Assembly: GCA_964523705.1 (NCBI GenBank)
Contig: CAZFYA010000004.1
Location: 1-59,406, forward strand
Length of the DNA stretch: 59,406 nt
Source: an uncultured Gammaproteobacteria bacterium
GTDB taxonomy: Bacteria; Patescibacteriota; Microgenomatia; Levybacterales; UBA12049
Reading direction: 5' to 3'
Shown here: positions 1 to 59,406 of the stretch, in pieces
How the letters are laid out: each line of letters begins with the position of its first letter
How positions within the stretch are numbered: position 1 is the first letter of the stretch
The notes under the pieces: model-generated
The model's database searches: none
The model's input: the letters and a program-made list of their open reading frames with translations, nothing else
What the model was told of the DNA's origin: nothing
Translations under genes and position numbers: made by a program

Positions 1-3000
1 TCAACTTTAAAATATGACTGAATTTGTCCACTATTTACCCTAAGAGAGTAATATTCGGTTGAAGTATATTTATAGATTATCGGCAATGCTCCTGTTGCTG
101 TTGTTTTAAACCAAGCACCATAACTCCAATCACCGGTTCCAGGGTCAAGTGCATTGTTTTCAGTAACAGTTACATAACTACTACTTCCATTAAAGCTTAG
201 TGCCTTTCCAAATTTTCCATTATTGTTCCATGTTGCTGAAGTAATTGTTCCGTTTAAAATACTTCCTCCATAGCCCGAGTTATATACTGTTGTTCCATGC
301 CCTTTATCAAACTTCCAATAACCAACTTGAGATGCAATAGGGGATCCACCAGTAGGATGTCCCGCATTCATATCTTCAACTATTTGCCCAGGGGTGCGGG
401 CGTAATTATATACTTTTACCTCATCCAAAGAAGACTTTAGATATCTACCACTAGCGTTACCAAATTGTAGGTTTGTAGAATTAGATAAGTTTGCAATGGA
501 GGATGATGTTACAGCGCCATTATATATGCCGTCTACATAAAATTTATATGAAGTACCGGATGTTCTTGTAACAGTAATATGGTGCCAACCAGAAGAAGGA
601 ACGTTAGTGAATGGATAGTTAACATTAAAAACACCTGCTGTATCGTTGGTATCAAGAAAATGCAGGTTGGTAACGGGATTTCCAGTTGCAATACCCCATG
701 TATTAGCAGGTGCGCTAGTTGTAAATCCTTTACTTACAATTCCGTTCCAAGTGGAAGATCCACCTAGCGGAAACTTAATCCATGATTCAATAGTAAAATC
801 TCCAGTACCAAAATTGCCAACATTATTACTTAATGAGACATAATCATCGCTTCCGTTAAAACTTCCTCCTTTTCCATATTTTCCAGTTGTCCAGTGACTA
901 CCTGTTCCATACCATGTACCATTGTTTGAATTTCCACTGGAGTCTGCGACAGTGGATCCTGAGGCATCCTCGAAGGACCAATAACCAACCGGTCCTGGAG
1001 CCCAGTTATATAGAGCAGAAACTTCCGAAGAGGAGAGGCCTCGATTATAAATTCTTACTTCATCAAGTTTCCCATCATAATAATAAGAACTTGGGCCGCT
1101 TCCCATATATACATTAGTATTTAAGGGAACTCTTGTGTTCACGGTTGTTCCAACTCTTTGACTCATTGTTTGTTTTACTCCGTTGATATACATTTCGGAG
1201 GAGGTAATATCTCCATTGTTAATAACAAAAACAACGTGTTTCCATCCTCCTGATAATCCAGTCGGAGCTATCCCCCAAATATCAGATGCGTATGTATTAA
1301 TTCCAAAATGACTAGTGCCTATAAAGAAAAGATCCATACTTGAAGATCCTCCAAAATTCATAACCATTTGATTGCTACCAGTACCATCCCAATTCATCCA
1401 AAATGCAACAGTAAACTTACTTCCGCTTGATGTAGGAAGACTTGAGACAGCAGTAGTTGAACTGTCACTTGATCCATTATGGTCTCTTCCATTAGCAAAT
1501 TTTCCATTCGTTACGCTTGTTCCAGTAACTGTACTTGTATATCCATTTCCAGAGCTATCAATAAGGTTTCCAGAGTCTTCATCCATTTTCCAATAACCAA
1601 CTAAACCATTTGACAAAGCATCAGAGAGCTCATTATCTCCTCCAATTTGAGAAGAAACACCCTTAACAGAACCACGAGATGTATAATCTGCCCTTATCTG
1701 CTCTGCTGTCCTTTCGTAGTTATATACTTTTACATCATCGATATAGCCTTTAAACGGATAGGTATTTGAGCCTCTCATTCTGCCGATTTCCCAATTACTT
1801 GTTCCAATGCTTTTACTAACCGTGTTTTCATATTCTTTTACAGTATTATTGCCGTTGATATAAAGGTTGTAATTACCAGAATTATCTCTTGTAAATGTTA
1901 TTTGATACCAGGTGTTGGGTTGAAAGTCATATTGAGTCCCAAATGTTTCATCTGCAATCCATCCATCTACATATCTTGTACCATTAGCGTCTACGCTAAA
2001 GCGAAGTTCAAAACCAGAATTATAGCCTCCTTTGGAAATAATTCCTTGCCATGTGCTATTTGCTATTGCTTTAGTTGTTTTTGCCCAAACTGAAACTGAA
2101 AAAGCGCTAGTGTCAAATTGTAGATTTGAAGGGTTTCCTGCACTCACATAGTCATCAGTGCCATCAAAAAACAAACACTTAGAAGAAATACATTGATTTT
2201 CAGATTGCCAAGTAGCGCCGGTTATTGTTCCATTGTTTTTACTAGTTGTTGAGTCATGGGCTGTTGTTCCATAACCCTCATCAAATTTCCAGTAAGCAAC
2301 AGGTCCTTTAGAGGTTTCTTCTCCCTGATAGTTTATAAACGTATCATTCATTGATTTGTATTCTGCAGCTATCCAATCAGCAGATCTGGCGACCTTTTCA
2401 ACTCTGAATTCATCCAATTTTCCATTTAGAGGATTAACATAACCATCCCCAATAGTAAAAGTACGATCATTAATTGCAGGATAAGAACTGTCATATGTGT
2501 TCCCTGTGAGATATGCCCCGTTTTTATACCATTTATAACTATAGTCACTTGAGTCTCTAACAGCTGTAATATAAACCCATTGGCCTTGAAGACCAACGCT
2601 TGAGGCATAGTTGCTATATGGAACATCATTTCCTCCGTTGCTTCCCATGTACCAACTAAGAGCACAACTTGTTTCAAGAGTCATTGTTGACCATCCGCCA
2701 AAAGCTTGATCGTATGGATTTTGTCTTGAAGGAGAAGCGCAACTATTTATATACATCCAATAGGAGATAGTAGTATCAGCAGTTAAGATAGATGAACCAA
2801 CTGTTCCAAGGCTAATTCCGGTTCCGGATGAGAAATCTACTGCAGGACCTACTTTTCCAGCTTGGTTAAATTTAATTCCTGTTGTTGGTGTTCCACTGGT
2901 GTTTCCAGTGCTATCATTTACAGAGCCACTGCCTGTTGTCCCAGCGGGGTCTGCTAAATGGTAAACAAGTGAATAGTCTGTGGAGCTCCAGGTAGTTGTT

Positions 3001-3515
3001 TTGCTTTGTGCATCAGTTGCGTAAGGGTTTCCATAGTATATAAAGATAGAGTCAGTTGTTGATGAAGCATCAATTTGCGGTACTTCAACCCAAATATATC
3101 CTTGTCTTGTAAATTGATCGAATTTTTCTATTTCATAATCTAACAAAGTAGTACCATCTGAATCAGTAAAGCGAATATCAGCCCCATTAGTTGCTGCTTT
3201 AGCAAAGTCAAAATTACTGGGAGTAAGCTTAACTAAAACCTTAAAATTAGTTAAGTCTTCATCTTGAGCAGAGTTGTTAAAAACTAGTTGCTTTCTATTT
3301 TTCCAGCTATCATCATACCAAGTTGCCTCTGATTTTGTAGCATTGCTTAAGGTATAAATAACACTTGGAATAAGAACTAAAAGAAAAGCAACAACACCGG
3401 TCATTACATATAGCTTTTGTCTACTTGTTAACTTCCCATACCAGGTAACAGGAAGCAAGTGTTTTAAAAATGTTATTGTTTTTTTAATTATTTTTAATAG
3501 ATTAGGTATTTTCAT
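1..3515 (-). CDS. Large membrane-anchored DUF2341 + multi-LamG (concanavalin A-like jellyroll) surface protein, >1170 aa, 3' end runs off the window
   Basis: Not in the ORF track because no stop lies in the window. Manual translation from ATG at 3515 (2 bp after the stop of the 2863-aa gene) gives MKIPNLLKIIKK...TGVVAFLLVLIPSVIITL (TM), then WYDDSWKNRKQLVFNN...DIRFTDSDG...IWVEVP (DUF2341-like). It then has repeated GPVAYWKFDEG / GLVGYWKMDE / GPVGYWSFED ... G.LDEVRIYN LamG units (4 complete, 1 partial). Frame checked at the start, at ~2.3 kb and at base 1. Confidence 0.88.
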   Translation of the reverse strand, partial: MKIPNLLKIIKKTITFLKHLLPVTWYGKLTSRQKLYVMTGVVAFLLVLIPSVIYTLSNATKSEATWYDDSWKNRKQLVFNNSAQDEDLTNFKVLVKLTPSNFDFAKAATNGADIRFTDSDGTTLLDYEIEKFDQFTRQGYIWVEVPQIDASSTTDSIFIYYGNPYATDAQSKTTTWSSTDYSLVYHLADPAGTTGSGSVNDSTGNTSGTPTTGIKFNQAGKVGPAVDFSSGTGISLGTVGSSILTADTTISYWMYINSCASPSRQNPYDQAFGGWSTMTLETSCALSWYMGSNGGNDVPYSNYASSVGLQGQWVYITAVRDSSDYSYKWYKNGAYLTGNTYDSSYPAINDRTFTIGDGYVNPLNGKLDEFRVEKVARSADWIAAEYKSMNDTFINYQGEETSKGPVAYWKFDEGYGTTAHDSTTSKNNGTITGATWQSENQCISSKCLFFDGTDDYVSAGNPSNLQFDTSAFSVSVWAKTTKAIANSTWQGIISKGGYNSGFELRFSVDANGTRYVDGWIADETFGTQYDFQPNTWYQITFTRDNSGNYNLYINGNNTVKEYENTVSKSIGTSNWEIGRMRGSNTYPFKGYIDDVKVYNYERTAEQIRADYTSRGSVKGVSSQIGGDNELSDALSNGLVGYWKMDEDSGNLIDSSGNGYTSTVTGTSVTNGKFANGRDHNGSSDSSTTAVSSLPTSSGSKFTVAFWMNWDGTGSNQMVMNFGGSSSMDLFFIGTSHFGINTYASDIWGIAPTGLSGGWKHVVFVINNGDITSSEMYINGVKQTMSQRVGTTVNTRVPLNTNVYMGSGPSSYYYDGKLDEVRIYNRGLSSSEVSALYNWAPGPVGYWSFEDASGSTVADSSGNSNNGTWYGTGSHWTTGKYGKGGSFNGSDDYVSLSNNVGNFGTGDFTIESWIKFPLGGSSTWNGIVSKGFTTSAPANTWGIATGNPVTNLHFLDTNDTAGVFNVNYPFTNVPSSGWHHITVTRTSGTSYKFYVDGIYNGAVTSSSIANLSNSTNLQFGNASGRYLKSSLDEVKVYNYARTPGQIVEDMNAGHPTGGSPIASQVGYWKFDKGHGTTVYNSGYGGSILNGTITSATWNNNGKFGKALSFNGSSSYVTVTENNALDPGTGDWSYGAWFKTTATGALPIIYKYTSTEYYSLRVNSGQIQSYFKV

Positions 3516-3517
3516 AA

Positions 3518-6500
3518 TTAATTAATAATTAACCAGTTAAACGGTATTGGTTTAGTTGTAAATTCATCAATTCCAATTGTGAATGAACCTTCAATTCCAT
3601 TTAATTCTTGGTCTTCCGGTACTTGTCTTAGAAGATATGGATTTAGTCCATTAACTGAGCCAATTGGAGTAATATAGATTAGAGAATCTTTAGTAATTAA
3701 GTCATTATTAATAGTAATCTCTTTTTGTCTTGCACTTATTGTTGCAATTCCAGCAGATCCGGTTGCAAGTATTTCGTTATCAGATAAGGCTAGAGCTTCT
3801 TTAACAAAGTTTAAATTAAGCTTTCCAAAAGTACCAGAACCTGAAGCAATAATATCTCCTTTTTGGCTAACTGATAGAACTGCTGAATCGCTGGCATTAA
3901 CAATAGCTAAGTCATTATTGGCAATTGGGCTAATTATTCCTGTTGCTAATTTTCCGCCAACCGTTACGTCTTTTGCAAAAGTAGCATTACCTAAAACCGC
4001 TAGGTTGCCGCTTTCATCAATTTTAACTAAACCTGAAAGGAAAGAAATCCCGCCTTGTCTAAGTGGTTGAATTTCAAGGTCTGCTCCTAAAACATTAATT
4101 GCTCCGTCAGCTAAGATTAGATTTCCACCAACTGCTAGTTGTCCGGCAATTGAGGTGTCAGAAAGACTGGTTGGTCCAAATGACATTAAACCTTGAGTAA
4201 AGGTGGCCAGTTTTGTCTGAAGTTTATCAACATAGATAAACTGTCCTGACATTGAGGAGATATCCATATAGTCTGAAGAAACAGGTATTGTTGCTAATTC
4301 ACCAGCTCCTGTTGATTCGTAATAATTATTAGTTATGTATTGAGCAGAGATAGTGCTACTTGATATATTTAATCCTTCTATATTTTCAGCAATAATATTT
4401 TTAGCTCTTAGCGTTCCAGCAAAACTTGCACTTCGGGCGGTCAGGTCGCCCTCAGTGTAAACATTTCCGCTATCATCTATTCTTGCAACTACCTCTTTTG
4501 TTTCACTATTTCTTACCTCAAGTGATGAATTACCAAGTGCTAACTCAACTGTTGAGTCTGATGCTAGAGGAGAGATAATACCTGTTTTTAACGTATCAAT
4601 GCTGGCAATAGGAGAGGAGATTTCGTCTCCTGATATTAAGTAATTATTATTTAATATATTTTCAATAGATGATGCGATGTATTCTTGAATTGTTTGTCCA
4701 CCAATACTTAAACTTTCGGTTGCAATTTCTGAAGCTGACAATGCTCCAGCCTGAAGATTAGCGGCAATAAGAGTTGAGAATCCTCCGGTTCTTTTAATTG
4801 AATTACCAAGACTATCAATTAATGCATAGATTGGTTCTCCAAATTCACTAAAGGTTTTAGCAATTGAAAACTCACTATATATTGGAGAACCGGACATGGT
4901 TGCATCTTCTAGCTTTTCATTGATTAAATCTTCTGCTCCCGGAACAACAAGGCCAGTGATATTTGGATCAGTCTCATCTGAAATATTTCCCCAAGACATG
5001 TGATCAAACCTTGGAGCAGTTAGTCTAAACGAAAGTGAAGTAGGTGAGTCGGAAAGGAAAGTAATTTTCCTATTATCAACATCTTTTTTGTACCAAACCC
5101 TAGAAGAGGAGTCAGGTGTTAAAAGAATTGAAGTAAGAGCGATATTTGGATCAGTTACTCTTGAGAAGAGCCAGAGATCAGATGCAACCTCTTGGTTATT
5201 TAAATCAATGGTATATGAATACGCCTCATCCAGTGCATTATATGAAAGGGAAGCTTTGCCTGTTACTTCTTCTTTTACTCCAACCATTGAGGTTCCATAG
5301 GTTGAATATTTTCCTCCATCAATTGTGTACAAAGGATCAATAGTAGCTGCTGTTAATTTTCCTGTTCCATTTGGACCAACGTAAACATCTCCGTCTGATG
5401 CAACTCTAAATTGAGTTGTTCCGGAATTTGATGCAACTAAAAGATCCGCGCCTGAAGCACTACTTAATTGGTCAATGATAACAGCTGCATTTCCAAGGCT
5501 GTTTTTACTTACATGAAGCCCTGTTGAAGTTAGTGGAGAAGCTGTACCGATTCCAACAGAACCATAGGTAGTAAGTGATGTTCCGGTTGCAGCAGGATCA
5601 AGGAAATAACTGCTATTATCTATATCATAGAATGACGCACCATATAATACACCGGCATTGGTAAGGTAAAACTTGGTTGTTCCTGAAGTGGAAGCAGTTA
5701 GAATATTTTGATCTGTCCCTGTGTAATTTAGATTAACCAAGGCTTTACCTACGGTTTCTCCTTGAACATCTAATCTGCTGTTCGGATCGGTTGTCCCAAT
5801 TCCTACATTGCCGTTATAGTTAATACGCATTCGCTCAGTTGGGGCAGTATCTGTAACCACGTTTCTTGTTCCAAAGATTAAATCCCCATAAGTATTACCA
5901 CTAATTGTTGATATTTCTTGATAACCTATATATCCTGGAAAGTGAGTTGTGCTACCGTCTTTATATCCCATTCCCATTAAGCGATAAGAATTTGCTCCCC
6001 ATTCTTGGCCACCAAGTCCTAAATAGTATGCAGCTGCATTTATTGATGTTGGGGCAGTTTCAGAATCAGTAGATGCTAGTCCAATTTGTAAGTGTGCATC
6101 TGGATCAGATATACCAATGCCCACATCTCCTCTAAATGAGGAAACATTTGTACTTGGATAAAATCTTACTGCATGGTCATCCCAAGCTTCTCCAATGTAT
6201 AAATATGACATTGCATCACCTGAGCCAAATCCTCCATAATTAGCCCAAACAGTGTCTGCAGCATTATTAATAAAGCCATAACCATAAGCCCAGCCTCCAG
6301 ATGACTTATTTGGTCTAATAGCGATACCATTTGCGAAATAGCTATCGAGAATAACCGTAGATGTGTTTGGCCCTGCACCCCGAACTTCTAGTCTTCCAGC
6401 TGCGTCAACAACACCTATGCCAACATAACCATCATTAATGGTCATGCTCACAGCATCATTAGTACCAAATTGTAGATAATCATCTGATATAGTTCCAATT

Positions 6501-9500
6501 AATAAGGCATCGCTTTTGGCATCTGAATAAGCGTTATTCTCTGGGTCATAGTCATTAGTACCAGAAAATCCAATAATTCCACTTGTTCCACCATTATCCT
6601 GAGTTAATTTTAAGAAAGGATTATCAGATTCAGTAGCGTTGTCTATATCTGCTTCAAGATAAATAGCAGCATCAGCAGTATTTTGAATATGTAGATTATA
6701 GCCTGGGCTTATCGTCCCTATCCCTACATTTCCACCCCAGCCATTATCAGGCATAACTATTAAATTTCCGGATACAGAGGCTGTTGCTTGTCCGGAGTTT
6801 AAGTTAAGTACTGCAAACTTGGCAGAAGAGGTTGCTTGTCCACCAATAAGAAGATCTACGGTAGAGTTGTTAGGGTAGAGTGCACCATCTGATTGAGTCC
6901 AATAGCCTGTACTTCCTAAGCTTACCCCTTCAATGTTATTAACATACAATGTGTCCCAATATGCCCCTTCAGAACCTAAATCATAGGTACTATCAGTACT
7001 TGGATTAAAGGTTCCCCCCATGGTAGCTATTAGTCCTGTAGGGGATAAAGAGAGGTATCCAAGTTGATCTGTTTTGATATCAGAATATACAGAGCCGTCA
7101 GTTGATGTTAATCTTAACTGTGTTCCTCCTGCACCTGATAATACATCTAATTTTGCATCAGGGCCTGTTGTGCCGATACCGACATTACCATCTTTTGTAA
7201 ACTCTATAACAGGTATGTTATATTCATTGTTTCTAATAATTCTTAGATCTGCATTGTTTGTTGCATCGTAGCTAATATAATTAGTGCTGTTTCTTGCAAA
7301 GGCTAAGCTATTTGGAGATATAGTAAAATAATTAGTTGGATCTCCTCCATCTGCTAATCTTATTGTGCCTACAACATGAAGTGGGGTATATGGATTGGTT
7401 GTCCCAATTCCTACATTACCATTGTTTAAGATTGTCATTTTTGCTGATAATCCAGAATCTCCCCCAACCGAGGTTTGAAAATCAAGCCTATTCCCATTTA
7501 AAACATCAATAGTAGATGGGGAAGATCCTCTAAAAACCAAAGATCCAGAAGTTGATGCATCCCCGGCAATATCAAGTTTAGCAGTTGGACTCGTTGTTCC
7601 AATTCCAACATTTCCACCCTGGATAGCCATATTTGCTACCCACGAGGAGCTTGTATCTGCAGAAAACTCTAAGCGAGTATTTGTTCTGTCATATCTAAGT
7701 CCGCCACCAGAATATGTATTAACAGTTGTTGCTTGTAGCATTAATGTTGCTGTTGAATTTGCATCAGTTGAAAAATTTCTTAATCTAAATAAAGCATCTT
7801 GTCCAGCTAACGTCTTTTGGGCAACAAATACTCCATCTGGACTCGTTGTTCCAATTCCTACATAACCCGTATTGTCTGCAATAGTTAGGGCATTCGTCCA
7901 TGTATTTGGTCCAGATTTATATTGAAGATTTAAGGCTCCTGTTGGAGCTTTAATTGTATTTACAGCCATGGTTCCTGAAACAGAGGCATTTCCGATGACA
8001 TCTAATTCTTCCAATGGAGAGGTAGTGCCAATGCCTACATCGCCATTATTTGTTATTGTTAATTTGGGAGAGGTGAATCCATCACTATACGCAAAGTAAA
8101 GATTATTTGTAGAATCTTGATCTTGACCAATAGTCCAAGTTGTACTCCCGCCCCTAGCAAATTTAAGGTATTGGCTGCCGGTTGACCAGTTAGCTCCACC
8201 ATTTAGTAACAGTCCGACATCTGTGGCTGAAAGTTCCAATTTTTCATTTGGATTTATAGTTCCAATTCCCACATTTCCACCCCAGCCATTAGTTGGCATG
8301 ACAATAAGGTTTCCAGAAACAGAAGCTGTTGCTTGTCCTGAATTAAGATTAAGTACTGCAAATTTAGCGCTTACTGTTGATTGACCACCAACCAATAAAT
8401 CAACAGTAGGGTTGTTAGGATATAAAGTGCCATCTAATTCTGATTGAGTCCAATAGCCTGTACTTCCTAAACTTACACCTTCAATGTTGTTTACATATAA
8501 TGTATCCCATTTTCTATCAGTTGAACCAAGATTATATGTACTATCAACAGAAGGATTAAAGGTCCCTCCCATGGTTGCAATTAGTCCTGTTGGAGCAAAG
8601 GAGAGGTATCCAAGTTGATCTACTTTGATATCGGAATATACAGAACCGTCAGTAGAGGTTAGTCTTAATTGGGTTCCACCTGCTGCTGATAGAACATCCA
8701 GTCTTGCATCAGGTCCTGTTGTTCCAATTCCAACATTTCCTGAATTGTTAATAATAAACTTAGTAGCTCCTGAAGCAGAAGCAGAGAAAATATCCCCTGT
8801 TCCTGTTTGATTAAATGTTACTAATCCATTTGAGCCAGTATTGCCTGAAACGGATAGTTTTGAAATTGGAGTTAAGTCTCCAACTCCTAAGTTACCGTTA
8901 GAATTAAGTATCATTTTAGTTGAATTATTAACTCCGAAATAAAGATTTTTAGAAGCAGCTGTATTTAAGTAAGTTGTTCCGTCGTCTTTTTGCAGCAATG
9001 CAAAGCCATTTCTATTAGCATAAGTAGCCATAGTAGTGTTGCTAAAATAAGCATAGTAGTTATTTGAGCCGTGTCCTTCGCTAAAAGCTCCACCATCACC
9101 AATTGCCGCATAACCAATTCTTGCGCCTTTATTTATCGTAGATGGATAAACATCTAAGGCTTGAGTAGGACTTATCGTCCCTATCCCCACATTCCCACCC
9201 CAGCCGTTAGTTGGCATGACAATAAGGTTTCCGGAAACAGAAGCTGTAACTTGGTTATTAGCAATACCAGTTACAGAGAATAGGGCAGAGGATGTTGCGC
9301 TTGAACCCAAAAGAAGATCATCGGTTATATTTCTTGGTGATAATGCACCCAGTACTCTTTGCCATTCATTACTGGCAACAGTTGTACCAACAAGGTTATT
9401 TACATAAATTGTATCCCAGTATGCATCAGTTGATCCAAGATTGTATGTAGAGTCAACACTTGGATTAAAGGTTCCTCCCATGGTGGCAATAAGTCCTGTT

Positions 9501-12109
9501 GGGGTAAAAGATAGGTAACCCAATTGATCTGTTTTGATGTTAGAATATACAGAACCGTCAGTAGAGGTTAGTCGAAGCTGGGTTCCTCCGGCTCCTGCTA
9601 ATACATCCAATTTTGCATCAGGCCCTGTTGTGCCGCCAATTCCAACATTTCCATTGGTTCCTTCGATAAAGATAGCATCGGTATATGTATTGGAGCCCAT
9701 CTTTATATCCCTATTTGCAAAAGTTTGAATATATGCTTTGCCACCACTATTTCCTATTCTTAGAATTTCATCTCCTCCGTCACTTCCTCCTCCGACCTGA
9801 AAAGTATATCCATTATCAATTATTATTCCACCTTCTATTTCTAATTTTGCTTCAGGATTAGTATTTCCAATCCCTAAATTACCAGTTCCTAGGTTAAACC
9901 AGGCATTTTCGTTATTGGTTCCCGGTACATGAAAGTAGGCAGAGGAGGATGAAGTACTGCCTATATTTAGCGCATCTGTTAAATTAACAGGAGACATTGC
10001 CCCAAGGTTTCTCTGCCAATATTGAGTTAGAGCAACTCCGCCTGAAATAATGTTGTTTACATAGAGGTTATTCCAGTAGTTATCAGTTGAACCAATGTTA
10101 TATGTATCAGGCGTTAAGGAGAGTAGATTTCCCGAAGATACTGTTCCATCGTTATCTACGGTGAATTTAGCAGTTCCCGAGGTTGAGGCGCTAATTAATG
10201 GACCAGTGCTTGTTTGATTGATAGTAAGGGCTGATTGGCCACTTGAGGATGCTAAAATAGCCAGTAAATCATCAATTTCTACTGCTCCTATGGCAGTTGA
10301 AATATTGTTGTTGTTTGTTGTATTTTGTAATGGTTTCTGAAGATCAATTACTCCAGTACCATCAGGGCTAATTTCTACATTGCTGTTCGTGCCTGCAACC
10401 GTGGTTAAAGCTAAAACATTTCCCGAAATAGTAAATTCTCCTCCTGTAGCTTGGAAAACAGGCGTTGCAGAACCACCAATGGTTAGATTACCTGAAGAAT
10501 CCAGAGCTAAAACAACGTTTTCTTGAGTAGCACTTGGATCGGTTATTGGTAAAAGTCCTTGAAGTGTTTCGGCATTTGCTGCATAGGCAACAGTTGCTAT
10601 TCTTTGCCTTGGCTCAAGTTCAGGTGTGGTTTCAACCGTAACTCCAAGCCAAAGTGAAGCATTTTCCGTGAAAAGCGTTGCTGGAATAGCTGTGTTTTGG
10701 CCAAGATATATATTAAATATACCGTCAGTGTCAGGATCAACAGAATCTATCTCTTGCCATAAAAGAGCAGCTCCTGATGCTACCTCATCATCATATATCC
10801 CAAAACGAAGCGCAGTTAAGCTTTCAATTGGATTATCATTATCATCAGTTAATCTTCCCTGAAAGGAAAGAATACGAGGAGGTGCAGTTGGTAAAGCAGC
10901 AAGTACAGGTTGTTTTAATTTAGGTTCAATAAAAAAGGCATTATATATTCCAAAACCAAGTCCTGCCATAAAGATAACCAGAATTGCTAAGTTGAAATAA
11001 TGGACAATTGAGTATGAATGATACTTTTTGTACCATTCTGGTCGTGTGTATTTGGCATGATGAATAACTTTTCTATGCCAAGGATATGAGGCTATCGAGA
11101 CTGAAAGTGGAGCGTAAAGTTCCTTGCGGATATTATCGATTGATTTAGGATTTATGATTGATGATTTATGATCTTGAATCTTGAATCTTGAATCTTGAAT
11201 CTTGGTGAAAATTGGTTTTCCTTTTCTTTTCCAATTAAGGTAAGTTATCTTTTCACCAAATGAAGCCAGGTGGGAAGTAATTGCTAAGTCAAATGCAATT
11301 CCACTTAATTTTCCAATTTTTTGAAATAGCCTAAGAGGAGGAAATGATGAGTATTTGGTATTTGGTATTTGGTATTTGGTATTTGGCGTTTCTTTTATAG
11401 CTATTGGCCTTGAAGTTTTAAGTTTTTCCAAGTTTGAAACTTGTTCTTTTTTTATGTCTCTGACTAATCCTTCTGAAGCTGCCCATGCGGTATATCTTCT
11501 TAAAGAAGACAGTTTTCTATTGATTGTTAGAGGAGAAAAGCTTTGTGAAATTAGCCTTTTTTTATACTCCTCAATAAGGCTGTTGTCTAATTTTTGAAAA
11601 AGGTCTTTTTCAGATACGTCCCAAGTTTCTTTTATGCCTGTTACTTCCTCGGCCCAGTTTAAAAATTGTTTAACATCAATGACGTAATTTTTAATCGTTA
11701 AGTGAGAGGCATTATATACGTAAAGATAATCTTTAAAATCTTTTATTCTGAAAGGATCGTTTTCTTTTTGGTTTTTAGCTTCAGTTTTATCAAAAGGAGA
11801 GCGTGAAACATAGCCTTCTAGCTTTAAAAAATTAAAAAACTTTCTTAGAGAAGAGAAGTGCCTCTCAATAGAACGAACTGATACACTTTTACCTTCGTTT
11901 TTAGGATTAAGCCTATCTAGTTTGTATTCGTTGAGAATAAAAGAAGAGATGTTATCAGCTGAAAATTCTTCATGGTATTTAGCTTCGTACCAGCGGATAA
12001 ATTGGCTAACATCAGCTTTGTAGTTTTTAACCGTTAGCTTTGACGGTTTATCCTTTTGACTTTCTAAGAATTTGAGAAAAAGACCTATAAATCGTTGGGC
12101 AGTGTTCAT
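3518..12109 (-). CDS. Giant 2863-aa protein: two tandem tyrosine-recombinase N-terminal core-binding (SAM-like) domains, linker, single TM helix, then extracellular fibre/adhesin-like repeat region
   Basis: aa ~5-105 (FLKFLESQ..SKLTVKNYKADVSQF..SVRSIERHFSSLRKFFNFLKLEG) and aa ~118-215 (FKDYLYVYNASHLTIKNYVIDVKQF..SPLTINRKLSSLRRY..EG) match the XerC/XerD N-domain pattern. No R..K..HxxR..Y catalytic domain follows. TM is FNLAILVIFMAGLGFGIYNAFF. Sixteen G[NDYS][VL]G[IV]G.T.P..KL.V repeats follow, typical of tail-fibre-like CPR giant proteins. Confidence 0.85.
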   Translation of the reverse strand: MNTAQRFIGLFLKFLESQKDKPSKLTVKNYKADVSQFIRWYEAKYHEEFSADNISSFILNEYKLDRLNPKNEGKSVSVRSIERHFSSLRKFFNFLKLEGYVSRSPFDKTEAKNQKENDPFRIKDFKDYLYVYNASHLTIKNYVIDVKQFLNWAEEVTGIKETWDVSEKDLFQKLDNSLIEEYKKRLISQSFSPLTINRKLSSLRRYTAWAASEGLVRDIKKEQVSNLEKLKTSRPIAIKETPNTKYQIPNTKYSSFPPLRLFQKIGKLSGIAFDLAITSHLASFGEKITYLNWKRKGKPIFTKIQDSRFKIQDHKSSIINPKSIDNIRKELYAPLSVSIASYPWHRKVIHHAKYTRPEWYKKYHSYSIVHYFNLAILVIFMAGLGFGIYNAFFIEPKLKQPVLAALPTAPPRILSFQGRLTDDNDNPIESLTALRFGIYDDEVASGAALLWQEIDSVDPDTDGIFNIYLGQNTAIPATLFTENASLWLGVTVETTPELEPRQRIATVAYAANAETLQGLLPITDPSATQENVVLALDSSGNLTIGGSATPVFQATGGEFTISGNVLALTTVAGTNSNVEISPDGTGVIDLQKPLQNTTNNNNISTAIGAVEIDDLLAILASSSGQSALTINQTSTGPLISASTSGTAKFTVDNDGTVSSGNLLSLTPDTYNIGSTDNYWNNLYVNNIISGGVALTQYWQRNLGAMSPVNLTDALNIGSTSSSSAYFHVPGTNNENAWFNLGTGNLGIGNTNPEAKLEIEGGIIIDNGYTFQVGGGSDGGDEILRIGNSGGKAYIQTFANRDIKMGSNTYTDAIFIEGTNGNVGIGGTTGPDAKLDVLAGAGGTQLRLTSTDGSVYSNIKTDQLGYLSFTPTGLIATMGGTFNPSVDSTYNLGSTDAYWDTIYVNNLVGTTVASNEWQRVLGALSPRNITDDLLLGSSATSSALFSVTGIANNQVTASVSGNLIVMPTNGWGGNVGIGTISPTQALDVYPSTINKGARIGYAAIGDGGAFSEGHGSNNYYAYFSNTTMATYANRNGFALLQKDDGTTYLNTAASKNLYFGVNNSTKMILNSNGNLGVGDLTPISKLSVSGNTGSNGLVTFNQTGTGDIFSASASGATKFIINNSGNVGIGTTGPDARLDVLSAAGGTQLRLTSTDGSVYSDIKVDQLGYLSFAPTGLIATMGGTFNPSVDSTYNLGSTDRKWDTLYVNNIEGVSLGSTGYWTQSELDGTLYPNNPTVDLLVGGQSTVSAKFAVLNLNSGQATASVSGNLIVMPTNGWGGNVGIGTINPNEKLELSATDVGLLLNGGANWSTGSQYLKFARGGSTTWTIGQDQDSTNNLYFAYSDGFTSPKLTITNNGDVGIGTTSPLEELDVIGNASVSGTMAVNTIKAPTGALNLQYKSGPNTWTNALTIADNTGYVGIGTTSPDGVFVAQKTLAGQDALFRLRNFSTDANSTATLMLQATTVNTYSGGGLRYDRTNTRLEFSADTSSSWVANMAIQGGNVGIGTTSPTAKLDIAGDASTSGSLVFRGSSPSTIDVLNGNRLDFQTSVGGDSGLSAKMTILNNGNVGIGTTNPYTPLHVVGTIRLADGGDPTNYFTISPNSLAFARNSTNYISYDATNNADLRIIRNNEYNIPVIEFTKDGNVGIGTTGPDAKLDVLSGAGGTQLRLTSTDGSVYSDIKTDQLGYLSLSPTGLIATMGGTFNPSTDSTYDLGSEGAYWDTLYVNNIEGVSLGSTGYWTQSDGALYPNNSTVDLLIGGQATSSAKFAVLNLNSGQATASVSGNLIVMPDNGWGGNVGIGTISPGYNLHIQNTADAAIYLEADIDNATESDNPFLKLTQDNGGTSGIIGFSGTNDYDPENNAYSDAKSDALLIGTISDDYLQFGTNDAVSMTINDGYVGIGVVDAAGRLEVRGAGPNTSTVILDSYFANGIAIRPNKSSGGWAYGYGFINNAADTVWANYGGFGSGDAMSYLYIGEAWDDHAVRFYPSTNVSSFRGDVGIGISDPDAHLQIGLASTDSETAPTSINAAAYYLGLGGQEWGANSYRLMGMGYKDGSTTHFPGYIGYQEISTISGNTYGDLIFGTRNVVTDTAPTERMRINYNGNVGIGTTDPNSRLDVQGETVGKALVNLNYTGTDQNILTASTSGTTKFYLTNAGVLYGASFYDIDNSSYFLDPAATGTSLTTYGSVGIGTASPLTSTGLHVSKNSLGNAAVIIDQLSSASGADLLVASNSGTTQFRVASDGDVYVGPNGTGKLTAATIDPLYTIDGGKYSTYGTSMVGVKEEVTGKASLSYNALDEAYSYTIDLNNQEVASDLWLFSRVTDPNIALTSILLTPDSSSRVWYKKDVDNRKITFLSDSPTSLSFRLTAPRFDHMSWGNISDETDPNITGLVVPGAEDLINEKLEDATMSGSPIYSEFSIAKTFSEFGEPIYALIDSLGNSIKRTGGFSTLIAANLQAGALSASEIATESLSIGGQTIQEYIASSIENILNNNYLISGDEISSPIASIDTLKTGIISPLASDSTVELALGNSSLEVRNSETKEVVARIDDSGNVYTEGDLTARSASFAGTLRAKNIIAENIEGLNISSSTISAQYITNNYYESTGAGELATIPVSSDYMDISSMSGQFIYVDKLQTKLATFTQGLMSFGPTSLSDTSIAGQLAVGGNLILADGAINVLGADLEIQPLRQGGISFLSGLVKIDESGNLAVLGNATFAKDVTVGGKLATGIISPIANNDLAIVNASDSAVLSVSQKGDIIASGSGTFGKLNLNFVKEALALSDNEILATGSAGIATISARQKEITINNDLITKDSLIYITPIGSVNGLNPYLLRQVPEDQELNGIEGSFTIGIDEFTTKPIPFNWLIIN
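6712..9652 (-). repeat. Three ~480-bp (~160-aa) near-duplicate cassettes inside the giant gene (approx. 9172-9652, 8260-8740, 6712-7189)
   Basis: GTTGPDAKLDVL..AGGTQLRLTSTDGSVYS.IK.DQLGYLS..PTGLIATMGGTFNPS.DSTY.LGS...WDT.YVNN...ASVSGNLIVMP.NGWGGNVGIGT occurs three times with visibly high nucleotide similarity, separated by unrelated segments. Confidence 0.9.
11143..11204. repeat. Heptamer tandem repeat (ATCTTGA x~5 preceded by 4 degenerate ATTTATG-type units), in-frame in the giant gene linker
   Basis: atttagg atttatg attgatg atttatg atcttga atcttga atcttga atcttga atcttg; encodes KIQDSRFKIQDHKSSIINPKS. Confidence 0.9.
11351..11385. repeat. Heptamer tandem repeat (GTATTTG x5), in-frame in the giant gene linker
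   Basis: Five perfect units; encodes PNTKYQIPNTKY. Confidence 0.92.
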
Positions 12110-12143
12110 TCCCGAACCTCGCTTTTTAAAAACATGTAATTAG

Positions 12144-12171
12144 GTTCAACATTATACGGATTATACGTTTT
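12144..12171 (-). other. dif-like 11-6-11 site (putative Xer-family binding site) upstream of the giant gene
   Basis: Minus strand reads AAAACGTATAA-TCCGTA-TAATGTTGAAC versus E. coli dif GGTGCGCATAA-TGTATA-TTATGTTAAAT: 6/11 in the XerC arm, 8/11 in the XerD arm, 6-bp spacer. Confidence 0.45.
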
Positions 12172-12225
12172 ATCCAGCCAGTTGGCGGACAAGTAAGAAT
12201 TAGTTTTATATATATACATACTATT

Positions 12226-12255
12226 AGAATAAGGAGTTTTTTTATGAAAAGTCAA
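12226..12255 (-). promoter_or_regulatory. Sigma70-type promoter for the giant-gene operon
   Basis: TTGACT-N18-TATTCT on the minus strand, ~115 bp upstream of the ATG at 12109. Confidence 0.5.
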
Positions 12256-12719
12256 GAACCTAGAGTAATATACCGTTGATATATTTTTATGCATTCCGAT
12301 ATAGACAGGGAAGCGTATTTAGAATACAAAAAAAAGCAGAAAATTTGTCTTTTCACAGCTTCAAAATGCCCATTTTCGACTATTATTATACTTTTATAAA
12401 AATCGGTAAATCAAACAAACAGTATCAAAGAGTATCACTAGTCCTATAACTCGTTTTCACGAAAAAATTATCCTTTAGTTTTTTAGCCTCAAAAAAATTT
12501 GTTAAATTTGGCAAAATCTAACGTTTAGAAAATTTCTTATTAGCAATTATTTGTCCTTAGTGATAGGTTTTTTAGGGTGTTGTTTTTTATTGATTTTATA
12601 GGCATATAAAGAATTGCGGTTATGTCTTAAGGCTTAAAAACTTATAAACTTAAAATCCTTAATGCCGGTTGCTTTAATGGTTAAAATTTGCTTAAAATTA
12701 GTTTATTGACTAATTCTTT

Positions 12720-13604
12720 ATGAAAAAACATCTGCCCAAAATTGTTGTTTTCTTGTTAGTTTTCTTAGCTTACGTATTTTTTTCTACCTTTAATGTTTCT
12801 GCCCAAATGAGTTTACCCAAGGCAAAACATGAAACCAGTGTTTCTGCTAAGGTAGGCCAGTTCTACTTAAATCTTTCCGGTTGGATATCTCCTTATGCTT
12901 CAGTTGTTTTAACTTCAGATGGAGTGTTTCTAAGATCAACTACAGCTGATTCAAAAGGCAATTTTTACATTACAGGAGTATTAATTAAAGCAGGGTTTTC
13001 ATCCTTTTGCTTAGAGGCAATAGATTTTAAGCGCCTTGGTGATTCATATACTTGTTTTAAGGTCAAGCCGGCTACATCGGATATTACTATGAAGGATATT
13101 TTTCTTCCCCCAACCCTTGGTTTATCCAGAAACGAAATAGGAGAGAATGAGGAGGCAATTGCCTTTGGTTATACAATGCCGGGAGCAAAGGTAAAACTGT
13201 ATTTAAGTAATGGTCAGGTTATTGAAACTACGGCTGATTCTGACGGGTATTATGAGTTTAAATTAAAAAATCTTAAAGCAGGAAAGTATGAGCTTTACGC
13301 AAAAGCAGAATATCAAAACAAAGAGTCTTTAAAACCAACTAAGACCCTAAAGCTTACTTCATTATCGTGGTGGGAGATGTTTCTTGCTTTTCTAAGAGAT
13401 ATTTGGGATAGAATAGTTAAATTTATCACTTCAATAGGCCTAGGGCCGCTTTGGATTGCCTTACCAATAATTTTAGTAATTGTTGCACTTGTTCTAAAGC
13501 TTTGGCCTGAAAAGTTTACCTTTATTTACAACAGTAAGCTTTTAGCATGGTTGCCTCGTAAAAAAAAGAAAAAGCTTCACCATAGCTGGTTTATGGGGTA
13601 TTAG
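12720..13604 (+). CDS. Membrane-anchored protein with Ig-like/carboxypeptidase-regulatory-like beta-sandwich domains
   Basis: N-terminal signal/TM; STTADSKGNFYI and TTADSDGYYEF..NLKAGKYELYA repeats; C-terminal TM and lysine-rich tail. Confidence 0.65.
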   Translation: MKKHLPKIVVFLLVFLAYVFFSTFNVSAQMSLPKAKHETSVSAKVGQFYLNLSGWISPYASVVLTSDGVFLRSTTADSKGNFYITGVLIKAGFSSFCLEAIDFKRLGDSYTCFKVKPATSDITMKDIFLPPTLGLSRNEIGENEEAIAFGYTMPGAKVKLYLSNGQVIETTADSDGYYEFKLKNLKAGKYELYAKAEYQNKESLKPTKTLKLTSLSWWEMFLAFLRDIWDRIVKFITSIGLGPLWIALPIILVIVALVLKLWPEKFTFIYNSKLLAWLPRKKKKKLHHSWFMGY

Positions 13605-13605
13605 T

Positions 13606-14580
13606 TTATTCTTGGGGGTTTTCTTTATTTAATTTTTCCTCTTTTACTCTTAGGCTTTTTTTCCTTAAATACATTATTCCCAAAATTATAGCAACTACGA
13701 TGAGTATAACAACCAACATTATTTTCCAGGGTAACACCCAGAAGGTTAAGGTCGCAACTAAGGGTAGATTATTATCTTTTCCATAGGTTGCAGTTAGTTT
13801 TGCTGTAAATGGACCAAAAAGTACTTTTTTATCAAGTGTGTTTTCAAAGTTTCTTACCGCTTCCGGAAAGATATTGTGTTCAGGAAGGGTAAGAGAAGCT
13901 ATTTTTCTTCCTAAAATATCAGTAATTGTAATTTGTCCGATTGGCTTTACGTGTAAATCTCCAAGGTTTTTAATTTGAGTTTCAATTTTAACCGGACCAT
14001 ACTCTTGAAACCTATTAGCACTAAACTTGGTTACACTTGCGCTTTCTTTTATATCTCCTTTAACATCAACGTAAAAAAGAGTGCCAACTTGAGTATTTAC
14101 AGCTGTTCCTGTTCCCTCAACTTTAATTAATTCATCCGGTTTATATATTACAGCAGCGTAATGTCCGCCCGGTTTTGCATCCATAGGTACTTGTAAATAG
14201 TAATTTAGTTCATATTTTTCATGAGGACCAACAGTAAATTTACCCGGATAGGCTGCCAGCCAGGAAGCTGCAGAGTATTTATTTGATAGCGTATTAGGAG
14301 GTAAAATGGTTGGAACTCCTTCATTGTCTTCAACAATAAAGTCCTGGGTTGTGGCTGTAAAGGTTAAAGTTTCATTTGAATCGTTAATTATTTTAATTAA
14401 TCCTTCAGCTACTTCTCCCGGATTTAAACTTTGTTCAACTGTTGGTGGGACCAGGGTAAAGGTTCTGGTTGGCTGCTGTGCGTTTATTGAATAAGTAAAT
14501 AAGCTAATAAATAAACAAGCTAATAAGTAAACAAAGATAATTTGAAATTTACGTATTATTTTTTGGACAGTTTTTTTCAT
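13606..14580 (-). CDS. DUF916/WxL-interacting-protein-like membrane-anchored Ig-fold protein
   Basis: Signal; LVPPTVEQSLNPGE..IKIINDSNE; PGGHYAAVIY; IKNLGDLHVKPIGQITITD.LG; C-terminal TM plus basic tail; sits directly downstream of a WxL-like gene. Confidence 0.6.
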   Translation of the reverse strand: MKKTVQKIIRKFQIIFVYLLACLFISLFTYSINAQQPTRTFTLVPPTVEQSLNPGEVAEGLIKIINDSNETLTFTATTQDFIVEDNEGVPTILPPNTLSNKYSAASWLAAYPGKFTVGPHEKYELNYYLQVPMDAKPGGHYAAVIYKPDELIKVEGTGTAVNTQVGTLFYVDVKGDIKESASVTKFSANRFQEYGPVKIETQIKNLGDLHVKPIGQITITDILGRKIASLTLPEHNIFPEAVRNFENTLDKKVLFGPFTAKLTATYGKDNNLPLVATLTFWVLPWKIMLVVILIVVAIILGIMYLRKKSLRVKEEKLNKENPQE

Positions 14581-14585
14581 AAGTT

Positions 14586-16019
14586 TTAAAAGGTTGGTGT
14601 TGCAACGTAAGTGACTTCTGATGTGTAAAGACCTGCAGGAACCGTTACATCTACTCCTGCTGCATACTCAACGCTTATTAGGCCATTTCCTGCTTCTATA
14701 ACGTTTCCAACCGGCCCTGTAGCATCATAGGCTAAGGTTACAGCAGTTGTAGCTGTTGGCCAGCCGTATTTACACTCATTAGCAGTTGAACCGGTAATTA
14801 CAGTACTACAGTTTTCATCATCTGTTTCAGTCCAGGTAGTTGTGCCGTATGAGTCAAGTGAGCAGGGGTGAATTCCAAACCAGGGAGTGCTGTTGGGAAA
14901 TGCTGCAGGAGTGGTACTACTGGCAATAGCAAAACCTGATGCGTCGTTTCTTAACTGACCGCTTGAAGTGGCGGTTAAAGCATAGCCGTTTGGTGCATTA
15001 GTAGAAATGGTAATTAATTGGGCTGCAATATTGCCGACTTTAGTATCGGCTCCGCCCGGAGTATTGCCTAGAATTCCCAAATCTACCAAGGTTGCAGTTG
15101 AGGCAATTCCGGCATTAGTAGTTTCCGAGTTGGTACAACCGGTAGTATTACCGGTGTTAATTGCTGTTGCATTGGCAATTCCGGTAATTGTAAAGGTAAG
15201 AGTTGGATCAACTGTTGCTCTGACTGTTACTGATTCAATTGTGCCTACCTTAGCGCTTGATTCTTCTCTTACTACGTCTGATGAGTCAGTTGTTTTAATG
15301 TCTATTCTCCAGGTGTCAGCTGCACCGGCTGTAGTATTGCTTTTAGTGGGGTTAATCAGGGTTGGAACTTGAGTTGTACAACTTGAGCCGGAACTTGCAG
15401 AGCAGCCAATTAAAAAGGTAATAGTTGTTCCTAAAGCTACTCCGGCATTAGTGGTGCAGGTAATTGAAGGGGAGGAGACGTTCCATGAGTCACAAGTTAT
15501 TCCATCAGTTTTAATATTAGTGCTGGTTAAGTTATTAAAGGCAAAAGTTGAAGCAGAAGGAGAAGCAGTATTATTTGCGCTTCCCGGAAAAGTAATTACT
15601 ACTTTACCACTGGCAGGAATTGCAACTTCGGTTTTAAACTGAACAGTGTGCATTGCAGTAATTGGAACCATAAAAATATCACCTGCACCAAAAGCATTAG
15701 TTGTGCCACTGGTTAAATATACGTTTCTGGTTCCCCAAAGGCCGGTTGTAGCAGAGGCAGTTGAAACAGTAGTATTTTCCAAAACAGTTCCAACCGACTG
15801 CACAAGTCTTGCCGAATCAGAAGCAAGAAAAACAGCTGAAGCATTATCAACAACAACAGCTGATGTAGCCCCGGCACTTACAGCAGAACTTAAATTGGTT
15901 GAGGTTGAGGGTCTTGAAGTTGAGAGAGTATCAGAAACTAAAGTTAAAGCATTGGCTTTTGGAGTATTTAAAAAAAACAGCAGTAATAATGCCGGCAGTA
16001 TAACCCGTAAATTTTTCAT
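14586..16019 (-). CDS. Secreted Thr/Ser-rich WxL-like surface subunit (large, 477 aa)
   Basis: Signal peptide; C-terminal GLYTSEVTYVATPTF parallels the WxL end motif YxxxLTWxLxxxP; several Cys pairs. Confidence 0.55.
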   Translation of the reverse strand: MKNLRVILPALLLLFFLNTPKANALTLVSDTLSTSRPSTSTNLSSAVSAGATSAVVVDNASAVFLASDSARLVQSVGTVLENTTVSTASATTGLWGTRNVYLTSGTTNAFGAGDIFMVPITAMHTVQFKTEVAIPASGKVVITFPGSANNTASPSASTFAFNNLTSTNIKTDGITCDSWNVSSPSITCTTNAGVALGTTITFLIGCSASSGSSCTTQVPTLINPTKSNTTAGAADTWRIDIKTTDSSDVVREESSAKVGTIESVTVRATVDPTLTFTITGIANATAINTGNTTGCTNSETTNAGIASTATLVDLGILGNTPGGADTKVGNIAAQLITISTNAPNGYALTATSSGQLRNDASGFAIASSTTPAAFPNSTPWFGIHPCSLDSYGTTTWTETDDENCSTVITGSTANECKYGWPTATTAVTLAYDATGPVGNVIEAGNGLISVEYAAGVDVTVPAGLYTSEVTYVATPTF

Positions 16020-16044
16020 TTAAATAAAATAAATCCTTAAAATT

Positions 16045-16073
16045 AGTATGGAAAACGATTAGTTAATTGTCAA
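16045..16073 (-). promoter_or_regulatory. Internal promoter ahead of the large WxL-like subunit
   Basis: TTGACA-N17-CATACT on the minus strand in the 62-bp gap upstream of ATG 16019. Confidence 0.5.
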
Positions 16074-16081
16074 GGGGTAAA

Positions 16082-17089
16082 TCAGCCCTTTTTGTATTGT
16101 TTAACTCTTTTGTAGATAAAAATGATGACTAAAACGGCAACAATAATACCAAGCAGTATTTTTATTGGAAAGGCAAAAAAGAAAACTGTTCTTTTAAATA
16201 GCGGTCCGTTTTCAGAAAGTGCAATAGTAAGAGAGGCAGAGTAGGGGCCTAGTAGAAAATTTTCATGCCAATAGGCAACAGGATATGCGTATTTAGTATT
16301 TAGTCCGCCAGCTGGCGGATTGTATTTGGTATTTGCGGAGCCAGTTGCGAAAGGGTTTTGTAGTGAGTCCGGAATGAAGCGGGTTGATCGAGACAAGATG
16401 TTTACAGGAAGTAGGTCAACTCTTCCAACTACTTGACCAAATATGTTTTTAATAAGTATTTCTCCTTTTGGGGTAATAAAATGATTACCTTTGTTTTTCA
16501 CCCTTAAAGTAAAAGGAACAGGTCCGCTTTCCAAAAACAGGGGAGTTGAGAACTCTTCAATACTTCCTTTAGCCATGTCTTTTGGCCCAATGGATAAAAG
16601 AACATTTGTGGCAATCCCGGCTTCTGATACGGATTTTGTAGATTGGTCATCAGGCTTATTACTTGATACAAAGATTATTGAAAAGTAATAGTCTGATAGG
16701 GTTTGTTCCTTGGGTATATCAACTATTAAGCTTAAGTCTTTTTTCTGCTTTGGTCCTAAAACAACCTCGTTTATTTCTTTTTCTTGATCAAGTACTTTTA
16801 TTTTTTGAAAAAGTAAAGGATCATCCTCAAAAAAAGCGTTTTCACTTAAAAATTCAATTTCACCGTTTTCCTTACTTGAGGGCTTAAACGGTCTAAAAAG
16901 AATTTTAAGGCTTATTTCTTCTTCTTCAAAATTAACAAGCGTTATGGTTGCTTCTGTTTTTGCCGGTGGAATAGCCTCAATTTCAATTAGTGGAGGATAA
17001 ATGCCAAGTTTTATTCCACTTGCTTCTGTTTTGTTAATTGGAAAAAGTAAAAATAAAAATAAAATAATGAGTGATAATTTTAATTTCAT
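16082..17089 (-). CDS. Second DUF916/WxL-interacting-protein-like membrane-anchored protein
   Basis: Likely start ATG 17089 (MKLKLSLIILF), 1 bp after the upstream stop; LGIYPPLIEIE, DYYFSIIF, VKNKGNHFITPKGEILIKNIFGQ; C-terminal TM; paralogous to 13606-14580. Confidence 0.6.
   Translation of the reverse strand: MKLKLSLIILFLFLLFPINKTEASGIKLGIYPPLIEIEAIPPAKTEATITLVNFEEEEISLKILFRPFKPSSKENGEIEFLSENAFFEDDPLLFQKIKVLDQEKEINEVVLGPKQKKDLSLIVDIPKEQTLSDYYFSIIFVSSNKPDDQSTKSVSEAGIATNVLLSIGPKDMAKGSIEEFSTPLFLESGPVPFTLRVKNKGNHFITPKGEILIKNIFGQVVGRVDLLPVNILSRSTRFIPDSLQNPFATGSANTKYNPPAGGLNTKYAYPVAYWHENFLLGPYSASLTIALSENGPLFKRTVFFFAFPIKILLGIIVAVLVIIFIYKRVKQYKKG
16289..16335. repeat. Composite repeat: heptamers flanking the perfect 16-bp palindrome TCCGCCAGCTGGCGGA (16304-16319)
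   Basis: gtattta gtattta g tccgccagctggcgga tt gtatttg gtatttg; encodes ANTKYNPPAGGLNTKY in-frame. Confidence 0.85.
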
Positions 17090-17090
17090 A

Positions 17091-17828
17091 TTAAAATGTC
17101 GGTGTTGCAATATACGTAATTACATTTGTATAAACACCTGCTTCTTGTGTCCCTGAAATATTAACCTTATATGTTATTTGAGCTTGTTTAGTTCTTCCGA
17201 CATTAGTTCCGCTCATAACAACCTTAGCCGATGGTGAGGCATCAAAAGGACGATAATAATTGGAGCTTGAAAAATCAGTTGGGCAATCAGTTCCTGATAG
17301 ATTATCACAGCGATAACCAAAGCCATAAGTTAAGCTATTTGACCATTCAGTAGCGTTTGAGGGGGTACATAAGCCATCATCGCAAGCTGTATCAGGAATA
17401 GTTTTTCCAATACCAGGGGATAGAAGAGCATGGTTTTCAGATGCTGTTACCTGGTAACCGCTGGCAGAACCGTTAGAAATAGTTAAGGTATTGGTTCTTT
17501 CAACAGGATTAGTTGCAATTAATGAACCAAAATCAATATTGGTATCAGAAATTGTAAAAGTAAATGGAATGATTGAATAAATATATTGAAAGCCGGCCCT
17601 GACTTTGTAATTTACGCCGGTTTTGCTGTATAGGCCAAAGGCTGTTTGACCAACGGTATCGGTTAGTTTGTATCCTGAGCCGCTTTTTGCTCCTGCGGCC
17701 ATATTTAAGTTTCCCATCCAGATTATATAATCTTCATTAGACATTGTTTGAGCATAAGCGTTACCTATTAAAACTGTAAAGATAAAACTAAGAATAAATA
17801 GGGGAATAAAGATTTTTATTTTCTTCAT
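17091..17828 (-). CDS. Secreted WxL-like surface subunit (small, 245 aa)
   Basis: Signal peptide; FTFTISDTNIDFG; C-terminal GVYTNVITYIATPTF, the same terminal motif as 14586-16019. Confidence 0.55.
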   Translation of the reverse strand: MKKIKIFIPLFILSFIFTVLIGNAYAQTMSNEDYIIWMGNLNMAAGAKSGSGYKLTDTVGQTAFGLYSKTGVNYKVRAGFQYIYSIIPFTFTISDTNIDFGSLIATNPVERTNTLTISNGSASGYQVTASENHALLSPGIGKTIPDTACDDGLCTPSNATEWSNSLTYGFGYRCDNLSGTDCPTDFSSSNYYRPFDASPSAKVVMSGTNVGRTKQAQITYKVNISGTQEAGVYTNVITYIATPTF

Positions 17829-17838
17829 ACATAAATTA

Positions 17839-18480
17839 TTAAATATTTTCCTTTTTTTCCTCTCTTAAATCTTCTGTTTCTTCTAAAATTTCATTTAATT
17901 TTTCAACGTCTTTATCTTTTAAAGTTTCTTTTTCATCTTCTAAAATTTCCTCAACGTTCTCTGTTATTGTATCGGCTGCATCTTTAGCTCGTTCTTCCAT
18001 TGCTTCAATCTTAGCTTCGCTTTGTTCGCTTTTTTTGTATTCATTGCCAAAAAAGAAAGCTAAAGGAGAGATTAAAAGAAGAGAGCCAAGCCTAAGCATG
18101 TTTCCCATGACGTCATCGGTTAAAGCTTGAGGTAAAAATACCAAAGCAGATCCAAGGATAAAGATAAAAACACTGGCCGGTTCAAAAACAAAGGCAATTC
18201 CAAAGGCTAAGAAATACAAAAGGAAGAAAATAGGGGAGTATAGTCCATCGGTTGAGAAGATAAGAAGAAAAATAAGCGTATTTAGTATAAAAATACCCCA
18301 TGGACCCTCTCCTCCCATGTTTAAAAAACCTTTGCCTTTTTTCCTAGCAGAAAGCAAAAGGTAAACAAAGATAAGAAGACCTAGGATTGGAATTGTATAG
18401 GTTGAAAGTGGAGTTTGTTGCCAAATATATATAATTACAAAAGAAAGAATTAAAATTAAACTTTGGGAAAAGAATTTCAT
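17839..18480 (-). CDS. Multi-pass membrane protein with C-terminal acidic coiled coil
   Basis: ~5 hydrophobic helices, STDGLYSPIFFLLYF motif, then a charged helical tail; no catalytic motif seen. Confidence 0.65.
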   Translation of the reverse strand: MKFFSQSLILILSFVIIYIWQQTPLSTYTIPILGLLIFVYLLLSARKKGKGFLNMGGEGPWGIFILNTLIFLLIFSTDGLYSPIFFLLYFLAFGIAFVFEPASVFIFILGSALVFLPQALTDDVMGNMLRLGSLLLISPLAFFFGNEYKKSEQSEAKIEAMEERAKDAADTITENVEEILEDEKETLKDKDVEKLNEILEETEDLREEKKENI

Positions 18481-18537
18481 ACTTTAATAATAAGAAAGAT
18501 AACTTAAAAAGGCAAGAGGAGTGTGTAATAAAAGTGA

Positions 18538-18565
18538 TTGACAAATCGTTTCAATATGATACGAT
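18538..18565 (+). promoter_or_regulatory. Sigma70-type promoter of the Fic gene
   Basis: TTGACA-N16-TACGAT immediately before ATG 18574; the ORF-track TTG start is the -35 box. Confidence 0.5.
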
Positions 18566-18573
18566 TTATATAT

Positions 18574-19626
18574 ATGAATGATACGATTGATCCAAGACAA
18601 GGTTATATCCTGAATATAATTAACCAATCAGAAGGCTTGTCAAGAAGCGAAATTGAAAAGAAAATTAGCAAAATATATAAAATATCAAAGATAACTTTAA
18701 TTAGAGACCTTAATGATCTTATTAATACTGGTTTAATAAAAACAAAGGGGAAGGCAAAAAAAACAAGGTATATGGCGGCTTCTGTTAATCCCTTGCTTAA
18801 GTATTTTGATCTTAATCAATATTTTGAATTAGATCCAGATAAAAGAACAGACATTAAGACAAGCTTTAAAAGCGATGTTTTTAAGTATTTAAATAATTTG
18901 ATTTCAAGTAGTGAATTAGAAAATCTTCAGAAATTGAGTTTCTCTTTTAAAGATAAAATAAAACATCTTAATTCAGATATTTTAAAAAGAGAGCTTGAAA
19001 GGTTTGTGGTAGAGCTTTCCTGGAAATCATCAAAAATAGAGGGGAATACCTATACACTTTTAGAAACTGAAAGCTTAATAAAAGAAAAAAGAGAGGCAAG
19101 AGGAAAATCAAAAGAAGAGGCAATAATGATTCTTAATCATAAATCAGCATTTGATACAATTTTAAAAAACAGAGATCATTTTAAAGAAATTTCGATAACT
19201 AAGGTTAATCAGTTACATAATATTTTAGTTAAGGATCTTTCGATTTCTACAGGAATTAGAAAACATGCCGTTGGTATAACAGGAACCTTATATTGTCCGT
19301 TAGATAATGAATTTCAAATAAGAGAGAACTTAAAAAAAACAATTGATATAATTAATCAAACCAAAAACCCTTTTGAGAAAGCACTAATTGCTTTGTTTAT
19401 GATTTCGTACCTTCAGCCTTATTCAGACGGTAACAAAAGAACAGGAAGAATGTTGGCTAATGCACTTCTTGTGGCTAATAATCTTTCTCCAATTTCTTAT
19501 AGAAGCATTGATGAAGATGAATTCAAAAAAGCTTTAATACTTTTTTATGAACAATTAAGTGCATTTCATCTTAAGAGATTGTTTATTGGGCAAGTTATTT
19601 TTGCTAATATAACATATTTTAAATAA
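18574..19626 (+). CDS. Fic-domain protein with N-terminal winged HTH
   Basis: LSRSEIEKK..SKITLIRDLNDL HTH; WKSSKIEGNT inhibitory-type motif; YLQPYSDGNKRTGR Fic motif with His replaced by Gln. Confidence 0.85.
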   Translation: MNDTIDPRQGYILNIINQSEGLSRSEIEKKISKIYKISKITLIRDLNDLINTGLIKTKGKAKKTRYMAASVNPLLKYFDLNQYFELDPDKRTDIKTSFKSDVFKYLNNLISSSELENLQKLSFSFKDKIKHLNSDILKRELERFVVELSWKSSKIEGNTYTLLETESLIKEKREARGKSKEEAIMILNHKSAFDTILKNRDHFKEISITKVNQLHNILVKDLSISTGIRKHAVGITGTLYCPLDNEFQIRENLKKTIDIINQTKNPFEKALIALFMISYLQPYSDGNKRTGRMLANALLVANNLSPISYRSIDEDEFKKALILFYEQLSAFHLKRLFIGQVIFANITYFK

Positions 19627-19651
19627 ATATTTGATATACTAAGCCTAATTT

Positions 19652-22096
19652 ATGAATAAATATCAGCCAAAAGAAGTAGAAGAGAAATGGCAGAAAGTTT
19701 GGGAAGAGAAAGGCATATATAAAGCTAAAGATTCGCCAGCCGGCGGAAAAAAATATTATATCTTAGTTGAATTTCCATATCCTTCAGGAGACAGACTTCA
19801 CGTTGGACATGCCAGATCCTACATGGCAATGGATGCGCTGTCTCGAAAAAAGAGAATGGAGGGGTTTAATGTGCTTTATCCAATTGGCTGGGATGCATTT
19901 GGTCTGCCTGCTGAAAACTTTGCTATAAAAAGCGGTATTCACCCAAAAATTATAACCGAAAAAAATATTGCTAATGCTAAAAAGCAAGCTAAATCCTGGG
20001 GTTTATCTTTTGATTGGGATAGGGAAATTAATACAACAGATAAAAAGTACTACAAATGGACGCAGTGGATCTTTTTAAAGCTTTTTAAAAACAATATGGC
20101 CTACCAGGCAGACGTTTCAGTTAACTGGTGCCCAAATTGCAAAACTAACTTAGCAGATGAAGAAGTATTACCAGATGGAACACATGAGCGGTGTGGAGTA
20201 GAAACTGAAAAAAGAATGCAAAAGCAATGGCTGCTTAAAATTACCAAGTATGCAGAGAAACTCTTGGATGGCTTAAAAGAAGTTGATTATCCGGATAAAG
20301 TTAGAATTCAACAGGAAAATTGGATTGGAAAATCTACTGGAACAGAGATTATCTTTAAAACCGAGGACAAAAAAAATGAGATCCCTGTTTTTACAACCAG
20401 GCCTGACACTGTGTTTGGCGTTACAGCTTTAGTTGTTGCTCCAGAGCATCCTATAATAGCTTCGCTATTAAATTTCCAATTTCCAATTTCCAATTTCCAA
20501 TTAAAAGAAGTGGAAGAATACGTTGAAAAAGCTAAGAAAAAATCTGAAATTGAAAGATTGGCAATTGATAAGAAAAAAACAGGAGTAAAAACAGGCCTTT
20601 TTGTAATTAATCCGCTAAACAATGAAAAGATACCTGTTTGGGTAGGAGATTATGTTTTAGGTTGGTATGGAAAGGGAGCGGTAATGATGGTTCCTGCACA
20701 TGATCAAAGAGACTTTGAATTTGCTAAAGAACATAAGCTTTTAATAAAAGAAGTAATTACAGGTGGGGATATTAAGAATAGGGCACATGAGGGAGAAGGA
20801 AAACTTATTAATTCAGGTGAATTTAATGGGCAGGATTCAAAAAAGGCAAGGGCAAATATAACAAAATGGCTCAAAGAACATAATAGCGGATCAGAATCAG
20901 TTCAATATAAATTAAGAGATTGGGTATTTTCAAGACAGCATTATTGGGGAGAACCGATTCCTGTAATTCATTGTGATAAATGTGGAATAGTTGGAGTTAA
21001 AGAATCGGATTTGCCAATAGAACTTCCATATCTTAAAGAATATCAACCATCCGGTACCGGTAAGTCTCCACTTGAAAAAGTTTCCTCCTGGGTTAATACC
21101 AAGTGTCCAAAATGTGGAGGAAAAGCAAAACGTGAAACAGATACAATGCCCAATTGGGCAGGATCTAATTGGTATTATCTTCGTTATTTAGACCCTAATA
21201 ATGACAAGGAATTTGTTGGTAAAGATAAAATGAAATACTGGATGCCAATTGATATTTACCAAGGCGGATTCGAGCACACAACGCTTCATTTGCTTTACTC
21301 AAGATTTATTTATCGATTTCTTTACGATGTAAAAGAGGTTTTAACTAAGGAACCTTATGCAAAAAGAAGAGTACATGGAATAGTTTTGGGAACAGATGGA
21401 CGAAAAATGAGCAAATCCTTTGGTAATGTTATAAATCCGGATGAAATTGTTAATAAATTCGGAGCAGATACTTTAAGGATTTACGAAAGTTTTATGGGAC
21501 CGTTTGATCAAACAATTAGCTGGAGTGAAGAGGGGGTAGAGGGTTGTTTTAGATTTTTAAAAAGGGTTTGGCAACTGGCGGATGAAAAAACAACAGATGG
21601 AAACTCAAATAAAGAGCTTTTAGTTTCTCTTCATAAGACCATTAAAAAAGTAAGTGAAGATTTGGAAAGCTTTAAATTCAATACAGCAATTGCTTGCCTG
21701 ATGGAGTTTATAAATTCCTGGCAACAAGATAAAAAAGGACTTAATAAGAACGATTTAGAAAAATTCTTACTGATTTTAGCTCCTTTTGCTCCGCATATCA
21801 CAGAAGAAATTTGGCAGACAAAATTTTTAACTGCTAATAAGTTTATATCAATTCATGAACAAAAATGGCCGGAGTTTGATGAAAAGTTATTAATAAAAGA
21901 TAGGATAAATATTGTAGTTCAGATAAACGGCAAGGTAAGGGATACTGTTATTTGTGAGAAGAATAGTATTAAGAATCAAAAAGAAGTTGAAGAAGAAGTT
22001 AAAAAAAGCAGTAAGATAAAACAATACTTATTAGGAAAAGCAGTTAAAAGAGTAGTCTATATCGAAGGAAGAGTGCTTAATTTTGTAACAGACTAA
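19652..22096 (+). CDS. leuS: Leucine--tRNA ligase
   Basis: FPYPSG.LHVGH, GWDAFGLPAEN, TTRPDT editing motif, GGFEH, KMSKS. Confidence 0.98.
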   Translation: MNKYQPKEVEEKWQKVWEEKGIYKAKDSPAGGKKYYILVEFPYPSGDRLHVGHARSYMAMDALSRKKRMEGFNVLYPIGWDAFGLPAENFAIKSGIHPKIITEKNIANAKKQAKSWGLSFDWDREINTTDKKYYKWTQWIFLKLFKNNMAYQADVSVNWCPNCKTNLADEEVLPDGTHERCGVETEKRMQKQWLLKITKYAEKLLDGLKEVDYPDKVRIQQENWIGKSTGTEIIFKTEDKKNEIPVFTTRPDTVFGVTALVVAPEHPIIASLLNFQFPISNFQLKEVEEYVEKAKKKSEIERLAIDKKKTGVKTGLFVINPLNNEKIPVWVGDYVLGWYGKGAVMMVPAHDQRDFEFAKEHKLLIKEVITGGDIKNRAHEGEGKLINSGEFNGQDSKKARANITKWLKEHNSGSESVQYKLRDWVFSRQHYWGEPIPVIHCDKCGIVGVKESDLPIELPYLKEYQPSGTGKSPLEKVSSWVNTKCPKCGGKAKRETDTMPNWAGSNWYYLRYLDPNNDKEFVGKDKMKYWMPIDIYQGGFEHTTLHLLYSRFIYRFLYDVKEVLTKEPYAKRRVHGIVLGTDGRKMSKSFGNVINPDEIVNKFGADTLRIYESFMGPFDQTISWSEEGVEGCFRFLKRVWQLADEKTTDGNSNKELLVSLHKTIKKVSEDLESFKFNTAIACLMEFINSWQQDKKGLNKNDLEKFLLILAPFAPHITEEIWQTKFLTANKFISIHEQKWPEFDEKLLIKDRINIVVQINGKVRDTVICEKNSIKNQKEVEEEVKKSSKIKQYLLGKAVKRVVYIEGRVLNFVTD
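20471..20502. repeat. Heptamer tandem repeat (AATTTCC x4.6) in-frame in the leuS editing domain
   Basis: aatttcc x4 + aatt; encodes NFQFPISNFQL. Confidence 0.9.
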
Positions 22097-22101
22097 AATA
22101 T

Positions 22102-22719
22102 ATGAATAAAACCACTGCCTCTTCCAAATTAGCCTCAATTTTTAAGGAATATTGGATACCCATAGTTATTGGTAGCCTTGGGTTGATATGTTTAGGTTAT
22201 GGTTTGATATATTTGTTTGGATCATCTTCAAGTGCCAGTGAAATAGTTTTTGAAGCTAATGATAGTTCTAAGGAATCTTTAAAAAAGATTATGGTTGATG
22301 TAGAAGGAGCAGTTGTTAACCCCGGTGTTTATTCCTTAACTGAAGACAGTAGAATTCAAGATGCATTAATTTTAGCCGGCGGTTTATCAGCAGAAGCTGA
22401 TAGAACCTGGATAGCTAAAAGCCTGAATTTAGCAGCTAAGCTTTCTGATGCTACAAAAATATATATTCCAAGTAAAGATGAGAAAACTATTGTTGAGGAT
22501 ACCAGCTTAAATGAGGGTTCTTTAGGGGTAGATTCTAAGCAGATTAATATTAATACTGCTAATGAAAATGAACTTGACACCTTATATGGAGTGGGTCCGG
22601 CTACAGCAAAAAAGATAATTGACAATCGTCCATATTCAACTATTGATGACTTACTTTCCAAAAGCGTTGTTTCAAATAAAGTGTTTGAGCAGATTAAAGA
22701 TGACATCATCGTTTACTAA
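22102..22719 (+). CDS. comEA: Competence DNA receptor ComEA
   Basis: N-terminal TM; VDVEGAVVNPGVY SLBB domain; ININTA..ELDTLYGVGPATAKKII HhH motif. Confidence 0.93.
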   Translation: MNKTTASSKLASIFKEYWIPIVIGSLGLICLGYGLIYLFGSSSSASEIVFEANDSSKESLKKIMVDVEGAVVNPGVYSLTEDSRIQDALILAGGLSAEADRTWIAKSLNLAAKLSDATKIYIPSKDEKTIVEDTSLNEGSLGVDSKQININTANENELDTLYGVGPATAKKIIDNRPYSTIDDLLSKSVVSNKVFEQIKDDIIVY

Positions 22720-23962
22720 AAAACTTCTTCTTTTCATTTTGTTTTTAATGCTTATTCTTATTCTTCGTTTATTCTTTTTTTATCAAAATAGGCAAGAGTT
22801 AAAAACAGGAGAAAAAATAACTGTTGAGGGAACGGTTGCTTCAGAACCTAAAATAAATGGAAATTTTCAGAATTTTCAGCTTCAATTAAATGATGGAAAC
22901 AGAGTTTTTATCACATCTTTTTCAAATAAAGAATATAATTATCAAGATAGACTACTTATAATTGGCAGTCTTGAAAAGAGACTGCTTAATAATAATGAAT
23001 TATATACAATTTTCTTACCTGAAATTACTTTAAAAAAAGATATAATAGGTTCATTTTTAGCAGTCCCAAGTTTTATCCGCCAAAAAATAATTACTGTTTT
23101 TAATAATTTATTGCCTCCTGATCAATCAGCACTTTTACTTGGAATTGTCTTTGGGGTAAGAACAAATATTTCAGATAGTTTCATGCAAAACTTAAGATCA
23201 GCAGGGGTGTTGCATGTTATTGCTGCATCCGGAATGAATGTAACATTAGTTGGTGGTTTTTTAAGTTCCATGTCCATTCTTTTTTTAAAAAGACAATGGG
23301 CAATAATACTAACAATCTTTGGCTTATTTTTCTATGCCTTACTAGCCGGTCTTCAACCATCAATTATCAGAGCAACAATAATGGGATGTTTAGTTTTCTC
23401 AGCCCAGCTTTTAGGAAGACAATATTTTGCCTCTTTAGCTCTTTTTCTAACTGCTTTTATAATGCTTTTTATCTCTCCGTTTCTTTTTTTTGACATTGGC
23501 TTTCAATTGTCTTTTTTAGCAACCTTAGGGCTTTTATATCTTCGTCCAATCATTGATTTAGGATTTTCAAAGACATTAATAAGAAAACTGCCTGTAATTG
23601 AAGATTTAACAACTACAATAGCAGCTCAAATAACAACCCTTCCTGTTCTTTTGTTTAATTTTGGTAGTTTCTCTTTTTTCTCAATAATAATTAATGCTTT
23701 AGTTTTATGGACAATCCCCATTTTAATGGTTCTAGGAGGCTTAGGAGCTATTTTTAGCTTTGTTTTTGAACCAATGACTAAGCTTTTTATTTACCTTTGT
23801 ATTCCACTTTTAATCTATTTTGAAAAAATTGTTATTCTTTTTCCAAAGCTTAGCAGTAACATAAACCAGGAAAACATTCATTGGAGCTTAAGTATCGGTT
23901 ATTATTTAATAATTATTTGTTTGGTTTTGCTTTTTAAAAAACATGAAGATAAAAAGAACTAA
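22700..23962 (+). CDS. comEC: ComEC/Rec2 competence channel, membrane and OB domains
   Basis: Likely start ATG 22700; LLLGIVFG, AGVLHVIAASGMNV, PSIIRATIM, DIGFQLSFLAT motifs. Confidence 0.92.
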   Translation: MTSSFTKKLLLFILFLMLILILRLFFFYQNRQELKTGEKITVEGTVASEPKINGNFQNFQLQLNDGNRVFITSFSNKEYNYQDRLLIIGSLEKRLLNNNELYTIFLPEITLKKDIIGSFLAVPSFIRQKIITVFNNLLPPDQSALLLGIVFGVRTNISDSFMQNLRSAGVLHVIAASGMNVTLVGGFLSSMSILFLKRQWAIILTIFGLFFYALLAGLQPSIIRATIMGCLVFSAQLLGRQYFASLALFLTAFIMLFISPFLFFDIGFQLSFLATLGLLYLRPIIDLGFSKTLIRKLPVIEDLTTTIAAQITTLPVLLFNFGSFSFFSIIINALVLWTIPILMVLGGLGAIFSFVFEPMTKLFIYLCIPLLIYFEKIVILFPKLSSNINQENIHWSLSIGYYLIIICLVLLFKKHEDKKN

Positions 23963-24830
23963 ATACATATTAACTTTTTTCTCTTTAGTAATCCTTTTAG
24001 GAGGGCTTTTTACCTATCAACAAGCTAAATTTAATGACGGTAAGCTTCACGTTGTCTTTTGTGACGTAGGGCAGGGAGATGCAATTTACATTAGAACACC
24101 CAGCGGAAAAGATATTTTAGTTGATGGAGGACCAAGTGATAGAGTGTTAAATTGTTTATCAAGACACATGCCGTTTTGGGACAAAACAATTGATTTAATG
24201 ATATTATCACACCCTCATGCAGATCATATTACAGGCCTAATTTCCGTATTAGATAGATATTCTTTGATATATTATGCTAGTGAAAAAGTAGAAAATCTTA
24301 ACTTTTTACAAACAAGACTACAAGATAAATTAGCAGCAAAAAACCTAACTGCTAATTATTTAAAAACAGGCGATCGGATTGTATTCTCAGACAAAATAGA
24401 GATTAAAACTTTTTGGCCTGATAAAAACGCTGTAGAAAAATATACTATAGCCTCAAAAAGCGCTAATTTTGATTTAGATGCTAATGGTTTGTGTCTTGTT
24501 CAGCTCCTATCTTTTGCTGACTTTAAACTATTATTAACAGGAGATACGGATATTTCAGTTTTAAATAGGATTGAAAAAGAAATAGGAGACGTGGATATTT
24601 TAAAGGTAGCGCATCACGGTTCAAAAACAGGCACGAACAGTCAGTTTCTAGACGAAATTACACCGGAAATAGCAATTATTTCAGTAGGAAAAGATAATAA
24701 ATATGGTCACCCCACAAAAGAAGTGTTAGATTTATTAGAAGAAAAAAAGATTAAAACCCTTAGAACAGACGAGAATGGAGAAGTGGAGATAATTGTTGAT
24801 AGAGAAAAATGGATGTTAAATGCTAATTAA
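23943..24830 (+). CDS. Stand-alone ComEC-type metallo-beta-lactamase-fold domain
   Basis: FCDVGQGDAI, LSHPHADHITG, LLTGD, KVAHHGS, SVGKDNKYGHP. Confidence 0.92.
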   Translation: MKIKRTKYILTFFSLVILLGGLFTYQQAKFNDGKLHVVFCDVGQGDAIYIRTPSGKDILVDGGPSDRVLNCLSRHMPFWDKTIDLMILSHPHADHITGLISVLDRYSLIYYASEKVENLNFLQTRLQDKLAAKNLTANYLKTGDRIVFSDKIEIKTFWPDKNAVEKYTIASKSANFDLDANGLCLVQLLSFADFKLLLTGDTDISVLNRIEKEIGDVDILKVAHHGSKTGTNSQFLDEITPEIAIISVGKDNKYGHPTKEVLDLLEEKKIKTLRTDENGEVEIIVDREKWMLNAN

Positions 24831-26556
24831 TGGTCTTATGCATTATTGGGGGAATGATTGGTTTTTGATATTCTCTTTCATCAGAGGTAGAGACTCTAAG
24901 CAGTGGAAGGGAAAAAGAAATTGCTGTTCCTTTTCCTTCTTCCGAATCTACCCAAACATTACCGTTATGAGCCTCAACAATGCCTTTAACTATGTATAAG
25001 CCAAGACCTGTACCTCCTTTTGATAGTTCGTGTGGGGTTTTTCTAATTTGATAGAACTTTGAAAAAAGATCTTGTTGTTCGTTTTTGGGAATCCCAACGC
25101 CATTGTCCGAAACAGAGATGATTAATTGTTGTTTTTCCTTACTTACATTAACAGAAACAGTTATTTTTCCGCTTTCAGGGGTAAATTTAAGGCTATTTGA
25201 AACCAAATTATTTAAAACCTGTGATATTCTTAATTTATCAAATTCAAACAGGGGAATAGGGTTAAATGGAATAACGCTTAGTTGAATTTGTTTTTTATCA
25301 GCTTGTGGTTTAAAAGTAGTTATTGTTTTTTCAATAATTTCTTTAACATCTGAGGTTGATGGATTAATGGTAAACCTTCCTGATTCCATTTTTGCTGCAT
25401 CCAAGATTGAATTTATGCCTTCAAGAAGTGTTTTAGATTGTTCATCAATGATTTTTATAAGTTTTTCTCTTTCCTCATTTTTCATCTCTTTGTTATCAAG
25501 AATAACCTCCGATGAATATTTAATTGCGGTTAAGGGAGCTCTTAACTCATGAACCATCATATTGGTAAAGTCTTCTTTTATCTTGGAGATTTCTTTTTCA
25601 ATTGTAATATCATGAAGTAGAATTGAAGCTCCGATAACTTCTTCTTTACCTTGGTTTTCAACGTGAACAGGAGTAATAAAGGTTTGAAAAATTTTATCCT
25701 TTATATTAACTTCTTTTTCTTCAACCTCAATGTTTTTTGAAATTGCTTCGTTTACTTTTTTTTGTAAGTCATAGCCTTGACCCACTGAATGAAGTATCTC
25801 AACATAAGTTGGACTACTATTAGTTAAGCTTAAAAAGCTTTTAGCAGCATTGTTGATAATTAAGACCTGGTTTTTGGTATCAACCATAAATATGCCGTCT
25901 GCTAAGCTTCCAATCATTGAGGTAAGCTTTTCTTTTTCGTTTTCCAGTACGTCTTCAAGCTTTGATAAGGCTTGTGAGGCCTGATTAGTTATTTGATAAA
26001 GAATAGTCATTTCATCCTCTTTGTATAGACTTGGTTTAGTTGAGGAAACATTAATTAAACCCATAACTTTTCCATTAACAACCAAGGGAATATGAAAAAA
26101 AGAAGAAGGAGGTAATTTGTTGTTGTCATCAAGTATAACTCCTAAGAGCTTATCATCTGTTGTTTGAGGCAAGTTTTCAATTAAGGCAGAAAGAGAAGCA
26201 AGCATACTACTTTTAACATTGTTTACAAAGTTGTGACTAACTGCTTCTTCAATGTATGACTTAAAGATTAATTTATCGCTTTTTATAACAATAGAGGAGG
26301 CAGTTGAATAGGGAAAAAGCTTTTTTAGGCTGCCGGTAATAACATCAATTATTTTTTCAACGTCTAGGGAGTAGCTAACTCTATCCTGGATTTCCTTAAG
26401 CATTGAAATCTGATACATTTTTTGTTTTTGCTCGTTTTCTTTTTTCCTAAGCAAATTCTCTGTTCTGATATGAGTAATTAAAAGAAAAACAGTAGAAGCT
26501 CCAAAGATTACGGAGGCGAAAATAAGTATGTGCTCAAATATTTCGGGCAGCTGCAT
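24823..26556 (-). CDS. Sensor histidine kinase (TM-GAF-PAS-HisKA-HATPase)
   Basis: HELRAPLT H-box; NLVSNSLKF N-box; DNGVGI and GGTGLGL G-boxes; PLVVNGKVMGLINV GAF strand. Confidence 0.95.
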   Translation of the reverse strand: MQLPEIFEHILIFASVIFGASTVFLLITHIRTENLLRKKENEQKQKMYQISMLKEIQDRVSYSLDVEKIIDVITGSLKKLFPYSTASSIVIKSDKLIFKSYIEEAVSHNFVNNVKSSMLASLSALIENLPQTTDDKLLGVILDDNNKLPPSSFFHIPLVVNGKVMGLINVSSTKPSLYKEDEMTILYQITNQASQALSKLEDVLENEKEKLTSMIGSLADGIFMVDTKNQVLIINNAAKSFLSLTNSSPTYVEILHSVGQGYDLQKKVNEAISKNIEVEEKEVNIKDKIFQTFITPVHVENQGKEEVIGASILLHDITIEKEISKIKEDFTNMMVHELRAPLTAIKYSSEVILDNKEMKNEEREKLIKIIDEQSKTLLEGINSILDAAKMESGRFTINPSTSDVKEIIEKTITTFKPQADKKQIQLSVIPFNPIPLFEFDKLRISQVLNNLVSNSLKFTPESGKITVSVNVSKEKQQLIISVSDNGVGIPKNEQQDLFSKFYQIRKTPHELSKGGTGLGLYIVKGIVEAHNGNVWVDSEEGKGTAISFSLPLLRVSTSDEREYQKPIIPPIMHKTIN

Positions 26557-26606
26557 ATTTATCTATAGTATAAACCAACAATTAAAAGCTAACAACTAAG
26601 TATTAG

Positions 26607-26634
26607 TATTTAGAATTTAGTATTTAGAATTTAG
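26607..26634. repeat. Intergenic heptamer repeat (TATTTAG AATTTAG) x2
   Basis: Four consecutive 7-mers between the kinase and the upstream membrane protein. Confidence 0.75.
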
Positions 26635-26640
26635 AGGCTG

Positions 26641-26979
26641 CTAGGTGAGGCTTTCTAATTTATCTCCGGTTTTTTTACTGCCGATAACAATAATGTAGGT
26701 GCCGATAATAAAGAGAATTTCTTTAATAATTATTAATACGGTTATTATCTCAAGCATGCCTGAGGAAATTTGAGCATATGATTGAGCAGCGTCAATAAAA
26801 ATAGCCAGAGCAACAAATAAAACTCCGACTGAAATTGACTTAAAGCCACTGGCTAAAATTCCGGTTCCAAACTTTTTAGTAACCTGAATCATGATTACAC
26901 TGGCTACAATAGCTGCCATTGCTGAAATAAATGAACCGGCCTGAATAATTATTGATAAAAGTCTTTCAGAATCAATCAT
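26641..26979 (-). CDS. Small 3-TM membrane protein
   Basis: Three hydrophobic helices, FGTGILASGFKSIS; ATGA overlap with the upstream gene. Confidence 0.7.
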   Translation of the reverse strand: MIDSERLLSIIIQAGSFISAMAAIVASVIMIQVTKKFGTGILASGFKSISVGVLFVALAIFIDAAQSYAQISSGMLEIITVLIIIKEILFIIGTYIIVIGSKKTGDKLESLT

Positions 26980-27347
26980 GTTTTATTACCTATGTTTTCA
27001 TTTTGAGTGCTTGCTGGTTGATTAGTCAAGGGGGGAGTTTGAGTTTGTGGTGGTGTTGTTGGTTGGGTAGTGCCTGCTGCCGGAGTTGCAACTCCGTCGG
27101 GATAAATTGAAAGAAGCGGTTCCATGGTTTTTTTAACAATAAGACCTGATAATTGTACAAATTGATCAATAAGTCCCTGAATTAATTCTTGAGGGTGTCC
27201 TTGGATATCAGTTACTGTTCCATCATCACTAATGGTAAGACCGGGAACATTTCTTGCCTTAGCAAGGGTAATGCTTGGTCCTAAGATAATCATTTGTTTT
27301 TTAATAACGTCTGTTAATACTTTTTTGTAATCTGTATGTTGGTCCAT
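26976..27347 (-). CDS. Small soluble hypothetical protein in the two-component cluster
   Basis: YKKVLTDVIKKQMIILGP..LAKARNVPGL..L.DQFVQLSG helical domain plus Pro/Thr tail; tightly packed between response regulator and membrane protein. Confidence 0.7.
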   Translation of the reverse strand: MDQHTDYKKVLTDVIKKQMIILGPSITLAKARNVPGLTISDDGTVTDIQGHPQELIQGLIDQFVQLSGLIVKKTMEPLLSIYPDGVATPAAGTTQPTTPPQTQTPPLTNQPASTQNENIGNKT

Positions 27348-27348
27348 A

Positions 27349-27738
27349 TTAGGTTTGGTCTTCCTTTATTTCGTGTTTTTCAGTAATCTGTTTTATCTTC
27401 TCTATTATATCCGTTGGTTCAACCTGATATTTAAAAACATAATCAACTGCACCAAGTTCAAGCGCTTGGTTAACCAGCTCTTGCTGGCTAAAGTTTGACA
27501 ATATTAAAACAGGGATATTTCTTGCTTGCTCGTAAGCCTTTATTGCCTTTAAAACATCATTTCCTGAAATATCTGTTAATACCTGGTCAAGTAAGATTAT
27601 GTCAAATCCTCCTAATTTTGCCTTGTCAATCCCATCGGCTCCTGTGTGAGAGATGGTCGTTTGAAAGCCTGTCTTTTTAAAGGCAGTTTCTAAAACCGTT
27701 GTTAATGCCTCATCGTCATCTATTAGAAGTATTTTCAT
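27349..27738 (-). CDS. Single-domain response regulator (REC only)
   Basis: ILLIDDDE, DIILLDQVL (phospho-Asp), PVLILSN, GAVDYVFK. Confidence 0.93.
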   Translation of the reverse strand: MKILLIDDDEALTTVLETAFKKTGFQTTISHTGADGIDKAKLGGFDIILLDQVLTDISGNDVLKAIKAYEQARNIPVLILSNFSQQELVNQALELGAVDYVFKYQVEPTDIIEKIKQITEKHEIKEDQT

Positions 27739-27788
27739 AATATATATCTAATATTAACGCTAGCAAGATTTAAAAGAAATTGCAAGGC

Positions 27789-28208
27789 CTATTTCTTCTT
27801 TTTTGCCTTTTTTTTCTTAATAGGTTTGGCAATAGGATTAAGAGGAAGAAACACTTTTTCCCAGTCGGCAAACTTTGGTACTCTTGGATAGCGAAACTTA
27901 AACTTATTTGGGTATCTTAAACCCTGAAGAATTCCTCCGACAACGATTCCTTTAAAAATCATTGGGTAAGAGAATTTTTCGCTTAAGATAAAGGGGAGTA
28001 AGATAATTAAGGCTAAAACAAGCCAGTGGTGAAAATGATAAGTTTTGCTACCAATGTGAATCCTAAAGTTTGGTAAAAATTCAATGTTCCAAACGCCAAT
28101 TTTTGGTATTCTGTGTTTTTGTTTTTCAGGGTGAGAAAGATATAGGAAAAGAAAATAGCCAAAGGCTACTGAAAGAATAAAAGTAATAATCTCAAAAAAG
28201 GTTGGCAT
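27789..28208 (-). CDS. Hypothetical membrane protein
   Basis: Three hydrophobic segments, YHFHHW motif, basic tail. Confidence 0.6.
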   Translation of the reverse strand: MPTFFEIITFILSVAFGYFLFLYLSHPEKQKHRIPKIGVWNIEFLPNFRIHIGSKTYHFHHWLVLALIILLPFILSEKFSYPMIFKGIVVGGILQGLRYPNKFKFRYPRVPKFADWEKVFLPLNPIAKPIKKKKAKKKK

Positions 28209-28289
28209 TTGCTGTCAGATGTAATAATAAGTTATTTATACTAAAAATTCAATGTTTAAACTTAATAGATTATGCTAAAATGAAAACGT

Positions 28290-29918
28290 ATGGAAGTTAG
28301 AAAAGAAATAGAAAGCTTAATTAAAAAGGCACTTAAAAAATTAAATATTAAAGAAGAAAACTTCTTGGTTGAAAGGCCAAAAGATATAAAAAACGGAGAT
28401 TATTCAACAAATATTGCCTTAATTCTTGCTAAAAGGGAAAACAAAACCCCAAGAGAAATCGCAGAAGAAATTGTTAAAGCAATAGAAAAAAAGGAAATCT
28501 TTGAAAAAGTAGAAATTGTTAATGGATTTATTAATTTTTACCTTTCTAAAAATTACTTTCAAGACAAGATAGAAGAAATACTTAATAAAAAAGAAGATTT
28601 TGGAAAAATTAACATTGGAAAAGATAAGAAAGTAAGTATTGAATATGTTTCTGCTAATCCAACAGGTCCACTACACATTGGTAATGCAAGAGGAGGGCCA
28701 ATTGGAGATGTCTTAGCAAGTGTTTTTAAAAAAGCAGGTTATGGCGTTGAAAAAGAATACTTGCATAATGATGTTGGCGGACAAGTAAAAGAGCTTGGAA
28801 AAAGTATTTATTTTAACTTAAAACCTGATGAGAAAAACAAAGAGGAGGTCTATTATCAGGGAGAATACATCAAAGAACTAGCTTTAAAAGTAGCTCAAAA
28901 AGTCGATATTAATAAGGTTTCAAAAGAAGAATTTATCAAAAAGGCAGGGGAGATTGCAGTTGAGATAATGCTATCAGAAATTCTTATTGATACAAAAGCA
29001 ATGGGAATTAATTTTGATTCCATTAGAAAAGAATCCGATCTTAAAAAAGAAGCTCCAAAGGTTATTGAGAAGCTAAAGGATAAGGGTTTTATAAAGGAAA
29101 AAGATGGTGCCTTATGGTTTGCTCCCGCGTCAAACGCGGCTTCACTTGATGAATTTTTAAAGGATAGGGAAACAGTAGTTAGAAAATCTAATGGAGAATA
29201 TACATATTTTGCTTCAGATATTGCCTATCATAAGGAAAAATTTGAAAAAGGCAATGCTTTGGTTATTGATGTCTGGGGAAGTAATCATTCAGGACATGTG
29301 CCAAGGTTAAAAGCTTCAATTAAAGCACTAGGATTTAATCCTGAAAACTTTAAAGCTATTCTTTATCAGTTTGTCAGAGTAAAAAGAGGGGAGAGTGTCT
29401 TAAAGATGAGCAAAAGGGAGGGCAATTTTATTACTGCCAAAGAAGTAATAGATGAGGTTGGAAAAGATGCGTTTAGGTTTTTTATGTTAATGCACAAGAG
29501 CCAAACACATATGGATTTTGACTTGGAACTGGCAAAAAAAAGAGCCAGCGATAATCCAATCTTTTACGTTCAATATGCACATTCAAGAATTTGTAGTATC
29601 TTTAAAAAAGGAGAGAAAATAGATATTAGCAATCCTAATTATCAATTGCTAACAAGTAGCGAAGAGATTGATTTGATAAGGAATTTGTTAGAATTACCTG
29701 AATTAATAGAAGAGATTACTGTTTCTTTTGCAGTTAATTTGCTAACAGCATATGTAATTGATTTAGCCTCACTTTTTCATCATTTTTATGAAAAGCACAC
29801 AGTTATTTCAGAGGACATAGAGTTAACCAAAGCCAGACTAGCCTTACTTAAGGCAACTCAAATTGTTTTAAAAAACAGCTTAGACCTTCTTGGCGTTGCT
29901 GCTCCCTTAAGAATGTAG
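28290..29918 (+). CDS. argS: Arginine--tRNA ligase
   Basis: GDYSTNIA, SANPTGPLHIGNARG, YFASDIAYH, KMSKREG, YVQYAHSRI, DALR-type C-domain. Confidence 0.98.
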   Translation: MEVRKEIESLIKKALKKLNIKEENFLVERPKDIKNGDYSTNIALILAKRENKTPREIAEEIVKAIEKKEIFEKVEIVNGFINFYLSKNYFQDKIEEILNKKEDFGKINIGKDKKVSIEYVSANPTGPLHIGNARGGPIGDVLASVFKKAGYGVEKEYLHNDVGGQVKELGKSIYFNLKPDEKNKEEVYYQGEYIKELALKVAQKVDINKVSKEEFIKKAGEIAVEIMLSEILIDTKAMGINFDSIRKESDLKKEAPKVIEKLKDKGFIKEKDGALWFAPASNAASLDEFLKDRETVVRKSNGEYTYFASDIAYHKEKFEKGNALVIDVWGSNHSGHVPRLKASIKALGFNPENFKAILYQFVRVKRGESVLKMSKREGNFITAKEVIDEVGKDAFRFFMLMHKSQTHMDFDLELAKKRASDNPIFYVQYAHSRICSIFKKGEKIDISNPNYQLLTSSEEIDLIRNLLELPELIEEITVSFAVNLLTAYVIDLASLFHHFYEKHTVISEDIELTKARLALLKATQIVLKNSLDLLGVAAPLRM

Positions 29919-29959
29919 CTTTTATTGCATTTATAAAAATGCTAAAATAGGTTCTTGTT

Positions 29960-31234
29960 ATGAAACACAAAAGATTAGTTTTGGCAAACGGCCTTTCAGT
30001 TGTTACAGTTCCAATGAATTCCACTAAAAGCGCAACGGTTATGGTTATGGTTGGGGCAGGAAGTAGATATGAAACAAAGGAAAATAACGGTATTTCTCAC
30101 TTTCTTGAACACATGGCTTTTAAAGGTACTAAGAAAAGACCATCAGCCCTGCAAATTGCCAATGTAATTGATGGAGTTGGTGGTAAATGGAACGCTTTTA
30201 CAGACAGAGAAATAACTGCATTTTACATTAAATCAGCCTCGGAACACATAGAGCTTTCCCTAGATGTTTTATCAGACATGCTTTCAAATTCTTTACTTGA
30301 TCAAGGGGAAATAGACAAGGAAAAAGGAGTAATTCTTGAGGAGTTAAACATGTATGAGGATGCACCAATGCAAAAAATTGATGATTATTACAAAAATCTT
30401 TTATATAGCAACACACCAATGGGAAGAGATATTATTGGCTTAAAAGAAGTAATCAGGAGTATTAAAAGAGAAGACTTTGTTAAATATCTTAAAAATTTAT
30501 ACAGTCCAAGTAATATGACAGTTGTTATTGCCGGAGGAATTGACGATGAAAAAGCAGAGGAATTAGTTAAAAAATATTTTGGTAAAATGAAACCCTTTGA
30601 TACATTAAGATATAAAAAGGTAATTGAAAATCAGAAAAGACCTAGTCTTCTTCTTAAGCACAAAAAAACAGAACAAGTACATCTTGCACTAGGTTTTAGA
30701 ACAATTCCTTTAAAAAACAAAGAAAGATATGCCTTATCTTTATTATCAGTTATTTTAGGAGGAAACATGAGTAGCAGATTATTTCACGAGGTAAGAGAAA
30801 GAAGAGGACTTGCGTATTACATAAGAACTTATTCAACTCATCATTTGGATTGTGGAAGCTTGGTTTCTTATGCAGGACTTGATTCAACAAGAATTGATGA
30901 AGCTATTCAAGTAATCTTAGAAGAATATGGAAAAATTAAAGACGGGAAATTTACAATTACGAAGGAAGAATTAAAAAAAGCAAAGGATTTTGCCAAAGGA
31001 CATCTGGTTTTAGAGCTTGAAGACAGTCGCTCTGTTGCATCATTTTATGCCCAACAGGAAATATTGGAAAAAGAAATAAAAAATCCTGAAGAATCACTTA
31101 GAAGAATTGAAAAAGTAAGCTTAGATGAGGTAAAAGAAGTAGCTAAAAAGTATTTTATTGAAAAAGGATTAAACTTAGCAATTATTGGTAATTTTACCAG
31201 TAGACAAAAATTTGAAAACTTGCTAAAGTTATAA
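29960..31234 (+). CDS. M16 family zinc peptidase (pitrilysin-like)
   Basis: GISHFLEHMAFKGT (HxxEH), NAFT, EKGVILEE, SRLFHEVRERRGLAY. Confidence 0.95.
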   Translation: MKHKRLVLANGLSVVTVPMNSTKSATVMVMVGAGSRYETKENNGISHFLEHMAFKGTKKRPSALQIANVIDGVGGKWNAFTDREITAFYIKSASEHIELSLDVLSDMLSNSLLDQGEIDKEKGVILEELNMYEDAPMQKIDDYYKNLLYSNTPMGRDIIGLKEVIRSIKREDFVKYLKNLYSPSNMTVVIAGGIDDEKAEELVKKYFGKMKPFDTLRYKKVIENQKRPSLLLKHKKTEQVHLALGFRTIPLKNKERYALSLLSVILGGNMSSRLFHEVRERRGLAYYIRTYSTHHLDCGSLVSYAGLDSTRIDEAIQVILEEYGKIKDGKFTITKEELKKAKDFAKGHLVLELEDSRSVASFYAQQEILEKEIKNPEESLRRIEKVSLDEVKEVAKKYFIEKGLNLAIIGNFTSRQKFENLLKL

Positions 31235-31237
31235 CAA

Positions 31238-31810
31238 ATGGAGCAAACAGTTGTTTTAATTAAGCCCGACGGCGTAAAAAGAGGATTAATAGGGGAAATT
31301 ATTCACCGCTTTGAAAGAATGAATTTAAAAATTGTTGCCATGAAAATGGTAATAATGACTGACGATGTATTCCACAAACATTACGGAATAGATAAAGATA
31401 CAACAATTCAAAGACTAGGGAGTAAAACACTTGAAACTTATTCAAAATACGGAAAAGATGCTAAAAAGGACTTGGGAACCAATAGCCCAAAAGAGCTTGG
31501 TAAAATGGTTGTTGGTTGGCTAAAAGATTATGTTCAATCAGGACCGGTTGTTGCCATGCTTATTGAGGGGATGCATGCAGTTGATAATGTAAAAGCCTTA
31601 GCAGGTCCTACAATGCCCGTACAAGCTGCTCCCGGAACTATTAGAGGAGACTTTTCAACCGATTCTGCAGCTTATGCAAATGATCAAAAAAGAGGAGTCT
31701 CTAATTTAATTCATATATCGGGAAGTTTAGAAGAGGCTAATTTTGAAAAAACAATTTGGTTTACTCCCGAAGAGGTCCACGCATATAAAAGAGCAGAGGA
31801 ATACGTTTAA
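31238..31810 (+). CDS. ndk: Nucleoside diphosphate kinase
   Basis: EQTVVLIKPDGVKRGLIGEII.RFE, SGPVVAM, APGTIRGDF, NLIHISGS. Confidence 0.96.
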   Translation: MEQTVVLIKPDGVKRGLIGEIIHRFERMNLKIVAMKMVIMTDDVFHKHYGIDKDTTIQRLGSKTLETYSKYGKDAKKDLGTNSPKELGKMVVGWLKDYVQSGPVVAMLIEGMHAVDNVKALAGPTMPVQAAPGTIRGDFSTDSAAYANDQKRGVSNLIHISGSLEEANFEKTIWFTPEEVHAYKRAEEYV

Positions 31811-32667
31811 TTGCCGTTAAGCTTTAAAGGAAACCGTAAAACTTCAATACTTCTTAATTCATCAGGGGTAAAGATAACTCTTCTTAAGTAACTTTCAAGT
31901 CTTGGTAGTTTTTCACTTGCTCCGACTAAAACAAGTGTTCTGCCGTCTACATTTTCCCTGGTGTATTTCTGGTTCCTAATGGGATATTTTAGATGGCTAT
32001 AGTCTTGATAATGAGCTGAAAACCTTACAATTTGCAAAAGTGAACCTTTTTTATCAGGAGTATCATAAGTTTCTGATAAATATTCATATTCTGAAAATAT
32101 CTCAGGAAATCTCCAGGCTCCTCTCCAGCCAACCCCAATCATGAGAATGGGTTTTCCATTTGTTTGTCCAAACATTTTTTCTGCGATTTGAAAGTCTTCT
32201 TCTTCAAGCCTTGAGGGTAAAAACGCTAAATCCGGTTTTTCATGAACTCTGTAATTAAGCATTTTTCTAAGACGTGAATCTTTAGAACCTGAAGCATTAA
32301 CAACTTCTTTATATTCAGAAAGAAGGGCTAATGCTCTTTTACTATCACTTTGGTAACAGGCAATGGCAATATCTATAGCTAATTGTGAAGCATTAAAAGC
32401 AGCATCTTTTAACTTGTAATCTCTGTCAAACTCTATTTCAATTTGTTCGTTAAGAGAAAACTTTAACAAATCATAAGAGCGAAAAGCAGCAATTAATGGT
32501 GAAGATTTTTCATCACTCAATACTCTTTCAAGTTCAGAAATGTTTTGTTTAACATTGCCATCAAAGGGTACGTACTTTTCGACTTCTCCTATGTCAGTTT
32601 TGCGACTAAACAATTGTTGGTATTCTTGATGGGGAATTTTTTTAGGTGGAATCCTTTCAATTGACAT
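31807..32667 (-). CDS. Hypothetical protein, C-terminal half weakly PRTase-fold-like
   Basis: 286-aa ORF convergent with ndk; ILMIGVGWRG and VDGRTLVLVGAS recall type I phosphoribosyltransferase strands without the acidic pair. Confidence 0.5.
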   Translation of the reverse strand: MSIERIPPKKIPHQEYQQLFSRKTDIGEVEKYVPFDGNVKQNISELERVLSDEKSSPLIAAFRSYDLLKFSLNEQIEIEFDRDYKLKDAAFNASQLAIDIAIACYQSDSKRALALLSEYKEVVNASGSKDSRLRKMLNYRVHEKPDLAFLPSRLEEEDFQIAEKMFGQTNGKPILMIGVGWRGAWRFPEIFSEYEYLSETYDTPDKKGSLLQIVRFSAHYQDYSHLKYPIRNQKYTRENVDGRTLVLVGASEKLPRLESYLRRVIFTPDELRSIEVLRFPLKLNGN

Positions 32668-32701
32668 AGGGTAATTAATATATCAGTAAACAAAATACTT
32701 T

Positions 32702-33412
32702 TCAAGATTTATTTTTCACACGATTTATAATTTTTTCACTGGTTAGCTCTCTTAGGGCATCAGATGCTATCCAGCGAGCGGTTTTTGAGTCATTTTTTTT
32801 GAGTTCAGTTGCGGTTTTTACTGCAAGATTATATAGGTTTTCGTTTTTAAACTTGCCAAGATTTCTTAAAGCCCAGTTTACTGCCTTTCTAACGTAATTT
32901 CTATCATCCGTTGCTTCTCTTTTTATAATTTCAAAAAAAGAATAAAAGTTTTTATCAGGTGCATTTTTATCATGGACAATAAGTCCTGCCATTAATGAAA
33001 ATCCTGCCCTTTTTTCAAATTCTTTTTTTCTTTTACTCCACTCAATTGCCTTTTTATAGGCTAGGGGAGTTTTATCAAAAAGAGAAGTTGTTGCCTGATC
33101 ACAAATATCCCAGGAGTCAAAATCAGAAACCCATTTTTCCATTTGTTTTTCAGTTACGTTTATTGGGTCTTCAATAAAAACAGCTAAAAGCCTTGCCTCA
33201 TGAATACCTGTTTCCCAAAGCTTAAGCGATAGTTTGTGTAGTTCAACCGAGTTTGACGCGGCTTTTTTAATTTGTTTTGCCATTGGACGAAGAATTGTAA
33301 GGGGAATGCCTAATATTTTTGTCTTTGGAGTAATTCCAAATCTTTTCATACCTAAAACATTTTTTTTGTTTGAAAGAGAGTTTAGTTTTTTTAAGATCTC
33401 TTCAGTTTTCAT
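32702..33412 (-). CDS. DNA alkylation repair protein (AlkD-like HEAT-repeat glycosylase)
   Basis: LWETGIHEARLLA, DFDSWDICDQ, DDRNYVRKAVNWALRNLGK. Confidence 0.9.
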   Translation of the reverse strand: MKTEEILKKLNSLSNKKNVLGMKRFGITPKTKILGIPLTILRPMAKQIKKAASNSVELHKLSLKLWETGIHEARLLAVFIEDPINVTEKQMEKWVSDFDSWDICDQATTSLFDKTPLAYKKAIEWSKRKKEFEKRAGFSLMAGLIVHDKNAPDKNFYSFFEIIKREATDDRNYVRKAVNWALRNLGKFKNENLYNLAVKTATELKKNDSKTARWIASDALRELTSEKIINRVKNKS

Positions 33413-33430
33413 AAGTTATATTTTACCATG

Positions 33431-33467
33431 TCGGGGTGCTGGGAATTGAACCCAGTGTCTCACGGTC
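33431..33467 (-). pseudogene. 3' half of a split tRNA-Pro-like gene
   Basis: GA CCGTG AGACA CTGGG TTCAATT CCCAG CACCCCG A: anticodon-stem 3' strand, variable loop, T arm and acceptor 3' strand with A73. Confidence 0.75.
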
Positions 33468-33471
33468 TTTA

Positions 33472-33584
33472 CCCTGTTAAATTTGTCGGGGAGAAAGGGA
33501 TCGCACCTTCGACCTCACGGTCCCGAACCGTGCGTTCTGCTACTGAACTACTCCCCGTATTCAATATTTCCGGATTTAACAGGG
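33472..33584. repeat. 11-bp perfect inverted repeat CCCTGTTAAAT (33472-33482) / ATTTAACAGGG (33574-33584) enclosing tRNA-Pro(CGG)
   Basis: Read directly from the sequence. Confidence 0.9.
33486..33557 (-). tRNA. tRNA-Pro(CGG)
   Basis: CGGGGAG TA GTTC AGTAGCA GAAC G CACGG TT CGG GA CCGTG AGGTC GAAGG TGCGATC CCTTT CTCCCCG A; C1-G72 and A73 Pro identity. Confidence 0.92.
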
Positions 33585-33586
33585 CA

Positions 33587-33618
33587 GGCGATGCGTGATA
33601 CCGATTCACTACACCCCG
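33587..33618 (-). pseudogene. 5' half of a split tRNA-Pro-like gene
   Basis: CGGGGTG TA GTGA ATCGGTA TCAC G CATCG CC; the acceptor strand pairs perfectly (7 bp) with CACCCCG of the 33431-33467 half, but not with the inner tRNA. Confidence 0.75.
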
Positions 33619-33625
33619 CTCACTG

Positions 33626-33654
33626 ATTATATTCCAGATTGTTTGATTTTTAAA
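33626..33654 (-). promoter_or_regulatory. Promoter for the nested tRNA locus
   Basis: TTTAAA-N17-TATAAT with the -10 box ending 7 nt before C1 of the outer 5' half. Confidence 0.55.
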
Positions 33655-33679
33655 GCAAAATGTATTATCATTCCAAAAA

Positions 33680-33997
33680 ATGACAAGATATTTTACTTTT
33701 CTTGTGATATTTTTTATCCTTCCAACTGTATTTTTGTGGCTTTTTTACCTTAAAACACTTAAAAAATATATTTTAGTATTTTTACTAACAATTTTTTGTA
33801 CATTTGTTTTTGGCATGCCCTGGGATTTATTATCTGTTCGAAATGGAGTTTGGGGTTATGACTTAATCCCAAATATTGGAATTTGGCTTTTTGGAGGTCC
33901 TAAAAATGGTCTTCCTTTTGAAGAAGTAATTTTTACCCTTTTTACACCTCTTTTAATAGCGTCTTTAACAGTGGTTTTAAAAGAAAAACTTAATTAA
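33680..33997 (+). CDS. Lycopene-cyclase-domain membrane protein (CrtYc/Yd-like)
   Basis: Three TMs; PWDLLSVRNGVWGY, GLPFEEVIF (PxEE motif). Confidence 0.7.
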   Translation: MTRYFTFLVIFFILPTVFLWLFYLKTLKKYILVFLLTIFCTFVFGMPWDLLSVRNGVWGYDLIPNIGIWLFGGPKNGLPFEEVIFTLFTPLLIASLTVVLKEKLN

Positions 33998-33998
33998 T

Positions 33999-34325
33999 AT
34001 GTTTGAAAAATATACTTATCTTTTATACACATTATTTTTTACTTTTCCTTTAATTCTGGTATTAATAATTGCTAATTTTAAGCTTCTTAAAAAGAATCTT
34101 AAACCAATTCTGTTAACAACTGTTTTTATTACTGTTTTTTACGGTATGTTTTCTTGGCAAATAGCGCTTGAAAACAGACTATGGTGGTATGGAGACGATA
34201 GGATTTTAGGAATTACTCTTCTGGGGACAGTAATAGAGGATATAATCTGGTGGTTTTTAATTAGTTTTTTAATTTCTTTTTTTACAATAGTAGCAGTTAA
34301 GAGAGTAGAAAGATTTAAAAAATAG
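33999..34325 (+). CDS. Second lycopene-cyclase-domain membrane protein
   Basis: Three TMs; LWWYGDDRILGITLLGTVIEDIIWW; 1 bp from the previous gene. Confidence 0.62.
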   Translation: MFEKYTYLLYTLFFTFPLILVLIIANFKLLKKNLKPILLTTVFITVFYGMFSWQIALENRLWWYGDDRILGITLLGTVIEDIIWWFLISFLISFFTIVAVKRVERFKK

Positions 34326-34336
34326 TCTACAAAAAG

Positions 34337-34409
34337 TACCCTTGAGAGGAATTGAACCTCCAACCTTTCCCTTAGGACGGGACTGCTCTATCCGTTGAGC
34401 TACAAGGGC
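34337..34409 (-). tRNA. tRNA-Arg(CCT)
   Basis: GCCCTTG TA GCTC AACGGATA GAGC A GTCCC GT CCT AA GGGAA AGGTT GGAGG TTCAATT CCTCT CAAGGGT A. Confidence 0.92.
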
Positions 34410-34454
34410 GTAATTTAATTGTATTCTAGCATAAAAGTAAGTAGAATTATATTA

Positions 34455-35159
34455 ATGACCAGGTCTGAAATTATTAAATTTTTAATTTTAAGAACAGTTG
34501 GTAATTTTTTGCTTATATTTGCTCTTTTTGGGGTTTTTGCCACTTTTGGTCCAATACTGTATTACGAAGCAACATATCGGATTATTGAATTTAAAGGAAT
34601 TACATATAAAGCACCATCCACCCCCGAGCTTTTGGAAAAAGAAAATCCGGGTAGAACAGTTATTGAGGGTGGGGGATTAAATGGTGTTTTTGCAAATGCT
34701 AAAGAGCAAATTTTGATACCAAAAGATACAGAGTTTGGTATTTTGATACCAAAAATTGGGGCAAATGCTAAAGTTTATGCCAACGTAGATTCTTCTAATC
34801 AGAATAACTTTTTACCAATCCTTAAACATGGAGTTGCTCATGCCTTAGGAACTGTTTTTCCGGGAATGAGTGGCAATATTTATTTATTTGCCCATTCAAC
34901 TGATAATTTCTGGAACGTTGGTAGATACAATGCCATATTTTATCTTTTAAAAAACCTTACACCAGGGGATGAAATCGTTATTTTCTACCAAAATAAAAGA
35001 TTTGATTATAGAGTAGTTGAAACAAGGGTTGTAGAAGCTTCAGACGTCTCATATATAACCAAAAGCCAGGAGGGACAACAAGAAACCTTAATTCTTCAAA
35101 CTTGTTGGCCTCCGGGAACTACTTGGAAGAGGCTTTTGGTAATTGCCACACCCAAATAG
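34455..35159 (+). CDS. Sortase
   Basis: N-terminal TM; ILIPKIG, YLFAHS (His), LILQTCWPPGTTWKRL (Cys, Arg); likely ATG 34455. Confidence 0.9.
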   Translation: MTRSEIIKFLILRTVGNFLLIFALFGVFATFGPILYYEATYRIIEFKGITYKAPSTPELLEKENPGRTVIEGGGLNGVFANAKEQILIPKDTEFGILIPKIGANAKVYANVDSSNQNNFLPILKHGVAHALGTVFPGMSGNIYLFAHSTDNFWNVGRYNAIFYLLKNLTPGDEIVIFYQNKRFDYRVVETRVVEASDVSYITKSQEGQQETLILQTCWPPGTTWKRLLVIATPK

Positions 35160-35201
35160 CCCCTGGTCTAAAAAATAATCATATGTTATAATCCCTTTTT
35201 T

Positions 35202-35471
35202 ATGGCGTCAAAAAAAATAGAAAATATACCAATAAATGAGTTAATAGAAAAAGGCGTAGAAAGAGTTGTTTTGTTTAAAGGCGACAGGCATGCTCTTCTT
35301 ACTAAAAAAGCACCCCCCGATGGTCAAGTAAAATTTTGGGAAAAAGTTCAAAGACAAGCCGGAGAAGAGTTATACGATGATTTTACAGAATATTTAGAGT
35401 CATTGCCATTAACAGAGGAACAAGATTCTTCTTTTTTATCAGATCCGAAAACAGATACTACTTCAGACTAA
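35202..35471 (+). CDS. Hypothetical small protein
   Basis: 89-aa ATG ORF preceded by TATAAT; no recognised motif. Confidence 0.5.
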   Translation: MASKKIENIPINELIEKGVERVVLFKGDRHALLTKKAPPDGQVKFWEKVQRQAGEELYDDFTEYLESLPLTEEQDSSFLSDPKTDTTSD

Positions 35472-36660
35472 TTGTATAAAGATTAGGGGTGATATCAGGG
35501 TTTCCAAGATTAGTTAGGATTACAATTTTTGAACTGTCAGACCATGGGAAAACAAAGCTATCTACAAATGGACCTGCATAAACAGTAGTATTATTTGCTC
35601 CGTCGTATTCCATGATGTCAATTTTTTTATCATGAGTATAAATTAAGTGTTTGGAATCCGGAAACCAAGAAAGAGCAAAGGGGTTTGCGTTTTGTTCTGT
35701 CTCTGGCTTTAGGATTTCAAAATTCTTATCTTCCTTAATATCGTAAACATAAATTGCACCTTTTTCTATTTCTCTTTGTTCAGGAGTTGAATCAACACCG
35801 ATAATTCTTGGATTAATAACTATTGGAAGCTTAGCAGAGATAGAAGCTGAATACAGAATTTTAGTTTCATCCAAAGACCAGGCTAAAATATCAAAATTTT
35901 CATTTACTACTTGTTTTAATTCCTTTTTAAGTCCGTCAATTCTGGCCTTTTCCTTTTCTTTTTTTAATTCTTCCCATTCTGCCTGTACATTGTTAAGCGT
36001 TGCTGTTACGTCTTGAGGATTTTGACTAAATCCATTAGAGCTAATTAAGTATGTTGAGGTGTAGCCTTTAGCAGAGATACTGGCAACTAATTCTCTTGCA
36101 TCAGGAGACCATTTCAATGAAGAAGTTGAAAAAGCTGCAGTTGTATCATCAACAATTTGACTTGAGGAGCTTTGAAGCGTAAGAACAGGCTTAATAGTCA
36201 TATCCAAAACATATATTCCGTTTTTCTTTATTGACTCACTTGAAGTAGTATAGGCAATTCTGGTTAAAGTAGGATCAATTACGGGATTACTTACTCCGTA
36301 TTTAGTGATGCTTTCAAGCTTAGGAGCAACCGGTAAAAGTAGTGCATCGGCTTTAGTAACAATTTCAGTTTTAATAACAAGCTTTTTCTCCCAGGGAAAA
36401 TACCCTTCCTTATATATCTTAACCTTATATGTTCCGGGGGATAGATTAATGGTATTGTCTGTGGCTGTAGTTAAGTGTCCGTTAATAAACACTTGAGCAC
36501 CGTCAGGCACACTGGTTGCAACTAAAAGTCCCGTGCCGGATATTCCTATCTTTCCCTTATCAAAGCCAAACCTATAACCCCTACCGTAAAGAATCACTAA
36601 GGATGTTATAAGCAAAATAAAGATAAGAATAGCAATTGGAATAATCCAGGGTTTTTTCAT
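35458..36660 (-). CDS. PEGA-domain membrane protein with C-terminal beta-propeller-like region
   Basis: TM; ATSVPDGAQVFING..LSPGTYKVKIYKEGYFPWEK (PEGA); WSPD / WSLD / WFPD repeats. Confidence 0.85.
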   Translation of the reverse strand: MKKPWIIPIAILIFILLITSLVILYGRGYRFGFDKGKIGISGTGLLVATSVPDGAQVFINGHLTTATDNTINLSPGTYKVKIYKEGYFPWEKKLVIKTEIVTKADALLLPVAPKLESITKYGVSNPVIDPTLTRIAYTTSSESIKKNGIYVLDMTIKPVLTLQSSSSQIVDDTTAAFSTSSLKWSPDARELVASISAKGYTSTYLISSNGFSQNPQDVTATLNNVQAEWEELKKEKEKARIDGLKKELKQVVNENFDILAWSLDETKILYSASISAKLPIVINPRIIGVDSTPEQREIEKGAIYVYDIKEDKNFEILKPETEQNANPFALSWFPDSKHLIYTHDKKIDIMEYDGANNTTVYAGPFVDSFVFPWSDSSKIVILTNLGNPDITPNLYTISLK

Positions 36661-36800
36661 AGTTTACGGTCATTATACAGGCAGAGATTGATACTTGCAA
36701 GACATAATTATGGTATATATAATCTTTATTGTAAGGCTACATTTTAAAATTGATAGGTTAAATATATATTTTGATATAGTTAACCAGACTGAATAAACCT

Positions 36801-37814
36801 ATGCTATCAAAAAGAATTGGAATTGATTTAGGCACAGCTAATACAGTTGTTTATGTTGCCGGAGAAGGAATTGTCCTTAATGAACCAACAGTAGTTGCAG
36901 TAACAGCGGAGGAAAACAGGGTAGTGGCTGTTGGTAAAGAGGCAAAAGAAATGCTTGGTAGAACTCCCGGTAATATTGTTGCACAAAGACCACTTAGAGA
37001 TGGAGTAATTGCTGATTACACAATTACCGAAACAATGCTTTCATACTTTATTGATAAAGCAGCCGGTAAATCTCGTTTTTTTAAGCCGGAAGTTATGGTT
37101 TGTATTCCATCAGGTGTAACCCAGGTTGAAAGAAGAGCAGTCTTGGATGCTACCATGGCAGCAGGATCTAAGGTTGCCTATTTGATAGAGGAGCCATTAG
37201 CTGCAGCAATTGGCGCAAAAGTGCCGATTGCTCAAGCTGCAGGGCACATGATTATTGATATTGGCGGAGGATCTGCAGAATCAGCTGTAATCTCTTTAGG
37301 AGGGGTAGTTGTGCATGATTCTGTAAGAGTTGGAGGAAATAAAATTGATGAAGCAATAGCAGCGTATGTTAAAAAAAAGTTTAATCTTCTTATTGGAGAG
37401 CGTTCAGCAGAGGAAGTAAAGATCAATATTGCGAATGCTTTAATTGAAGATAGAAAAGGTGGACAAAAAAAACTTGAAATTAAAGGGAGAGATAGTGTAA
37501 GCGGGCTTCCAAGATCAGTTGAATTAACAGAGGAGATTGTAAACGAGGCTATAGAGCCGGTTTTAATGAACATTATCCAAGCGGTTAAAAAAGTACTTGA
37601 AAAAACACCTCCTGAATTGGCGTCAGACATTATTGATAAAGGAGTAGTAATGGCAGGAGGCACATCGCTTCTACATAATTTTGATAAGTTAATGACTAAG
37701 GTAACCGGAGTTCCGTGCCACGTTGCAGAAGACCCGCTTTTGTGTGTTGTTAGGGGAACAGGAGTTGCTTTAGAAAATATAGAGTTATATAAAAGAAGTA
37801 TTGCCCGAAAATAA
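36801..37814 (+). CDS. mreB: Rod shape-determining actin homolog MreB/Mbl (copy 1)
   Basis: IGIDLGTAN, RPLRDGVIADY, EEPLAAAIGA, DIGGG, AGGTSLL. Confidence 0.96.
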   Translation: MLSKRIGIDLGTANTVVYVAGEGIVLNEPTVVAVTAEENRVVAVGKEAKEMLGRTPGNIVAQRPLRDGVIADYTITETMLSYFIDKAAGKSRFFKPEVMVCIPSGVTQVERRAVLDATMAAGSKVAYLIEEPLAAAIGAKVPIAQAAGHMIIDIGGGSAESAVISLGGVVVHDSVRVGGNKIDEAIAAYVKKKFNLLIGERSAEEVKINIANALIEDRKGGQKKLEIKGRDSVSGLPRSVELTEEIVNEAIEPVLMNIIQAVKKVLEKTPPELASDIIDKGVVMAGGTSLLHNFDKLMTKVTGVPCHVAEDPLLCVVRGTGVALENIELYKRSIARK

Positions 37815-38038
37815 CTGCCTAAAAATATTTAATCCTATAATATATATAATAACTATTTAAAAGATGATAATTTTCACAAAAAAACCTATTTTTTCACAAA
37901 GCCATAGAATTATAGTATTTAAATTGCCAATACAAAGAAAAATAAGCTTTTTTAACAAGAAATAGGCAATAATAGGTTAGAAACGGTTGGATAATAAAAA
38001 TGTTCAAAAATGGCATAATTTAGCAATTTTAGTCAATT

Positions 38039-38815
38039 ATGAAAAAGTCTTGTAGTAAAGTAGGGACAATTAGTAAAAGTAGTTTACTCGGAGTAGGGTT
38101 TTCAGCAGCCTCTAAGGAGGAAATCCTAGAGTATATTATTAGAGGACTAGAAAAAAATGATGAAAAATTTTATGTTGTTACCCCAAATCCCGAAATTTTG
38201 GTAATTGCTAACAAAAACTTAGACTACAAAGATGTTCTTAATAAAGCAAAATTAGCCTCAATTGATGGGGTTGGAGTACTTTTTGCAGGTAAGCTCTTGG
38301 GAAGGGAATTTAGGCATAGATTAACAGGCGTTGAACTACTCGAAACCCTATGTAAAAGGGTTGCAAAACAGCCTATAACGGTGGGATTTCTTGGTGCTGG
38401 ACCTCGCGTAGCAGAGTTAACTGCCGAGTGCTTACGTGAAAAATATCCTGGTCTTGATATAGTTTTCACTGAAAGTGGAACCCCTGACGATAAAACAGCA
38501 CACTATATTAATAGTGCAATGGCTAAAAGAACTGGTAAAAAAACAATAGACATCTTATTTGTTGCGTTTGGATCTCCAAAACAAGAGCTTTGGATTGCAA
38601 AAAACCTTGAAAAATTACCTGTAAAAGTAGCAATTGGAGTAGGCGGAGCATTTGATTTTATAAGTGGAAGGGTAAAACGTGCTCCAGGGCTAATTCAAAC
38701 TTTGGGGCTAGAATGGCTTTTTAGGCTTTTAATTCAACCATGGCGTATAAAACGTCAACTTTCATTAATCACTTTTCTATATCTTGTTTTAAAGGAAAAG
38801 CTTAATAAAAGATAA
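38039..38815 (+). CDS. WecB/TagA/CpsF family glycosyltransferase
   Basis: VVTPNPEIL, IDGVG, RLTGVEL, FVAFGSPKQELW, IGVGGAFDF, RAP..GLEWLFRL..QPWR. Confidence 0.94.
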   Translation: MKKSCSKVGTISKSSLLGVGFSAASKEEILEYIIRGLEKNDEKFYVVTPNPEILVIANKNLDYKDVLNKAKLASIDGVGVLFAGKLLGREFRHRLTGVELLETLCKRVAKQPITVGFLGAGPRVAELTAECLREKYPGLDIVFTESGTPDDKTAHYINSAMAKRTGKKTIDILFVAFGSPKQELWIAKNLEKLPVKVAIGVGGAFDFISGRVKRAPGLIQTLGLEWLFRLLIQPWRIKRQLSLITFLYLVLKEKLNKR

Positions 38816-39029
38816 ACACCCTCAATATTTGTATATATATTGATATGCTTTTAGCTTAAAAAATAGTTAATAATAATTAAATTTTAAGGATTACCGGTAT
38901 TAATTAGTATATAAATCAATATCAATATATCTAATTTAGTAATTAATTGCCTCAATTTTATTTAATTATTTTTTTAAACAAGCAAGTCCTTGCATTTTTA
39001 CCAAAAACTACTGTTTAATAGAGTAAGGT

Positions 39030-39905
39030 ATGGATTTTAAGTTTATTGAGAACAAGATTAGTGACGTTTTTATAATCTCCGCTATAAAACGCTCAAAAAG
39101 GCCTAATGTTGAAAAGGGAATTGAGCCTGTTTGCCCTTTTTGTATAGGAAACGAGGGGAAAGAAAGAGAGGTTTTTAGAATTGGAGGAGAAGAAGGAGAC
39201 CCAAACTGGCAAGTAAGAGTAATTCCTAATAAATTTCCCTTTGCACCAATTCATGAAGTAGTTATTCACTCACCGGACCATCATAAAAATTTTGATACAT
39301 TACCAACGTTTCATACAGAACTTATTTTAAAAACCTATTGGCAGCGCTATCAAACTCATAAGGATAAAGGCTGGGTATATATTTTCCATAATCACGGAAA
39401 AGATGGAGGAGAAAGCCTTCCTCATCCTCATAGTCAGATTGCAGTTATTCCAGAAGAAGTAACAATGAGCATTCAGCGCCTAGAAGCACCTTCAGATGAA
39501 GAAGAGACACAAGAGACAAGTAAATTCGTAATCTTTTGTCCATTATATAGTCAGTGGCCGGAAGAAATATGGATTTATCCAAAAGCAAGAGGAAGAACGT
39601 TTGGTGAAATTACAGAAGAAGAGATAACTGATCTTTCCAAAATCCTTTACAGAGTTATTCAGATAATGGATTTAAGACACGGTAATGAATTTCCATTTAA
39701 CTTTTATATTTATCCCGGAGGAGACTGGTATTTAAGAATTATTCCAAGATTTAAGACATTAGGAGGGTTTGAGCTTGGAACAGGCATATTTGTAAACACC
39801 CAAGACCCAAGAGAAACAATTAGATTTATTAAAACTCACTTTGTTAGTCCAAATGAAGAATTAATCAGAACAAAAGATAGAGCAACGTATAGAAGAGGAG
39901 TGTAA
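39030..39905 (+). CDS. galT: Galactose-1-phosphate uridylyltransferase-like (GalT/HIT) protein
   Basis: CPFCIGNE, RVIPNKFP, HEVVIHSPDH, GESLPHPHSQI, GGFELGTG. Confidence 0.8.
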   Translation: MDFKFIENKISDVFIISAIKRSKRPNVEKGIEPVCPFCIGNEGKEREVFRIGGEEGDPNWQVRVIPNKFPFAPIHEVVIHSPDHHKNFDTLPTFHTELILKTYWQRYQTHKDKGWVYIFHNHGKDGGESLPHPHSQIAVIPEEVTMSIQRLEAPSDEEETQETSKFVIFCPLYSQWPEEIWIYPKARGRTFGEITEEEITDLSKILYRVIQIMDLRHGNEFPFNFYIYPGGDWYLRIIPRFKTLGGFELGTGIFVNTQDPRETIRFIKTHFVSPNEELIRTKDRATYRRGV

Positions 39906-40115
39906 TTATTCGCTTTTTTGCTGCATTCCAAGTAGCCAAAGAACAGCTTCTTTTTTATATCTTCTATCTCCTCTGGAGTTTATTCTTATTGCCGGTAATT
40001 TTCCTCTTTTGCCCCAGCGTTTAATTGTAAGGGAGGAGACTCTTAAAATCTGAGCAACTTCGCGGACTGTTAGGAGATCTGGTAGGTTATTTATTGATAT
40101 ATTTTGTTTATCCAT
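39906..40115 (-). CDS. Excisionase-like/MerR-type helix-turn-helix protein
   Basis: LLTVREVAQILRVSSLTIKRWGKRGKLPAIRINSRGDRRY. Confidence 0.9.
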   Translation of the reverse strand: MDKQNISINNLPDLLTVREVAQILRVSSLTIKRWGKRGKLPAIRINSRGDRRYKKEAVLWLLGMQQKSE

Positions 40116-40134
40116 AGCCTCGAGAATATATTAA

Positions 40135-40155
40135 TAATAATCAATATGATTATTA
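40135..40155. promoter_or_regulatory. Palindromic operator candidate TAATAATCA-ATA-TGATTATTA
   Basis: Perfect 9-bp inverted repeat between the promoter and the HTH start codon. Confidence 0.45.
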
Positions 40156-40164
40156 ATTAATTAC

Positions 40165-40193
40165 AAAATAACAAAGTATAACAAAAATGTCAA
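40165..40193 (-). promoter_or_regulatory. Promoter of the HTH gene
   Basis: TTGACA-N17-TATTTT on the minus strand. Confidence 0.5.
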
Positions 40194-40269
40194 GGGTTAA
40201 AAAAGAAAAAATACAAACATAATTAATTTTCTCTTTACAACTTTAAATTATAAGATATAATTTAAATTT

Positions 40270-40872
40270 ATGATAGAAATTGAGCAAAAAAGAAAAGAAA
40301 TTGGTAACGGGTTTATACAACTTGATAAAACCAATATATTAGTTCCAGATTATTATGCCCCTTCAATTGAAGAAATTGATTTTTCCATACTAGCTAAGCT
40401 GGGAATCCGTTACGGAATATTTGATGCTGACAATACTCTTGTTTCCGCCGGAGAAAACGAATTATCCAGAGAATATCTTACGCTTTTAAAAAATATAGTT
40501 AGCAATGGAGTTTTTGAAAAGATTTGCATTGCTTCAAACTCCAGAAGAAAACCCTTAACTCAATTAGCAGAATCAATTGGGGCAATAAATGTAGTGCCCG
40601 GTATTTTTATAAGAAAGCCAAGTTCAAGATATTTTAGAAGAGTACTTGATGAGCTTGGTTGTGATCCTCATCAAGCAGTAATGATAGGAGATACGCTTAC
40701 AACGGATATTTCAGGAGCAAAAAAGACAGGAATTTTATCAATTTTAGTTGATCGTCTTGGTTCTCCGTCAATACCTAATAATGTTCATGGAATGATACGT
40801 GGGGAGCCATTACACAGAAGCAGATTTCAAACAACCATTAGCATGGAAAGTTCCCACAAAAAAACTCCCTAA
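40270..40872 (+). CDS. HAD family IIIA phosphatase (YqeG-like)
   Basis: IFDADNTLV, IASN, RKP, VMIGDTLTTDISGA. Confidence 0.9.
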   Translation: MIEIEQKRKEIGNGFIQLDKTNILVPDYYAPSIEEIDFSILAKLGIRYGIFDADNTLVSAGENELSREYLTLLKNIVSNGVFEKICIASNSRRKPLTQLAESIGAINVVPGIFIRKPSSRYFRRVLDELGCDPHQAVMIGDTLTTDISGAKKTGILSILVDRLGSPSIPNNVHGMIRGEPLHRSRFQTTISMESSHKKTP

Positions 40873-40882
40873 AACGGGAGTT
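40863..40882 (-). terminator. Intrinsic terminator downstream of rplJL (possibly bidirectional)
   Basis: AACTCCC-N6-GGGAGTT hairpin with a T tract on the minus strand and TCTTTT on the plus strand. Confidence 0.6.
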
Positions 40883-40906
40883 CTTTTGAAAGTAATTGAA
40901 TTAAAT

Positions 40907-41030
40907 TATTTTAACTCAACTGTTGCTTCCTCCAGATCTTTCTTTTCGTCTTTTCAATTCTATCCGAATACGACTTAAAGAGCGATCCAAGAAGGACTTC
41001 ATAGTCTCGCTATTTTAGCTCAACTGTTGC
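40907..41030. repeat. Direct repeat of the rplL 3' end (40907-40926 and 41011-41030, 19/20 identical)
   Basis: tattttaactcaactgttgc versus tattttagctcaactgttgc, 104 bp apart. Confidence 0.8.
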
Positions 41031-41399
41031 GCCTGCTGTTGTTAGTTTTTCTTTTGCTTCATCAGCAGTTTTCTTATTAACAGCACTCATTACTTCTTTT
41101 GGCGCAGTATCAACTAAGTCTTTTGCTTCTTTGAGTCCTAAGGTTGGAACTAATTCTCGAAGAGCTTTAATAACTGCTAGTTTATTTGCACCCGAGGAAG
41201 CAATAACTACATTAAAGACAGTCTGTTCTTCCTTTGGTTCATCAGCTGTTGCTCCGTTTCCTGCTTGAGCTGGAGCAGCGACCATTGCTTGTGCTGATAC
41301 ACCGAATTTTTCTTCAATAGCTTTAACTAAATCAGAAAGTTCCAAAACAGACATTTCTTCAATCGCTTTTATTAATTCGTCTTTTGAAAGTTTTGCCAT
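41010..41399 (-). CDS. rplL: 50S ribosomal protein L7/L12
   Basis: [50 protein letters not shown]; GGAGGTGA RBS before ATG 41399. Confidence 0.97.
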
Positions 41400-41421
41400 T
41401 ATTAGTTCACCTCCTTTAAAT

Positions 41422-41964
41422 TCAATTTTTTTTAGCTTCAATTGCTTTAAGTGTTAATGCCAGTTTTTGAATATTAAAAGACAAGCTTCTGTGAAGATTA
41501 AAAATTGGTCCTTTTAAACCACCAACTACTTGGGCAAGTAAGACCTCTCTTGATGGAAGAGAAGCTAGTCTTAATACTTCTTCGCCTGTAAGGGCTTTAT
41601 CTTCTAAAAAGCCTATTTTTACACTTGGTATGCCCAAGTCTTTGATTATTTTTGCTAATTGTTTAAGTGGATTTACAATATCTTCATAAATAAACATGGT
41701 TCCGGTTGGTCCTTCAATTGTTTTTTCGTCTTTTAATTTTATTTTTGCTTCCTTTGCGGAGCGTAAGATTAAACTATTTTTAGCAACCACAAAATCGCTA
41801 TCCATGGTTTTTATTTGCTTTTTAAAATCCTCCAACTGCTTATGGGTTAATCCTTGATAATTGGTAAAAATAATTGCCTTAGCTGATTTCATCTTTTCAA
41901 TTAATAAGGCAACAATTTCTTGTTTTTTTTCCCTGTTTTTACTTACTTTTGTATCGTCTTTCAT
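41422..41964 (-). CDS. rplJ: 50S ribosomal protein L10
   Basis: [30 protein letters not shown]. Confidence 0.96.
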
Positions 41965-41967
41965 AAT

Positions 41968-42075
41968 AAAAAAGCACTCTTAAGACGAGTGCAAATATTT
42001 TATCCCTCGGCAGGATTTATCTTCGTCAAGTATGTTTATCCTGAGCTTGTCGAAGGACCCGCTGTCTTAAGAATA
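41968..42075 (-). promoter_or_regulatory. L10 leader (ribosomal protein autoregulatory attenuator)
   Basis: AGACAGCGGG...AAATCCTGCCGAGG core as in the L10 leader family; terminator GCACTC-N7-GAGTGC-TTTTTT just before rplJ; the 5' TCTTAAGAC can pair with GTCTTAAGA in the terminator (antiterminator). Confidence 0.75.
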
Positions 42076-42081
42076 AATAGG

Positions 42082-42110
42082 AGTTTAACAGATAGGAAAT
42101 ATTAAGTCAA
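42082..42110 (-). promoter_or_regulatory. rplJL promoter
   Basis: TTGACT-N17-TAAACT directly upstream of the leader. Confidence 0.6.
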
Positions 42111-42121
42111 GAATTAATTAT

Positions 42122-42949
42122 TTATATTTCTATTTTAATCCCAGGGGACATTGAGGATTTAAGGGTAATTTTTTGAATATTAACTTTTTTTATAGCTGAA
42201 ATAAGTGCTTTTATGTTTTCAGTCAATTTTGTTTTACCAAAAGACATTTTACCAACTGAAACATGAAGAAGGGGAGCTTTAACTTCGGTTCTAAAAGATA
42301 TCTGTCCTGCTTCATATTTTTTAACTAAATCTTGGGGATTAGCGGTAATTGTATTATTTTTTGGATTTGGCATTAAGCCTTTTGGTCCTAAAATTTTAGC
42401 AACTTTAGCAAGCTTTGGCATCATTGAAGGTTCTGCTACTAGAATGTCAAAATTAATTATTCCTTTTTCAATATCTGAAATTATCTTATCATCGGCAACT
42501 GCAACCCTTGTTTTCTTACCTGTTCCATGGGGAAGAGTAATATTACCTGAAATTCCGGTTGAAATAGTATTTATATGTAATTCAACAGTTTCATCAAAGC
42601 TTTTTCTTTGCAGTTTTTCCAATAAATCTAAACCTTCTGAAAGAGAATAAGTTTTGTTTTTATCAAATAAAGATAATAATCCTTGGTATTTTTTTGATCT
42701 TGGGGCTTTTACAAACTTTGCCTTTTTTTGTTTTTTTTCCTCTTTTTCTTCTTTCTCTTCTTCTGTTTTTTCTTGTTTTTCAAGATTTTCAAGTTCTTCT
42801 TCTGTTGGCCCAACAGATACAACTCTTTCTCCGCCTTTCATTCCGGGAACTTTTACGGTTCTTTTTTCCTCTTTTCTTTTTTTTGCCTCTTTTTTCTCTT
42901 GTTCCTCAACCTCTTCAATTCCGATTGTCTTTACTCTTACTTTTCCCAT
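42122..42949 (-). CDS. rplA: 50S ribosomal protein L1 with N-terminal charged extension
   Basis: FDETVELHI, LPHGTGK, LGPKGLMPNPK, KSSMSPG. Confidence 0.95.
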   Translation of the reverse strand: MGKVRVKTIGIEEVEEQEKKEAKKRKEEKRTVKVPGMKGGERVVSVGPTEEELENLEKQEKTEEEKEEKEEKKQKKAKFVKAPRSKKYQGLLSLFDKNKTYSLSEGLDLLEKLQRKSFDETVELHINTISTGISGNITLPHGTGKKTRVAVADDKIISDIEKGIINFDILVAEPSMMPKLAKVAKILGPKGLMPNPKNNTITANPQDLVKKYEAGQISFRTEVKAPLLHVSVGKMSFGKTKLTENIKALISAIKKVNIQKITLKSSMSPGIKIEI

Positions 42950-43371
42950 TATTTAACCTCCACTCCCATACTTCTTGCTACTCCTGCAACAATTTTTGCA
43001 CCCTGTTTTACATCAGTTGTATTTAAATCCTCAAGCTTTTCTTTAGCAATCTCCTCAGCTTGAGTCTGTGTTAGGGCTCCTACTTTTTCCTTGCCTGGTT
43101 TTTGAGAGCCTTTTTCTTTTCCAATTGCTTTTTTTATCATCTCAGCAATTGGCGGTTTTTTAGTAATAAAGGAGAATGTTCTATCTTCATAAACAGTAAT
43201 TACAACCGGTATAATGGTTCCTTTTTGATCGGCTGTTTTATCGTTAAAGGCCTTAACAAAATCCATAATAGGAAGTCCGTGTTGTCCTAAAGCCGGACCA
43301 ACCGGTGGTGCAGGAGTTGCAGTTCCTGCCGGAATATTTAATTTTATAATTGTTTTTACTTTTTTTGCCAT
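42949..43371 (-). CDS. rplK: 50S ribosomal protein L11
   Basis: [38 protein letters not shown]. Confidence 0.98.
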
Positions 43372-43380
43372 TTTGTTTGA

Positions 43381-43444
43381 ATTAGTCGTCTCTAGTAGAA
43401 AATACTTTTTAGGGGTATTTTAGCTACTGGTTCGAACGACTAAT
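43381..43444 (-). promoter_or_regulatory. Long hairpin in the rplK leader (possible L1 autoregulatory site)
   Basis: ATTAGTCGT...ACGACTAAT outer stem with inner stems, preceded by GGGAG. Confidence 0.35.
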
Positions 43445-43469
43445 AGTCTCCCAGATTAATATTTGTATA

Positions 43470-44096
43470 TTATAGCTTAGCAACTTGTAAAAAGTCCAGC
43501 TCGACTGGTGTTTCTCTTCCAAAAATACTTACTAATACCTTTAATTTACCTTTTGCTTCATCAATTTCATCAATTGTTCCCAAAAAGTCAGCAAATGGAC
43601 CATCAACAATTTTTACAGCTTCACCAACAGTAAAAGCAGTTTTGTAGAGTGGTTCTTCGGTTTTCATAAACTTTTGAATTGCTTCTACCTCTTTGTCTGA
43701 TATTGGTGTTGGTTTGTTTCCTGCTCCAATAAATGATGTGACACCCTGGGTTGTTCTAACTAAAAGCCAACTCTCATTATCCAAAATCATTTTAACTAAA
43801 ACATATCCTGGAAAGATTTTTTCATCAACATTTTCTTTTTTACCGGAAGTTACTTTAATTGTGTTTCGCATGGGGACTAAAACATCAAATATTCTATTTT
43901 CAAAACCTAAAGCTTGTACTCTTTGTTTTAAGTTTTTAGAAACTTTGTTTTCATGTCCTGAATAAGTGTGGACAATATACCATCTTGCACCAGCTTCATC
44001 AGCTTTTTTTGAAGGCTTAAGTGCTTCATCTAAGCTTTCTTCCTCTTTTACTTCCTCTTTTTTTTCTTCTTTTTCCTCAAGTGTTTTTTTATCCAT
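43470..44096 (-). CDS. nusG: Transcription termination/antitermination factor NusG
   Basis: [50 protein letters not shown]. Confidence 0.98.
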
Positions 44097-44097
44097 A

Positions 44098-44280
44098 TTA
44101 AATAATTATTCCTAAAAGATTGGTAAAAATATAATCCATTAAGCCTAAAAATAGTCCGACTATAAGACTGACTATTATTACAATGGTAGTTAATCTTATT
44201 ACCTCACTTCTGGTAGGCCAGACAACTTTTTTAAGTTCGTCTTTAACCTCCTTTATAAAATTAACAGGCGTTGTCGCCAT
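44098..44280 (-). CDS. secE: Preprotein translocase subunit SecE
   Basis: [19 protein letters not shown], single TM; likely ATG 44280. Confidence 0.95.
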
Positions 44281-44351
44281 ATTTGGTAATTTTATCAAAC
44301 CTAGGTTGACATGTAAAGGGGATTAAGGATAAAATAATGTTTATCAACTTT

Positions 44352-45230
44352 ATGAATAAAATCAGAAAAGTAGTTATCCCCGCAGCTGGTTTTGGAACCA
44401 GGTTTTTACCTCAAACAAAAGCAATGCCTAAGGAAATGCTTCCGGTTGTTGATAAGCCAATTATTCAATATGTTGTTGAAGAAGCAGTAAATTCAGGGAT
44501 TGAAGATGTAATAATTGTTACCGGTAGTACTAAAAGGGCAATTGAGGATCATTTTGATTTACCCAATGCGGATTTAATTAAAAACCTTGAAGACGGAGGA
44601 AAAAAAGAAGCCATAAAAGAAATTGAAAGAATTTCTGAAATGGCAAACTTTATTTATGTCAGACAAAAGGGGCCATACGGAAACGGAACTCCTGTTCTTT
44701 GTGCAGAACCGGCAATTGAAAACGAACCTTTTGCGGTTGTTTGGGGAGATGAGTTTATTTATGCAACTCCTCCAAGGCTTAAACAAATGATTGATGTCTA
44801 TGAAAAATATCAAGGAGTAGTAATTTCAGGAGTAAGAATTGATAAAAAAGAAGACTTAAGTCGTTATGGAATAGCTGATATTACAAAGGTTGAAGGAAAT
44901 GTTTATAAGATTAATGAAATTGTTGAAAAGCCGGATCCTGATAAAGCACCTTCAAACCTGGCAACTCATGGAGCATATATTGTTCCGCCGGAAATTTTTA
45001 AGACCTTGAAAGAAATTCAACCCGGAAAAGGTGGGGAAATATGGTTAACAGATGCTATTAACCACTTAAGAGATAACGGTGTGCCAATTTATGCAGTGGA
45101 AATTAAAAACGGAAAATATTACGATACAGGAAACAAGATTGAATATATAAAAACAGTAGCTGAAATGGCATTAAAACACCCGGATTTAAACGGAGAATTC
45201 CGCAAGTTCCTCAAGGACTTAAATTTATAA
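44352..45230 (+). CDS. galU: UTP--glucose-1-phosphate uridylyltransferase
   Basis: KVVIPAAGFGTRFLPQTKAMPKEMLPVVDKP, VRQKGPYGNG, IVEKP, YDTG; start ATG 44352 (alternative 44337). Confidence 0.93.
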   Translation: MNKIRKVVIPAAGFGTRFLPQTKAMPKEMLPVVDKPIIQYVVEEAVNSGIEDVIIVTGSTKRAIEDHFDLPNADLIKNLEDGGKKEAIKEIERISEMANFIYVRQKGPYGNGTPVLCAEPAIENEPFAVVWGDEFIYATPPRLKQMIDVYEKYQGVVISGVRIDKKEDLSRYGIADITKVEGNVYKINEIVEKPDPDKAPSNLATHGAYIVPPEIFKTLKEIQPGKGGEIWLTDAINHLRDNGVPIYAVEIKNGKYYDTGNKIEYIKTVAEMALKHPDLNGEFRKFLKDLNL

Positions 45231-45239
45231 TTTTAAAAA

Positions 45240-45866
45240 ATGAAGAAATTTTTAAAAATCAGTTCTTTAAGTTTTTTAGTGTTTTTACTGTTTATTTTCC
45301 TTTCATATTTTGTTGCCAGAGAATATTTTATTCAATTTGACTTTGATACTATGGTTAAATTACAGGATAATTTACCAAGATCTTTAGATTCTTTGTTTTC
45401 AGCCTTTAGTGTTATTGGAAGCTTTGAAATTGCAAGTATTTTTTTAATTATATTAATAGTCTTTATTAAAAAATTGAGGGGAATTCTTGTTCTAATTCCG
45501 TATGTATTCTTGCATCTCATAGAAGTTTTTGGAAAGACTTTAATTGATCAAAATAACCCTCCTTTTTTCTTTTTAAGAACAGAAATTCCGTTTAGTTTTC
45601 CAAGTTCTTATGTTCAACCCGGTTTTTCTTATCCATCAGGACATGCGGCCAGAACAGCTTTTATTTCTTTGATTTTATTTTTCCTTATTCATCGCTCCAA
45701 GAAATTAACAAGAGAAAAAAAGATATTTTTATATATTTTACTTTCTCTTTTTTGTTTAATAATGTTTGTTAGCAGGGTTTATCTTGGTGAGCACTGGACT
45801 ACTGATGTTGTCGGTGGGGTATTGCTTGGTGTTTTTCTGGCCGTATTTTCGCTTTTCTTTGTCTAA
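45240..45866 (+). CDS. PAP2 family membrane phosphatase
   Basis: SYPSGHA, SRVYLGEHWTTDVVGG; the C1 motif is degenerate (KTLIDQNNP instead of KxxxxxxRP). Confidence 0.88.
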   Translation: MKKFLKISSLSFLVFLLFIFLSYFVAREYFIQFDFDTMVKLQDNLPRSLDSLFSAFSVIGSFEIASIFLIILIVFIKKLRGILVLIPYVFLHLIEVFGKTLIDQNNPPFFFLRTEIPFSFPSSYVQPGFSYPSGHAARTAFISLILFFLIHRSKKLTREKKIFLYILLSLFCLIMFVSRVYLGEHWTTDVVGGVLLGVFLAVFSLFFV

Positions 45867-46115
45867 TGGTTTTTATTCCCTCTTTACTTAATAATTTAAT
45901 CCACCATGTAGTATATTTGTCCTTAAGTACACTATCTCTTCCAACAAATTCGTGCAAAGTTCCATGTATTAGGCTTTCTTTTTCCTTACTCCTCATAATA
46001 ATTGGCTATTATAGCACAGGATGAAAAACTTAAACACATTAAAGAGATTAAATTAAATATGTTTAATAGTGGTAAAATACACATACTACTTTTTAGATTG
46101 TATTTATATTAAAAT

Positions 46116-47351
46116 ATGAAGATAAATAAATATTCTAATATTTTCCCTAATTATAATAGAAGATCGTTAATTAATGTGCCACACACAATTTTGTCTCATT
46201 TTGGCATAACCCCCCTTAAGCCTACATTACCATCTTATATGACAAGTGAGCTAAAAAGTGCTTCTACCATTGTGCTTTTCATGATTGATGGTTTTGGTTG
46301 GAGTTTGTTTAAAAAAGTTTCCCAAAAAAATATTTTTTTTAAGAGAATGATTCAAAACAGAAAAGCTTTTTCTTTAAAATCTGTTTTTCCATCATCAACT
46401 ACGCCAGCTTTAACCTCTTTTTATTCAGGTTTAACGCCAATAGAGCATGGATTATTTGAATGGGTTTTGTATTTTAGAGAACTTGACGCGACTATAAAAC
46501 CACTTCCTTATGAAACAGTAGGTAAAGAGAATATTAAATTATTAAAAACTCCTAGTGTTCTCTTCGAAAAAAAAACTGTTTTTCAGCTATTAGCCGAGAG
46601 TAATGTGAGATCAGTTTCTTTTTTACCTCAAGAGTACAAGAATACAATGTACACAAAATCTTTACTAAACGGTTCTTATGTTTTACCTTATGTCAGTTTT
46701 ACGGATCTTAACAGGAAAATAAAAGAAAGATTAATTTTGGGAAGAGAAAAATATATCTCCGTATATATTCCATTTGTAGACACAGTTTCTCATGTGTTTG
46801 GCCCAACCTCCACACAAGCTATGCATGAAACAGAAAAAATAGGTAAGGCAATAGAAAATTTATTAGGAAGCCTTGATTATTTAATTGCTAAAAAAAGCGC
46901 ATTTATTTTGACAGCTGATCATGGTCAAAAAACAGTAAATCCGTCGTCTATAATTTATTTAAATAATTATCCAGAAATTATAAAAAATTTAAAAATAGCT
47001 CCATCTGGTCATTTTATTCCTCCAACAGGAGGGCCTCGTGATATATTTCTTTCAGTAAAAGAGGAAAGAATAAGAGAAACGATTTCAATGCTTAAAAAAA
47101 TATTGGGTAATAAAGCAGTAGTTATTAAAGTCACAGATAAAGTAAAGAAAAAAATATTCGGTAGTATTGGCTCATCCGATAAAATTTTAAATAGAATAGG
47201 GAACGTTATTATTCTTCCGACAAAAGATAATATTATTTGGTATAGGTTTGACAAGGAGAAAAAGTTTTCTTTTTTGGGTCATCACGGAGGATTGGACACT
47301 GAAAGCATGAGAATACCGCTTATTATAAGTAAAGCAATTAATCTTCTATAG
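46116..47351 (+). CDS. Alkaline-phosphatase superfamily nucleotide pyrophosphatase/phosphodiesterase
   Basis: FMIDGFG, SVFPSSTTPALTS, DTVSHVFG, TADHG, GHHGG. Confidence 0.9.
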   Translation: MKINKYSNIFPNYNRRSLINVPHTILSHFGITPLKPTLPSYMTSELKSASTIVLFMIDGFGWSLFKKVSQKNIFFKRMIQNRKAFSLKSVFPSSTTPALTSFYSGLTPIEHGLFEWVLYFRELDATIKPLPYETVGKENIKLLKTPSVLFEKKTVFQLLAESNVRSVSFLPQEYKNTMYTKSLLNGSYVLPYVSFTDLNRKIKERLILGREKYISVYIPFVDTVSHVFGPTSTQAMHETEKIGKAIENLLGSLDYLIAKKSAFILTADHGQKTVNPSSIIYLNNYPEIIKNLKIAPSGHFIPPTGGPRDIFLSVKEERIRETISMLKKILGNKAVVIKVTDKVKKKIFGSIGSSDKILNRIGNVIILPTKDNIIWYRFDKEKKFSFLGHHGGLDTESMRIPLIISKAINLL

Positions 47352-47419
47352 TTTATGTATTATTTCTTAGTTTTTTGTAATAAGATTAGCTTTTTGATAA
47401 AATCCTTGTTTAATATTAT

Positions 47420-48721
47420 ATGGAGCGCTTCTTAACAAAAGGAATTATCCTTAAGCGACCCTTTTTAACCGACAGAGATCGAGTGCCATTTTCTGCCTTT
47501 CCTCAGGACATGAATAAGGTAAAGAAAGAAATAAAGCTGGTTGAGCTTAATACGATGCTTCCTGATGGAATGATCTTCGAGGAGAAAGTTAAAGATTCCA
47601 AAAACGGCGATCAGCGTATAAGAATTGTTAAAACTACAAAGCCATATAATCCTGATTTTATTATATCAGCTCAAACACTTACTTTTATGTTTCCCGATAA
47701 TCCTTCCCTGGCAATAGTAACTCCACTAGATGGAACAAGTAAAACATGGGGAGAATTTTTTAGGGTTAATGCACAAATAGTGAATGCTTTAACGGATACT
47801 TACAGGAATAGAAATATTGGGGATTGCCTTATTGCTTTAGGGCTTAACTTTAGCCCATTTAGTAGAGCTGACTTTTTACGTACTCAAACAATTAAAGTAG
47901 CTCATATGCACACTTTTCTTATTAGCGAAAGTCTTTTAAATGAAGTGGATTTTTTTTCTTCAAGAAGAGAATTGCGTTCAAAACATATTGCTGCTGGGAC
48001 CTCTGCTAAGGACATTAGCAAAGATATTAGAAGATTTTTTCCTGGGCTAATTTACCAATTGTTTTCTAAGATAACCCTTCCTTTTGTTGAGCATCAATTA
48101 GAGAGTTTATCACTGACTAAATTTTCTAAACCCAAATTATTTATTAATAGCCATGGAAACTACCCATTAAGCGGTATTGTACTTGTAGCAAAGGGACTTA
48201 ATGCTTTAGAATCTCCTGACTTTTTTGAAATTATAAAAAATTCTTATAGAGCTTTAGATCAATTTTATAAAGAAATTTTAATGCCTATTTTTACTCAAAA
48301 TTATCAAAGAGTTATATCAAGCTCTTATCCTCAAGCTCAAAACCTTGAGTATAATGATGTAAATACTGCTCTAAATGTGATTAATACTTCGGATTTTTTT
48401 AATACCTTGCCTAGACTGCTTAGAAAAGACTTGCGTGGATTTGTAAAAAGACTTGCATTACAATTAAATAATAATAAACCCGAAGCGTTTTCTCTTGGGC
48501 CGGGTATTTCTTATACAGCATTATATCATCCTGAAACTGATGAGATAAAATTTTATATTGTTTGTAGTCCATTTGGCGGGGGTTCTGTGGAAAGTATTGG
48601 AGTAAATAAAATACCGCTTACTAAACAAGAGCAAAAAAGACTACTTGCACAATTTCATAGTTCAGAAAGTGAGGCAATAGAAAAAGATCTTGATAGAGCA
48701 ATTAGAAAAAGATTAAGTTAA
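47420..48721 (+). CDS. Hypothetical protein with a possible HIT-like HxH motif
   Basis: 433-aa ORF; LGLNF..QTIKVAHMHTF resembles a HIT/GalT loop. Confidence 0.5.
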   Translation: MERFLTKGIILKRPFLTDRDRVPFSAFPQDMNKVKKEIKLVELNTMLPDGMIFEEKVKDSKNGDQRIRIVKTTKPYNPDFIISAQTLTFMFPDNPSLAIVTPLDGTSKTWGEFFRVNAQIVNALTDTYRNRNIGDCLIALGLNFSPFSRADFLRTQTIKVAHMHTFLISESLLNEVDFFSSRRELRSKHIAAGTSAKDISKDIRRFFPGLIYQLFSKITLPFVEHQLESLSLTKFSKPKLFINSHGNYPLSGIVLVAKGLNALESPDFFEIIKNSYRALDQFYKEILMPIFTQNYQRVISSSYPQAQNLEYNDVNTALNVINTSDFFNTLPRLLRKDLRGFVKRLALQLNNNKPEAFSLGPGISYTALYHPETDEIKFYIVCSPFGGGSVESIGVNKIPLTKQEQKRLLAQFHSSESEAIEKDLDRAIRKRLS

Positions 48722-48812
48722 ATATTGCATTTTTAGACTTATCTATTTCAAAATTACTGCTAAATAGTAGAAATTAAGTAATTATGTTAGAAGTTATTAT
48801 AAAGGGGCATAT

Positions 48813-49112
48813 TCAGTTTTGAGTGGATAATCCTAAGTGGTCTTCTATTTTTTCTACTCTTTTATCTAATTTAACATCAGTTCTATCAAAAACATCAATT
48901 GCCACGGAGATATTTTTTTCTACCTTTCGTAGTCTAATTGATAAATTTTTTACTCCATTTTCTACTTTTTCAAGCTGGTTTTCTAGTTTTACTCTAAATA
49001 ATTTCAACTCTGTACGTAGCTCACTTCGTGTGGTTTCATTTTCTTCTTCACTTTCCTCACGTAATATTTTTCTTATTTGGCTAAAATCAGCTTTTGTTAG
49101 AGTCATAGACAT
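48813..49112 (-). CDS. Small coiled-coil protein (paralog A)
   Basis: MTLTKADFSQIRKI...RVEKIEDHLGLSTQN. Confidence 0.75.
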   Translation of the reverse strand: MSMTLTKADFSQIRKILREESEEENETTRSELRTELKLFRVKLENQLEKVENGVKNLSIRLRKVEKNISVAIDVFDRTDVKLDKRVEKIEDHLGLSTQN

Positions 49113-49208
49113 TTATTATTAAGAGTTTTTCAGCTGATTTCAAGAGGACAAACTATATCAGTTGCAGGATTTAGTAACCATATTAGAAGGTGTTATAAAG
49201 GGACATAG

Positions 49209-49439
49209 TTAGTTTTGAGTGGATAATCCTAAATGGTTTTCGAGTTTCTTAACTCTTTTCTTAAGAGAAGTGTCTTCTTCTTCGTAGTTTTCTATTATGA
49301 GGTTAGATGTTTTTCTTAGATATTTGAGTTCTTTCTTTATTGGTTTTAGTTTAATATCCAATTTATCATCAACGATTTCACTGACTTCTTCTTGAATAAC
49401 ATCTCTTATTTGTCCTAAGTCATTTTTTGTTAATACCAT
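49209..49439 (-). CDS. Small coiled-coil protein (paralog B)
   Basis: MVLTKNDLGQIRDV...RVKKLENHLGLSTQN. Confidence 0.75.
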   Translation of the reverse strand: MVLTKNDLGQIRDVIQEEVSEIVDDKLDIKLKPIKKELKYLRKTSNLIIENYEEEDTSLKKRVKKLENHLGLSTQN

Positions 49440-49494
49440 GGATAATTATTATTTAGAATTTTTGTAAAGATTTCAAGAGGACAAACTACATCAG

Positions 49495-49565
49495 CAGGGG
49501 TGAAGGGAATCGAACCCCTAGTCGCGGTTTTGGAGACCGCTGGTTTACCGTTAACCGACACCCCT
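49495..49565 (-). tRNA. tRNA-Trp(CCA)
   Basis: AGGGGTG TC GGTT AACGGTA AACC A GCGGT CT CCA AA ACCGC GACT AGGGG TTCGATT CCCTT CACCCCT G. Confidence 0.95.
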
Positions 49566-49569
49566 AATT

Positions 49570-49746
49570 TTACTTTAATTTTTCAGTTTCCTTATGATCT
49601 GTTCTTTTTTTACAATGTTTACAGTACTTTTTTATTAAAAGCTTGTTTGTCGTATTTAATTTATTCCGACTGGTAATATAATTTCTGTTTTTACAAACAG
49701 AGCAGGTTAGTCCTACTTTTATTCTATGTTCACCTTTTTTTGCCAT
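49570..49746 (-). CDS. rpmG: 50S ribosomal protein L33 (Zn-binding type), 58 aa
   Basis: Missed by the ORF track (short). MAKKGEHRIKVGLTCSVCKNRNYITSRNKLNTTNKLLIKKYCKHCKKRTDHKETEKLK. Confidence 0.95.
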   Translation of the reverse strand: MAKKGEHRIKVGLTCSVCKNRNYITSRNKLNTTNKLLIKKYCKHCKKRTDHKETEKLK

Positions 49747-49791
49747 ACTTCGATTTTACTCAGTACGAGTATTTCCTCCTTTCCTTATCGG

Positions 49792-49863
49792 AGCCGGCTA
49801 TGGGAATCGGACCCATGACCTAGTCATTACCAATGACTCGCTCTACCACTGAGCCAAGCCGGC
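49792..49863 (-). tRNA. tRNA-Thr(GGT)
   Basis: GCCGGCT TG GCTC AGTGGTA GAGC G AGTCA TT GGT AA TGACT AGGTC ATGGG TCCGATT CCCAT AGCCGGC T. Confidence 0.93.
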
Positions 49864-49869
49864 TAAATG

Positions 49870-49953
49870 TGCTAGGAGAGGGAATTGCACCCCCGAAGTC
49901 CTTTCGGACGCTTGATCTACAGTCAAGTGCGATTGCTGCTCCGCCATCCTAGC
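49870..49953 (-). tRNA. tRNA-Tyr(GTA)
   Basis: GCTAGGA...CTTGA CT GTA GA TCAAG, long variable arm GTCC-GAAA-GGAC, GGGGG TGCAATT CCCTC TCCTAGC A. Confidence 0.92.
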
Positions 49954-49954
49954 C

Positions 49955-50028
49955 TGGAGCCTCCAAACAGAATCGAACTGTTGTCAACGGTTTACAAAAC
50001 CGCCGCTTTGCCACTAAGCTATGGAGGC
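49955..50028 (-). tRNA. tRNA-Thr(TGT), CCA encoded
   Basis: GCCTCCA TA GCTT AGTGGCA AAGC G GCGGT TT TGT AA ACCGT TGAC AACAG TTCGATT CTGTT TGGAGGC T CCA. Confidence 0.94.
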
Positions 50029-50119
50029 ATTTAATAATAGCCTTACAATTTTATCAAATATAATATAGCTAAACAAGCCTCGTCAAAGAGGACATGGAGG
50101 ATAAATTAAGATAAATTCT

Positions 50120-50294
50120 GTCTTTGGTATCGAGCATTGATTGGTTTTTCCCCAGACCGTTAATTAGGTGAACTCATTTCTGGTTCTCACGGAACCAGAA
50201 CGCTTTGTTCTGTCTCCGCCAATTTGGCAGATACCTCAAGTCCAGTGAAATTGTAGAGGAAAAGCTACCAAACTTTTCTCTAATACCAAAGAAC
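50120..50294 (-). ncRNA. ssrS: 6S RNA-like long rod-shaped RNA (~175 nt)
   Basis: Ends pair (GTTCTTTGGTAT / ATACCAAAGAC), followed by TTGGT/ACCAA and TTTTCC/GGAAAA. An unpaired CTACAATTTCA bubble follows, then further stems and two terminal hairpins. Has its own promoter. Confidence 0.55.
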
Positions 50295-50300
50295 ATATTA

Positions 50301-50329
50301 AGTGTAGAAACTTTTTCGTGAAAAGTCAA
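50301..50329 (-). promoter_or_regulatory. Promoter of the 6S-like RNA
   Basis: TTGACT-N17-TACACT; predicted +1 at G50294 coincides with the 5' end of the closing stem. Confidence 0.65.
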
Positions 50330-50336
50330 GTGAAAA

Positions 50337-50984
50337 TTAAACCCCTAAAATACCTTGAGCAAAAATTAAAAGATTATAGATAAGTTGAGGAAGAGATAGT
50401 CCGCCGATTGGGAAAAGAAGTAGAAAAAAGATTATTAAAAACCCAACAGAACCAAAGGCTAAGTAAATTCTTGCCTGTTTTTCAGGAAGAAGAAGAGAAA
50501 AAATTTTAGAGCCGTCAAGCGGGGGAATTGGAATAAGGTTAAATATTGCCAATAATAAGTTTATCTGTACTACTATTTTTAAAAATATGTAGGAATATAA
50601 AACTACAATACTGTTTAGCATGGGATCAATTAAAAATAAAACTTTAATTAAAATGGCTGCAATAATGGCAATAATAATGTTACTTAAAGGGCCTGCTAGA
50701 GAAACAAGGGCAATGTCTTTTCTACCGTCTCTTAGATTAAATGGATCAACAGGAACCGGTTTTGCTGCTCCAAAGATAACAGGAGAGCCTGAAAAGATAA
50801 GAAGAAGAGGTAAGAGTATGCTCATTACAGGGTCGATGTGTTTTTTAGGATTAAGCGATAATCTCCCTAAAAGTCTTGCCGTTGGATCTCCGAGCCTTTC
50901 GGCAACAAAACCATGAGAAATTTCATGAATAATTGCTGAAAATAACAAAACTACCAGTAGTAAAAGCATTGAAACAAAGTTCAT
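50337..50984 (-). CDS. Site-2 protease (M50) family intramembrane metalloprotease
   Basis: IIHEISHG (HExxH), LSLNPKKHID, VSLAGP, FNLIPIPPLDG. Confidence 0.95.
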   Translation of the reverse strand: MNFVSMLLLLVVLLFSAIIHEISHGFVAERLGDPTARLLGRLSLNPKKHIDPVMSILLPLLLIFSGSPVIFGAAKPVPVDPFNLRDGRKDIALVSLAGPLSNIIIAIIAAILIKVLFLIDPMLNSIVVLYSYIFLKIVVQINLLLAIFNLIPIPPLDGSKIFSLLLPEKQARIYLAFGSVGFLIIFFLLLFPIGGLSLPQLIYNLLIFAQGILGV

Positions 50985-51046
50985 AGTAAATTAACAATTG
51001 TATCTTACGGTGCTTTCTAGTATAATTGATTATCTAAATATTGTCT

Positions 51047-51280
51047 ATGGCACTTAGATGTGATTATTGCGGAAAAGGCGTTATGCATGGACATAACGTT
51101 TCGCATTCAAAAAGAAGAACAAAAAGACGCTTTAAACCAAATTTGCACAAAGCAAAGGTGGAGATAAATGGTGTTAAAAAAAAGCTTAGGCTTTGTACAA
51201 AATGCTTAAGAGCATTTAAGGCTACTGATAAAAAAGAAGAAATAAAAACAGAAGAAGCTACTACCCAACAAGAAAATTAA
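51047..51280 (+). CDS. rpmB: 50S ribosomal protein L28
   Basis: MALRCDYCGK..GHNVSHSKRRTKRRFKPNL..LCTKCL; ATG 51047. Confidence 0.96.
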   Translation: MALRCDYCGKGVMHGHNVSHSKRRTKRRFKPNLHKAKVEINGVKKKLRLCTKCLRAFKATDKKEEIKTEEATTQQEN

Positions 51281-51678
51281 TTTGTCAAATTTTTTTCCTC
51301 AAACTTTATTCTTAAAATAAGAACAGGAAGGATTATAAAAAACAAAAACAACAGCCCAGGTTTTGAAGAGTTGGCTAAACTTAATCCCAAAAATGTTAAA
51401 AAAATTCCAATATACATCGGGTGTTTAAAATATTTATAAAGCCCAGTTTTTATTTTTTTTTGCTTTTGTGGCAAAACTCCAAAAACTTTTCTTAAGTTAT
51501 AAAAGCTAATAATCCAGAAAGTAAGACCAATAGTAAAAAAGATAATACCCAAAAGTATTAAAAGGAAAGGAAGCTTAATTGTATTAGGGTAGTAATAAGC
51601 TAGATAAATGTTTAAAAGATATAAAAGAGGAATAAAAATTGTTAAACAAAAAGAAAAAATTAATTTTAAGTTAATCAT
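51277..51678 (-). CDS. Isoprenylcysteine carboxyl methyltransferase/PEMT-like membrane protein
   Basis: KTGLYKYFKHPMYIG, RIKFEEK.L. Confidence 0.85.
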   Translation of the reverse strand: MINLKLIFSFCLTIFIPLLYLLNIYLAYYYPNTIKLPFLLILLGIIFFTIGLTFWIISFYNLRKVFGVLPQKQKKIKTGLYKYFKHPMYIGIFLTFLGLSLANSSKPGLLFLFFIILPVLILRIKFEEKNLTN

Positions 51679-51681
51679 TTA

Positions 51682-52488
51682 TTAATAAGATAGTCCCAAT
51701 TTATTTAATAATTCTTTTCCAATATTAGGATAACCATTTACAAAGTCTTTATATTTCACTTCTTTTTTTCCCTCAACCTGAATTTTATCGTTTGGCAAAA
51801 ACTTAATTCTTTTTCCATTTTTTTCTGTCCAAACACCTGGCCAGGGGAAATAGGCTTTAATCATTGTTTTTAAATTTTTTGGTGGATTATTAGCATTAAT
51901 AAACCCACTTTCACGAGTTAAAGTCTTAGTATATGTAGCTTTACTATCATCCTGCACTACTAATTTTAGATTACCTTTTATATATTGCTTAATATTTTGA
52001 TATAGTAAGTCTGCTCCAATTTCAAAAAGTCTTTGGTATAAGCTATCTGCTGTATCATTGTCCTTTATTTCTTCCTCTTTTTGGGCAAGAATTGGTCCAT
52101 GGTCTAGTTTTTCATCTAATTTAATAATACTAACTCCCGTTAGCTTGTCATTATTTACAATAGCTTCTTGTCCCGGAGTTGCACCTCTTCCTTTTGGGAG
52201 AAGTGAGGGATGAATATTTAAAATTCCCAAAGGAAAAAGATTAAGTATTTCTTTTGGAACTATTAATCTAAAATTTGCCAACACTCCTAAATTAGCTTTA
52301 TGTTTTAAAACATCTTCTTTTAAAAAAGAGTTTATGGATTTGTAATCAACATTATTCTCATCTAAATATCTAATTAGGAAGCTTTGCTTTTCTTTTTCGG
52401 TCGTAAAAACAAAAAGGTCAAATTCCTTTTTTAAAACTTTAATAACAGAAATTGCATATTTGCCAGAGCCAAAAAATATTACTTTCAT
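51682..52488 (-). CDS. fmt: Methionyl-tRNA formyltransferase
   Basis: NIHPSLLPKGRGATP, TGVSII..DEKLDHGPI, AYFPWPGVW. Confidence 0.93.
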   Translation of the reverse strand: MKVIFFGSGKYAISVIKVLKKEFDLFVFTTEKEKQSFLIRYLDENNVDYKSINSFLKEDVLKHKANLGVLANFRLIVPKEILNLFPLGILNIHPSLLPKGRGATPGQEAIVNNDKLTGVSIIKLDEKLDHGPILAQKEEEIKDNDTADSLYQRLFEIGADLLYQNIKQYIKGNLKLVVQDDSKATYTKTLTRESGFINANNPPKNLKTMIKAYFPWPGVWTEKNGKRIKFLPNDKIQVEGKKEVKYKDFVNGYPNIGKELLNKLGLSY

Positions 52489-52490
52489 GA

Positions 52491-53051
52491 TTAAAGATTA
52501 ACTTCTTCAAAAACATCTTGTCCTTTTTCGTCTTTTGTTGATTTAAAAAGGGTGTTTTTTTGCTCAATTACTTTTTTTGGAAATAAAACGCCTTGTAGGT
52601 GATCAAGTTCATGTTGGATTATTGTAGCCATGAAACCGGTAAATGTTTTTACTCTTTTATTTCCATTTTCATCAAGGTAGGAAATTCTTATACTTGGTTT
52701 TCTTTTAACTTCTCCCCAAATATTAGGAATCGAAAGACAGCCCTCAAGCTTTAAGGGTTTATTTCTTTTTGGTTTTGGTTTAATTTCTTTTTTAACCGCT
52801 TGCTCACTAGTCTTAATTACTTTGGGGTTAATAAAAACACTGATTTTTGATTTTAAAGTTGGTTTAGTAATAAAAATCTGAAGCGGAAGGCCAACTTGTG
52901 GGGCAGCAAGACCAACACCAATTGGGTCGGTTGCTTGATTTAAGGCAGTAATCATATCCTGTATAATTCTTTTAATTTCTTTGTTTACTTTTTTAACGGG
53001 TTTTGCTTTTTGAGAAAGAACCGGATTTGGAGCTGTAACTATTTTTAACAT
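52491..53051 (-). CDS. def: Peptide deformylase
   Basis: GVGLAAPQVG, EGCLSIP, QHELDHLQG; ATG 53051 overlaps the upstream TAA. Confidence 0.96.
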   Translation of the reverse strand: MLKIVTAPNPVLSQKAKPVKKVNKEIKRIIQDMITALNQATDPIGVGLAAPQVGLPLQIFITKPTLKSKISVFINPKVIKTSEQAVKKEIKPKPKRNKPLKLEGCLSIPNIWGEVKRKPSIRISYLDENGNKRVKTFTGFMATIIQHELDHLQGVLFPKKVIEQKNTLFKSTKDEKGQDVFEEVNL

Positions 53052-55321
53052 TATTTTTTCTCCCAAGTTGAAAGTGCTTCTTTAGCTTTTTCATCTTCTG
53101 GTGCAATTTTATCTAAAATTAATTTCATTTGCTCAATTGCTTTATTGTGATAATTTCTATCAATAATTTGACCTTGTTCATTAGTTGCTAATTGTTCATA
53201 GAAAATTCCTAAAGCGTAATATGCATCGTAATAATCTGGTCTTAGTTTTATGGTTTTTTGTAAAAGTTCAACTGCTTTTTCATCATCTCCTAATTGTCCG
53301 GAGATTACGGCAAAATTGTAAATAATATTTGCATCGGTTGGGGCAAGTTTATAGGCTTTTTCTATTGCGTCTTTGGCAAGACTTAAATATCTTAGGTCAA
53401 TTTGTGAAAGAGTGTAATATACCCTGGTTTTTGTTTTTAAAAACACTACATTTTTTGGATATTTTTGAGTTAACTCTTCAGTAACCAAGCTTGCTTCCTG
53501 AATAAGAGTTTGAGCAAGTTTTGCAGATTCTGTTGAGTCTTTTTCACTTGCTAAATAGGTTGCTAAAACCGCTGTATTTATAGCGTATTCGTCTCTAAAG
53601 ACAGGTTCTCCTGGTCTTTGTTCAATCGCGCTGATTAAAAACGGCCTTGCTTGTTGATATTCTCTGGCTTTATTTAAATTCATGCCCATAGCATAGCTTC
53701 TGTCAGCGTTCCAAAAAACAATAAGAATAATAAGAAGGTAGAGGCCTATAATCCCAGTAAGTGTTATTAAAATGTATTGTCCTGTTGATAGTTTTTGATT
53801 TTCAGTTTTTTCAACCATTCTTGTTTTTGGCAAAAGAAAGACTTTCTGCTTATCAATTAAATTAAAGATTATTAAAACAAATAATGGAATTAAAAAGAGA
53901 TATATATTTGTTATTACAACCGAAAAGCCAAAAAAGTTTGTAATTAAAATGGCAACGAAAGACAAAACAAGAGCCATTGCCATAAATTTTTCCCCTTTTT
54001 CTTCTTTATGTAATTTTTTAACAGCTTTGTAATAGAGAAAGAAAAATAGGATTATAAAGTAAAGATAAGTTCCAAAGCCAAAGATTCCGGTTGTTGCAAG
54101 GTAGTTTAAGAATTCATTATGAGCCTTGTTGTATAAAAAGTTCCATTCAGAAGTTAAATTATGAGCTTCTGGACGATGGTTGTAATAGGCATAGGCAAAG
54201 GTTTCAACACCGGAGCCAAAAATAGGACTACTTTTCCATATATTTAAAGCGCCCTCCCAGACAATAAATCTAATTTTACTTGAATCGGTTCCGCCTAACT
54301 CTCCCACATGTGGAGCAGGAGTGGGCTCAATTGCTTCTTTGGTAGTTTTTTCTGCTGCTTTATTTTCACTTGCATTTGAAATTAAAGAAGGAAGAGTATA
54401 TTTTTGAAATTTTGCAAACGGAATTGAAGTTATAAAAGTAAGTAATATAAATAGTATTAAAAGATATACGGGAATTAATCTTAAAAATTTATCTTTAATA
54501 ATTTTTAATTTAAAATTATGATAAAGGTAAATACCTAAAATTGAGACAATAGTAATCCAACCTGCAATTGCACCAGACCTTGAAGAGGTATACATTAAAT
54601 CGGCATAAAAAAGCATGCTTAATAAAAGATAGGAAGCGGCAATTAGTATTTTTTTTCTTGTCAGAAAGGCTTTGCTGTCTTTGAGTTTTTCCTTAATTGA
54701 ATCAAAAAACATAAATATTGATATTGGAAGAAGAATTGTAAGGTAAGCAGCCAGCCAATCAGGTTGTCCAAGAGTTGAAAAGATTCTTACCTTTGGTTGA
54801 AAATCATTTGTCCAACAGGAAACATCAAAAGTTCCTCTAAAAATTAAACAGGTTGGATCATAGCCAAAATGAGAGGGAAGTCCCCATAAAGCAACAATAA
54901 GACCGGAGATAAGACTCCATTTTAAAGCTTTTTTAATTTGTTTTAAGGTTGCTAAATTGGAAACAAAAGCGTAGTAAAGAAAAATATAGGCAATTATTGA
55001 ATAAAGCCCACCGTTAAATCTTGAGTAATATCCCCACAGCGAAACATGTTTATCAATTGAGAATATGGTTGATAAGATTTGAGACAGCAAAAACAAAAGG
55101 ATTGGTATATCAAGAGGAGTTCTTTGAATTCTAACTTGTTTTGTAACAATCATTTTACAAATCCATAAAGCCCCAATGATAATAGTAAGAACAAAGGTCA
55201 TCCAAAGTTTGTTAAATTCAAAAAGCTCTGATGTATCACCGGTAAAAGAAAGAGGAACAAGCAAGAATACAGCGTAAAATACGTATTCAATAGCTCTATT
55301 TAAAATATTTTCAAGTTTCAT
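53051..55321 (-). CDS. O-antigen ligase family membrane protein with C-terminal TPR repeats
   Basis: Many TMs; STLGQPDWLAAY, SSRSG, IRFIVW..P.FGSG.ETF, KAHNEFLN; TPR-like C-terminus. Confidence 0.88.
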   Translation of the reverse strand: MKLENILNRAIEYVFYAVFLLVPLSFTGDTSELFEFNKLWMTFVLTIIIGALWICKMIVTKQVRIQRTPLDIPILLFLLSQILSTIFSIDKHVSLWGYYSRFNGGLYSIIAYIFLYYAFVSNLATLKQIKKALKWSLISGLIVALWGLPSHFGYDPTCLIFRGTFDVSCWTNDFQPKVRIFSTLGQPDWLAAYLTILLPISIFMFFDSIKEKLKDSKAFLTRKKILIAASYLLLSMLFYADLMYTSSRSGAIAGWITIVSILGIYLYHNFKLKIIKDKFLRLIPVYLLILFILLTFITSIPFAKFQKYTLPSLISNASENKAAEKTTKEAIEPTPAPHVGELGGTDSSKIRFIVWEGALNIWKSSPIFGSGVETFAYAYYNHRPEAHNLTSEWNFLYNKAHNEFLNYLATTGIFGFGTYLYFIILFFFLYYKAVKKLHKEEKGEKFMAMALVLSFVAILITNFFGFSVVITNIYLFLIPLFVLIIFNLIDKQKVFLLPKTRMVEKTENQKLSTGQYILITLTGIIGLYLLIILIVFWNADRSYAMGMNLNKAREYQQARPFLISAIEQRPGEPVFRDEYAINTAVLATYLASEKDSTESAKLAQTLIQEASLVTEELTQKYPKNVVFLKTKTRVYYTLSQIDLRYLSLAKDAIEKAYKLAPTDANIIYNFAVISGQLGDDEKAVELLQKTIKLRPDYYDAYYALGIFYEQLATNEQGQIIDRNYHNKAIEQMKLILDKIAPEDEKAKEALSTWEKK

Positions 55322-55412
55322 TAATGCAATTTATGTTAGCATATTCAAAAGTCTTGGACAAGATTTAATCCTTATTGGCAAATGTAAAATCTAATGTTAT
55401 TATTTAACTATT

Positions 55413-56528
55413 ATGTTTAAGAAATTGTTTTCATTTTTTTCTCATGACATCGGTATTGATTTAGGAACTGCAAATACTTTAGTTTGGGTAAGAGGGAAAG
55501 GAATTGCAATAAGAGAACCATCGGTTGTTGCAATGCATAAGAAAAGTAAAAAAGTAATTGCTATCGGGACAGAAGCAAAGAAAATGCTTGGGAAAACTCC
55601 GGATATTATTCTTACCATTAAACCTCTTCATGGTGGTGTAATTGCTGATTTTGATGCAACATCTGAAATGATTTCTAAATATATTCAGCAAGTACATGAA
55701 GTAGGAGGGACAATTCCGGTTGCTTGGTCAAGACCAAAAGTAGTTATTGGAATTCCATCTGCTGTAACAGAGGTTGAAAGAAGAGCTGTTTGGGAAGCAG
55801 CGTTAAATGCCGGGGCAAGAGAAGCATTTTTAATTGAAGAGCCAATGGCAGCAGCAGTAGGGGAAGGGATTTCGGTTTTTGCTCCAACAGGAGTAATGGT
55901 AGTGGATGTTGGCGGTGGAACAACTGAAATCGCCATAATTTCTTTAGGCGGAATAGTTGTGAGTAAGTCGTTAAAAATAGCAGGAGAGGATATGGATAAA
56001 GCAATAATTCATTATATCCGTTTAAAACACGGACTATTGTTAGGTGAGAAGACAGCCGAAAACTTAAAAATTAAGATTGGTACGGCTTTTGATAAAAGAC
56101 AAATTAAAAAAGTAAATCCGCCAACTGGCGGAGAAGAAAAAAAACATGAATTTAAAATTGAAAAAGAAGACAAGATGGCTGTTGCCAGAGGAAGAGATAT
56201 TGAAACGGGACTACCAAAAAGCTTAAGGATAACGGAAGTTGAAATCAGAGAAGCCCTATCTCCTGTATTATCGCAAATAATTGATGGGATATCAGATGTT
56301 TTAGAAGAAGCACCCCCTGAATTGACCAGTGATATTTTAGAACATGGAATTTTACTAACCGGTGGAGGATCGCTTCTTCCGGGTTTTGATCATTTAATTG
56401 TTGAACGGACTCACATTCCGGTTATCTTATCTGATGATCCATTAACTTCTGTTGCAAAGGGAACAGGAAAAGTACTAGAAAACGACGAGCTTTTACAAAG
56501 AGTAAAAGTAATTGGTGGACTAAAATAA
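55413..56528 (+). CDS. mreB: Rod shape-determining protein MreB (copy 2, mreBCD-pbp2 operon)
   Basis: IGIDLGTANTLV, PLHGGVIADF, EEPMAAAVG, DVGGGTTE, TGGGSLL. Confidence 0.96.
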   Translation: MFKKLFSFFSHDIGIDLGTANTLVWVRGKGIAIREPSVVAMHKKSKKVIAIGTEAKKMLGKTPDIILTIKPLHGGVIADFDATSEMISKYIQQVHEVGGTIPVAWSRPKVVIGIPSAVTEVERRAVWEAALNAGAREAFLIEEPMAAAVGEGISVFAPTGVMVVDVGGGTTEIAIISLGGIVVSKSLKIAGEDMDKAIIHYIRLKHGLLLGEKTAENLKIKIGTAFDKRQIKKVNPPTGGEEKKHEFKIEKEDKMAVARGRDIETGLPKSLRITEVEIREALSPVLSQIIDGISDVLEEAPPELTSDILEHGILLTGGGSLLPGFDHLIVERTHIPVILSDDPLTSVAKGTGKVLENDELLQRVKVIGGLK

Positions 56529-56534
56529 CTTCTT

Positions 56535-57335
56535 ATGTTAAAAAAAAGAGCCTTAGTTAATGCGTTTTTGGTTGTTTTTGTTCTCTCTATACTATTATTA
56601 ATACTGTCAAACATTGGATTATTAAATGGATTTTCATCAATCATCTCCAAAATTACCACCCCTGTTCAAAAAAGCGTTTACAGTACTTTTGGCCTTATCC
56701 TTCAAAAAGGCAGCGATGATGACTTTAAAAAACTTCAAGAAGAAAATCTTTTGTTAACTAAAAAATTAATTGATCAGGAAAAATTAAAAGAAGACAATCA
56801 AGCTTTAAGAGATCAATTTCAAACTGCAAGCCCTAAATCAACAGAACTTTTGCCCTGCAAGGTTATTAGTTTTCCAAGCTTTATCCCTAATGTTTCAATC
56901 CCTGAAACTTTAATTATTGACAAAGGTACAAGTGATTCCTTAAAGATTGGCCAGGCAGTTATTTTTAAAGATAATTTGGTTGGTAAAGTTGCTAAAACGC
57001 TAAGCAATAAGTCATTGGTATATTTAGTAACACATCCAAGTTTAAATTTTACAGCAGAAATTTTAAACTCCAATACCACAGGAGTAATAAAAGGTCTTGG
57101 GGGAGGAGAAATGGTATTGGATAATGTTTTACTTTCAGATAATCTTGAAAAGGATGAAATTGTTCTTACTAAGGGAGACTTAACAATGGAAAATGTTAAT
57201 TTTCCACAAGGTTTAATTGTTGGGAAGATAACTGCAATTGATAAAAATCCAAGCGCTCTTTTTCAAACTGCCGGTGTAAAAAGCCTTATTGATTTATCAA
57301 ATCTTACAACAGTATTTGTTATTTTGGAAAAATGA
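56535..57335 (+). CDS. mreC: Rod shape-determining protein MreC
   Basis: N-terminal TM, coiled coil, LIIDKGTSD, LVGKV, FPQGLIVGKI; position after mreB. Confidence 0.92.
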   Translation: MLKKRALVNAFLVVFVLSILLLILSNIGLLNGFSSIISKITTPVQKSVYSTFGLILQKGSDDDFKKLQEENLLLTKKLIDQEKLKEDNQALRDQFQTASPKSTELLPCKVISFPSFIPNVSIPETLIIDKGTSDSLKIGQAVIFKDNLVGKVAKTLSNKSLVYLVTHPSLNFTAEILNSNTTGVIKGLGGGEMVLDNVLLSDNLEKDEIVLTKGDLTMENVNFPQGLIVGKITAIDKNPSALFQTAGVKSLIDLSNLTTVFVILEK

Positions 57336-57760
57336 AACAGTGGATACTTTGGTTAATCTTTATTTTAGCTTTCTTTTTTGAAGGCACAATTACAACTCTT
57401 TCTTTGGTTTTGATTTCATTTTTAATATTAATGATTTTTTTAAAAAAGAAAAGCTTATTTTACCTAGCTTTAATAACTGGGGTTATATTGGATATCTTCT
57501 TACTAAGACCTCTTGGTATAACTTCTTTAATGCTAGTTATTTTTCTTTTTCTTATTCATCTCTATGAAAAAAAATTTGAAACTTCAACTAATTATTTTGT
57601 CCTATTATTCTCTTTTTTTGGAAGCTTAATTTACCTTTTTGTTTTAGGGATAGGAAATGCTTTTTTTCAATCTGTTTTTAATGCAATTTTGGCATTAATA
57701 TTAATCAAGTTTTTAATGCATTCAGAAATTAAAAAACCAAAATATAAAATGGCAAAATAA
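57332..57760 (+). CDS. mreD: MreD-like membrane protein
   Basis: Five hydrophobic helices, GVILDIF..RPLGITSL; located between mreC and PBP2. Confidence 0.7.
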   Translation: MKQWILWLIFILAFFFEGTITTLSLVLISFLILMIFLKKKSLFYLALITGVILDIFLLRPLGITSLMLVIFLFLIHLYEKKFETSTNYFVLLFSFFGSLIYLFVLGIGNAFFQSVFNAILALILIKFLMHSEIKKPKYKMAK

Positions 57761-57762
57761 CT

Positions 57763-59406
57763 ATGAATAAAATTGGAATTGCTTTTCCTGAGTATATTTT
57801 TCAAGATAAAAGTAGCAAGAGACCAAGAGATTATCATTTTTCAAAAAGTTCTTTTAGAGAGCATTTTCCGCTAATTCTTTTAGTAGTAATTATTCTTTTT
57901 TTAATAGGAAGAGTGTTTTATCTTCAAGTTATAAGAGGAGCGTATTATCGTTATTTATCTGATAATAATAGGATAAAAACAGTTACGATTCATGCTCCAA
58001 GAGGAATAATTTTTGATAGAGAAAATACTCCTTTAGTCTTTAATGTCCCGGGTTTTAGAAGAATTGTAAACCAAAAAACAGAACTCTTGGAAAACGATAA
58101 AGCTTTAGAATTAATTGCTAATGGAGAGAAAAATTTAGAAGTCGATACATTAAGAAATTACCCATATAAAGAAGAAACTGCTCATCTATTAGGTTTTATT
58201 GGTCAAATTTCAAAAGAAGAATTAAAAGAAGAGGAGTATCTGGATTATGATTTAGGGGATTTAGTTGGGAAAACAGGAGTTGAAAATCAGTACGAAAAAA
58301 ACCTTAAAGGAAAAAACGGACAGCAATTATTTGAAGTAGATAGTTTTGGAAATGAAATAAGAAAACTTGGACAAACAGATCCTGTTTCTGGACAAAATAT
58401 AAAATTAACAATTGACATTAAGCTTCAGGAAGCCGCTTTTAAAGCTTTAGAAGATATTGAAAAAGGAGCAATTATTATTTCAAATCCAAAAGGCGAAATT
58501 TTAGCAATAGTTTCAAAACCCTCATTTGACACAAACTTATTTACAATGGGAGAGGGATATAAGCCCTCATCTTCTTCGGCAAATATCTCAAATATTTTAA
58601 GTGACTCTAAAAATCAACCGATGCTAGATAGAGCAATTTCAGGCACGTATCCGCCCGGCTCAACTTTTAAGCTAATTGTTGCAGCAGCAGGACTTGAGGA
58701 AAAGGTAATTGATGAGAATTTTGAAGTAGAAGATACAGGAATACTTCGAATTGGTGATTTTTCTTTTTCCAATTGGTATTACACAAGTTATGGTGGAAAA
58801 GACGGGGAGGTAAACGTTGTTAAAGGAATAAAAAGGTCAAATGATATTTTCTTTTATAAACTAGCTGAGAAAATAGGCGTTGAGAAGATTTCTAGTTGGG
58901 CTAAAAAATTTGGTTTAGGGAATATCTTAGGAATTAATTTACCAGGAGAAGAGAAGGGAACTGTTCCATCTGTTAAATGGAAAGAAGAGATAATTGGTGA
59001 AACATGGTATTTAGGAGATACTTATAATTTAGGTATTGGACAAGGATATTTACTAACTACGCCTCTTCAGGTAAATTCTTGGACACAAGTAATTGCCAGT
59101 AATGGTAATCTATACCAGCCGAAATTGTTACTAAATGAAAAACAAAAAATAAAGGAAGAAAAACTTTTAAGTGATGAAACAATAAGATTAATTAAAAAAG
59201 GAATGATTGAAAGCTGTAGTCCGGGGGGTGTTGCTTGGCCACTTTTTAATTTTAAAGTAAAAAATGAAGACTTAAAAATTGATGGTAAGAACTTTTTAGA
59301 AGTTCCCTTGTCTTCCGGCTCTGCCGACTTAAGAGAAATTTCTATTGCTTGTAAAACCGGAACTGCAGAGCAGGGAGGAAAAGAGGCTTTGCCTCATGCC
59401 TGGATT
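57763..59406 (+). CDS. mrdA: Penicillin-binding protein 2 (class B), 3' end runs off the window
   Basis: Not in the ORF track (no stop in window). TM; YLQV, APRGIIFDR, RNYPY, GKTGVE, TYPPGSTFK (SxxK), SNDIFFY, ACKTGTAE. Confidence 0.93.
   Translation, partial: MNKIGIAFPEYIFQDKSSKRPRDYHFSKSSFREHFPLILLVVIILFLIGRVFYLQVIRGAYYRYLSDNNRIKTVTIHAPRGIIFDRENTPLVFNVPGFRRIVNQKTELLENDKALELIANGEKNLEVDTLRNYPYKEETAHLLGFIGQISKEELKEEEYLDYDLGDLVGKTGVENQYEKNLKGKNGQQLFEVDSFGNEIRKLGQTDPVSGQNIKLTIDIKLQEAAFKALEDIEKGAIIISNPKGEILAIVSKPSFDTNLFTMGEGYKPSSSSANISNILSDSKNQPMLDRAISGTYPPGSTFKLIVAAAGLEEKVIDENFEVEDTGILRIGDFSFSNWYYTSYGGKDGEVNVVKGIKRSNDIFFYKLAEKIGVEKISSWAKKFGLGNILGINLPGEEKGTVPSVKWKEEIIGETWYLGDTYNLGIGQGYLLTTPLQVNSWTQVIASNGNLYQPKLLLNEKQKIKEEKLLSDETIRLIKKGMIESCSPGGVAWPLFNFKVKNEDLKIDGKNFLEVPLSSGSADLREISIACKTGTAEQGGKEALPHAWI

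Follow-up and report, generated by a model that had tools for sequence, protein, structure and literature searches.

In this DNA of an ultra-small bacterium of Levybacteria type (CPR), the minus-strand open reading frame at positions 3518-12109 of the window (the whole stretch of 59,406 nt that was analysed) encodes a protein of 2863 aa in a gene of about 8.6 kb. The protein has an architecture that is real and that consists, in chain order, of two core-binding (CB) domains, a juxtamembrane motif, a single transmembrane (TM) helix and a tail-fibre-like ectodomain, and in front of the gene lies a leader with a predicted promoter and an array of short direct repeats. The coordinates of all these parts are collected in Table 1.

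Table 1. Parts of the fibre gene and of its leader, from the promoter to the stop codon (positions in the window).
Feature	Position	Strand	Evidence or remarks
Upstream box CTCTAGG-N3 and -35 hexamer TTGACT	12250..12265	-	Promoter scan; box only here in window
-10 hexamer TATTCT and conserved AATAGTATG, likely transcription start region	12217..12231	-	Promoter scan; unique in window; conserved across loci
9-bp direct-repeat array GATAAAAC-GTATAATCC-GTATAATGT, then TGAACCTAA; candidate operator for the head	12140..12174	-	Single match in window
CB/SAM-like domain 1 (aa 7-108)	11786..12091	-	Invariant K28-N29-Y30, D33, R83, S86-S87-L88
CB/SAM-like domain 2 (aa 122-214)	11468..11746	-	Invariant K140-N141-Y142, D145, N197-R198-K199-L200-S201, R204
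Basic linker (aa 215-325)	11135..11467	-	Disordered stretches, YSxFPPxRLxQK, semi-hydrophobic helix 257-296, two perfect heptamer-repeat inserts
Conserved juxtamembrane module (aa 326-366)	11012..11134	-	N..K.FYAPL.IS...P.hKK..hh.R.TRP.WYk.YHSY
Single TM helix (aa 367-393), predicted N-in signal anchor	10931..11011	-	Hydropathy, AlphaFold2, charge
Extracellular base domain (aa 396-502, APPRILSFQGRLTD...), conserved	10604..10924	-	Weak likeness to MAT fibre N-terminal domain
Variable tail-fibre-like shaft (aa 503-2260)	5330..10603	-	GNVGIGTTxPxxKLDV-type repeats; three copies of 265-nt + 120-nt cassette
C-terminal module (aa 2261-2863 and stop)	3518..5329	-	Conserved across family

The Pfam model PF02899 (Phage_int_SAM_1) matches the head twice, with 68.7 bits against a cut-off of 22.3 and the best stretch at aa 122-214, and the match of PF13102 spans aa 7-108; the second CB domain is 31% identical to the first. 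The NCBIfam models of XerC and XerD also give two matches each, which cover model positions 2-101 only, that is, the N-terminal domain. Past the CB domains, where the initial annotation asked for a catalytic fold to be sought, none was found: the Phage_integrase catalytic domain (PF00589) has no Pfam match in the protein at E<=1, the RKHRH-Y catalytic set is absent, and no Pfam or NCBIfam match goes beyond Xer model position ~101. In the AlphaFold2 model, which was built on a 17-sequence alignment, the head forms two four-helix bundles (pLDDT 80-93) whose mutual arrangement is not fixed (pTM 0.38), while aa 215-366 are disorder and isolated helices, with no alpha/beta catalytic fold in the model. 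Foldseek against the PDB ranks CB domains highest, namely those of lambda Int, Tn1549 Int and XerA, and a profile search of the PDB matches N-terminal domains only. A catalytic remnant in aa 215-366 is rejected, as Pfam, NCBIfam, AlphaFold and the profile search give no sign of one. As compared with XerC, XerD, XerA and the phage integrases, the head matches their N-terminal four-helix CB/SAM-like domain by sequence and fold; it differs from the tyrosine recombinases in having no catalytic domain, two CB domains per chain and a membrane anchor.

The region of about 170 aa between head and membrane was described initially as a linker free of catalytic motifs, and the latter part holds; however it is more than a linker, as it carries the family-invariant motifs YSxFPPxRLxQK, FYAPLxIS and RPxWYxxYH within aa 215-366. 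AlphaFold2 gives disorder at 221-250 and 297-321 and a single helix at 257-296. The Kyte-Doolittle profile has one TM segment at 368-386, which is kept in homologues, and AlphaFold2 places the TM helix at 367-397. The protein has no signal peptide; its 366 N-terminal residues have a net charge of +27 and the pI of the ectodomain is 4.2, and such a basic N-terminal part together with an acidic ectodomain fits an N-in, C-out topology. The DNA-binding-type head is therefore predicted on the cytoplasmic side, as had been suggested when the two tandem non-catalytic CB domains were first read from the sequence.

In the ectodomain, aa 1541-1664 and 2084-2261 have PHROG matches, and two tail fibre families are hit, phrog_18345 (E = 1e-19) and phrog_9942 (E = 4e-15). 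These matches together with hydropathy and AlphaFold2 bear out the initial view, in which a single TM helix joins the head to an ectodomain like a phage tail fibre. Within the family the C-terminal 600 aa are conserved and the middle is variable; the final 300 aa match the extreme C-terminus in 176 of the 227 relatives. Many homologues end in an S74 or G2 intramolecular-chaperone domain (PF13884 or PF11962), and neither domain has a Pfam match in this protein. The ectodomain is a giant tail-fibre-like structure that is probably trimeric. By its tail-fibre-like shaft it resembles the mosaic adhesive trimer (MAT) fibres of Bdellovibrio and phage tail fibres (PMC10769870), and after the anchor comes a conserved surface-proximal domain that may correspond to the MAT N-terminal domain (NF053851), whose match at aa 408-475 is weak, with 21 bits below a cut-off of 60. 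On the other hand, MAT proteins as described have no cytoplasmic DNA-binding head (PMC10769870) and their tips are variable, whereas here the C-terminal end is the conserved part, the middle varies and no S74 is detectable.

It could be argued that the fusion is an artefact, either a pseudogene or a fibre gene joined to part of an integrase gene by misassembly or chimerism, for unitigs do break in the stretch that separates CB domain 2 from the TM helix, at its heptamer repeats (11141-11204 and 11351-11386). However, the gene is tiled without a single difference by four runs that come from at least two studies, contigs cross the TM join, 142 of the 143 loci, which stem from different studies, keep the reading frame across the fusion, and the juxtamembrane region is strongly conserved. 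Moreover the same architecture, for which homologues had been asked at the outset, is common to 276 protein clusters (50% identity, E<=1e-30), in which the head is always residues 1 to ~440; giant homologues spanning 98% of the first 420 aa number 134, and head relatives occur in at least 277 reference species genomes, the named ones mostly Levybacteria. As far as computation can tell, the chimeric join that was looked for is thus ruled out by tiling contigs, in-frame loci and clusters, and the artefact reading as a whole can be practically dismissed. Phase variation via the heptamer repeats is not supported: at least four units are found in only 10 of the 143 loci, all loci but one are in frame, and the contigs contain no length variants.

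In relatives with upstream sequence, a predicted promoter is followed by two to four tandem 9-bp words (G/A)TATAATCN, and the array is present in all 72 loci having such sequence, the exact array 16-mer occurring in one copy per locus on the strand of the gene. The leader consensus is ATAAtc.GTATAATC.GTATAATcTcGagGCTaaa, with three units in 96 of 126 leaders, and 135 of 137 leaders have TTGAC farther upstream, in the consensus ttacT.Tagg.tcTTGACA. A metagenome scan that used the DNA motif and nothing else returned 115 loci, of which 103 have enough downstream sequence to assess, and a CB-head gene adjoins the motif in 101 of these 103; in locus L154 the array precedes the gene of a DUF2341-type surface protein without CB head. 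The family-wide linkage of gene and array is strict. Promoter and array are not a general genome feature, each element being unique in the 59-kb window. The distance from the array to the -35 hexamer is fixed at 42-68 nt, with peaks at 53-54 and 61-62, while that to the ATG is free, from 10 to more than 150 nt, and this combination points to a role at the level of transcription. Among the sequencing runs, in which RNA-seq was sought for mapping the start site, the locus was present in DNA runs only. A structured RNA leader or riboswitch was rejected: the leader RNA of the window has no significant fold against shuffles (z = -1.19), Rfam finds tRNAs only in the window, and neither sequence nor length is conserved after the array.

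This candidate target does not suit the reading, a variant of the initial one, that the CB pair mimics XerC plus XerD on the two arms of a dif-like site; the pair would tether the terminus or another locus to the attachment pole or block Xer recombination. The domains are indeed of Xer type, and CGTATAA, inside each word, may resemble the spacer-proximal part of Xer/Cre core arms such as those of E. coli dif and loxP. However, tyrosine recombinases use inverted arms, around a spacer of 6-8 bp, whereas the array consists of direct repeats of two to four units with a 9-bp period; it is always found in the leader of the fibre gene itself, a set distance away from the promoter, and there is no Xer gene or other CB protein in the 59-kb window. 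Dif-like inverted arms are accordingly rejected, the evidence being neutral on tethering and on occlusion of Xer recombination taken by themselves, and we regard the whole reading as very unlikely.

A further piece of evidence comes from relatives with another head. Two of them, P0235 and P0244, have a MerR HTH head (PF00376, 47 bits) before the scaffold of this protein (RPxWY juxtamembrane motif, TM helix and PPRILSFQGRLTD base, 47-49% identical), and the GTATAAT array is absent throughout 10-13 kb at their loci. Instead, repeated AAATCT words are common to the leaders of these two genes and of two further MerR-head giants. Woesebacteria-type relatives with a CB head, which are about as distant (42-52% identity in the base), keep the 3 x 9-bp array. 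The leader word thus changes along with the head type, in a comparison of four MerR-head loci of which only two have the shared scaffold, where lineage effects are possible. This change of word with the MerR head, and the tie of the leader array to CB-head fibre genes, are what is new here.

Since each word contains a perfect TATAAT, the consensus -10 hexamer, RNA polymerase may be its reader, and it should be considered whether the array is simply read by the holoenzyme, either as a sigma-70-dependent pause site close to the promoter or as a row of alternative -10 elements which would tune how strongly so long a gene is expressed; the CB head would then serve some unrelated purpose. The position of the array at about +5 to +45 relative to the predicted start site and the weak upstream -10 hexamer (TATTCT) agree with such a role, as does the array of L154 before a giant surface gene that lacks the CB head. 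However the almost exclusive tie to CB-head genes in the motif scan and the absence of the array from MerR-head relatives with the same scaffold are not what it would lead one to expect. Moreover the flanking G and C, the G being the base before the hexamer, are as conserved as the hexamer itself, and in locus L201 two of three words are GTATAAC, without the final T, which is needed by a sigma-70 -10 element; the GTATAAC words and the conserved G argue for a reader other than sigma. The strict 9-bp period with two to four units is not needed for pausing and is typical of protein-binding iterons. On balance, reading by RNA polymerase seems unlikely.

As for known readers of such words, FliZ of E. 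coli and Salmonella, a CB-only protein, is the closest precedent. FliZ represses by binding -10-like words, one of which follows closely on the start site of flhDC, and its R108A substitution abolishes DNA binding (PMC3367168). It is a PF02899-only protein without catalytic domain, T-V-R108-E109-Y of its DNA-binding helix aligns with the invariant T-V/I-K-N-Y in both CB domains here, and the position of R108 is basic in both, namely the invariant K28 and K140. In addition, -10-like words just downstream of a promoter, the target of FliZ, have their counterpart here in the array as candidate target. In contrast, FliZ is soluble, of ~183 aa with a single CB-like region, global and proteobacterial, whereas the protein here, of 2863 aa in all, has a duplicated N-terminal CB domain and is membrane-tethered with a fibre of ~2470 aa, and the likeness does not extend past membership in one Pfam family (hhalign probability 3.5%).

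With respect to topology, the protein falls under the definition of transmembrane transcription regulators (TTR), which asks for a DNA-binding domain and a TM region, both predicted, within a single protein (PMC10269533). Like ToxR, TcpP and CadC, it has an N-terminal DNA-binding-type domain predicted in the cytoplasm, one TM helix and an extracytoplasmic part; those regulators act from the membrane, which for the protein here is a proposal. They use winged-helix/HTH domains and small periplasmic sensors, whereas the head here is made of two recombinase CB domains in tandem, and the putative sensor is a giant structure of tail-fibre type that is probably trimeric. In its main text the TTR survey mentions neither integrase-type domains nor Patescibacteria, and in full-text searches and that survey (PMC10269533) we have not found this architecture described.

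Because of the array-gene linkage, the change of word upon head swap, the FliZ precedent, the motifs shared by the two domains and the basic head, we propose that the protein is a membrane-tethered autoregulating transcription factor whose tandem CB head reads the array of its own leader, and we give this a probability of about one half. The protein would be a single-pass giant surface fibre, N-in and C-out, whose cytoplasmic end is a duplicated, catalytically empty CB domain serving as a sequence-specific DNA-binding module for the GTATAATC words at their 9-bp period, just downstream of the gene's own promoter. In its topology it would belong with ToxR and CadC as a one-component regulator, its reading head being FliZ-like, and its own transcription would be repressed or roadblocked according to how many heads are free, clustered or lost, i.e. 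the state of the fibre. Derived motifs are common to both CB domains, which fits identical direct-repeat words; however, three words against two domains per chain have no obvious match, and this counts against the proposal. Moreover, a repressor tethered in this way requires that its gene come to the membrane, which is known for ToxR and CadC and would have to hold here too. What the analysis shows is the architecture, the predicted topology, the conservation in the family, the gene-array linkage and the change of leader word with head type; DNA binding by the head, the sign of regulation and any link to host contact are inferred. Autoregulation of the ToxR/CadC type, which the initial annotation had listed among several roles, gains real support from a conserved array that lies in the gene's own leader and changes with the head type.

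Another reading is that the CB domains have lost DNA binding and mediate protein-protein contacts in the cytoplasm, for instance in exporting, assembling or anchoring the fibre or its partner proteins, with the array belonging to another regulator. The two-domain arrangement left loose by AlphaFold is consistent with this, the highly conserved juxtamembrane module after the head may dock partners, and the gene is in conserved synteny with a WxL/DUF916-like surface cassette. However, the invariant head residues belong to the two helices which, in Cre, Xer and FliZ, make the contacts with DNA, the head is basic, and a MerR HTH takes the same position in relatives, DNA binding being the trait common to both head types; moreover no candidate regulator gene is seen beside the fibre gene in the window. 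This reading is thus quite unlikely.

Returning to autoregulation by the CB head, a more specific scheme may be drawn, in which giant host-contact fibres of Microgenomates-type CPR would be wired directly to the genes that encode them. The CB pair, first out of the ribosome, would bind the array of the gene copy still being transcribed, signal-anchor insertion would pin the locus to the membrane and shut off re-initiation, and fibre loss, tension or host engagement would alter head availability so that the promoter re-opens. Sister lineages have the head divided midway through CB domain 2, giving a soluble protein of CB1 plus half CB2 and a second one of half CB2, TM helix and fibre; by complementation of the two halves, the fibre in the membrane could there take up or set free a DNA-binding factor that diffuses. 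Taken as a whole and with split-head signalling included, this scheme is speculative and we hold it to be unlikely.

CPR bacteria or Patescibacteria are ultra-small, mostly uncultured and presumably host-attached, with few classical regulators, and we know of no account of how they sense contact and control large surface structures. If the autoregulation proposal is true, one protein would link a very long surface fibre to gene expression, and the DNA-reading half of a tyrosine recombinase would be reusable as the head of a membrane-tethered transcription factor; split-head complementation, if true, would be a previously undescribed signalling principle. The candidate operator of ~35 bp is conserved across hundreds of species. 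Finally, homologues are labelled 'site-specific integrase' or 'XerD' in the databases, just as was expected when the gene was first annotated, and hundreds of such entries are not recombinases, which inflates mobile-element counts in CPR genomes.

The fibre gene encodes a protein of 2863 aa which, as the initial annotation had claimed, begins with two consecutive XerC/XerD-like N-terminal domains, namely the core-binding (CB) domains of tyrosine recombinases. In fact Phage_int_SAM (PF02899) matches it twice (68.7 bits, aa 7-108 and 122-214) and is the only Pfam domain found at E ≤ 1, while the NCBIfam XerC and XerD models give two matches each, confined to model positions ~1-100. In the AlphaFold2 model, computed from a 17-sequence alignment, the two domains form four-helix bundles (pLDDT 80-93), followed by disorder at aa 221-250 and 297-321, a helix at 257-296, short helices at 344-363 and a transmembrane (TM) helix at 367-397; the best Foldseek PDB matches to this head are the CB domains of lambda Int, Tn1549 Int, Brujita Int, XerA and IntI. 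By sequence, the best solved-structure match to the head profile is PDB chain 9i5v_14 (401 aa, E = 4e-8), deposited as 'ribosome-associated translation inhibitor RaiA', whose first ~100 residues align as a Xer-type CB domain, so that either the label is odd or the chain is an odd fusion. Since neither the HMM search along the protein nor, as an alpha/beta fold, the AlphaFold2 model of the head region shows a catalytic domain, the fibre protein is not a tyrosine recombinase. The ~170 aa before the membrane are indeed free of catalytic motifs as was first noticed, but they are more than a linker, since they hold the family-invariant motifs YSxFPPxRLxQK, FYAPLxIS and the membrane-adjoining RPxWYxxYH.

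The hydropathy scan gives one TM segment, which is kept in homologues; the 366 residues before it carry a net charge of +27, and the ectodomain of 2470 aa has a pI of 4.2. The predicted topology is therefore head-in and fibre-out, in agreement with the earlier proposal. The ectodomain matches PHROG tail-fibre families, and just past the TM helix there is a weak NCBIfam match to the N-terminal domain of the Bdellovibrio MAT fibre. The ectodomain is of the MAT/tail-fibre type (PMC10769870). However, the pattern is opposite to that of MAT fibres (PMC10769870): here the C-terminal ~600 aa (aa 2261-2863) are kept at the extreme C-terminus in most family members while the fibre middle is variable. 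A cassette of 265 nt + 120 nt occurs three times in the shaft, at 68-80% identity.

Positions of the fibre gene, its parts and neighbours, and comparable features in related loci (L-numbers)
Feature	Position	Strand	Remark
Fibre gene ORF	3518-12109	minus	
C-terminal region	3518-5329		
Shaft cassette copies	6704-9634		
Linker heptamer arrays	11141-11204; 11351-11386		between CB domain 2 and TM helix
Leader array	12140-12174	minus	fibre gene leader
DUF2341/LamG giant gene	3-3515	minus	starts 2 nt past fibre gene stop
WxL/DUF916-like surface cassette	12720-17828 (synteny block including divergent 294-aa gene)		four genes on fibre's strand: 245, 342 (WxLIP_PGBD-like), 477, 324 aa
Split-head ORFs	L199 1993-2511; L201 2002-2496; L205 919-1395; L206 1071-1514; L207 120-581		5' of giant gene
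23S_rRNA_IVP/bAvd-type ORFs	L197 2019-2381; L207 9834-10235; L162		in L162, between CB ORF and giant ORF

The architecture is real and recurrent. With aa 1-420 as query, a word-indexed search yielded 134 giant proteins of 1580-4991 aa, aligning over 94-100% (mostly 98%) of the query at 32-80% identity and bearing names such as 'site-specific integrase' (NCBI) and 'XerD' (JGI), just the mislabelling that had been foreseen. Moreover, when 1.84 billion representatives were searched exhaustively with a profile, 276 clusters came out at E ≤ 1e-30, the match always lying at residues 1 to ~440, and relatives are encoded in at least 277 reference species genomes, where the informatively titled records are mostly Levybacteria. 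In 142 of 143 loci the juxtamembrane motif is in frame with CB domain 2, and the gene is covered without a single difference, and across the TM join, by contigs of four runs that come from at least two studies; together with the clusters, this excludes a chimeric join of an integrase fragment and a fibre gene, and the chance that the fusion is an artefact is negligible. The only contig breaks fall at two inserts of heptamer repeats within the linker, with a spike in depth. These inserts, with perfect ATCTTGA (4.9 copies) and GTATTTG (5.1) and imperfect TGATTTA (4.6; 84% matches), encode KIQDSRFKIQD and NTKYQIPNTKY; there the depth rises from ~6 to 20-35 and the unitigs of all four runs stop, which implies that these metagenomes contain the repeats at many further sites. 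Only 10 of the 143 family loci have at least four heptamer units, and no frameshifted copies were seen at this place among the 143.

Upstream of the fibre gene lies a divergent Ig-like gene of 294 aa, between it and a four-gene surface cassette, and thus the fibre gene has its own promoter. Homologues of the 245-, 342- and 324-aa cassette genes are found in 53-66 of 80 reference loci and for the most part keep this arrangement; those of the 477- and 294-aa genes are found in 21 and 32, respectively. On the other side, the DUF2341/LamG giant gene is probably co-transcribed with the fibre gene. No other CB-containing ORF or Xer gene is present within the 59-kb window.

All 72 reference loci having upstream sequence share a non-coding leader element in the order TACTCTAGG-N3-TTGACA-N17/18-TAnTCT-AATWGTATG, ~20-30 nt, 2-4 tandem 9-bp words of GTATAAT type, then CTCGAGGCTAA, with the array consensus ATAAtc.GTATAATC.GTATAATcTcGagGCTaaa. 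Three units are the usual number (96 of 126 unique leaders), with two in 26 and four in 4; array, promoter box and start region each occur once in the 59 kb. When public metagenomes were scanned with a 25-nt DNA pattern alone, 115 loci were obtained, and a CB-head gene lies directly 3' of the motif in 101 of the 103 with enough downstream sequence. One exception, L183, is an apparent chimeric contig; in the other, L154 (array plus ~1.3 kb downstream), the promoter and GTATAAT array precede a TM-anchored DUF2341-type surface protein without CB head. Since the DUF2341/LamG giant adjoins the fibre gene in the window, the array may control both genes. The distance from array to -35 hexamer is steady (42-68 nt) while that to the start codon is free (10 to >150 nt), and the window's leader RNA shows no excess of folding over shuffled sequence (z = -1.19), so the element most likely acts on DNA, at or just after transcription initiation. 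Besides, TTTTCAC(A/G) boxes, which may be a second conserved word, are found between start site and array and again between array and ATG in the leaders of L004, L006, L007, L010, L020, L022 and others.

From the architecture, predicted topology and conservation, from the linkage of gene and array, and from the way the leader word varies with head type, we consider, with a probability of about one half, that the fibre protein is a membrane-tethered one-component regulator whose CB head binds its own leader array and limits transcription. The tandem head would bind the words downstream of its own promoter and, when bound, limit how much the fibre gene, and probably the DUF2341/LamG gene that runs in the same direction, is transcribed; the position of the array at about +5 to +45 suggests repression rather than activation. 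Occupancy would be set by the number, clustering or loss of fibres, and the regulation might be linked to host contact. The two CB domains, 31% identical, have derived motifs in common, which fits identical words as direct repeats. The DNA-to-surface coupling and ToxR-type autoregulation initially suggested are thus favoured, while the suggestion of a XerC+XerD mimic on the two arms of dif, or of a chromosome tether, is very unlikely, as the conserved candidate site consists of direct repeats in the leader of the gene itself and not of a pair of inverted arms. That the head has lost DNA binding and serves as a protein-interaction module is improbable, though less so.

An obvious candidate reader of the array is RNA polymerase, because each word contains the consensus -10 hexamer, and the words could then be a pause site or tandem -10 elements; we regard this as possible but rather unlikely. 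With the extracellular base domain (aa 396-520) as query, relatives were obtained which share the RPxWY juxtamembrane motif, the TM helix and the PPRILSFQGRLTD base at 47-49% identity but have a MerR-type HTH (PF00376, 47 bits) as their cytoplasmic head. The GTATAAT array is absent from both strands of these scaffold-sharing loci, and the repeated word common to MerR-head leaders, including those of two further MerR-head giants, is AAATCT(A/G); the comparison comprises four MerR-head loci, the scaffold being common to only two. Woesebacteria-type CB-head relatives, about as distant (42-52% identity in the shared module), retain the 3 x 9-bp array directly after the -10 hexamer. In one relative, L201, two of the three words read GTATAAC and lack the final T, which sigma-70 needs in a -10 hexamer. 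Moreover, across the family the hexamer is no better conserved than the G in front of it, and only slightly better than the C behind it. An experimental precedent is FliZ, a PF02899-only protein, which acts as a repressor through its binding to -10-like words, among them a non-promoter one a short way downstream of the flhDC start site (PMC3367168). Its R108A mutant loses binding, and the helix with R108 has been equated with DNA-binding helix 2 of phage integrases and with one of two DNA-contacting helices in Cre (PMC3367168); in our alignment T-V/I-K-N-Y, which is invariant in both CB domains, pairs with T-V-R108-E109-Y of FliZ. The two proteins have the PF02899 fold in common and no homology beyond the Pfam family, and by analogy the fibre head may work like FliZ. 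Altogether the head swap, the L201 words and FliZ point to the CB head rather than RNA polymerase as reader.

The fibre protein, as predicted, falls under the formal definition of transmembrane transcription regulators in a survey whose main text mentions neither its type of DNA-binding domain nor its ectodomain (PMC10269533). A description of the tandem CB head-TM-giant fibre architecture was not found in full-text literature searches; recombinase CB domains with a giant fibre would be a new combination within membrane-bound one-component regulators.

In sister lineages, Woesebacteria-type ones included, the helix 2/helix 3 loop of CB domain 2 is where the head is split: a separate ORF of 147-172 aa holds CB domain 1 and the first half of CB domain 2, and the giant gene begins with the second half, the spacing of the two ranging from a 14-nt overlap to a 920-nt gap. 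This could be a reassembling split domain, a programmed frameshift or an intervening sequence. Beside or inside relatives of the fibre gene there are also small ORFs of the 23S_rRNA_IVP/bAvd type, a four-helix bundle; since such proteins accompany diversity-generating retroelements and intervening sequences, hypervariation of the fibre is possible.

Follow-up and report, generated by a model that had tools for sequence, protein, structure and literature searches.

A short block consisting of one degenerate and two perfect GTATAAT words with a period of exactly 9 bp, and a conserved tail after them, lies in the leader of a giant gene in the analysed stretch of DNA (59,406 nt, referred to as the window), and this block precedes every member of the gene family that was found. 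The block is described here as a putative operator of -10 look-alike words that would be read by the two integrase core-binding (CB) domains of the gene's own product, a tentative interpretation by analogy to which we give somewhat less than an even chance. The element bears on whether recombinase core-binding domains were recruited as a membrane-tethered regulator of a giant fibre, and it may be a place at which the fibre gene is controlled by the DNA-binding head of its own product. A 28-bp part of the same region had been presented in a preliminary description as a possible chromosomal dif site, which was refuted by the anatomy and conservation of the site; as a dif site the stretch is wrong and ordinary, and its interest rests in the underlying word array. 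No description of the element was encountered in full-text literature searches, which covered the sequence as well as the family in Patescibacteria. The features of the region are listed in Table 1.

Table 1. Features of the giant gene and its upstream region, in window coordinates.
Feature	Position	Strand	Remarks
Conserved promoter-proximal block	12139..12174	minus	~36 nt; family consensus ATAAT-nn-GTATAAT-nn-GTATAAT-yTyGwrGCTaaa
Block unit 1, GATAAA	12174-12169	minus	degenerate
Block unit 2, GTATAAT	12166-12160	minus
Block unit 3, GTATAAT	12157-12151	minus
Block tail, GTTGAACCTAAT	12150-12139	minus
21-bp strain-specific insertion with GCC-AACT-GGC palindrome	12174..12194	minus	absent from ortholog L001
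dif-like 28-bp site, AAAACGTATAA-TCCGTA-TAATGTTGAAC	12144..12171	minus	chance resemblance; overlaps units 2 and 3 of the block
Giant gene	3518..12109	minus	2863 aa; block in its leader
Codons of two tandem integrase core-binding (SAM-like) domains	11468..12097	minus	CB1 ~aa 5-105, CB2 ~aa 118-214
Single predicted transmembrane helix	10928..11008	minus	aa 368-394; Kyte-Doolittle mean 2.1
P1, predicted sigma-70-type promoter	12226..12255	minus	TTGACT 12255-12250, 18-nt spacer, TATTCT 12231-12226
TACTCTAGG, conserved word directly upstream of the P1 -35	12259..12267	minus	from ortholog sequences
Shine-Dalgarno GAGG and ATG of the giant gene	12107..12120	minus	GAGG 12120-12117, ATG 12109-12107
TTTTCAC, copy 1 upstream of P1	12350..12356	plus	GTGAAAA on the gene's strand
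TTTTCAC, copy 2 upstream of P1	12454..12460	plus	GTGAAAA on the gene's strand

The block precedes every family member found

The repeat GTATAATNNGTATAAT occurs once in the 59-kb window, as compared with 0.11 occurrences expected from shuffled sequences even when one mismatch was allowed. The direct repeat is above chance, unlike the likeness to dif. The tail of the block in the window, GTTGAACCTAAT, deviates slightly from the family consensus yTyGwrGCTaaa and is the part which resembles a XerD arm. The GCC-N4-GGC palindrome noted in the preliminary description is present (GCC-AACT-GGC at 12177-12186); as a component of the element it was rejected, because it is contained in the 21-bp segment which is missing from L001, an 80% identical ortholog that retains the repeat.

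For the analysis of conservation, 80 species-level loci from GTDB species-representative genomes were retrieved with a profile of the giant protein's head, and ten more distant family members were added. The tandem word was present in all 86 gene-defined loci having at least 120 nt upstream, on the strand of the gene in 85 and inverted in one (L062), where the entire block is turned round, yet still lies between P1 and the first ORF. The consensus derived from this unbiased set was nnATAAt-cn-GTATAAT-cn-GTATAAT-yTyGwrGCTaaa with essentially invariant words, and the block persisted down to about 28-33% identity of the heads. Unit 3 reads GTATAAT in all 81 gene-defined loci scored, partly owing to the search pattern, and ATATAAT in L074; the first base of unit 2 is G in 74 of the 81 loci and A in seven. 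Seven additional loci, some as distant as 28% identity to P0120, were also examined for a variant word, and all of them carried GTATAAT. The 2-nt spacers are free to vary, ten dinucleotides (CC, CT, CA, CG, TC, TA, TT, GC, GT and AT) being found there, and this freedom together with the fixed 9-bp phase of identical words indicates a protein-contact pattern and not an RNA helix. In the 50% identical ortholog L002 the intergenic region has otherwise diverged, but CCGTAATAAT-CCGTATAAT-CCGTATAAT stands at the same place and the upstream promoter is conserved.

The reverse scan, in which metagenome contigs were searched with the block alone (ATAATNNGTATAATNNGTATAATNTNGNNGCT), gave 76 loci, and a CB-CB gene on the same strand was found in 69 of the 71 having enough downstream DNA. 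The gene is within 500 nt downstream in 64 of the 76 loci and 520-760 nt downstream in another five, five loci end too soon downstream to be judged, and two remained without a call; wherever a motif-defined locus had the gene downstream, the orientation was fixed. Across 934 kb of fetched locus DNA each locus has a single tandem word, and no second one was found there or in the 59-kb window. The result of the reverse scan, the single occurrence per locus and the rarity in the window together show that the element is real, specific to the gene family and not a general type of promoter. Recurrence of the motif upstream of orthologous genes, which the preliminary description had envisaged, thus held strongly for the 9-bp-period repeat with its tail and failed for the 28-bp dif layout, which is not kept. 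Owing to this strongly positive outcome the operator alternative of that description remains alive and is now the leading mechanism. With identical words in front of proteins of about 30% identity, the element is among the sharpest conserved, gene-specific non-coding elements to be expected in Patescibacteria.

The dif-like site

The layout of the 28-bp site, AAAACGTATAA-TCCGTA-TAATGTTGAAC from 12171 to 12144 on the minus strand, was confirmed, and so were its 6/11 and 8/11 matches to the arms of E. coli dif, the direct repeat ATTATACG on the plus strand at 12151 and 12160, and the two TATAAT hexamers within it. The two copies of ATTATACG are the GTATAAT words at 12166-12160 and 12157-12151 of the minus strand, and the ATG at 12109 follows the end of the site by 34 nt. 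Like dif, the site is AT-rich, 28 bp long and flanked by a gene for Xer-type CB domains, it has ATAA/TAAT motifs typical of recombinase core sites, and its 14/22 arm identities are arranged around a 6-bp spacer. However, in the window, which has a base composition of 34% GC, 31 positions match the arms of E. coli dif at 14/22 or better, so that the match is at chance level and the option of a chance match, which the preliminary description had considered besides that of a simple -10 element, was borne out by the background count. Similar match numbers were obtained in the window with the dif sequences of B. subtilis, H. influenzae, V. cholerae chromosome 1 and Caulobacter.

The arms of Xer sites, of about 11 bp each around a centre of 6-8 bp, must be inverted copies of each other. 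Those of the present site are direct repeats, with two copies of CGTATAAT in a 9-bp period. When reverse-complemented, the right arm agrees with the left arm at 3/11 positions only, hence there is no dyad symmetry. The XerD-like arm TAATGTTGAAC is not kept among the orthologs either, the family consensus at this place being TAAT-yTyGwrG, and the site is not maintained as a 28-bp unit. Moreover, the adjacent protein, in contrast to XerC and XerD, has no catalytic domain.

A location at the replication terminus, as a chromosomal dif for XerC/XerD or the core site of another tyrosine recombinase would imply, could be read from the local GC skew, which switches sign near 10 kb, and from an orthologous locus at about 58% of one complete Levybacteria chromosome record. 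The sign change, however, falls inside the giant gene, whose Gly/Ser/Thr-rich repeats bias the composition there, and beyond 12 kb genes of both orientations retain a positive skew. In a second complete chromosome record the orthologous locus is at 89% (the origin position is not known for these records), and in one MAG both L057 and L072 carry the tandem-word element. It is the gene family that the element accompanies, and not the terminus. Taken with the anatomy of the arms, these data leave the dif reading with next to no probability and show that the 28-bp site is not a recombination site. P0147, considered as a second copy on the complete chromosome OZ246394.1, proved to be the same locus as L056.

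Promoter, leader and transcripts

The promoter-like site at 12255-12226 of the preliminary description was recovered in the promoter scan and is designated P1. In the family it reads TTGACA-N17/18-TAnnCT, with TACTCTAGG before it and AATwGTAtg after it; of 131 distinct loci, 125 have it no more than 130 nt upstream of the block. The distance from the end of the P1 -10 to the first full GTATAAT is 21-59 nt, with clusters at 21-23, 31-34, 38-41 and 47 nt. Across the loci the -35 of P1 is near-perfect and its -10 drifts among TATTCT, TAATCT and TACTCT, whereas the words do not drift. A G at the position equivalent to -13 was found in two of 129 P1 sequences and in none of six other promoters of the window, as compared with its near-invariance in the words.

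The block is situated downstream of P1 and upstream of the first ORF of the operon. The interval between the block and the start codon can be as short as 11 nt and can exceed 1 kb; in five loci (L032, L035, L039, L058 and L068) the start codon follows the last word by 11-17 nt with no Shine-Dalgarno sequence between. Where the distance to the gene is long, a conserved ORF for a membrane protein of 52-57 aa or an inserted gene intervenes, and therefore the block marks the 5' end of the operon and not a ribosome-binding site.

The surroundings of the promoter are also strongly enriched in another word, TTTTCACA, in both orientations. It was found between -300 and -100 in 84 of 126 loci (4.5 expected), with a peak at -160 to -140, and downstream of the block in 61 of 126 loci (2.4 expected), from which it follows that the region has more than one reader. 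DnaA boxes, for which TTTTCACA would score 8-9/9 against TTWTNCACA, were set aside, as were a Fur box (of hexamer or 7-1-7 layout), PUF-type RNA sites and promoters of phage single-subunit RNA polymerases, since period, symmetry or distribution did not fit.

Searches of Rfam gave no family at the gathering threshold and nothing credible at E ≤ 1. The predicted fold of the window leader, in which AGGUUC (12119-12114) pairs with GAACCU (12147-12142) of the block tail, was not statistically significant (z = -0.75), and no covariation was seen at the varying 2-nt spacers. For these reasons an RNA element was rejected as the main reading. Among the RNA runs searched for the window and for the Hainich locus L105, none matched. 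The peat metatranscriptome X11 gave three low-depth contigs over the ortholog L152 and nothing useful over L127 or L083. One of the low-depth contigs (L152:11659-11812), for which DNA carry-over is possible, extends from inside the P1 -35 through the block into the coding sequence and is a weak hint that transcription enters the block from upstream.

These data also bear on a group of alternatives in which the block serves as operator for another DNA-binding protein that acts in trans from a gene elsewhere in the genome, or as a leader element that binds a protein or recruits ribosomes at the RNA level, and the CB head has another job, perhaps the binding of the TTTTCACA words or of non-specific DNA. 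The strong enrichment of TTTTCACA, the low-depth RNA contig and the loci with short leaders, in which only the AU-rich block precedes the start codon, all agree with such a reader. At the RNA level, however, it would have to do without covariation, a stable fold or an Rfam match, and an RNA element would not survive the inversion in L062; another regulator, whose regulon would consist of one gene always alongside the CB-CB genes, is less economical than autoregulation. The whole group is accordingly regarded as unlikely. The inverted block of L062 also suggested an invertible promoter switch, which was not supported, since no conserved flanking inverted repeats were found and no strand-change joints were present over the window region in the DNA contigs of four runs (a comparison of low power, being made on contigs).

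Candidate readers of the words

Matches to Pfam PF02899 (E 5e-19), PF13495 and PF13102 were confined to aa 1-214 of the giant protein, and no catalytic domain was matched by Pfam in its 2863 aa. CB1 and CB2 are 33% identical and have in common LT(V/I)KNY..DV.QF..W and (S/T)I.R..SSLR(K/R), which are recognition-helix signatures. The AlphaFold2 model of aa 1-230 (pLDDT 82.5) consists of two four-helix bundles, for which the best PDB matches in Foldseek were 3nrw, lambda Int 1z1b, Brujita Int, XerA, IntI and Cre; a sequence profile also found 3nrw and XerA, and the modelled fold is confirmed as CB. The region before the single transmembrane helix is basic (65 K+R versus 40 D+E in aa 1-360); the repeats that follow the helix amount to about 2470 aa. 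The predicted topology is that of a cytoplasmic head, one transmembrane helix and an extracellular fibre of ~2470 aa. The family is large and was found in Levybacteria and other Patescibacteria; the name "site-specific integrase", which its members often bear in databases, is a mislabel for this giant-fibre family.

A CB-like protein that reads -10 look-alikes is known from E. coli. FliZ has a DNA-binding region similar to an integrase CB domain and no catalytic domain, it was shown experimentally to bind extended -10-like words (positions -14 to -7, with the decisive contact at -13), and its repression of flhDC is exerted at a -10 look-alike that is not a promoter and is located immediately past the start of a sigma-70 promoter (Pesavento & Hengge 2012, PMC3367168). 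The present locus likewise has extended -10-like words with a near-invariant base at -13 downstream of a predicted canonical promoter, next to a gene whose product has CB domains and no recombinase catalytic domain. The differences are also clear. FliZ is small and soluble, has one CB-like region and a global regulon, and targets single words of the sigmaS type (TATACT-like, with C at -13), whereas the giant protein has two CB domains, a membrane anchor and a fusion to a fibre of ~2470 aa, and its presumed target word is GTATAAT, repeated two to three times with a 9-bp phase and confined to its own gene; binding, demonstrated for FliZ, is here proposed from sequence and analogy.

The predicted topology in turn resembles that of ToxR, CadC and TcpP, which have a cytoplasmic N-terminal DNA-binding head, one transmembrane helix and an extracytoplasmic part, and whose targets are repeats at or near promoters. 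In the giant protein the head is a pair of CB (integrase SAM-like) domains instead of a winged helix of the OmpR type, the outer part is a giant fibre and not a small sensor domain, and regulation is a proposal. The combination of a FliZ-like operator of -10 mimics with a ToxR-like membrane-tethered setting is, by these analogies, a viable though unproven account of the element. If true, it would join FliZ-like -10 mimicry to ToxR-like topology in ultra-small episymbiotic bacteria.

In the operator reading the words would be half-sites imitating an extended -10, TATAAT with a G at -13, and the membrane-anchored protein would read one of them with each of its two similar CB domains. This would require that an anchored protein of 2863 aa can reach the DNA. 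The fibre protein would sit on its own gene just downstream of the presumed start of P1 and might limit transcription as a roadblock or by competition with sigma, which would amount to autoregulation; since the words imitate the sigma-70 -10, a membrane-tethered head would be expected to compete with RNA polymerase or to block it. The gene could then respond directly to production of the fibre or to engagement of a host cell by it, a feedback that might act in cis during synthesis of the nascent chain. That the giant surface fibre is itself a transcription factor, its head binding the phased GTATAAT words in its own leader, is a possibility we hold with a little more reserve, on analogy. If the head does bind, it would be a new kind of coupling of a cell-surface organelle to its gene, in organisms that are not yet culturable alone.

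Several features favour the operator reading. Two similar tandem domains face two identical tandem words; the element is strictly co-inherited with the CB-CB domain, and the "regulon" is a single gene (86/86 gene-defined loci, 69/71 in the reverse scan, no second occurrence). Of the elements of a sigma-70 core promoter, the words provide two perfect TATAAT hexamers and neither a -35 nor a TG extension: no information was found upstream of them at the -35 position, -15/-14 read c/n in the ortholog consensus, and the promoter scan called no promoter at the words themselves, which lie downstream of a separate canonical promoter. Their G at -13, near-invariant here, is rare in P1 and in the other promoters of the window. 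Finally, the inversion in L062 would be tolerable for an operator and not for the gene's promoter.

The same words might be read by the housekeeping sigma factor, either as a second core promoter (P2), with the last TATAAT as its -10, yTyGwr as discriminator and a start within GCTaaa, or in sigma-dependent promoter-proximal pausing, with -10-like words in the early transcribed region of P1. Such a reader would account for a word that equals the -10 consensus and is invariant across the family, for an orientation that is fixed in 85 of the 86 gene-defined loci, for a conserved tail at the position of a discriminator and start site, and for start codons 11-17 nt past the last word without a Shine-Dalgarno sequence, which fit short-leader mRNAs. 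The range of sigma-dependent pausing is established from lambda PR' and lacUV5. In the most closely spaced class of loci 21-23 nt separate the P1 -10 from the first full GTATAAT, so that the degenerate unit would fall in the first few transcribed bases, within that range, and perfect TATAAT in a predicted early transcribed region is a feature common to those pause elements and the block.

The block nevertheless differs from sigma-70 -10 and pause elements in its tandem words at a 9-bp phase, its fixed G at -13 and its 12-nt tail. Two or three perfect copies in such a phase are more than a promoter or a pause requires, the words lack both -35 and TG extension, and a G at -13 is not characteristic of other promoters in these genomes. 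The 21-bp indel directly upstream of the words is tolerated, as seen in the window against L001, the block is inverted in L062, the sole RNA fragment found (weak evidence) spans the block from upstream, and the element is exclusive to one gene family. We therefore consider reading by sigma somewhat unlikely, though with a substantial chance. Should RNA polymerase prove to be the reader, the block would have an unusual multi-(-10) promoter or pause architecture, useful for the annotation of promoters in genomes of the candidate phyla radiation (CPR).

Several observations count against an operator read by the head. The word, which is the exact -10 consensus of sigma-70, remains unchanged among loci whose CB heads have diverged as far as about 30% identity, a behaviour which a universal reader such as RNA polymerase fits at least as well. 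The orientation is nearly always fixed, and in some loci the start codon comes 11-17 nt after the last word, as for a start-site tail. As to TTTTCACA, it could equally be the target of the CB domains or the site of another regulator.

Sequence constraint around the predicted promoter

The predicted canonical sigma-70-type promoter of the giant gene (P1, minus strand) is conserved across the orthologous loci. The anti-consensus C at position 5 of its -10 hexamer was kept, the form TAtTCT being found in 107 of the 129 loci, and the hexamer is followed by a conserved AATwGTAtg, with a conserved TACTCTAGG upstream of the -35 element. Hexamer and surroundings together are thus more constrained than a plain promoter would need. 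The 610-bp intergenic region that contains P1, with 91% identity overall to the corresponding region of L001, contains an additional promoter-like site. It lies some 130 nt farther upstream than P1, and a G also precedes its TATAAT.

The word TTTTCAC(A) was strongly over-represented, in either orientation, near the promoter of the giant-gene family. At -300 to -100 from the block, the tandem GTATAAT-word element of the leader, it was present in 84/126 loci (4.5 expected), with a peak at -160 to -140, and downstream of the block in 61/126 (2.4 expected). This word, which is similar to a relaxed DnaA box (TTWTNCACA), probably serves as a second site for regulator binding.

Features of the giant-gene operon in the window and in orthologous loci
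Feature	Location	Strand	Description
P1 -10 element	window 12226-12231		counterpart in ortholog loci
Additional promoter-like site	window 12385-12414		TTGATT-N18-TATAAT, 10/12
TTTTCAC(A) word	window 12350-12356 and 12454-12460		also across ortholog loci L003-L165
21-bp insertion compared with L001 (ortholog, 80% identity)	window 12174-12194		holds GCC-AACT-GGC palindrome
Inverted block	L062:2010-2045		Lake Baikal Levybacteria MAG
Small membrane-protein ORF	L004, L006, L031, L062, L067, L076, L160		present
Gene directly downstream of giant gene	window 3-3515	minus	protein of at least 1171 aa

Position and orientation of the block

With the 21-bp insertion, the distance from the P1 -10 element to the block grows from 38 to 59 nt. 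At window 12114-12147, and likewise in the closest relatives of the window, the tail of the block (GAACCU) is able to pair with AGGUUC, which overlaps the Shine-Dalgarno sequence, and a translation-masking hairpin is possible; this pairing showed no significance against shuffled sequences and is not general across the giant-gene family.

Some orthologous operons encode, after the block and ahead of the giant gene, a conserved single-helix membrane protein of 46–57 aa (for example MKTRKVGQDL...YKPSIA..KMFWLSIAVTISFVLSQIYL); the window has no such ORF. In L062 the entire block (three GTATAAT units and the tail) is reversed relative to P1 and the gene, although its place between P1 and the small ORF is unchanged. 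An assembly error, a fixed inversion and a switch are all possible explanations; a search of the flanks of the L062 block gave no convincing inverted repeats.

Metatranscriptome contigs over an orthologous operon

Three low-depth contigs from the peat metatranscriptome X11 lie within the first ~870 nt of the operon in L152, an ortholog locus on a peat metagenome contig (L152:11659-12529), against three in the remaining ~13 kb of the locus. The 5′-most contig starts inside the P1 -35 hexamer.

Downstream gene, head profile and record titles

The protein encoded directly downstream contains four Laminin_G_3 domains and one DUF2341 domain; its gene and the giant gene have a stop/start overlap and are likely co-transcribed.

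Among solved structures, the best sequence match of the profile of the head (the N-terminal tandem integrase core-binding domains) was PDB 9i5v chain 14 (E 1.2e-8), a 401-aa protein of the Porphyromonas gingivalis ribosome deposited as 'RaiA', of which just 34 residues were modelled (PMC12123416). The match covers the N-terminal ~100 aa, by which this 'RaiA' appears to carry an integrase core-binding-like domain.

Many GTDB-representative MAGs with this Patescibacteria gene family (L003-L082) are titled 'uncultured Gammaproteobacteria bacterium' (MAG TPA_asm records), and others Sulfotelmatobacter or Methylomirabilota; these titles are evidently wrong organism labels.

Follow-up and report, generated by a model that had tools for sequence, protein, structure and literature searches.

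The genes of structured RNAs can be interrupted in several ways. Bacterial 23S and 16S rRNA genes carry intervening sequences that are excised by RNase III without re-ligation, leaving an rRNA that works as fragments. MITEs and REPINs are small, non-autonomous inverted-repeat elements. Islands and phages that integrate into tRNA genes span kilobases, encode an integrase, and rebuild the gene from a copy of its 3' part that they carry, so that this part is left behind as a direct repeat. Bacterial tRNA genes can also harbor group I introns, and in archaea and eukaryotes there are tRNA introns that are removed enzymatically as well as tRNA genes that are split or permuted, as in Nanoarchaeum, Caldivirga, and Cyanidioschyzon (PMC4090602, PMC4390854). 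A full-text literature search yielded no description of a tRNA nested within a tRNA in bacteria. One such arrangement had been noticed in the DNA studied here, and the idea in the original prediction that it may be an unknown type of intervening sequence is supported by our results.

The arrangement lies in the window, by which we mean the whole 59,406-nt stretch of DNA that was analyzed. Our reading is that, in this Levybacteria-like genome (Microgenomates, Patescibacteria), a resident tRNA-Pro(CGG) gene has probably been interrupted and replaced by a cassette that carries a foreign-type tRNA-Pro(CGG) on a stalk. We refer to the split outer gene as the shell, to the complete gene within it as the inner tRNA, and to the whole as a nest. 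The 188-nt unit and its promoter are made up as follows.

33626..33654, minus strand: promoter-like TTTAAA-N17-TATAAT, 10/12 matches, with the -10 element ending 7 nt ahead of the shell
33589..33618, minus strand: shell 5' half, 30 nt, with the acceptor 5' strand, the D arm, and the anticodon-stem 5' strand CATCG
33574..33588, minus strand: cassette 5' arm, CCTG-CCCTGTTAAAT, with a GC-rich family-type terminus at its start
33558..33573, minus strand: leader CCGGAAATATTGAATA, unpaired, 16 nt, between the stalk and the inner tRNA
33486..33557, minus strand: inner tRNA-Pro(CGG), complete, 72 nt, found by ARAGORN and Rfam RF00005
33468..33485, minus strand: cassette 3' arm, a CAA trailer, then ATTTAACAGGG-TA (the stalk 3' strand), then AA
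33431..33467, minus strand: shell 3' half, with G37-A38, CCGTG, the variable loop, the T arm, the acceptor 3' strand, and A73
33459..33467, minus strand: 9-mer GACCGTGAG, a copy of inner-tRNA positions 37-45 (33522-33514)

All elements of the tRNA-in-tRNA layout that had been predicted were recovered in their places on the minus strand by reading of the sequence, by ARAGORN, and by Rfam. The shell 5' half reads CGGGGTG-TA-GTGA-ATCGGTA-TCAC-G-CATCG, and the 3' half, preceded by TAAA, reads GA-CCGTG-AGACA-CTGGG-TTCAATT-CCCAG-CACCCCG-A. The two halves pair as claimed, with acceptor strands matching in 7/7 positions, and their anticodon stem (CATCG/CCGTG) has the C-C mismatch that had been pointed out. 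Between them, the cassette occupies 121 nt (33588-33468), of which 48 nt are not tRNA, where five anticodon-loop bases used to be. Its arms form an 11-bp perfect inverted repeat (CCCTGTTAAAT at 33584-33574 and ATTTAACAGGG at 33482-33472) that had been proposed to extend the outer anticodon stem. In the predicted fold this repeat grows to a 13-bp, GC-clamped stalk (5' strand 33586-33574, 3' strand 33482-33470) that abuts the shell anticodon stem, beginning after a 2-nt by 5-nt internal loop beside the mismatched stem. The 11-mer repeat alone is within chance (2 matches against 2.2 expected, allowing at most one mismatch), the arm pair is present once in the 59-kb window, and the 188-nt unit folds with z = -3.1. 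Open reading frames across the insert reach only 52-71 aa and lie on the opposite strand. The promoter-like site upstream, where the original prediction had also put a promoter, is the sole candidate found for a transcript of shell plus inner tRNA, and a search between the shell 5' end and the inner tRNA found no second minus-strand promoter-like site.

The neighbors of the unit are an alkD-like gene and two lycopene-cyclase-like genes. As an observation in its own right, the latter are two adjacent ORFs of ~105 aa (33680-34325, plus strand) that sit between tRNA-Arg(CCT) and the nest and have weak lycopene-cyclase-domain matches (PF18916), one of them below the curated cut-off; their counterpart in the syntenic relative L120 is one 211-aa gene.

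The cassette invites comparison with each of the systems described above. Like a group I intron, it is an anticodon-loop insert in a bacterial tRNA gene, with a patchy distribution and with filled and empty sites among relatives; unlike a group I intron, it has no ribozyme core and carries a complete tRNA with the same anticodon. The group I candidate was rejected, in line with the earlier claim that the core is lacking. Rfam Intron_gpI has no match in 33400-33660 at the gathering threshold or at E<=10, loop residues 32-36 are missing, and the only U33-compatible join of the halves gives AAA. This join, which had been predicted as C-T-AAA-GA, is also the one that ARAGORN makes when introns are allowed, calling the shell a tRNA-Phe(aaa) with a 116-nt intron, i(32,116).

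The enzymatically removed introns of archaea and eukaryotes, and the split and permuted genes related to them, are likewise protein-free loop inserts, D-loop sites included; related inserts are found in different tRNA genes, and the insert helix continues the stem of the interrupted arm (PMC4090602, PMC4390854). Our cassettes differ in that the hosts are bacterial, the cargo is a whole tRNA, and there is no bulge-helix-bulge. In the window fold, this motif (two 3-nt bulges 4 bp apart) is not present, and both bulge-helix-bulge and kink-turn readings of the junction loop were ruled out by inspection. In locus L099, discussed below, the two terminal bases of the insert pair with one another, which leaves no room for a bulge-helix-bulge.

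With the rRNA intervening sequences, the cassettes have in common an extended helix in place of a loop in a structured RNA, the lack of a protein, and patchiness among strains, but they disable the host tRNA and supply a replacement. The likeness to MITEs and REPINs lies in a length of ~120 nt, inverted-repeat ends, a single long hairpin, the absence of an ORF, and related ends with different interiors. Unlike those elements, all cassette copies found are in cargo-matched tRNA genes, and no partner transposase was identified. No target-site duplication flanks the window insert, and none accompanies the clean junctions in L099 and L125; the junction of L124 is ambiguous by up to 3 nt owing to a run of G. 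Islands and phages, too, target tRNA genes, frequently in the anticodon loop, and make up for the damage through tRNA sequence borne on the element, whereas the cassette is 121 nt long, contains a whole tRNA, and is flanked by the split halves of the old gene. An island was rejected on the size of the insert and on its neighbors, which do not include an integrase. An integron attC site was considered as well, given that GTTAAAT…ATTTAAC fits GTTRRRY/RYYYAAC, but the order is wrong and the boxes are absent from other nests.

An arrangement of this kind could have been created by assembly, and misassembly had been named in advance as an objection. We exclude it. In five runs from three independent studies, Logan contigs cross the junctions of the unit with zero differences, covering 33430/33446 to 33607 or beyond (X1, 961 nt; X2, 923 nt; X4, 189 nt, 33430-33616; X6, 204 nt; X8, 292 nt). 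The contigs of all runs do break, but only at 33430-33461 in the outer T arm, whose 31-mers recur in the tRNA-Pro genes of other members of those samples, as might be expected if assembly or binning had joined pieces of different organisms at shared tRNA words. The inner junctions, however, are unique sequence that is covered without a difference by all five runs, and we attach practically no credence to such an artefact.

Evidence for what the shell once was comes from syntenic relatives, which we defined as contigs encoding the closest homologues of the downstream alkD-like protein. Gene order in L120 and L121 is the same as in the window (PEGA, sortase, tRNA-Arg(CCT), lycopene-cyclase-like gene, tRNA-Pro, alkD, NDK, M16), with 83% identity in the alkD-like protein and 84.5% in the flanking DNA. 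At the same distance from the alkD start, both have one intact tRNA-Pro(CGG), CGGGGTGTAGTGAATCGGTATCACG-CATCG-TTCGGGA-CGATG-AGACACTGGGTTCAATTCCCAGCACCCCGA. The shell 5' half is identical to this orthologue and to L114 in 30/30 positions (the intact genes of L114 and L056 match it exactly or with one difference), and the stretch from AGACA to A73 is identical to L120, again in 30/30 positions. Because they are identical to an intact orthologous tRNA, the halves are real, and on this comparison they are the resident tRNA-Pro(CGG) gene. Relative to the orthologue, TTCGG (loop residues 32-36) is gone and the 121-nt cassette is there instead. Furthermore, two bases of the anticodon-stem 3' strand have changed, from CGATG to CCGTG, such that it now equals the corresponding strand of the inner tRNA.

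The remaining 60 nt of the shell are unchanged, amid intergenic DNA that is ~20% diverged downstream and hardly alignable upstream, from which we infer that the nested state is derived and probably recent. Although an unchanged shell fits a recent insertion, purifying selection acting on it, or homogenization, could produce the same picture. Since the orthologue and the inner tRNA both have the anticodon CGG, the replacement would have been like for like. The proposal that one Pro isoacceptor was swapped for another thus stands as regards replacement and falls as regards a different isoacceptor. As read from its sequence, the shell is dead in the window, because it has no anticodon and its anticodon stem is mismatched, so that its halves cannot be joined into a tRNA that decodes.

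The 9-mer GACCGTGAG that had been reported as shared does occur in both the inner tRNA (33522-33514) and the shell (33467-33459), and it had been put forward as the repeat that mediated the replacement. An origin within the locus, by in situ duplication or by recombination between two neighboring tRNA-Pro genes at this 9-mer and with no mobile cassette, would account for the shared word, and L115 does combine an inner tRNA with a shell of the same type. Yet the inner tRNA of the window has just 64% identity with the resident gene; at this site, relatives possess one tRNA-Pro, not the two ordinary adjacent tRNAs that the original prediction had allowed for; and the cassette termini and the CAGGGTAAAG junction recur in unrelated genomes and with other isotypes. 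We consider a local rearrangement very unlikely. The repeat itself does not drive the replacement and looks like a by-product; the junctions of L124 and L099 are clean without one. Its copy in the shell may be either a conversion patch or a co-carried piece of a donor shell; the shell 3' halves of L127 and L129 likewise copy their inner tRNAs.

The inner tRNA matches Rfam RF00005 with 59.7 bits (E=2e-10), has zero non-canonical pairs, and has no encoded CCA. Among 139 tRNA-Pro genes in the fetched DNA, its nearest relatives, at 78% identity, are the inner tRNAs of two other nests, L137 and L136, and we class it as a foreign type. With L137 it has in common the acceptor stem CGGGGAG/CTCCCCG and the anticodon stem CACGG/CCGTG, and the two nests share the 3' junction CAGGGTAAAG(G)A. 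A search for a donor with an exact 28-mer (inner T arm plus acceptor) found no match in viral contigs or in JGI metagenome contigs. The inner tRNA is presumed to be a working gene, and we assume that it is the sole tRNA-Pro(CGG) of the genome. Its elbow is atypical, with the D loop AGUAGCA and the T loop UGCGAUC: A18 and G55 are found where G18 and U55 are near-universal, and G19 and C56 are retained. It is possible that A18 and G55 form a co-varying elbow pair and do not reflect decay.

If the resident gene was replaced in the way that we favor, a 121-nt protein-free cassette would have entered the anticodon loop of tRNA-Pro(CGG). For hosts with such small genomes, an insertion of this kind would be lethal unless it brought a replacement tRNA along. 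The whole unit would then be transcribed as one RNA from the old promoter of the shell; the inner tRNA would be released by RNase P at its 5' end and by RNase Z, or an enzyme equivalent to it, after A73, and would then receive CCA. The two pieces of the shell would be by-products that decay over evolutionary time, and the outcome would be turnover of a tRNA gene. None of the RNA runs searched for the stretch contains it.

Alternatively, the shell may have been kept as a non-decoding RNA. Its acceptor and T-arm module could offer sites at which RNase P and RNase Z detach the unit from the alkD-like mRNA downstream, or it could serve as a scaffold for folding or as a decoy. Such a role would fit the intact acceptor, D, and T arms of the shell and their identity to the orthologue. 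It would also fit the alkD-like gene, which starts 19 nt downstream with no terminator-like site found between it and the unit, and the halves of the shell in L115 and L064, which have changed less than the unalignable spacer beside them. In other members of the family, however, shells have lost bases of the D loop, pairs of the T stem, or entire arms (L064, L232, L016-Arg, L100, L105) and have gained further hairpin inserts (L129, L138, L074, L137), and the inner type of L232 is free-standing in L123 without a shell. The identity in the window can be explained by recent insertion. We regard a retained role for the shell as unlikely, and the processing scaffold or decoy suggested earlier finds no support here, where shells in relatives decay and vanish. 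Under the replacement that we favor, RNase P and RNase Z may nonetheless cut the acceptor and T-arm module of the shell and so separate the unit from the alkD-like mRNA, although we give this step low weight.

Our searches of other genomes reveal that the tRNA-in-tRNA layout is not unique and that the window is, by these comparisons, one member of a large family in Patescibacteria. A genome scan with a 25-mer from the shell T arm plus acceptor, using one genome per species, returned 119 loci, almost all of them Patescibacteria tRNA-Pro genes; four are nests (L016, L050, L074, L115), and their stalks are unrelated. A metagenome scan for a tRNA 3' end followed by 25-55 nt and the shell T arm gave 15 loci, and 15/15 were tRNA-Pro within tRNA-Pro. 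Nests of Arg(TCG), Arg(CCT), Ala(CGC), and Gly(TCC) were added, outside the selection imposed by search patterns, through a screen for leader/trailer pairing on 333 usable predicted tRNAs in ~1 Mb of fetched DNA and through ARAGORN with introns allowed. The total after de-duplication is ~31 nests in ~1 Mb of fetched Patescibacteria DNA. Every method of finding nests needed tRNA-like flanks or a stalk, and therefore both the frequency of nests and the rule that a shell is always recognizable are biased. Many of the compared sequences are metagenome assemblies, in which chimeric contigs at tRNA words are possible, L128 in particular.

The shell anticodon equals the inner anticodon in 11/11 nests where that of the shell survives (L124, L133, L136, L125, L128, L127, L099, L064-Arg, L015, L091, L126). 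We attribute this match between cargo and target to the presumed lethality of insertion without a replacement tRNA. Inserts are found in loops of the shell, either anticodon or D, and never in a helix; once the site is the variable region (L126). The D-loop inserts come after GGATA or after AAT in tRNA-Arg genes at five loci, two of which, L015 and L064, have a shell whose anticodon arm is intact.

L015:4100-4330, D-loop nest, tRNA-Arg
L100:7800-7990, D-loop nest, tRNA-Arg
L016:2430-2620, D-loop nest, tRNA-Arg
L070:2560-2760, D-loop nest, tRNA-Arg
L064:400-600, D-loop nest, tRNA-Arg

Many cassettes share the termini CCYGCC…GGCRGG. Across isotypes and insertion sites, they start with CCTGCCCGCC, CCCGCCTGAC, CCCGCCCGAC, or (TT)GCCCGCC and end with GGCAGGCGG, GGGCAGG, GGCGGGCGGG, or GGCGGGTGAAGG; the D-loop cassettes of tRNA-Arg have CCCGCCCGAC…GGCGGGCGGG. 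The inner part of the stalk is variable yet complementary, as in the window (GTTAAAT/ATTTAAC) compared with L137 (AAAAAATT/AATTTTT). The window has the features of the family, namely, an inner tRNA with the same anticodon as the gene it interrupts, a stalk in a loop of the shell, an empty site in L120/L121, and GC-rich termini. Its termini, CCTGCCC…CAGGG, are a shortened and partial match, in the first 7 and last 5 bases only, to CCTGCCCGCC…GGCAGGCGG of L124, L133, and L136 and to CCCT…CAGGGTAAAGGA of L137.

Comparisons within the family point to both gain and loss. Two pairs, L124 vs L002 and L129 vs L097, combine a near-identical upstream flank with a site that is filled in one member and empty in its partner, a pattern that suggests recent gain. 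The state of the shells varies from flawless to almost lost. If the insert were taken out exactly, a perfect 7-nt loop with its anticodon would return in L124, L133, L125, and L099, the junctions being CT|…|TCGGA in L099 and TTCGG|…|G(G)T/A in the other three. Elsewhere, shells are mismatched or chimeric (L136, L127, L128), the whole anticodon arm of the shell is lost (L050, L115), there are extra layers plus extra D-loop hairpins (L129, L138), or only one half of the shell is left (L100, L105, L070). The nests of L115 and L064 are orthologous: the inner tRNA is identical, the stalks are near-identical, and the spacer is unalignable, and their shell halves are ~10% diverged, including a D-loop deletion and a T-stem mismatch.

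At the syntenic locus of the window, tRNA types G, G', A, and that of the window itself are found. The intact gene of L120 and L121 is of type G. L232, from the same clade, has a type-A inner tRNA beside the 3' remnant of a type-G shell; in L123, a type-A gene stands free, without a shell; and in L122 and L230, type-G' genes stand free at the same locus. The series of intact type-G gene, nest, remnant, and free-standing gene matches what would be expected of repeated invasion followed by loss of the shell.

A further observation concerns tRNA-Pro shells that are dead. Several hold additional hairpins of 30-70 nt that carry no cargo, start with (T)CCC, end with GGG(A), and lie mostly in the D loop, and a cargo-less CCC…GGG hairpin is found in the shell of L015 too. 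A search of the 1-Mb sample for cargo-less inserts of 10-90 nt found none in the anticodon loop of any live tRNA gene.

L129:6930-7230, cargo-less hairpins in a dead shell
L138:900-1115, cargo-less hairpins in a dead shell
L074:1366-1620, cargo-less hairpins in a dead shell
L137:130-215, cargo-less hairpins in a dead shell
L050:470-560, cargo-less hairpins in a dead shell

The flawless shells raise the question of whether the cassette is an intron. In that scenario, the inner tRNA would be freed by RNase P and RNase Z, the stalk trimmed, and the outer halves ligated, and one gene would yield two tRNAs. The four loci in which removal of the insert restores loop and anticodon are what such a scenario calls for, and the confinement of inserts to shell loops is as expected if the outer RNA must stay foldable. 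Against it are the missing loop residues 32-36 of the window, the C-C mismatch, and a single possible join that gives AAA; there is no bulge-helix-bulge motif and no group I core, and shells decay in relatives, which is unexpected if they are needed. For the window, we judge an intron to be highly improbable, more so than either a local rearrangement or a retained role for the shell. Because shells decay, splicing is not needed in the cassette family. Nevertheless, members with flawless shells might undergo excision at the RNA level and hence represent a third kind of tRNA intron.

That cassettes which replace resident genes are mobile can be argued only from their distribution; no enzyme, target duplication, or excised intermediate was found. 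One candidate is homologous recombination of imported DNA, with the conserved halves of the tRNA serving as homology arms. This is favored by the converted 3' stem in the window, the chimeric shells of L127 and L128, the comparison of L129 with L097, in which identity stops inside the tRNA after its first 14 nt, and the identical tRNA 25-35-mers that are common to different phyla. The other candidate is a trans-acting enzyme that would recognize the hairpin or termini and insert into tRNA loops. It is favored by the termini that are shared across isotypes and sites, by the confinement of inserts to loops, and by the cargo-less CCC…GGG hairpins, which are found only in dead shells. Phages were considered as carriers: terminus motifs matched 91 loci in viral contigs, 0 of them with a tRNA between the motifs, and these are therefore chance matches of short GC-rich patterns. 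We advance only tentatively, and at less than even odds, the broader proposal that Patescibacteria harbor protein-free mobile cassettes, each with one tRNA on a stalk that has the shared CCYGCC…GGCRGG termini, which are specific for single-stranded loops of tRNA genes (anticodon or D) and persist only where the cargo matches the gene that was destroyed. Such a family could constitute a self-compensating "tRNA gene replacement drive." Its movement could depend on an enzyme that recognizes hairpins or single-stranded DNA or on recombination between tRNA halves across phyla.

If our interpretation is right, the tRNA genes of these small genomes, many of them single-copy, are repeatedly overwritten by imported copies borne on cassettes. 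Core translation genes would then be transferred horizontally and turned over by a route that has gone unrecognized, and this could explain why different tRNA types are found at one syntenic locus among close relatives. There are also implications for annotation, in that standard tRNA finders return the inner gene only or return wrong genes, such as the tRNA-Phe(AAA) called by ARAGORN. The members with flawless shells offer a test for bacterial tRNA splicing that involves neither a ribozyme nor a bulge-helix-bulge.

Two other features of the compared DNA deserve mention. A short hairpin, GCGGGC-TT-GCCCGCCGAAGC, recurs immediately upstream of tRNA-Gly and tRNA-Pro genes in several contigs of Parcubacteria type (L041, L084, L085, L027), and it has the word GCCCGCC in common with the cassette termini. 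In addition, tRNA-Phe(GAA) genes carry inserts of 242-266 nt after position 34, with no inner tRNA (L006:5040-5354, L024:1127-1465, L087:4713-5028, L092:265-582, L106:5509-5832); these are probably group I introns.
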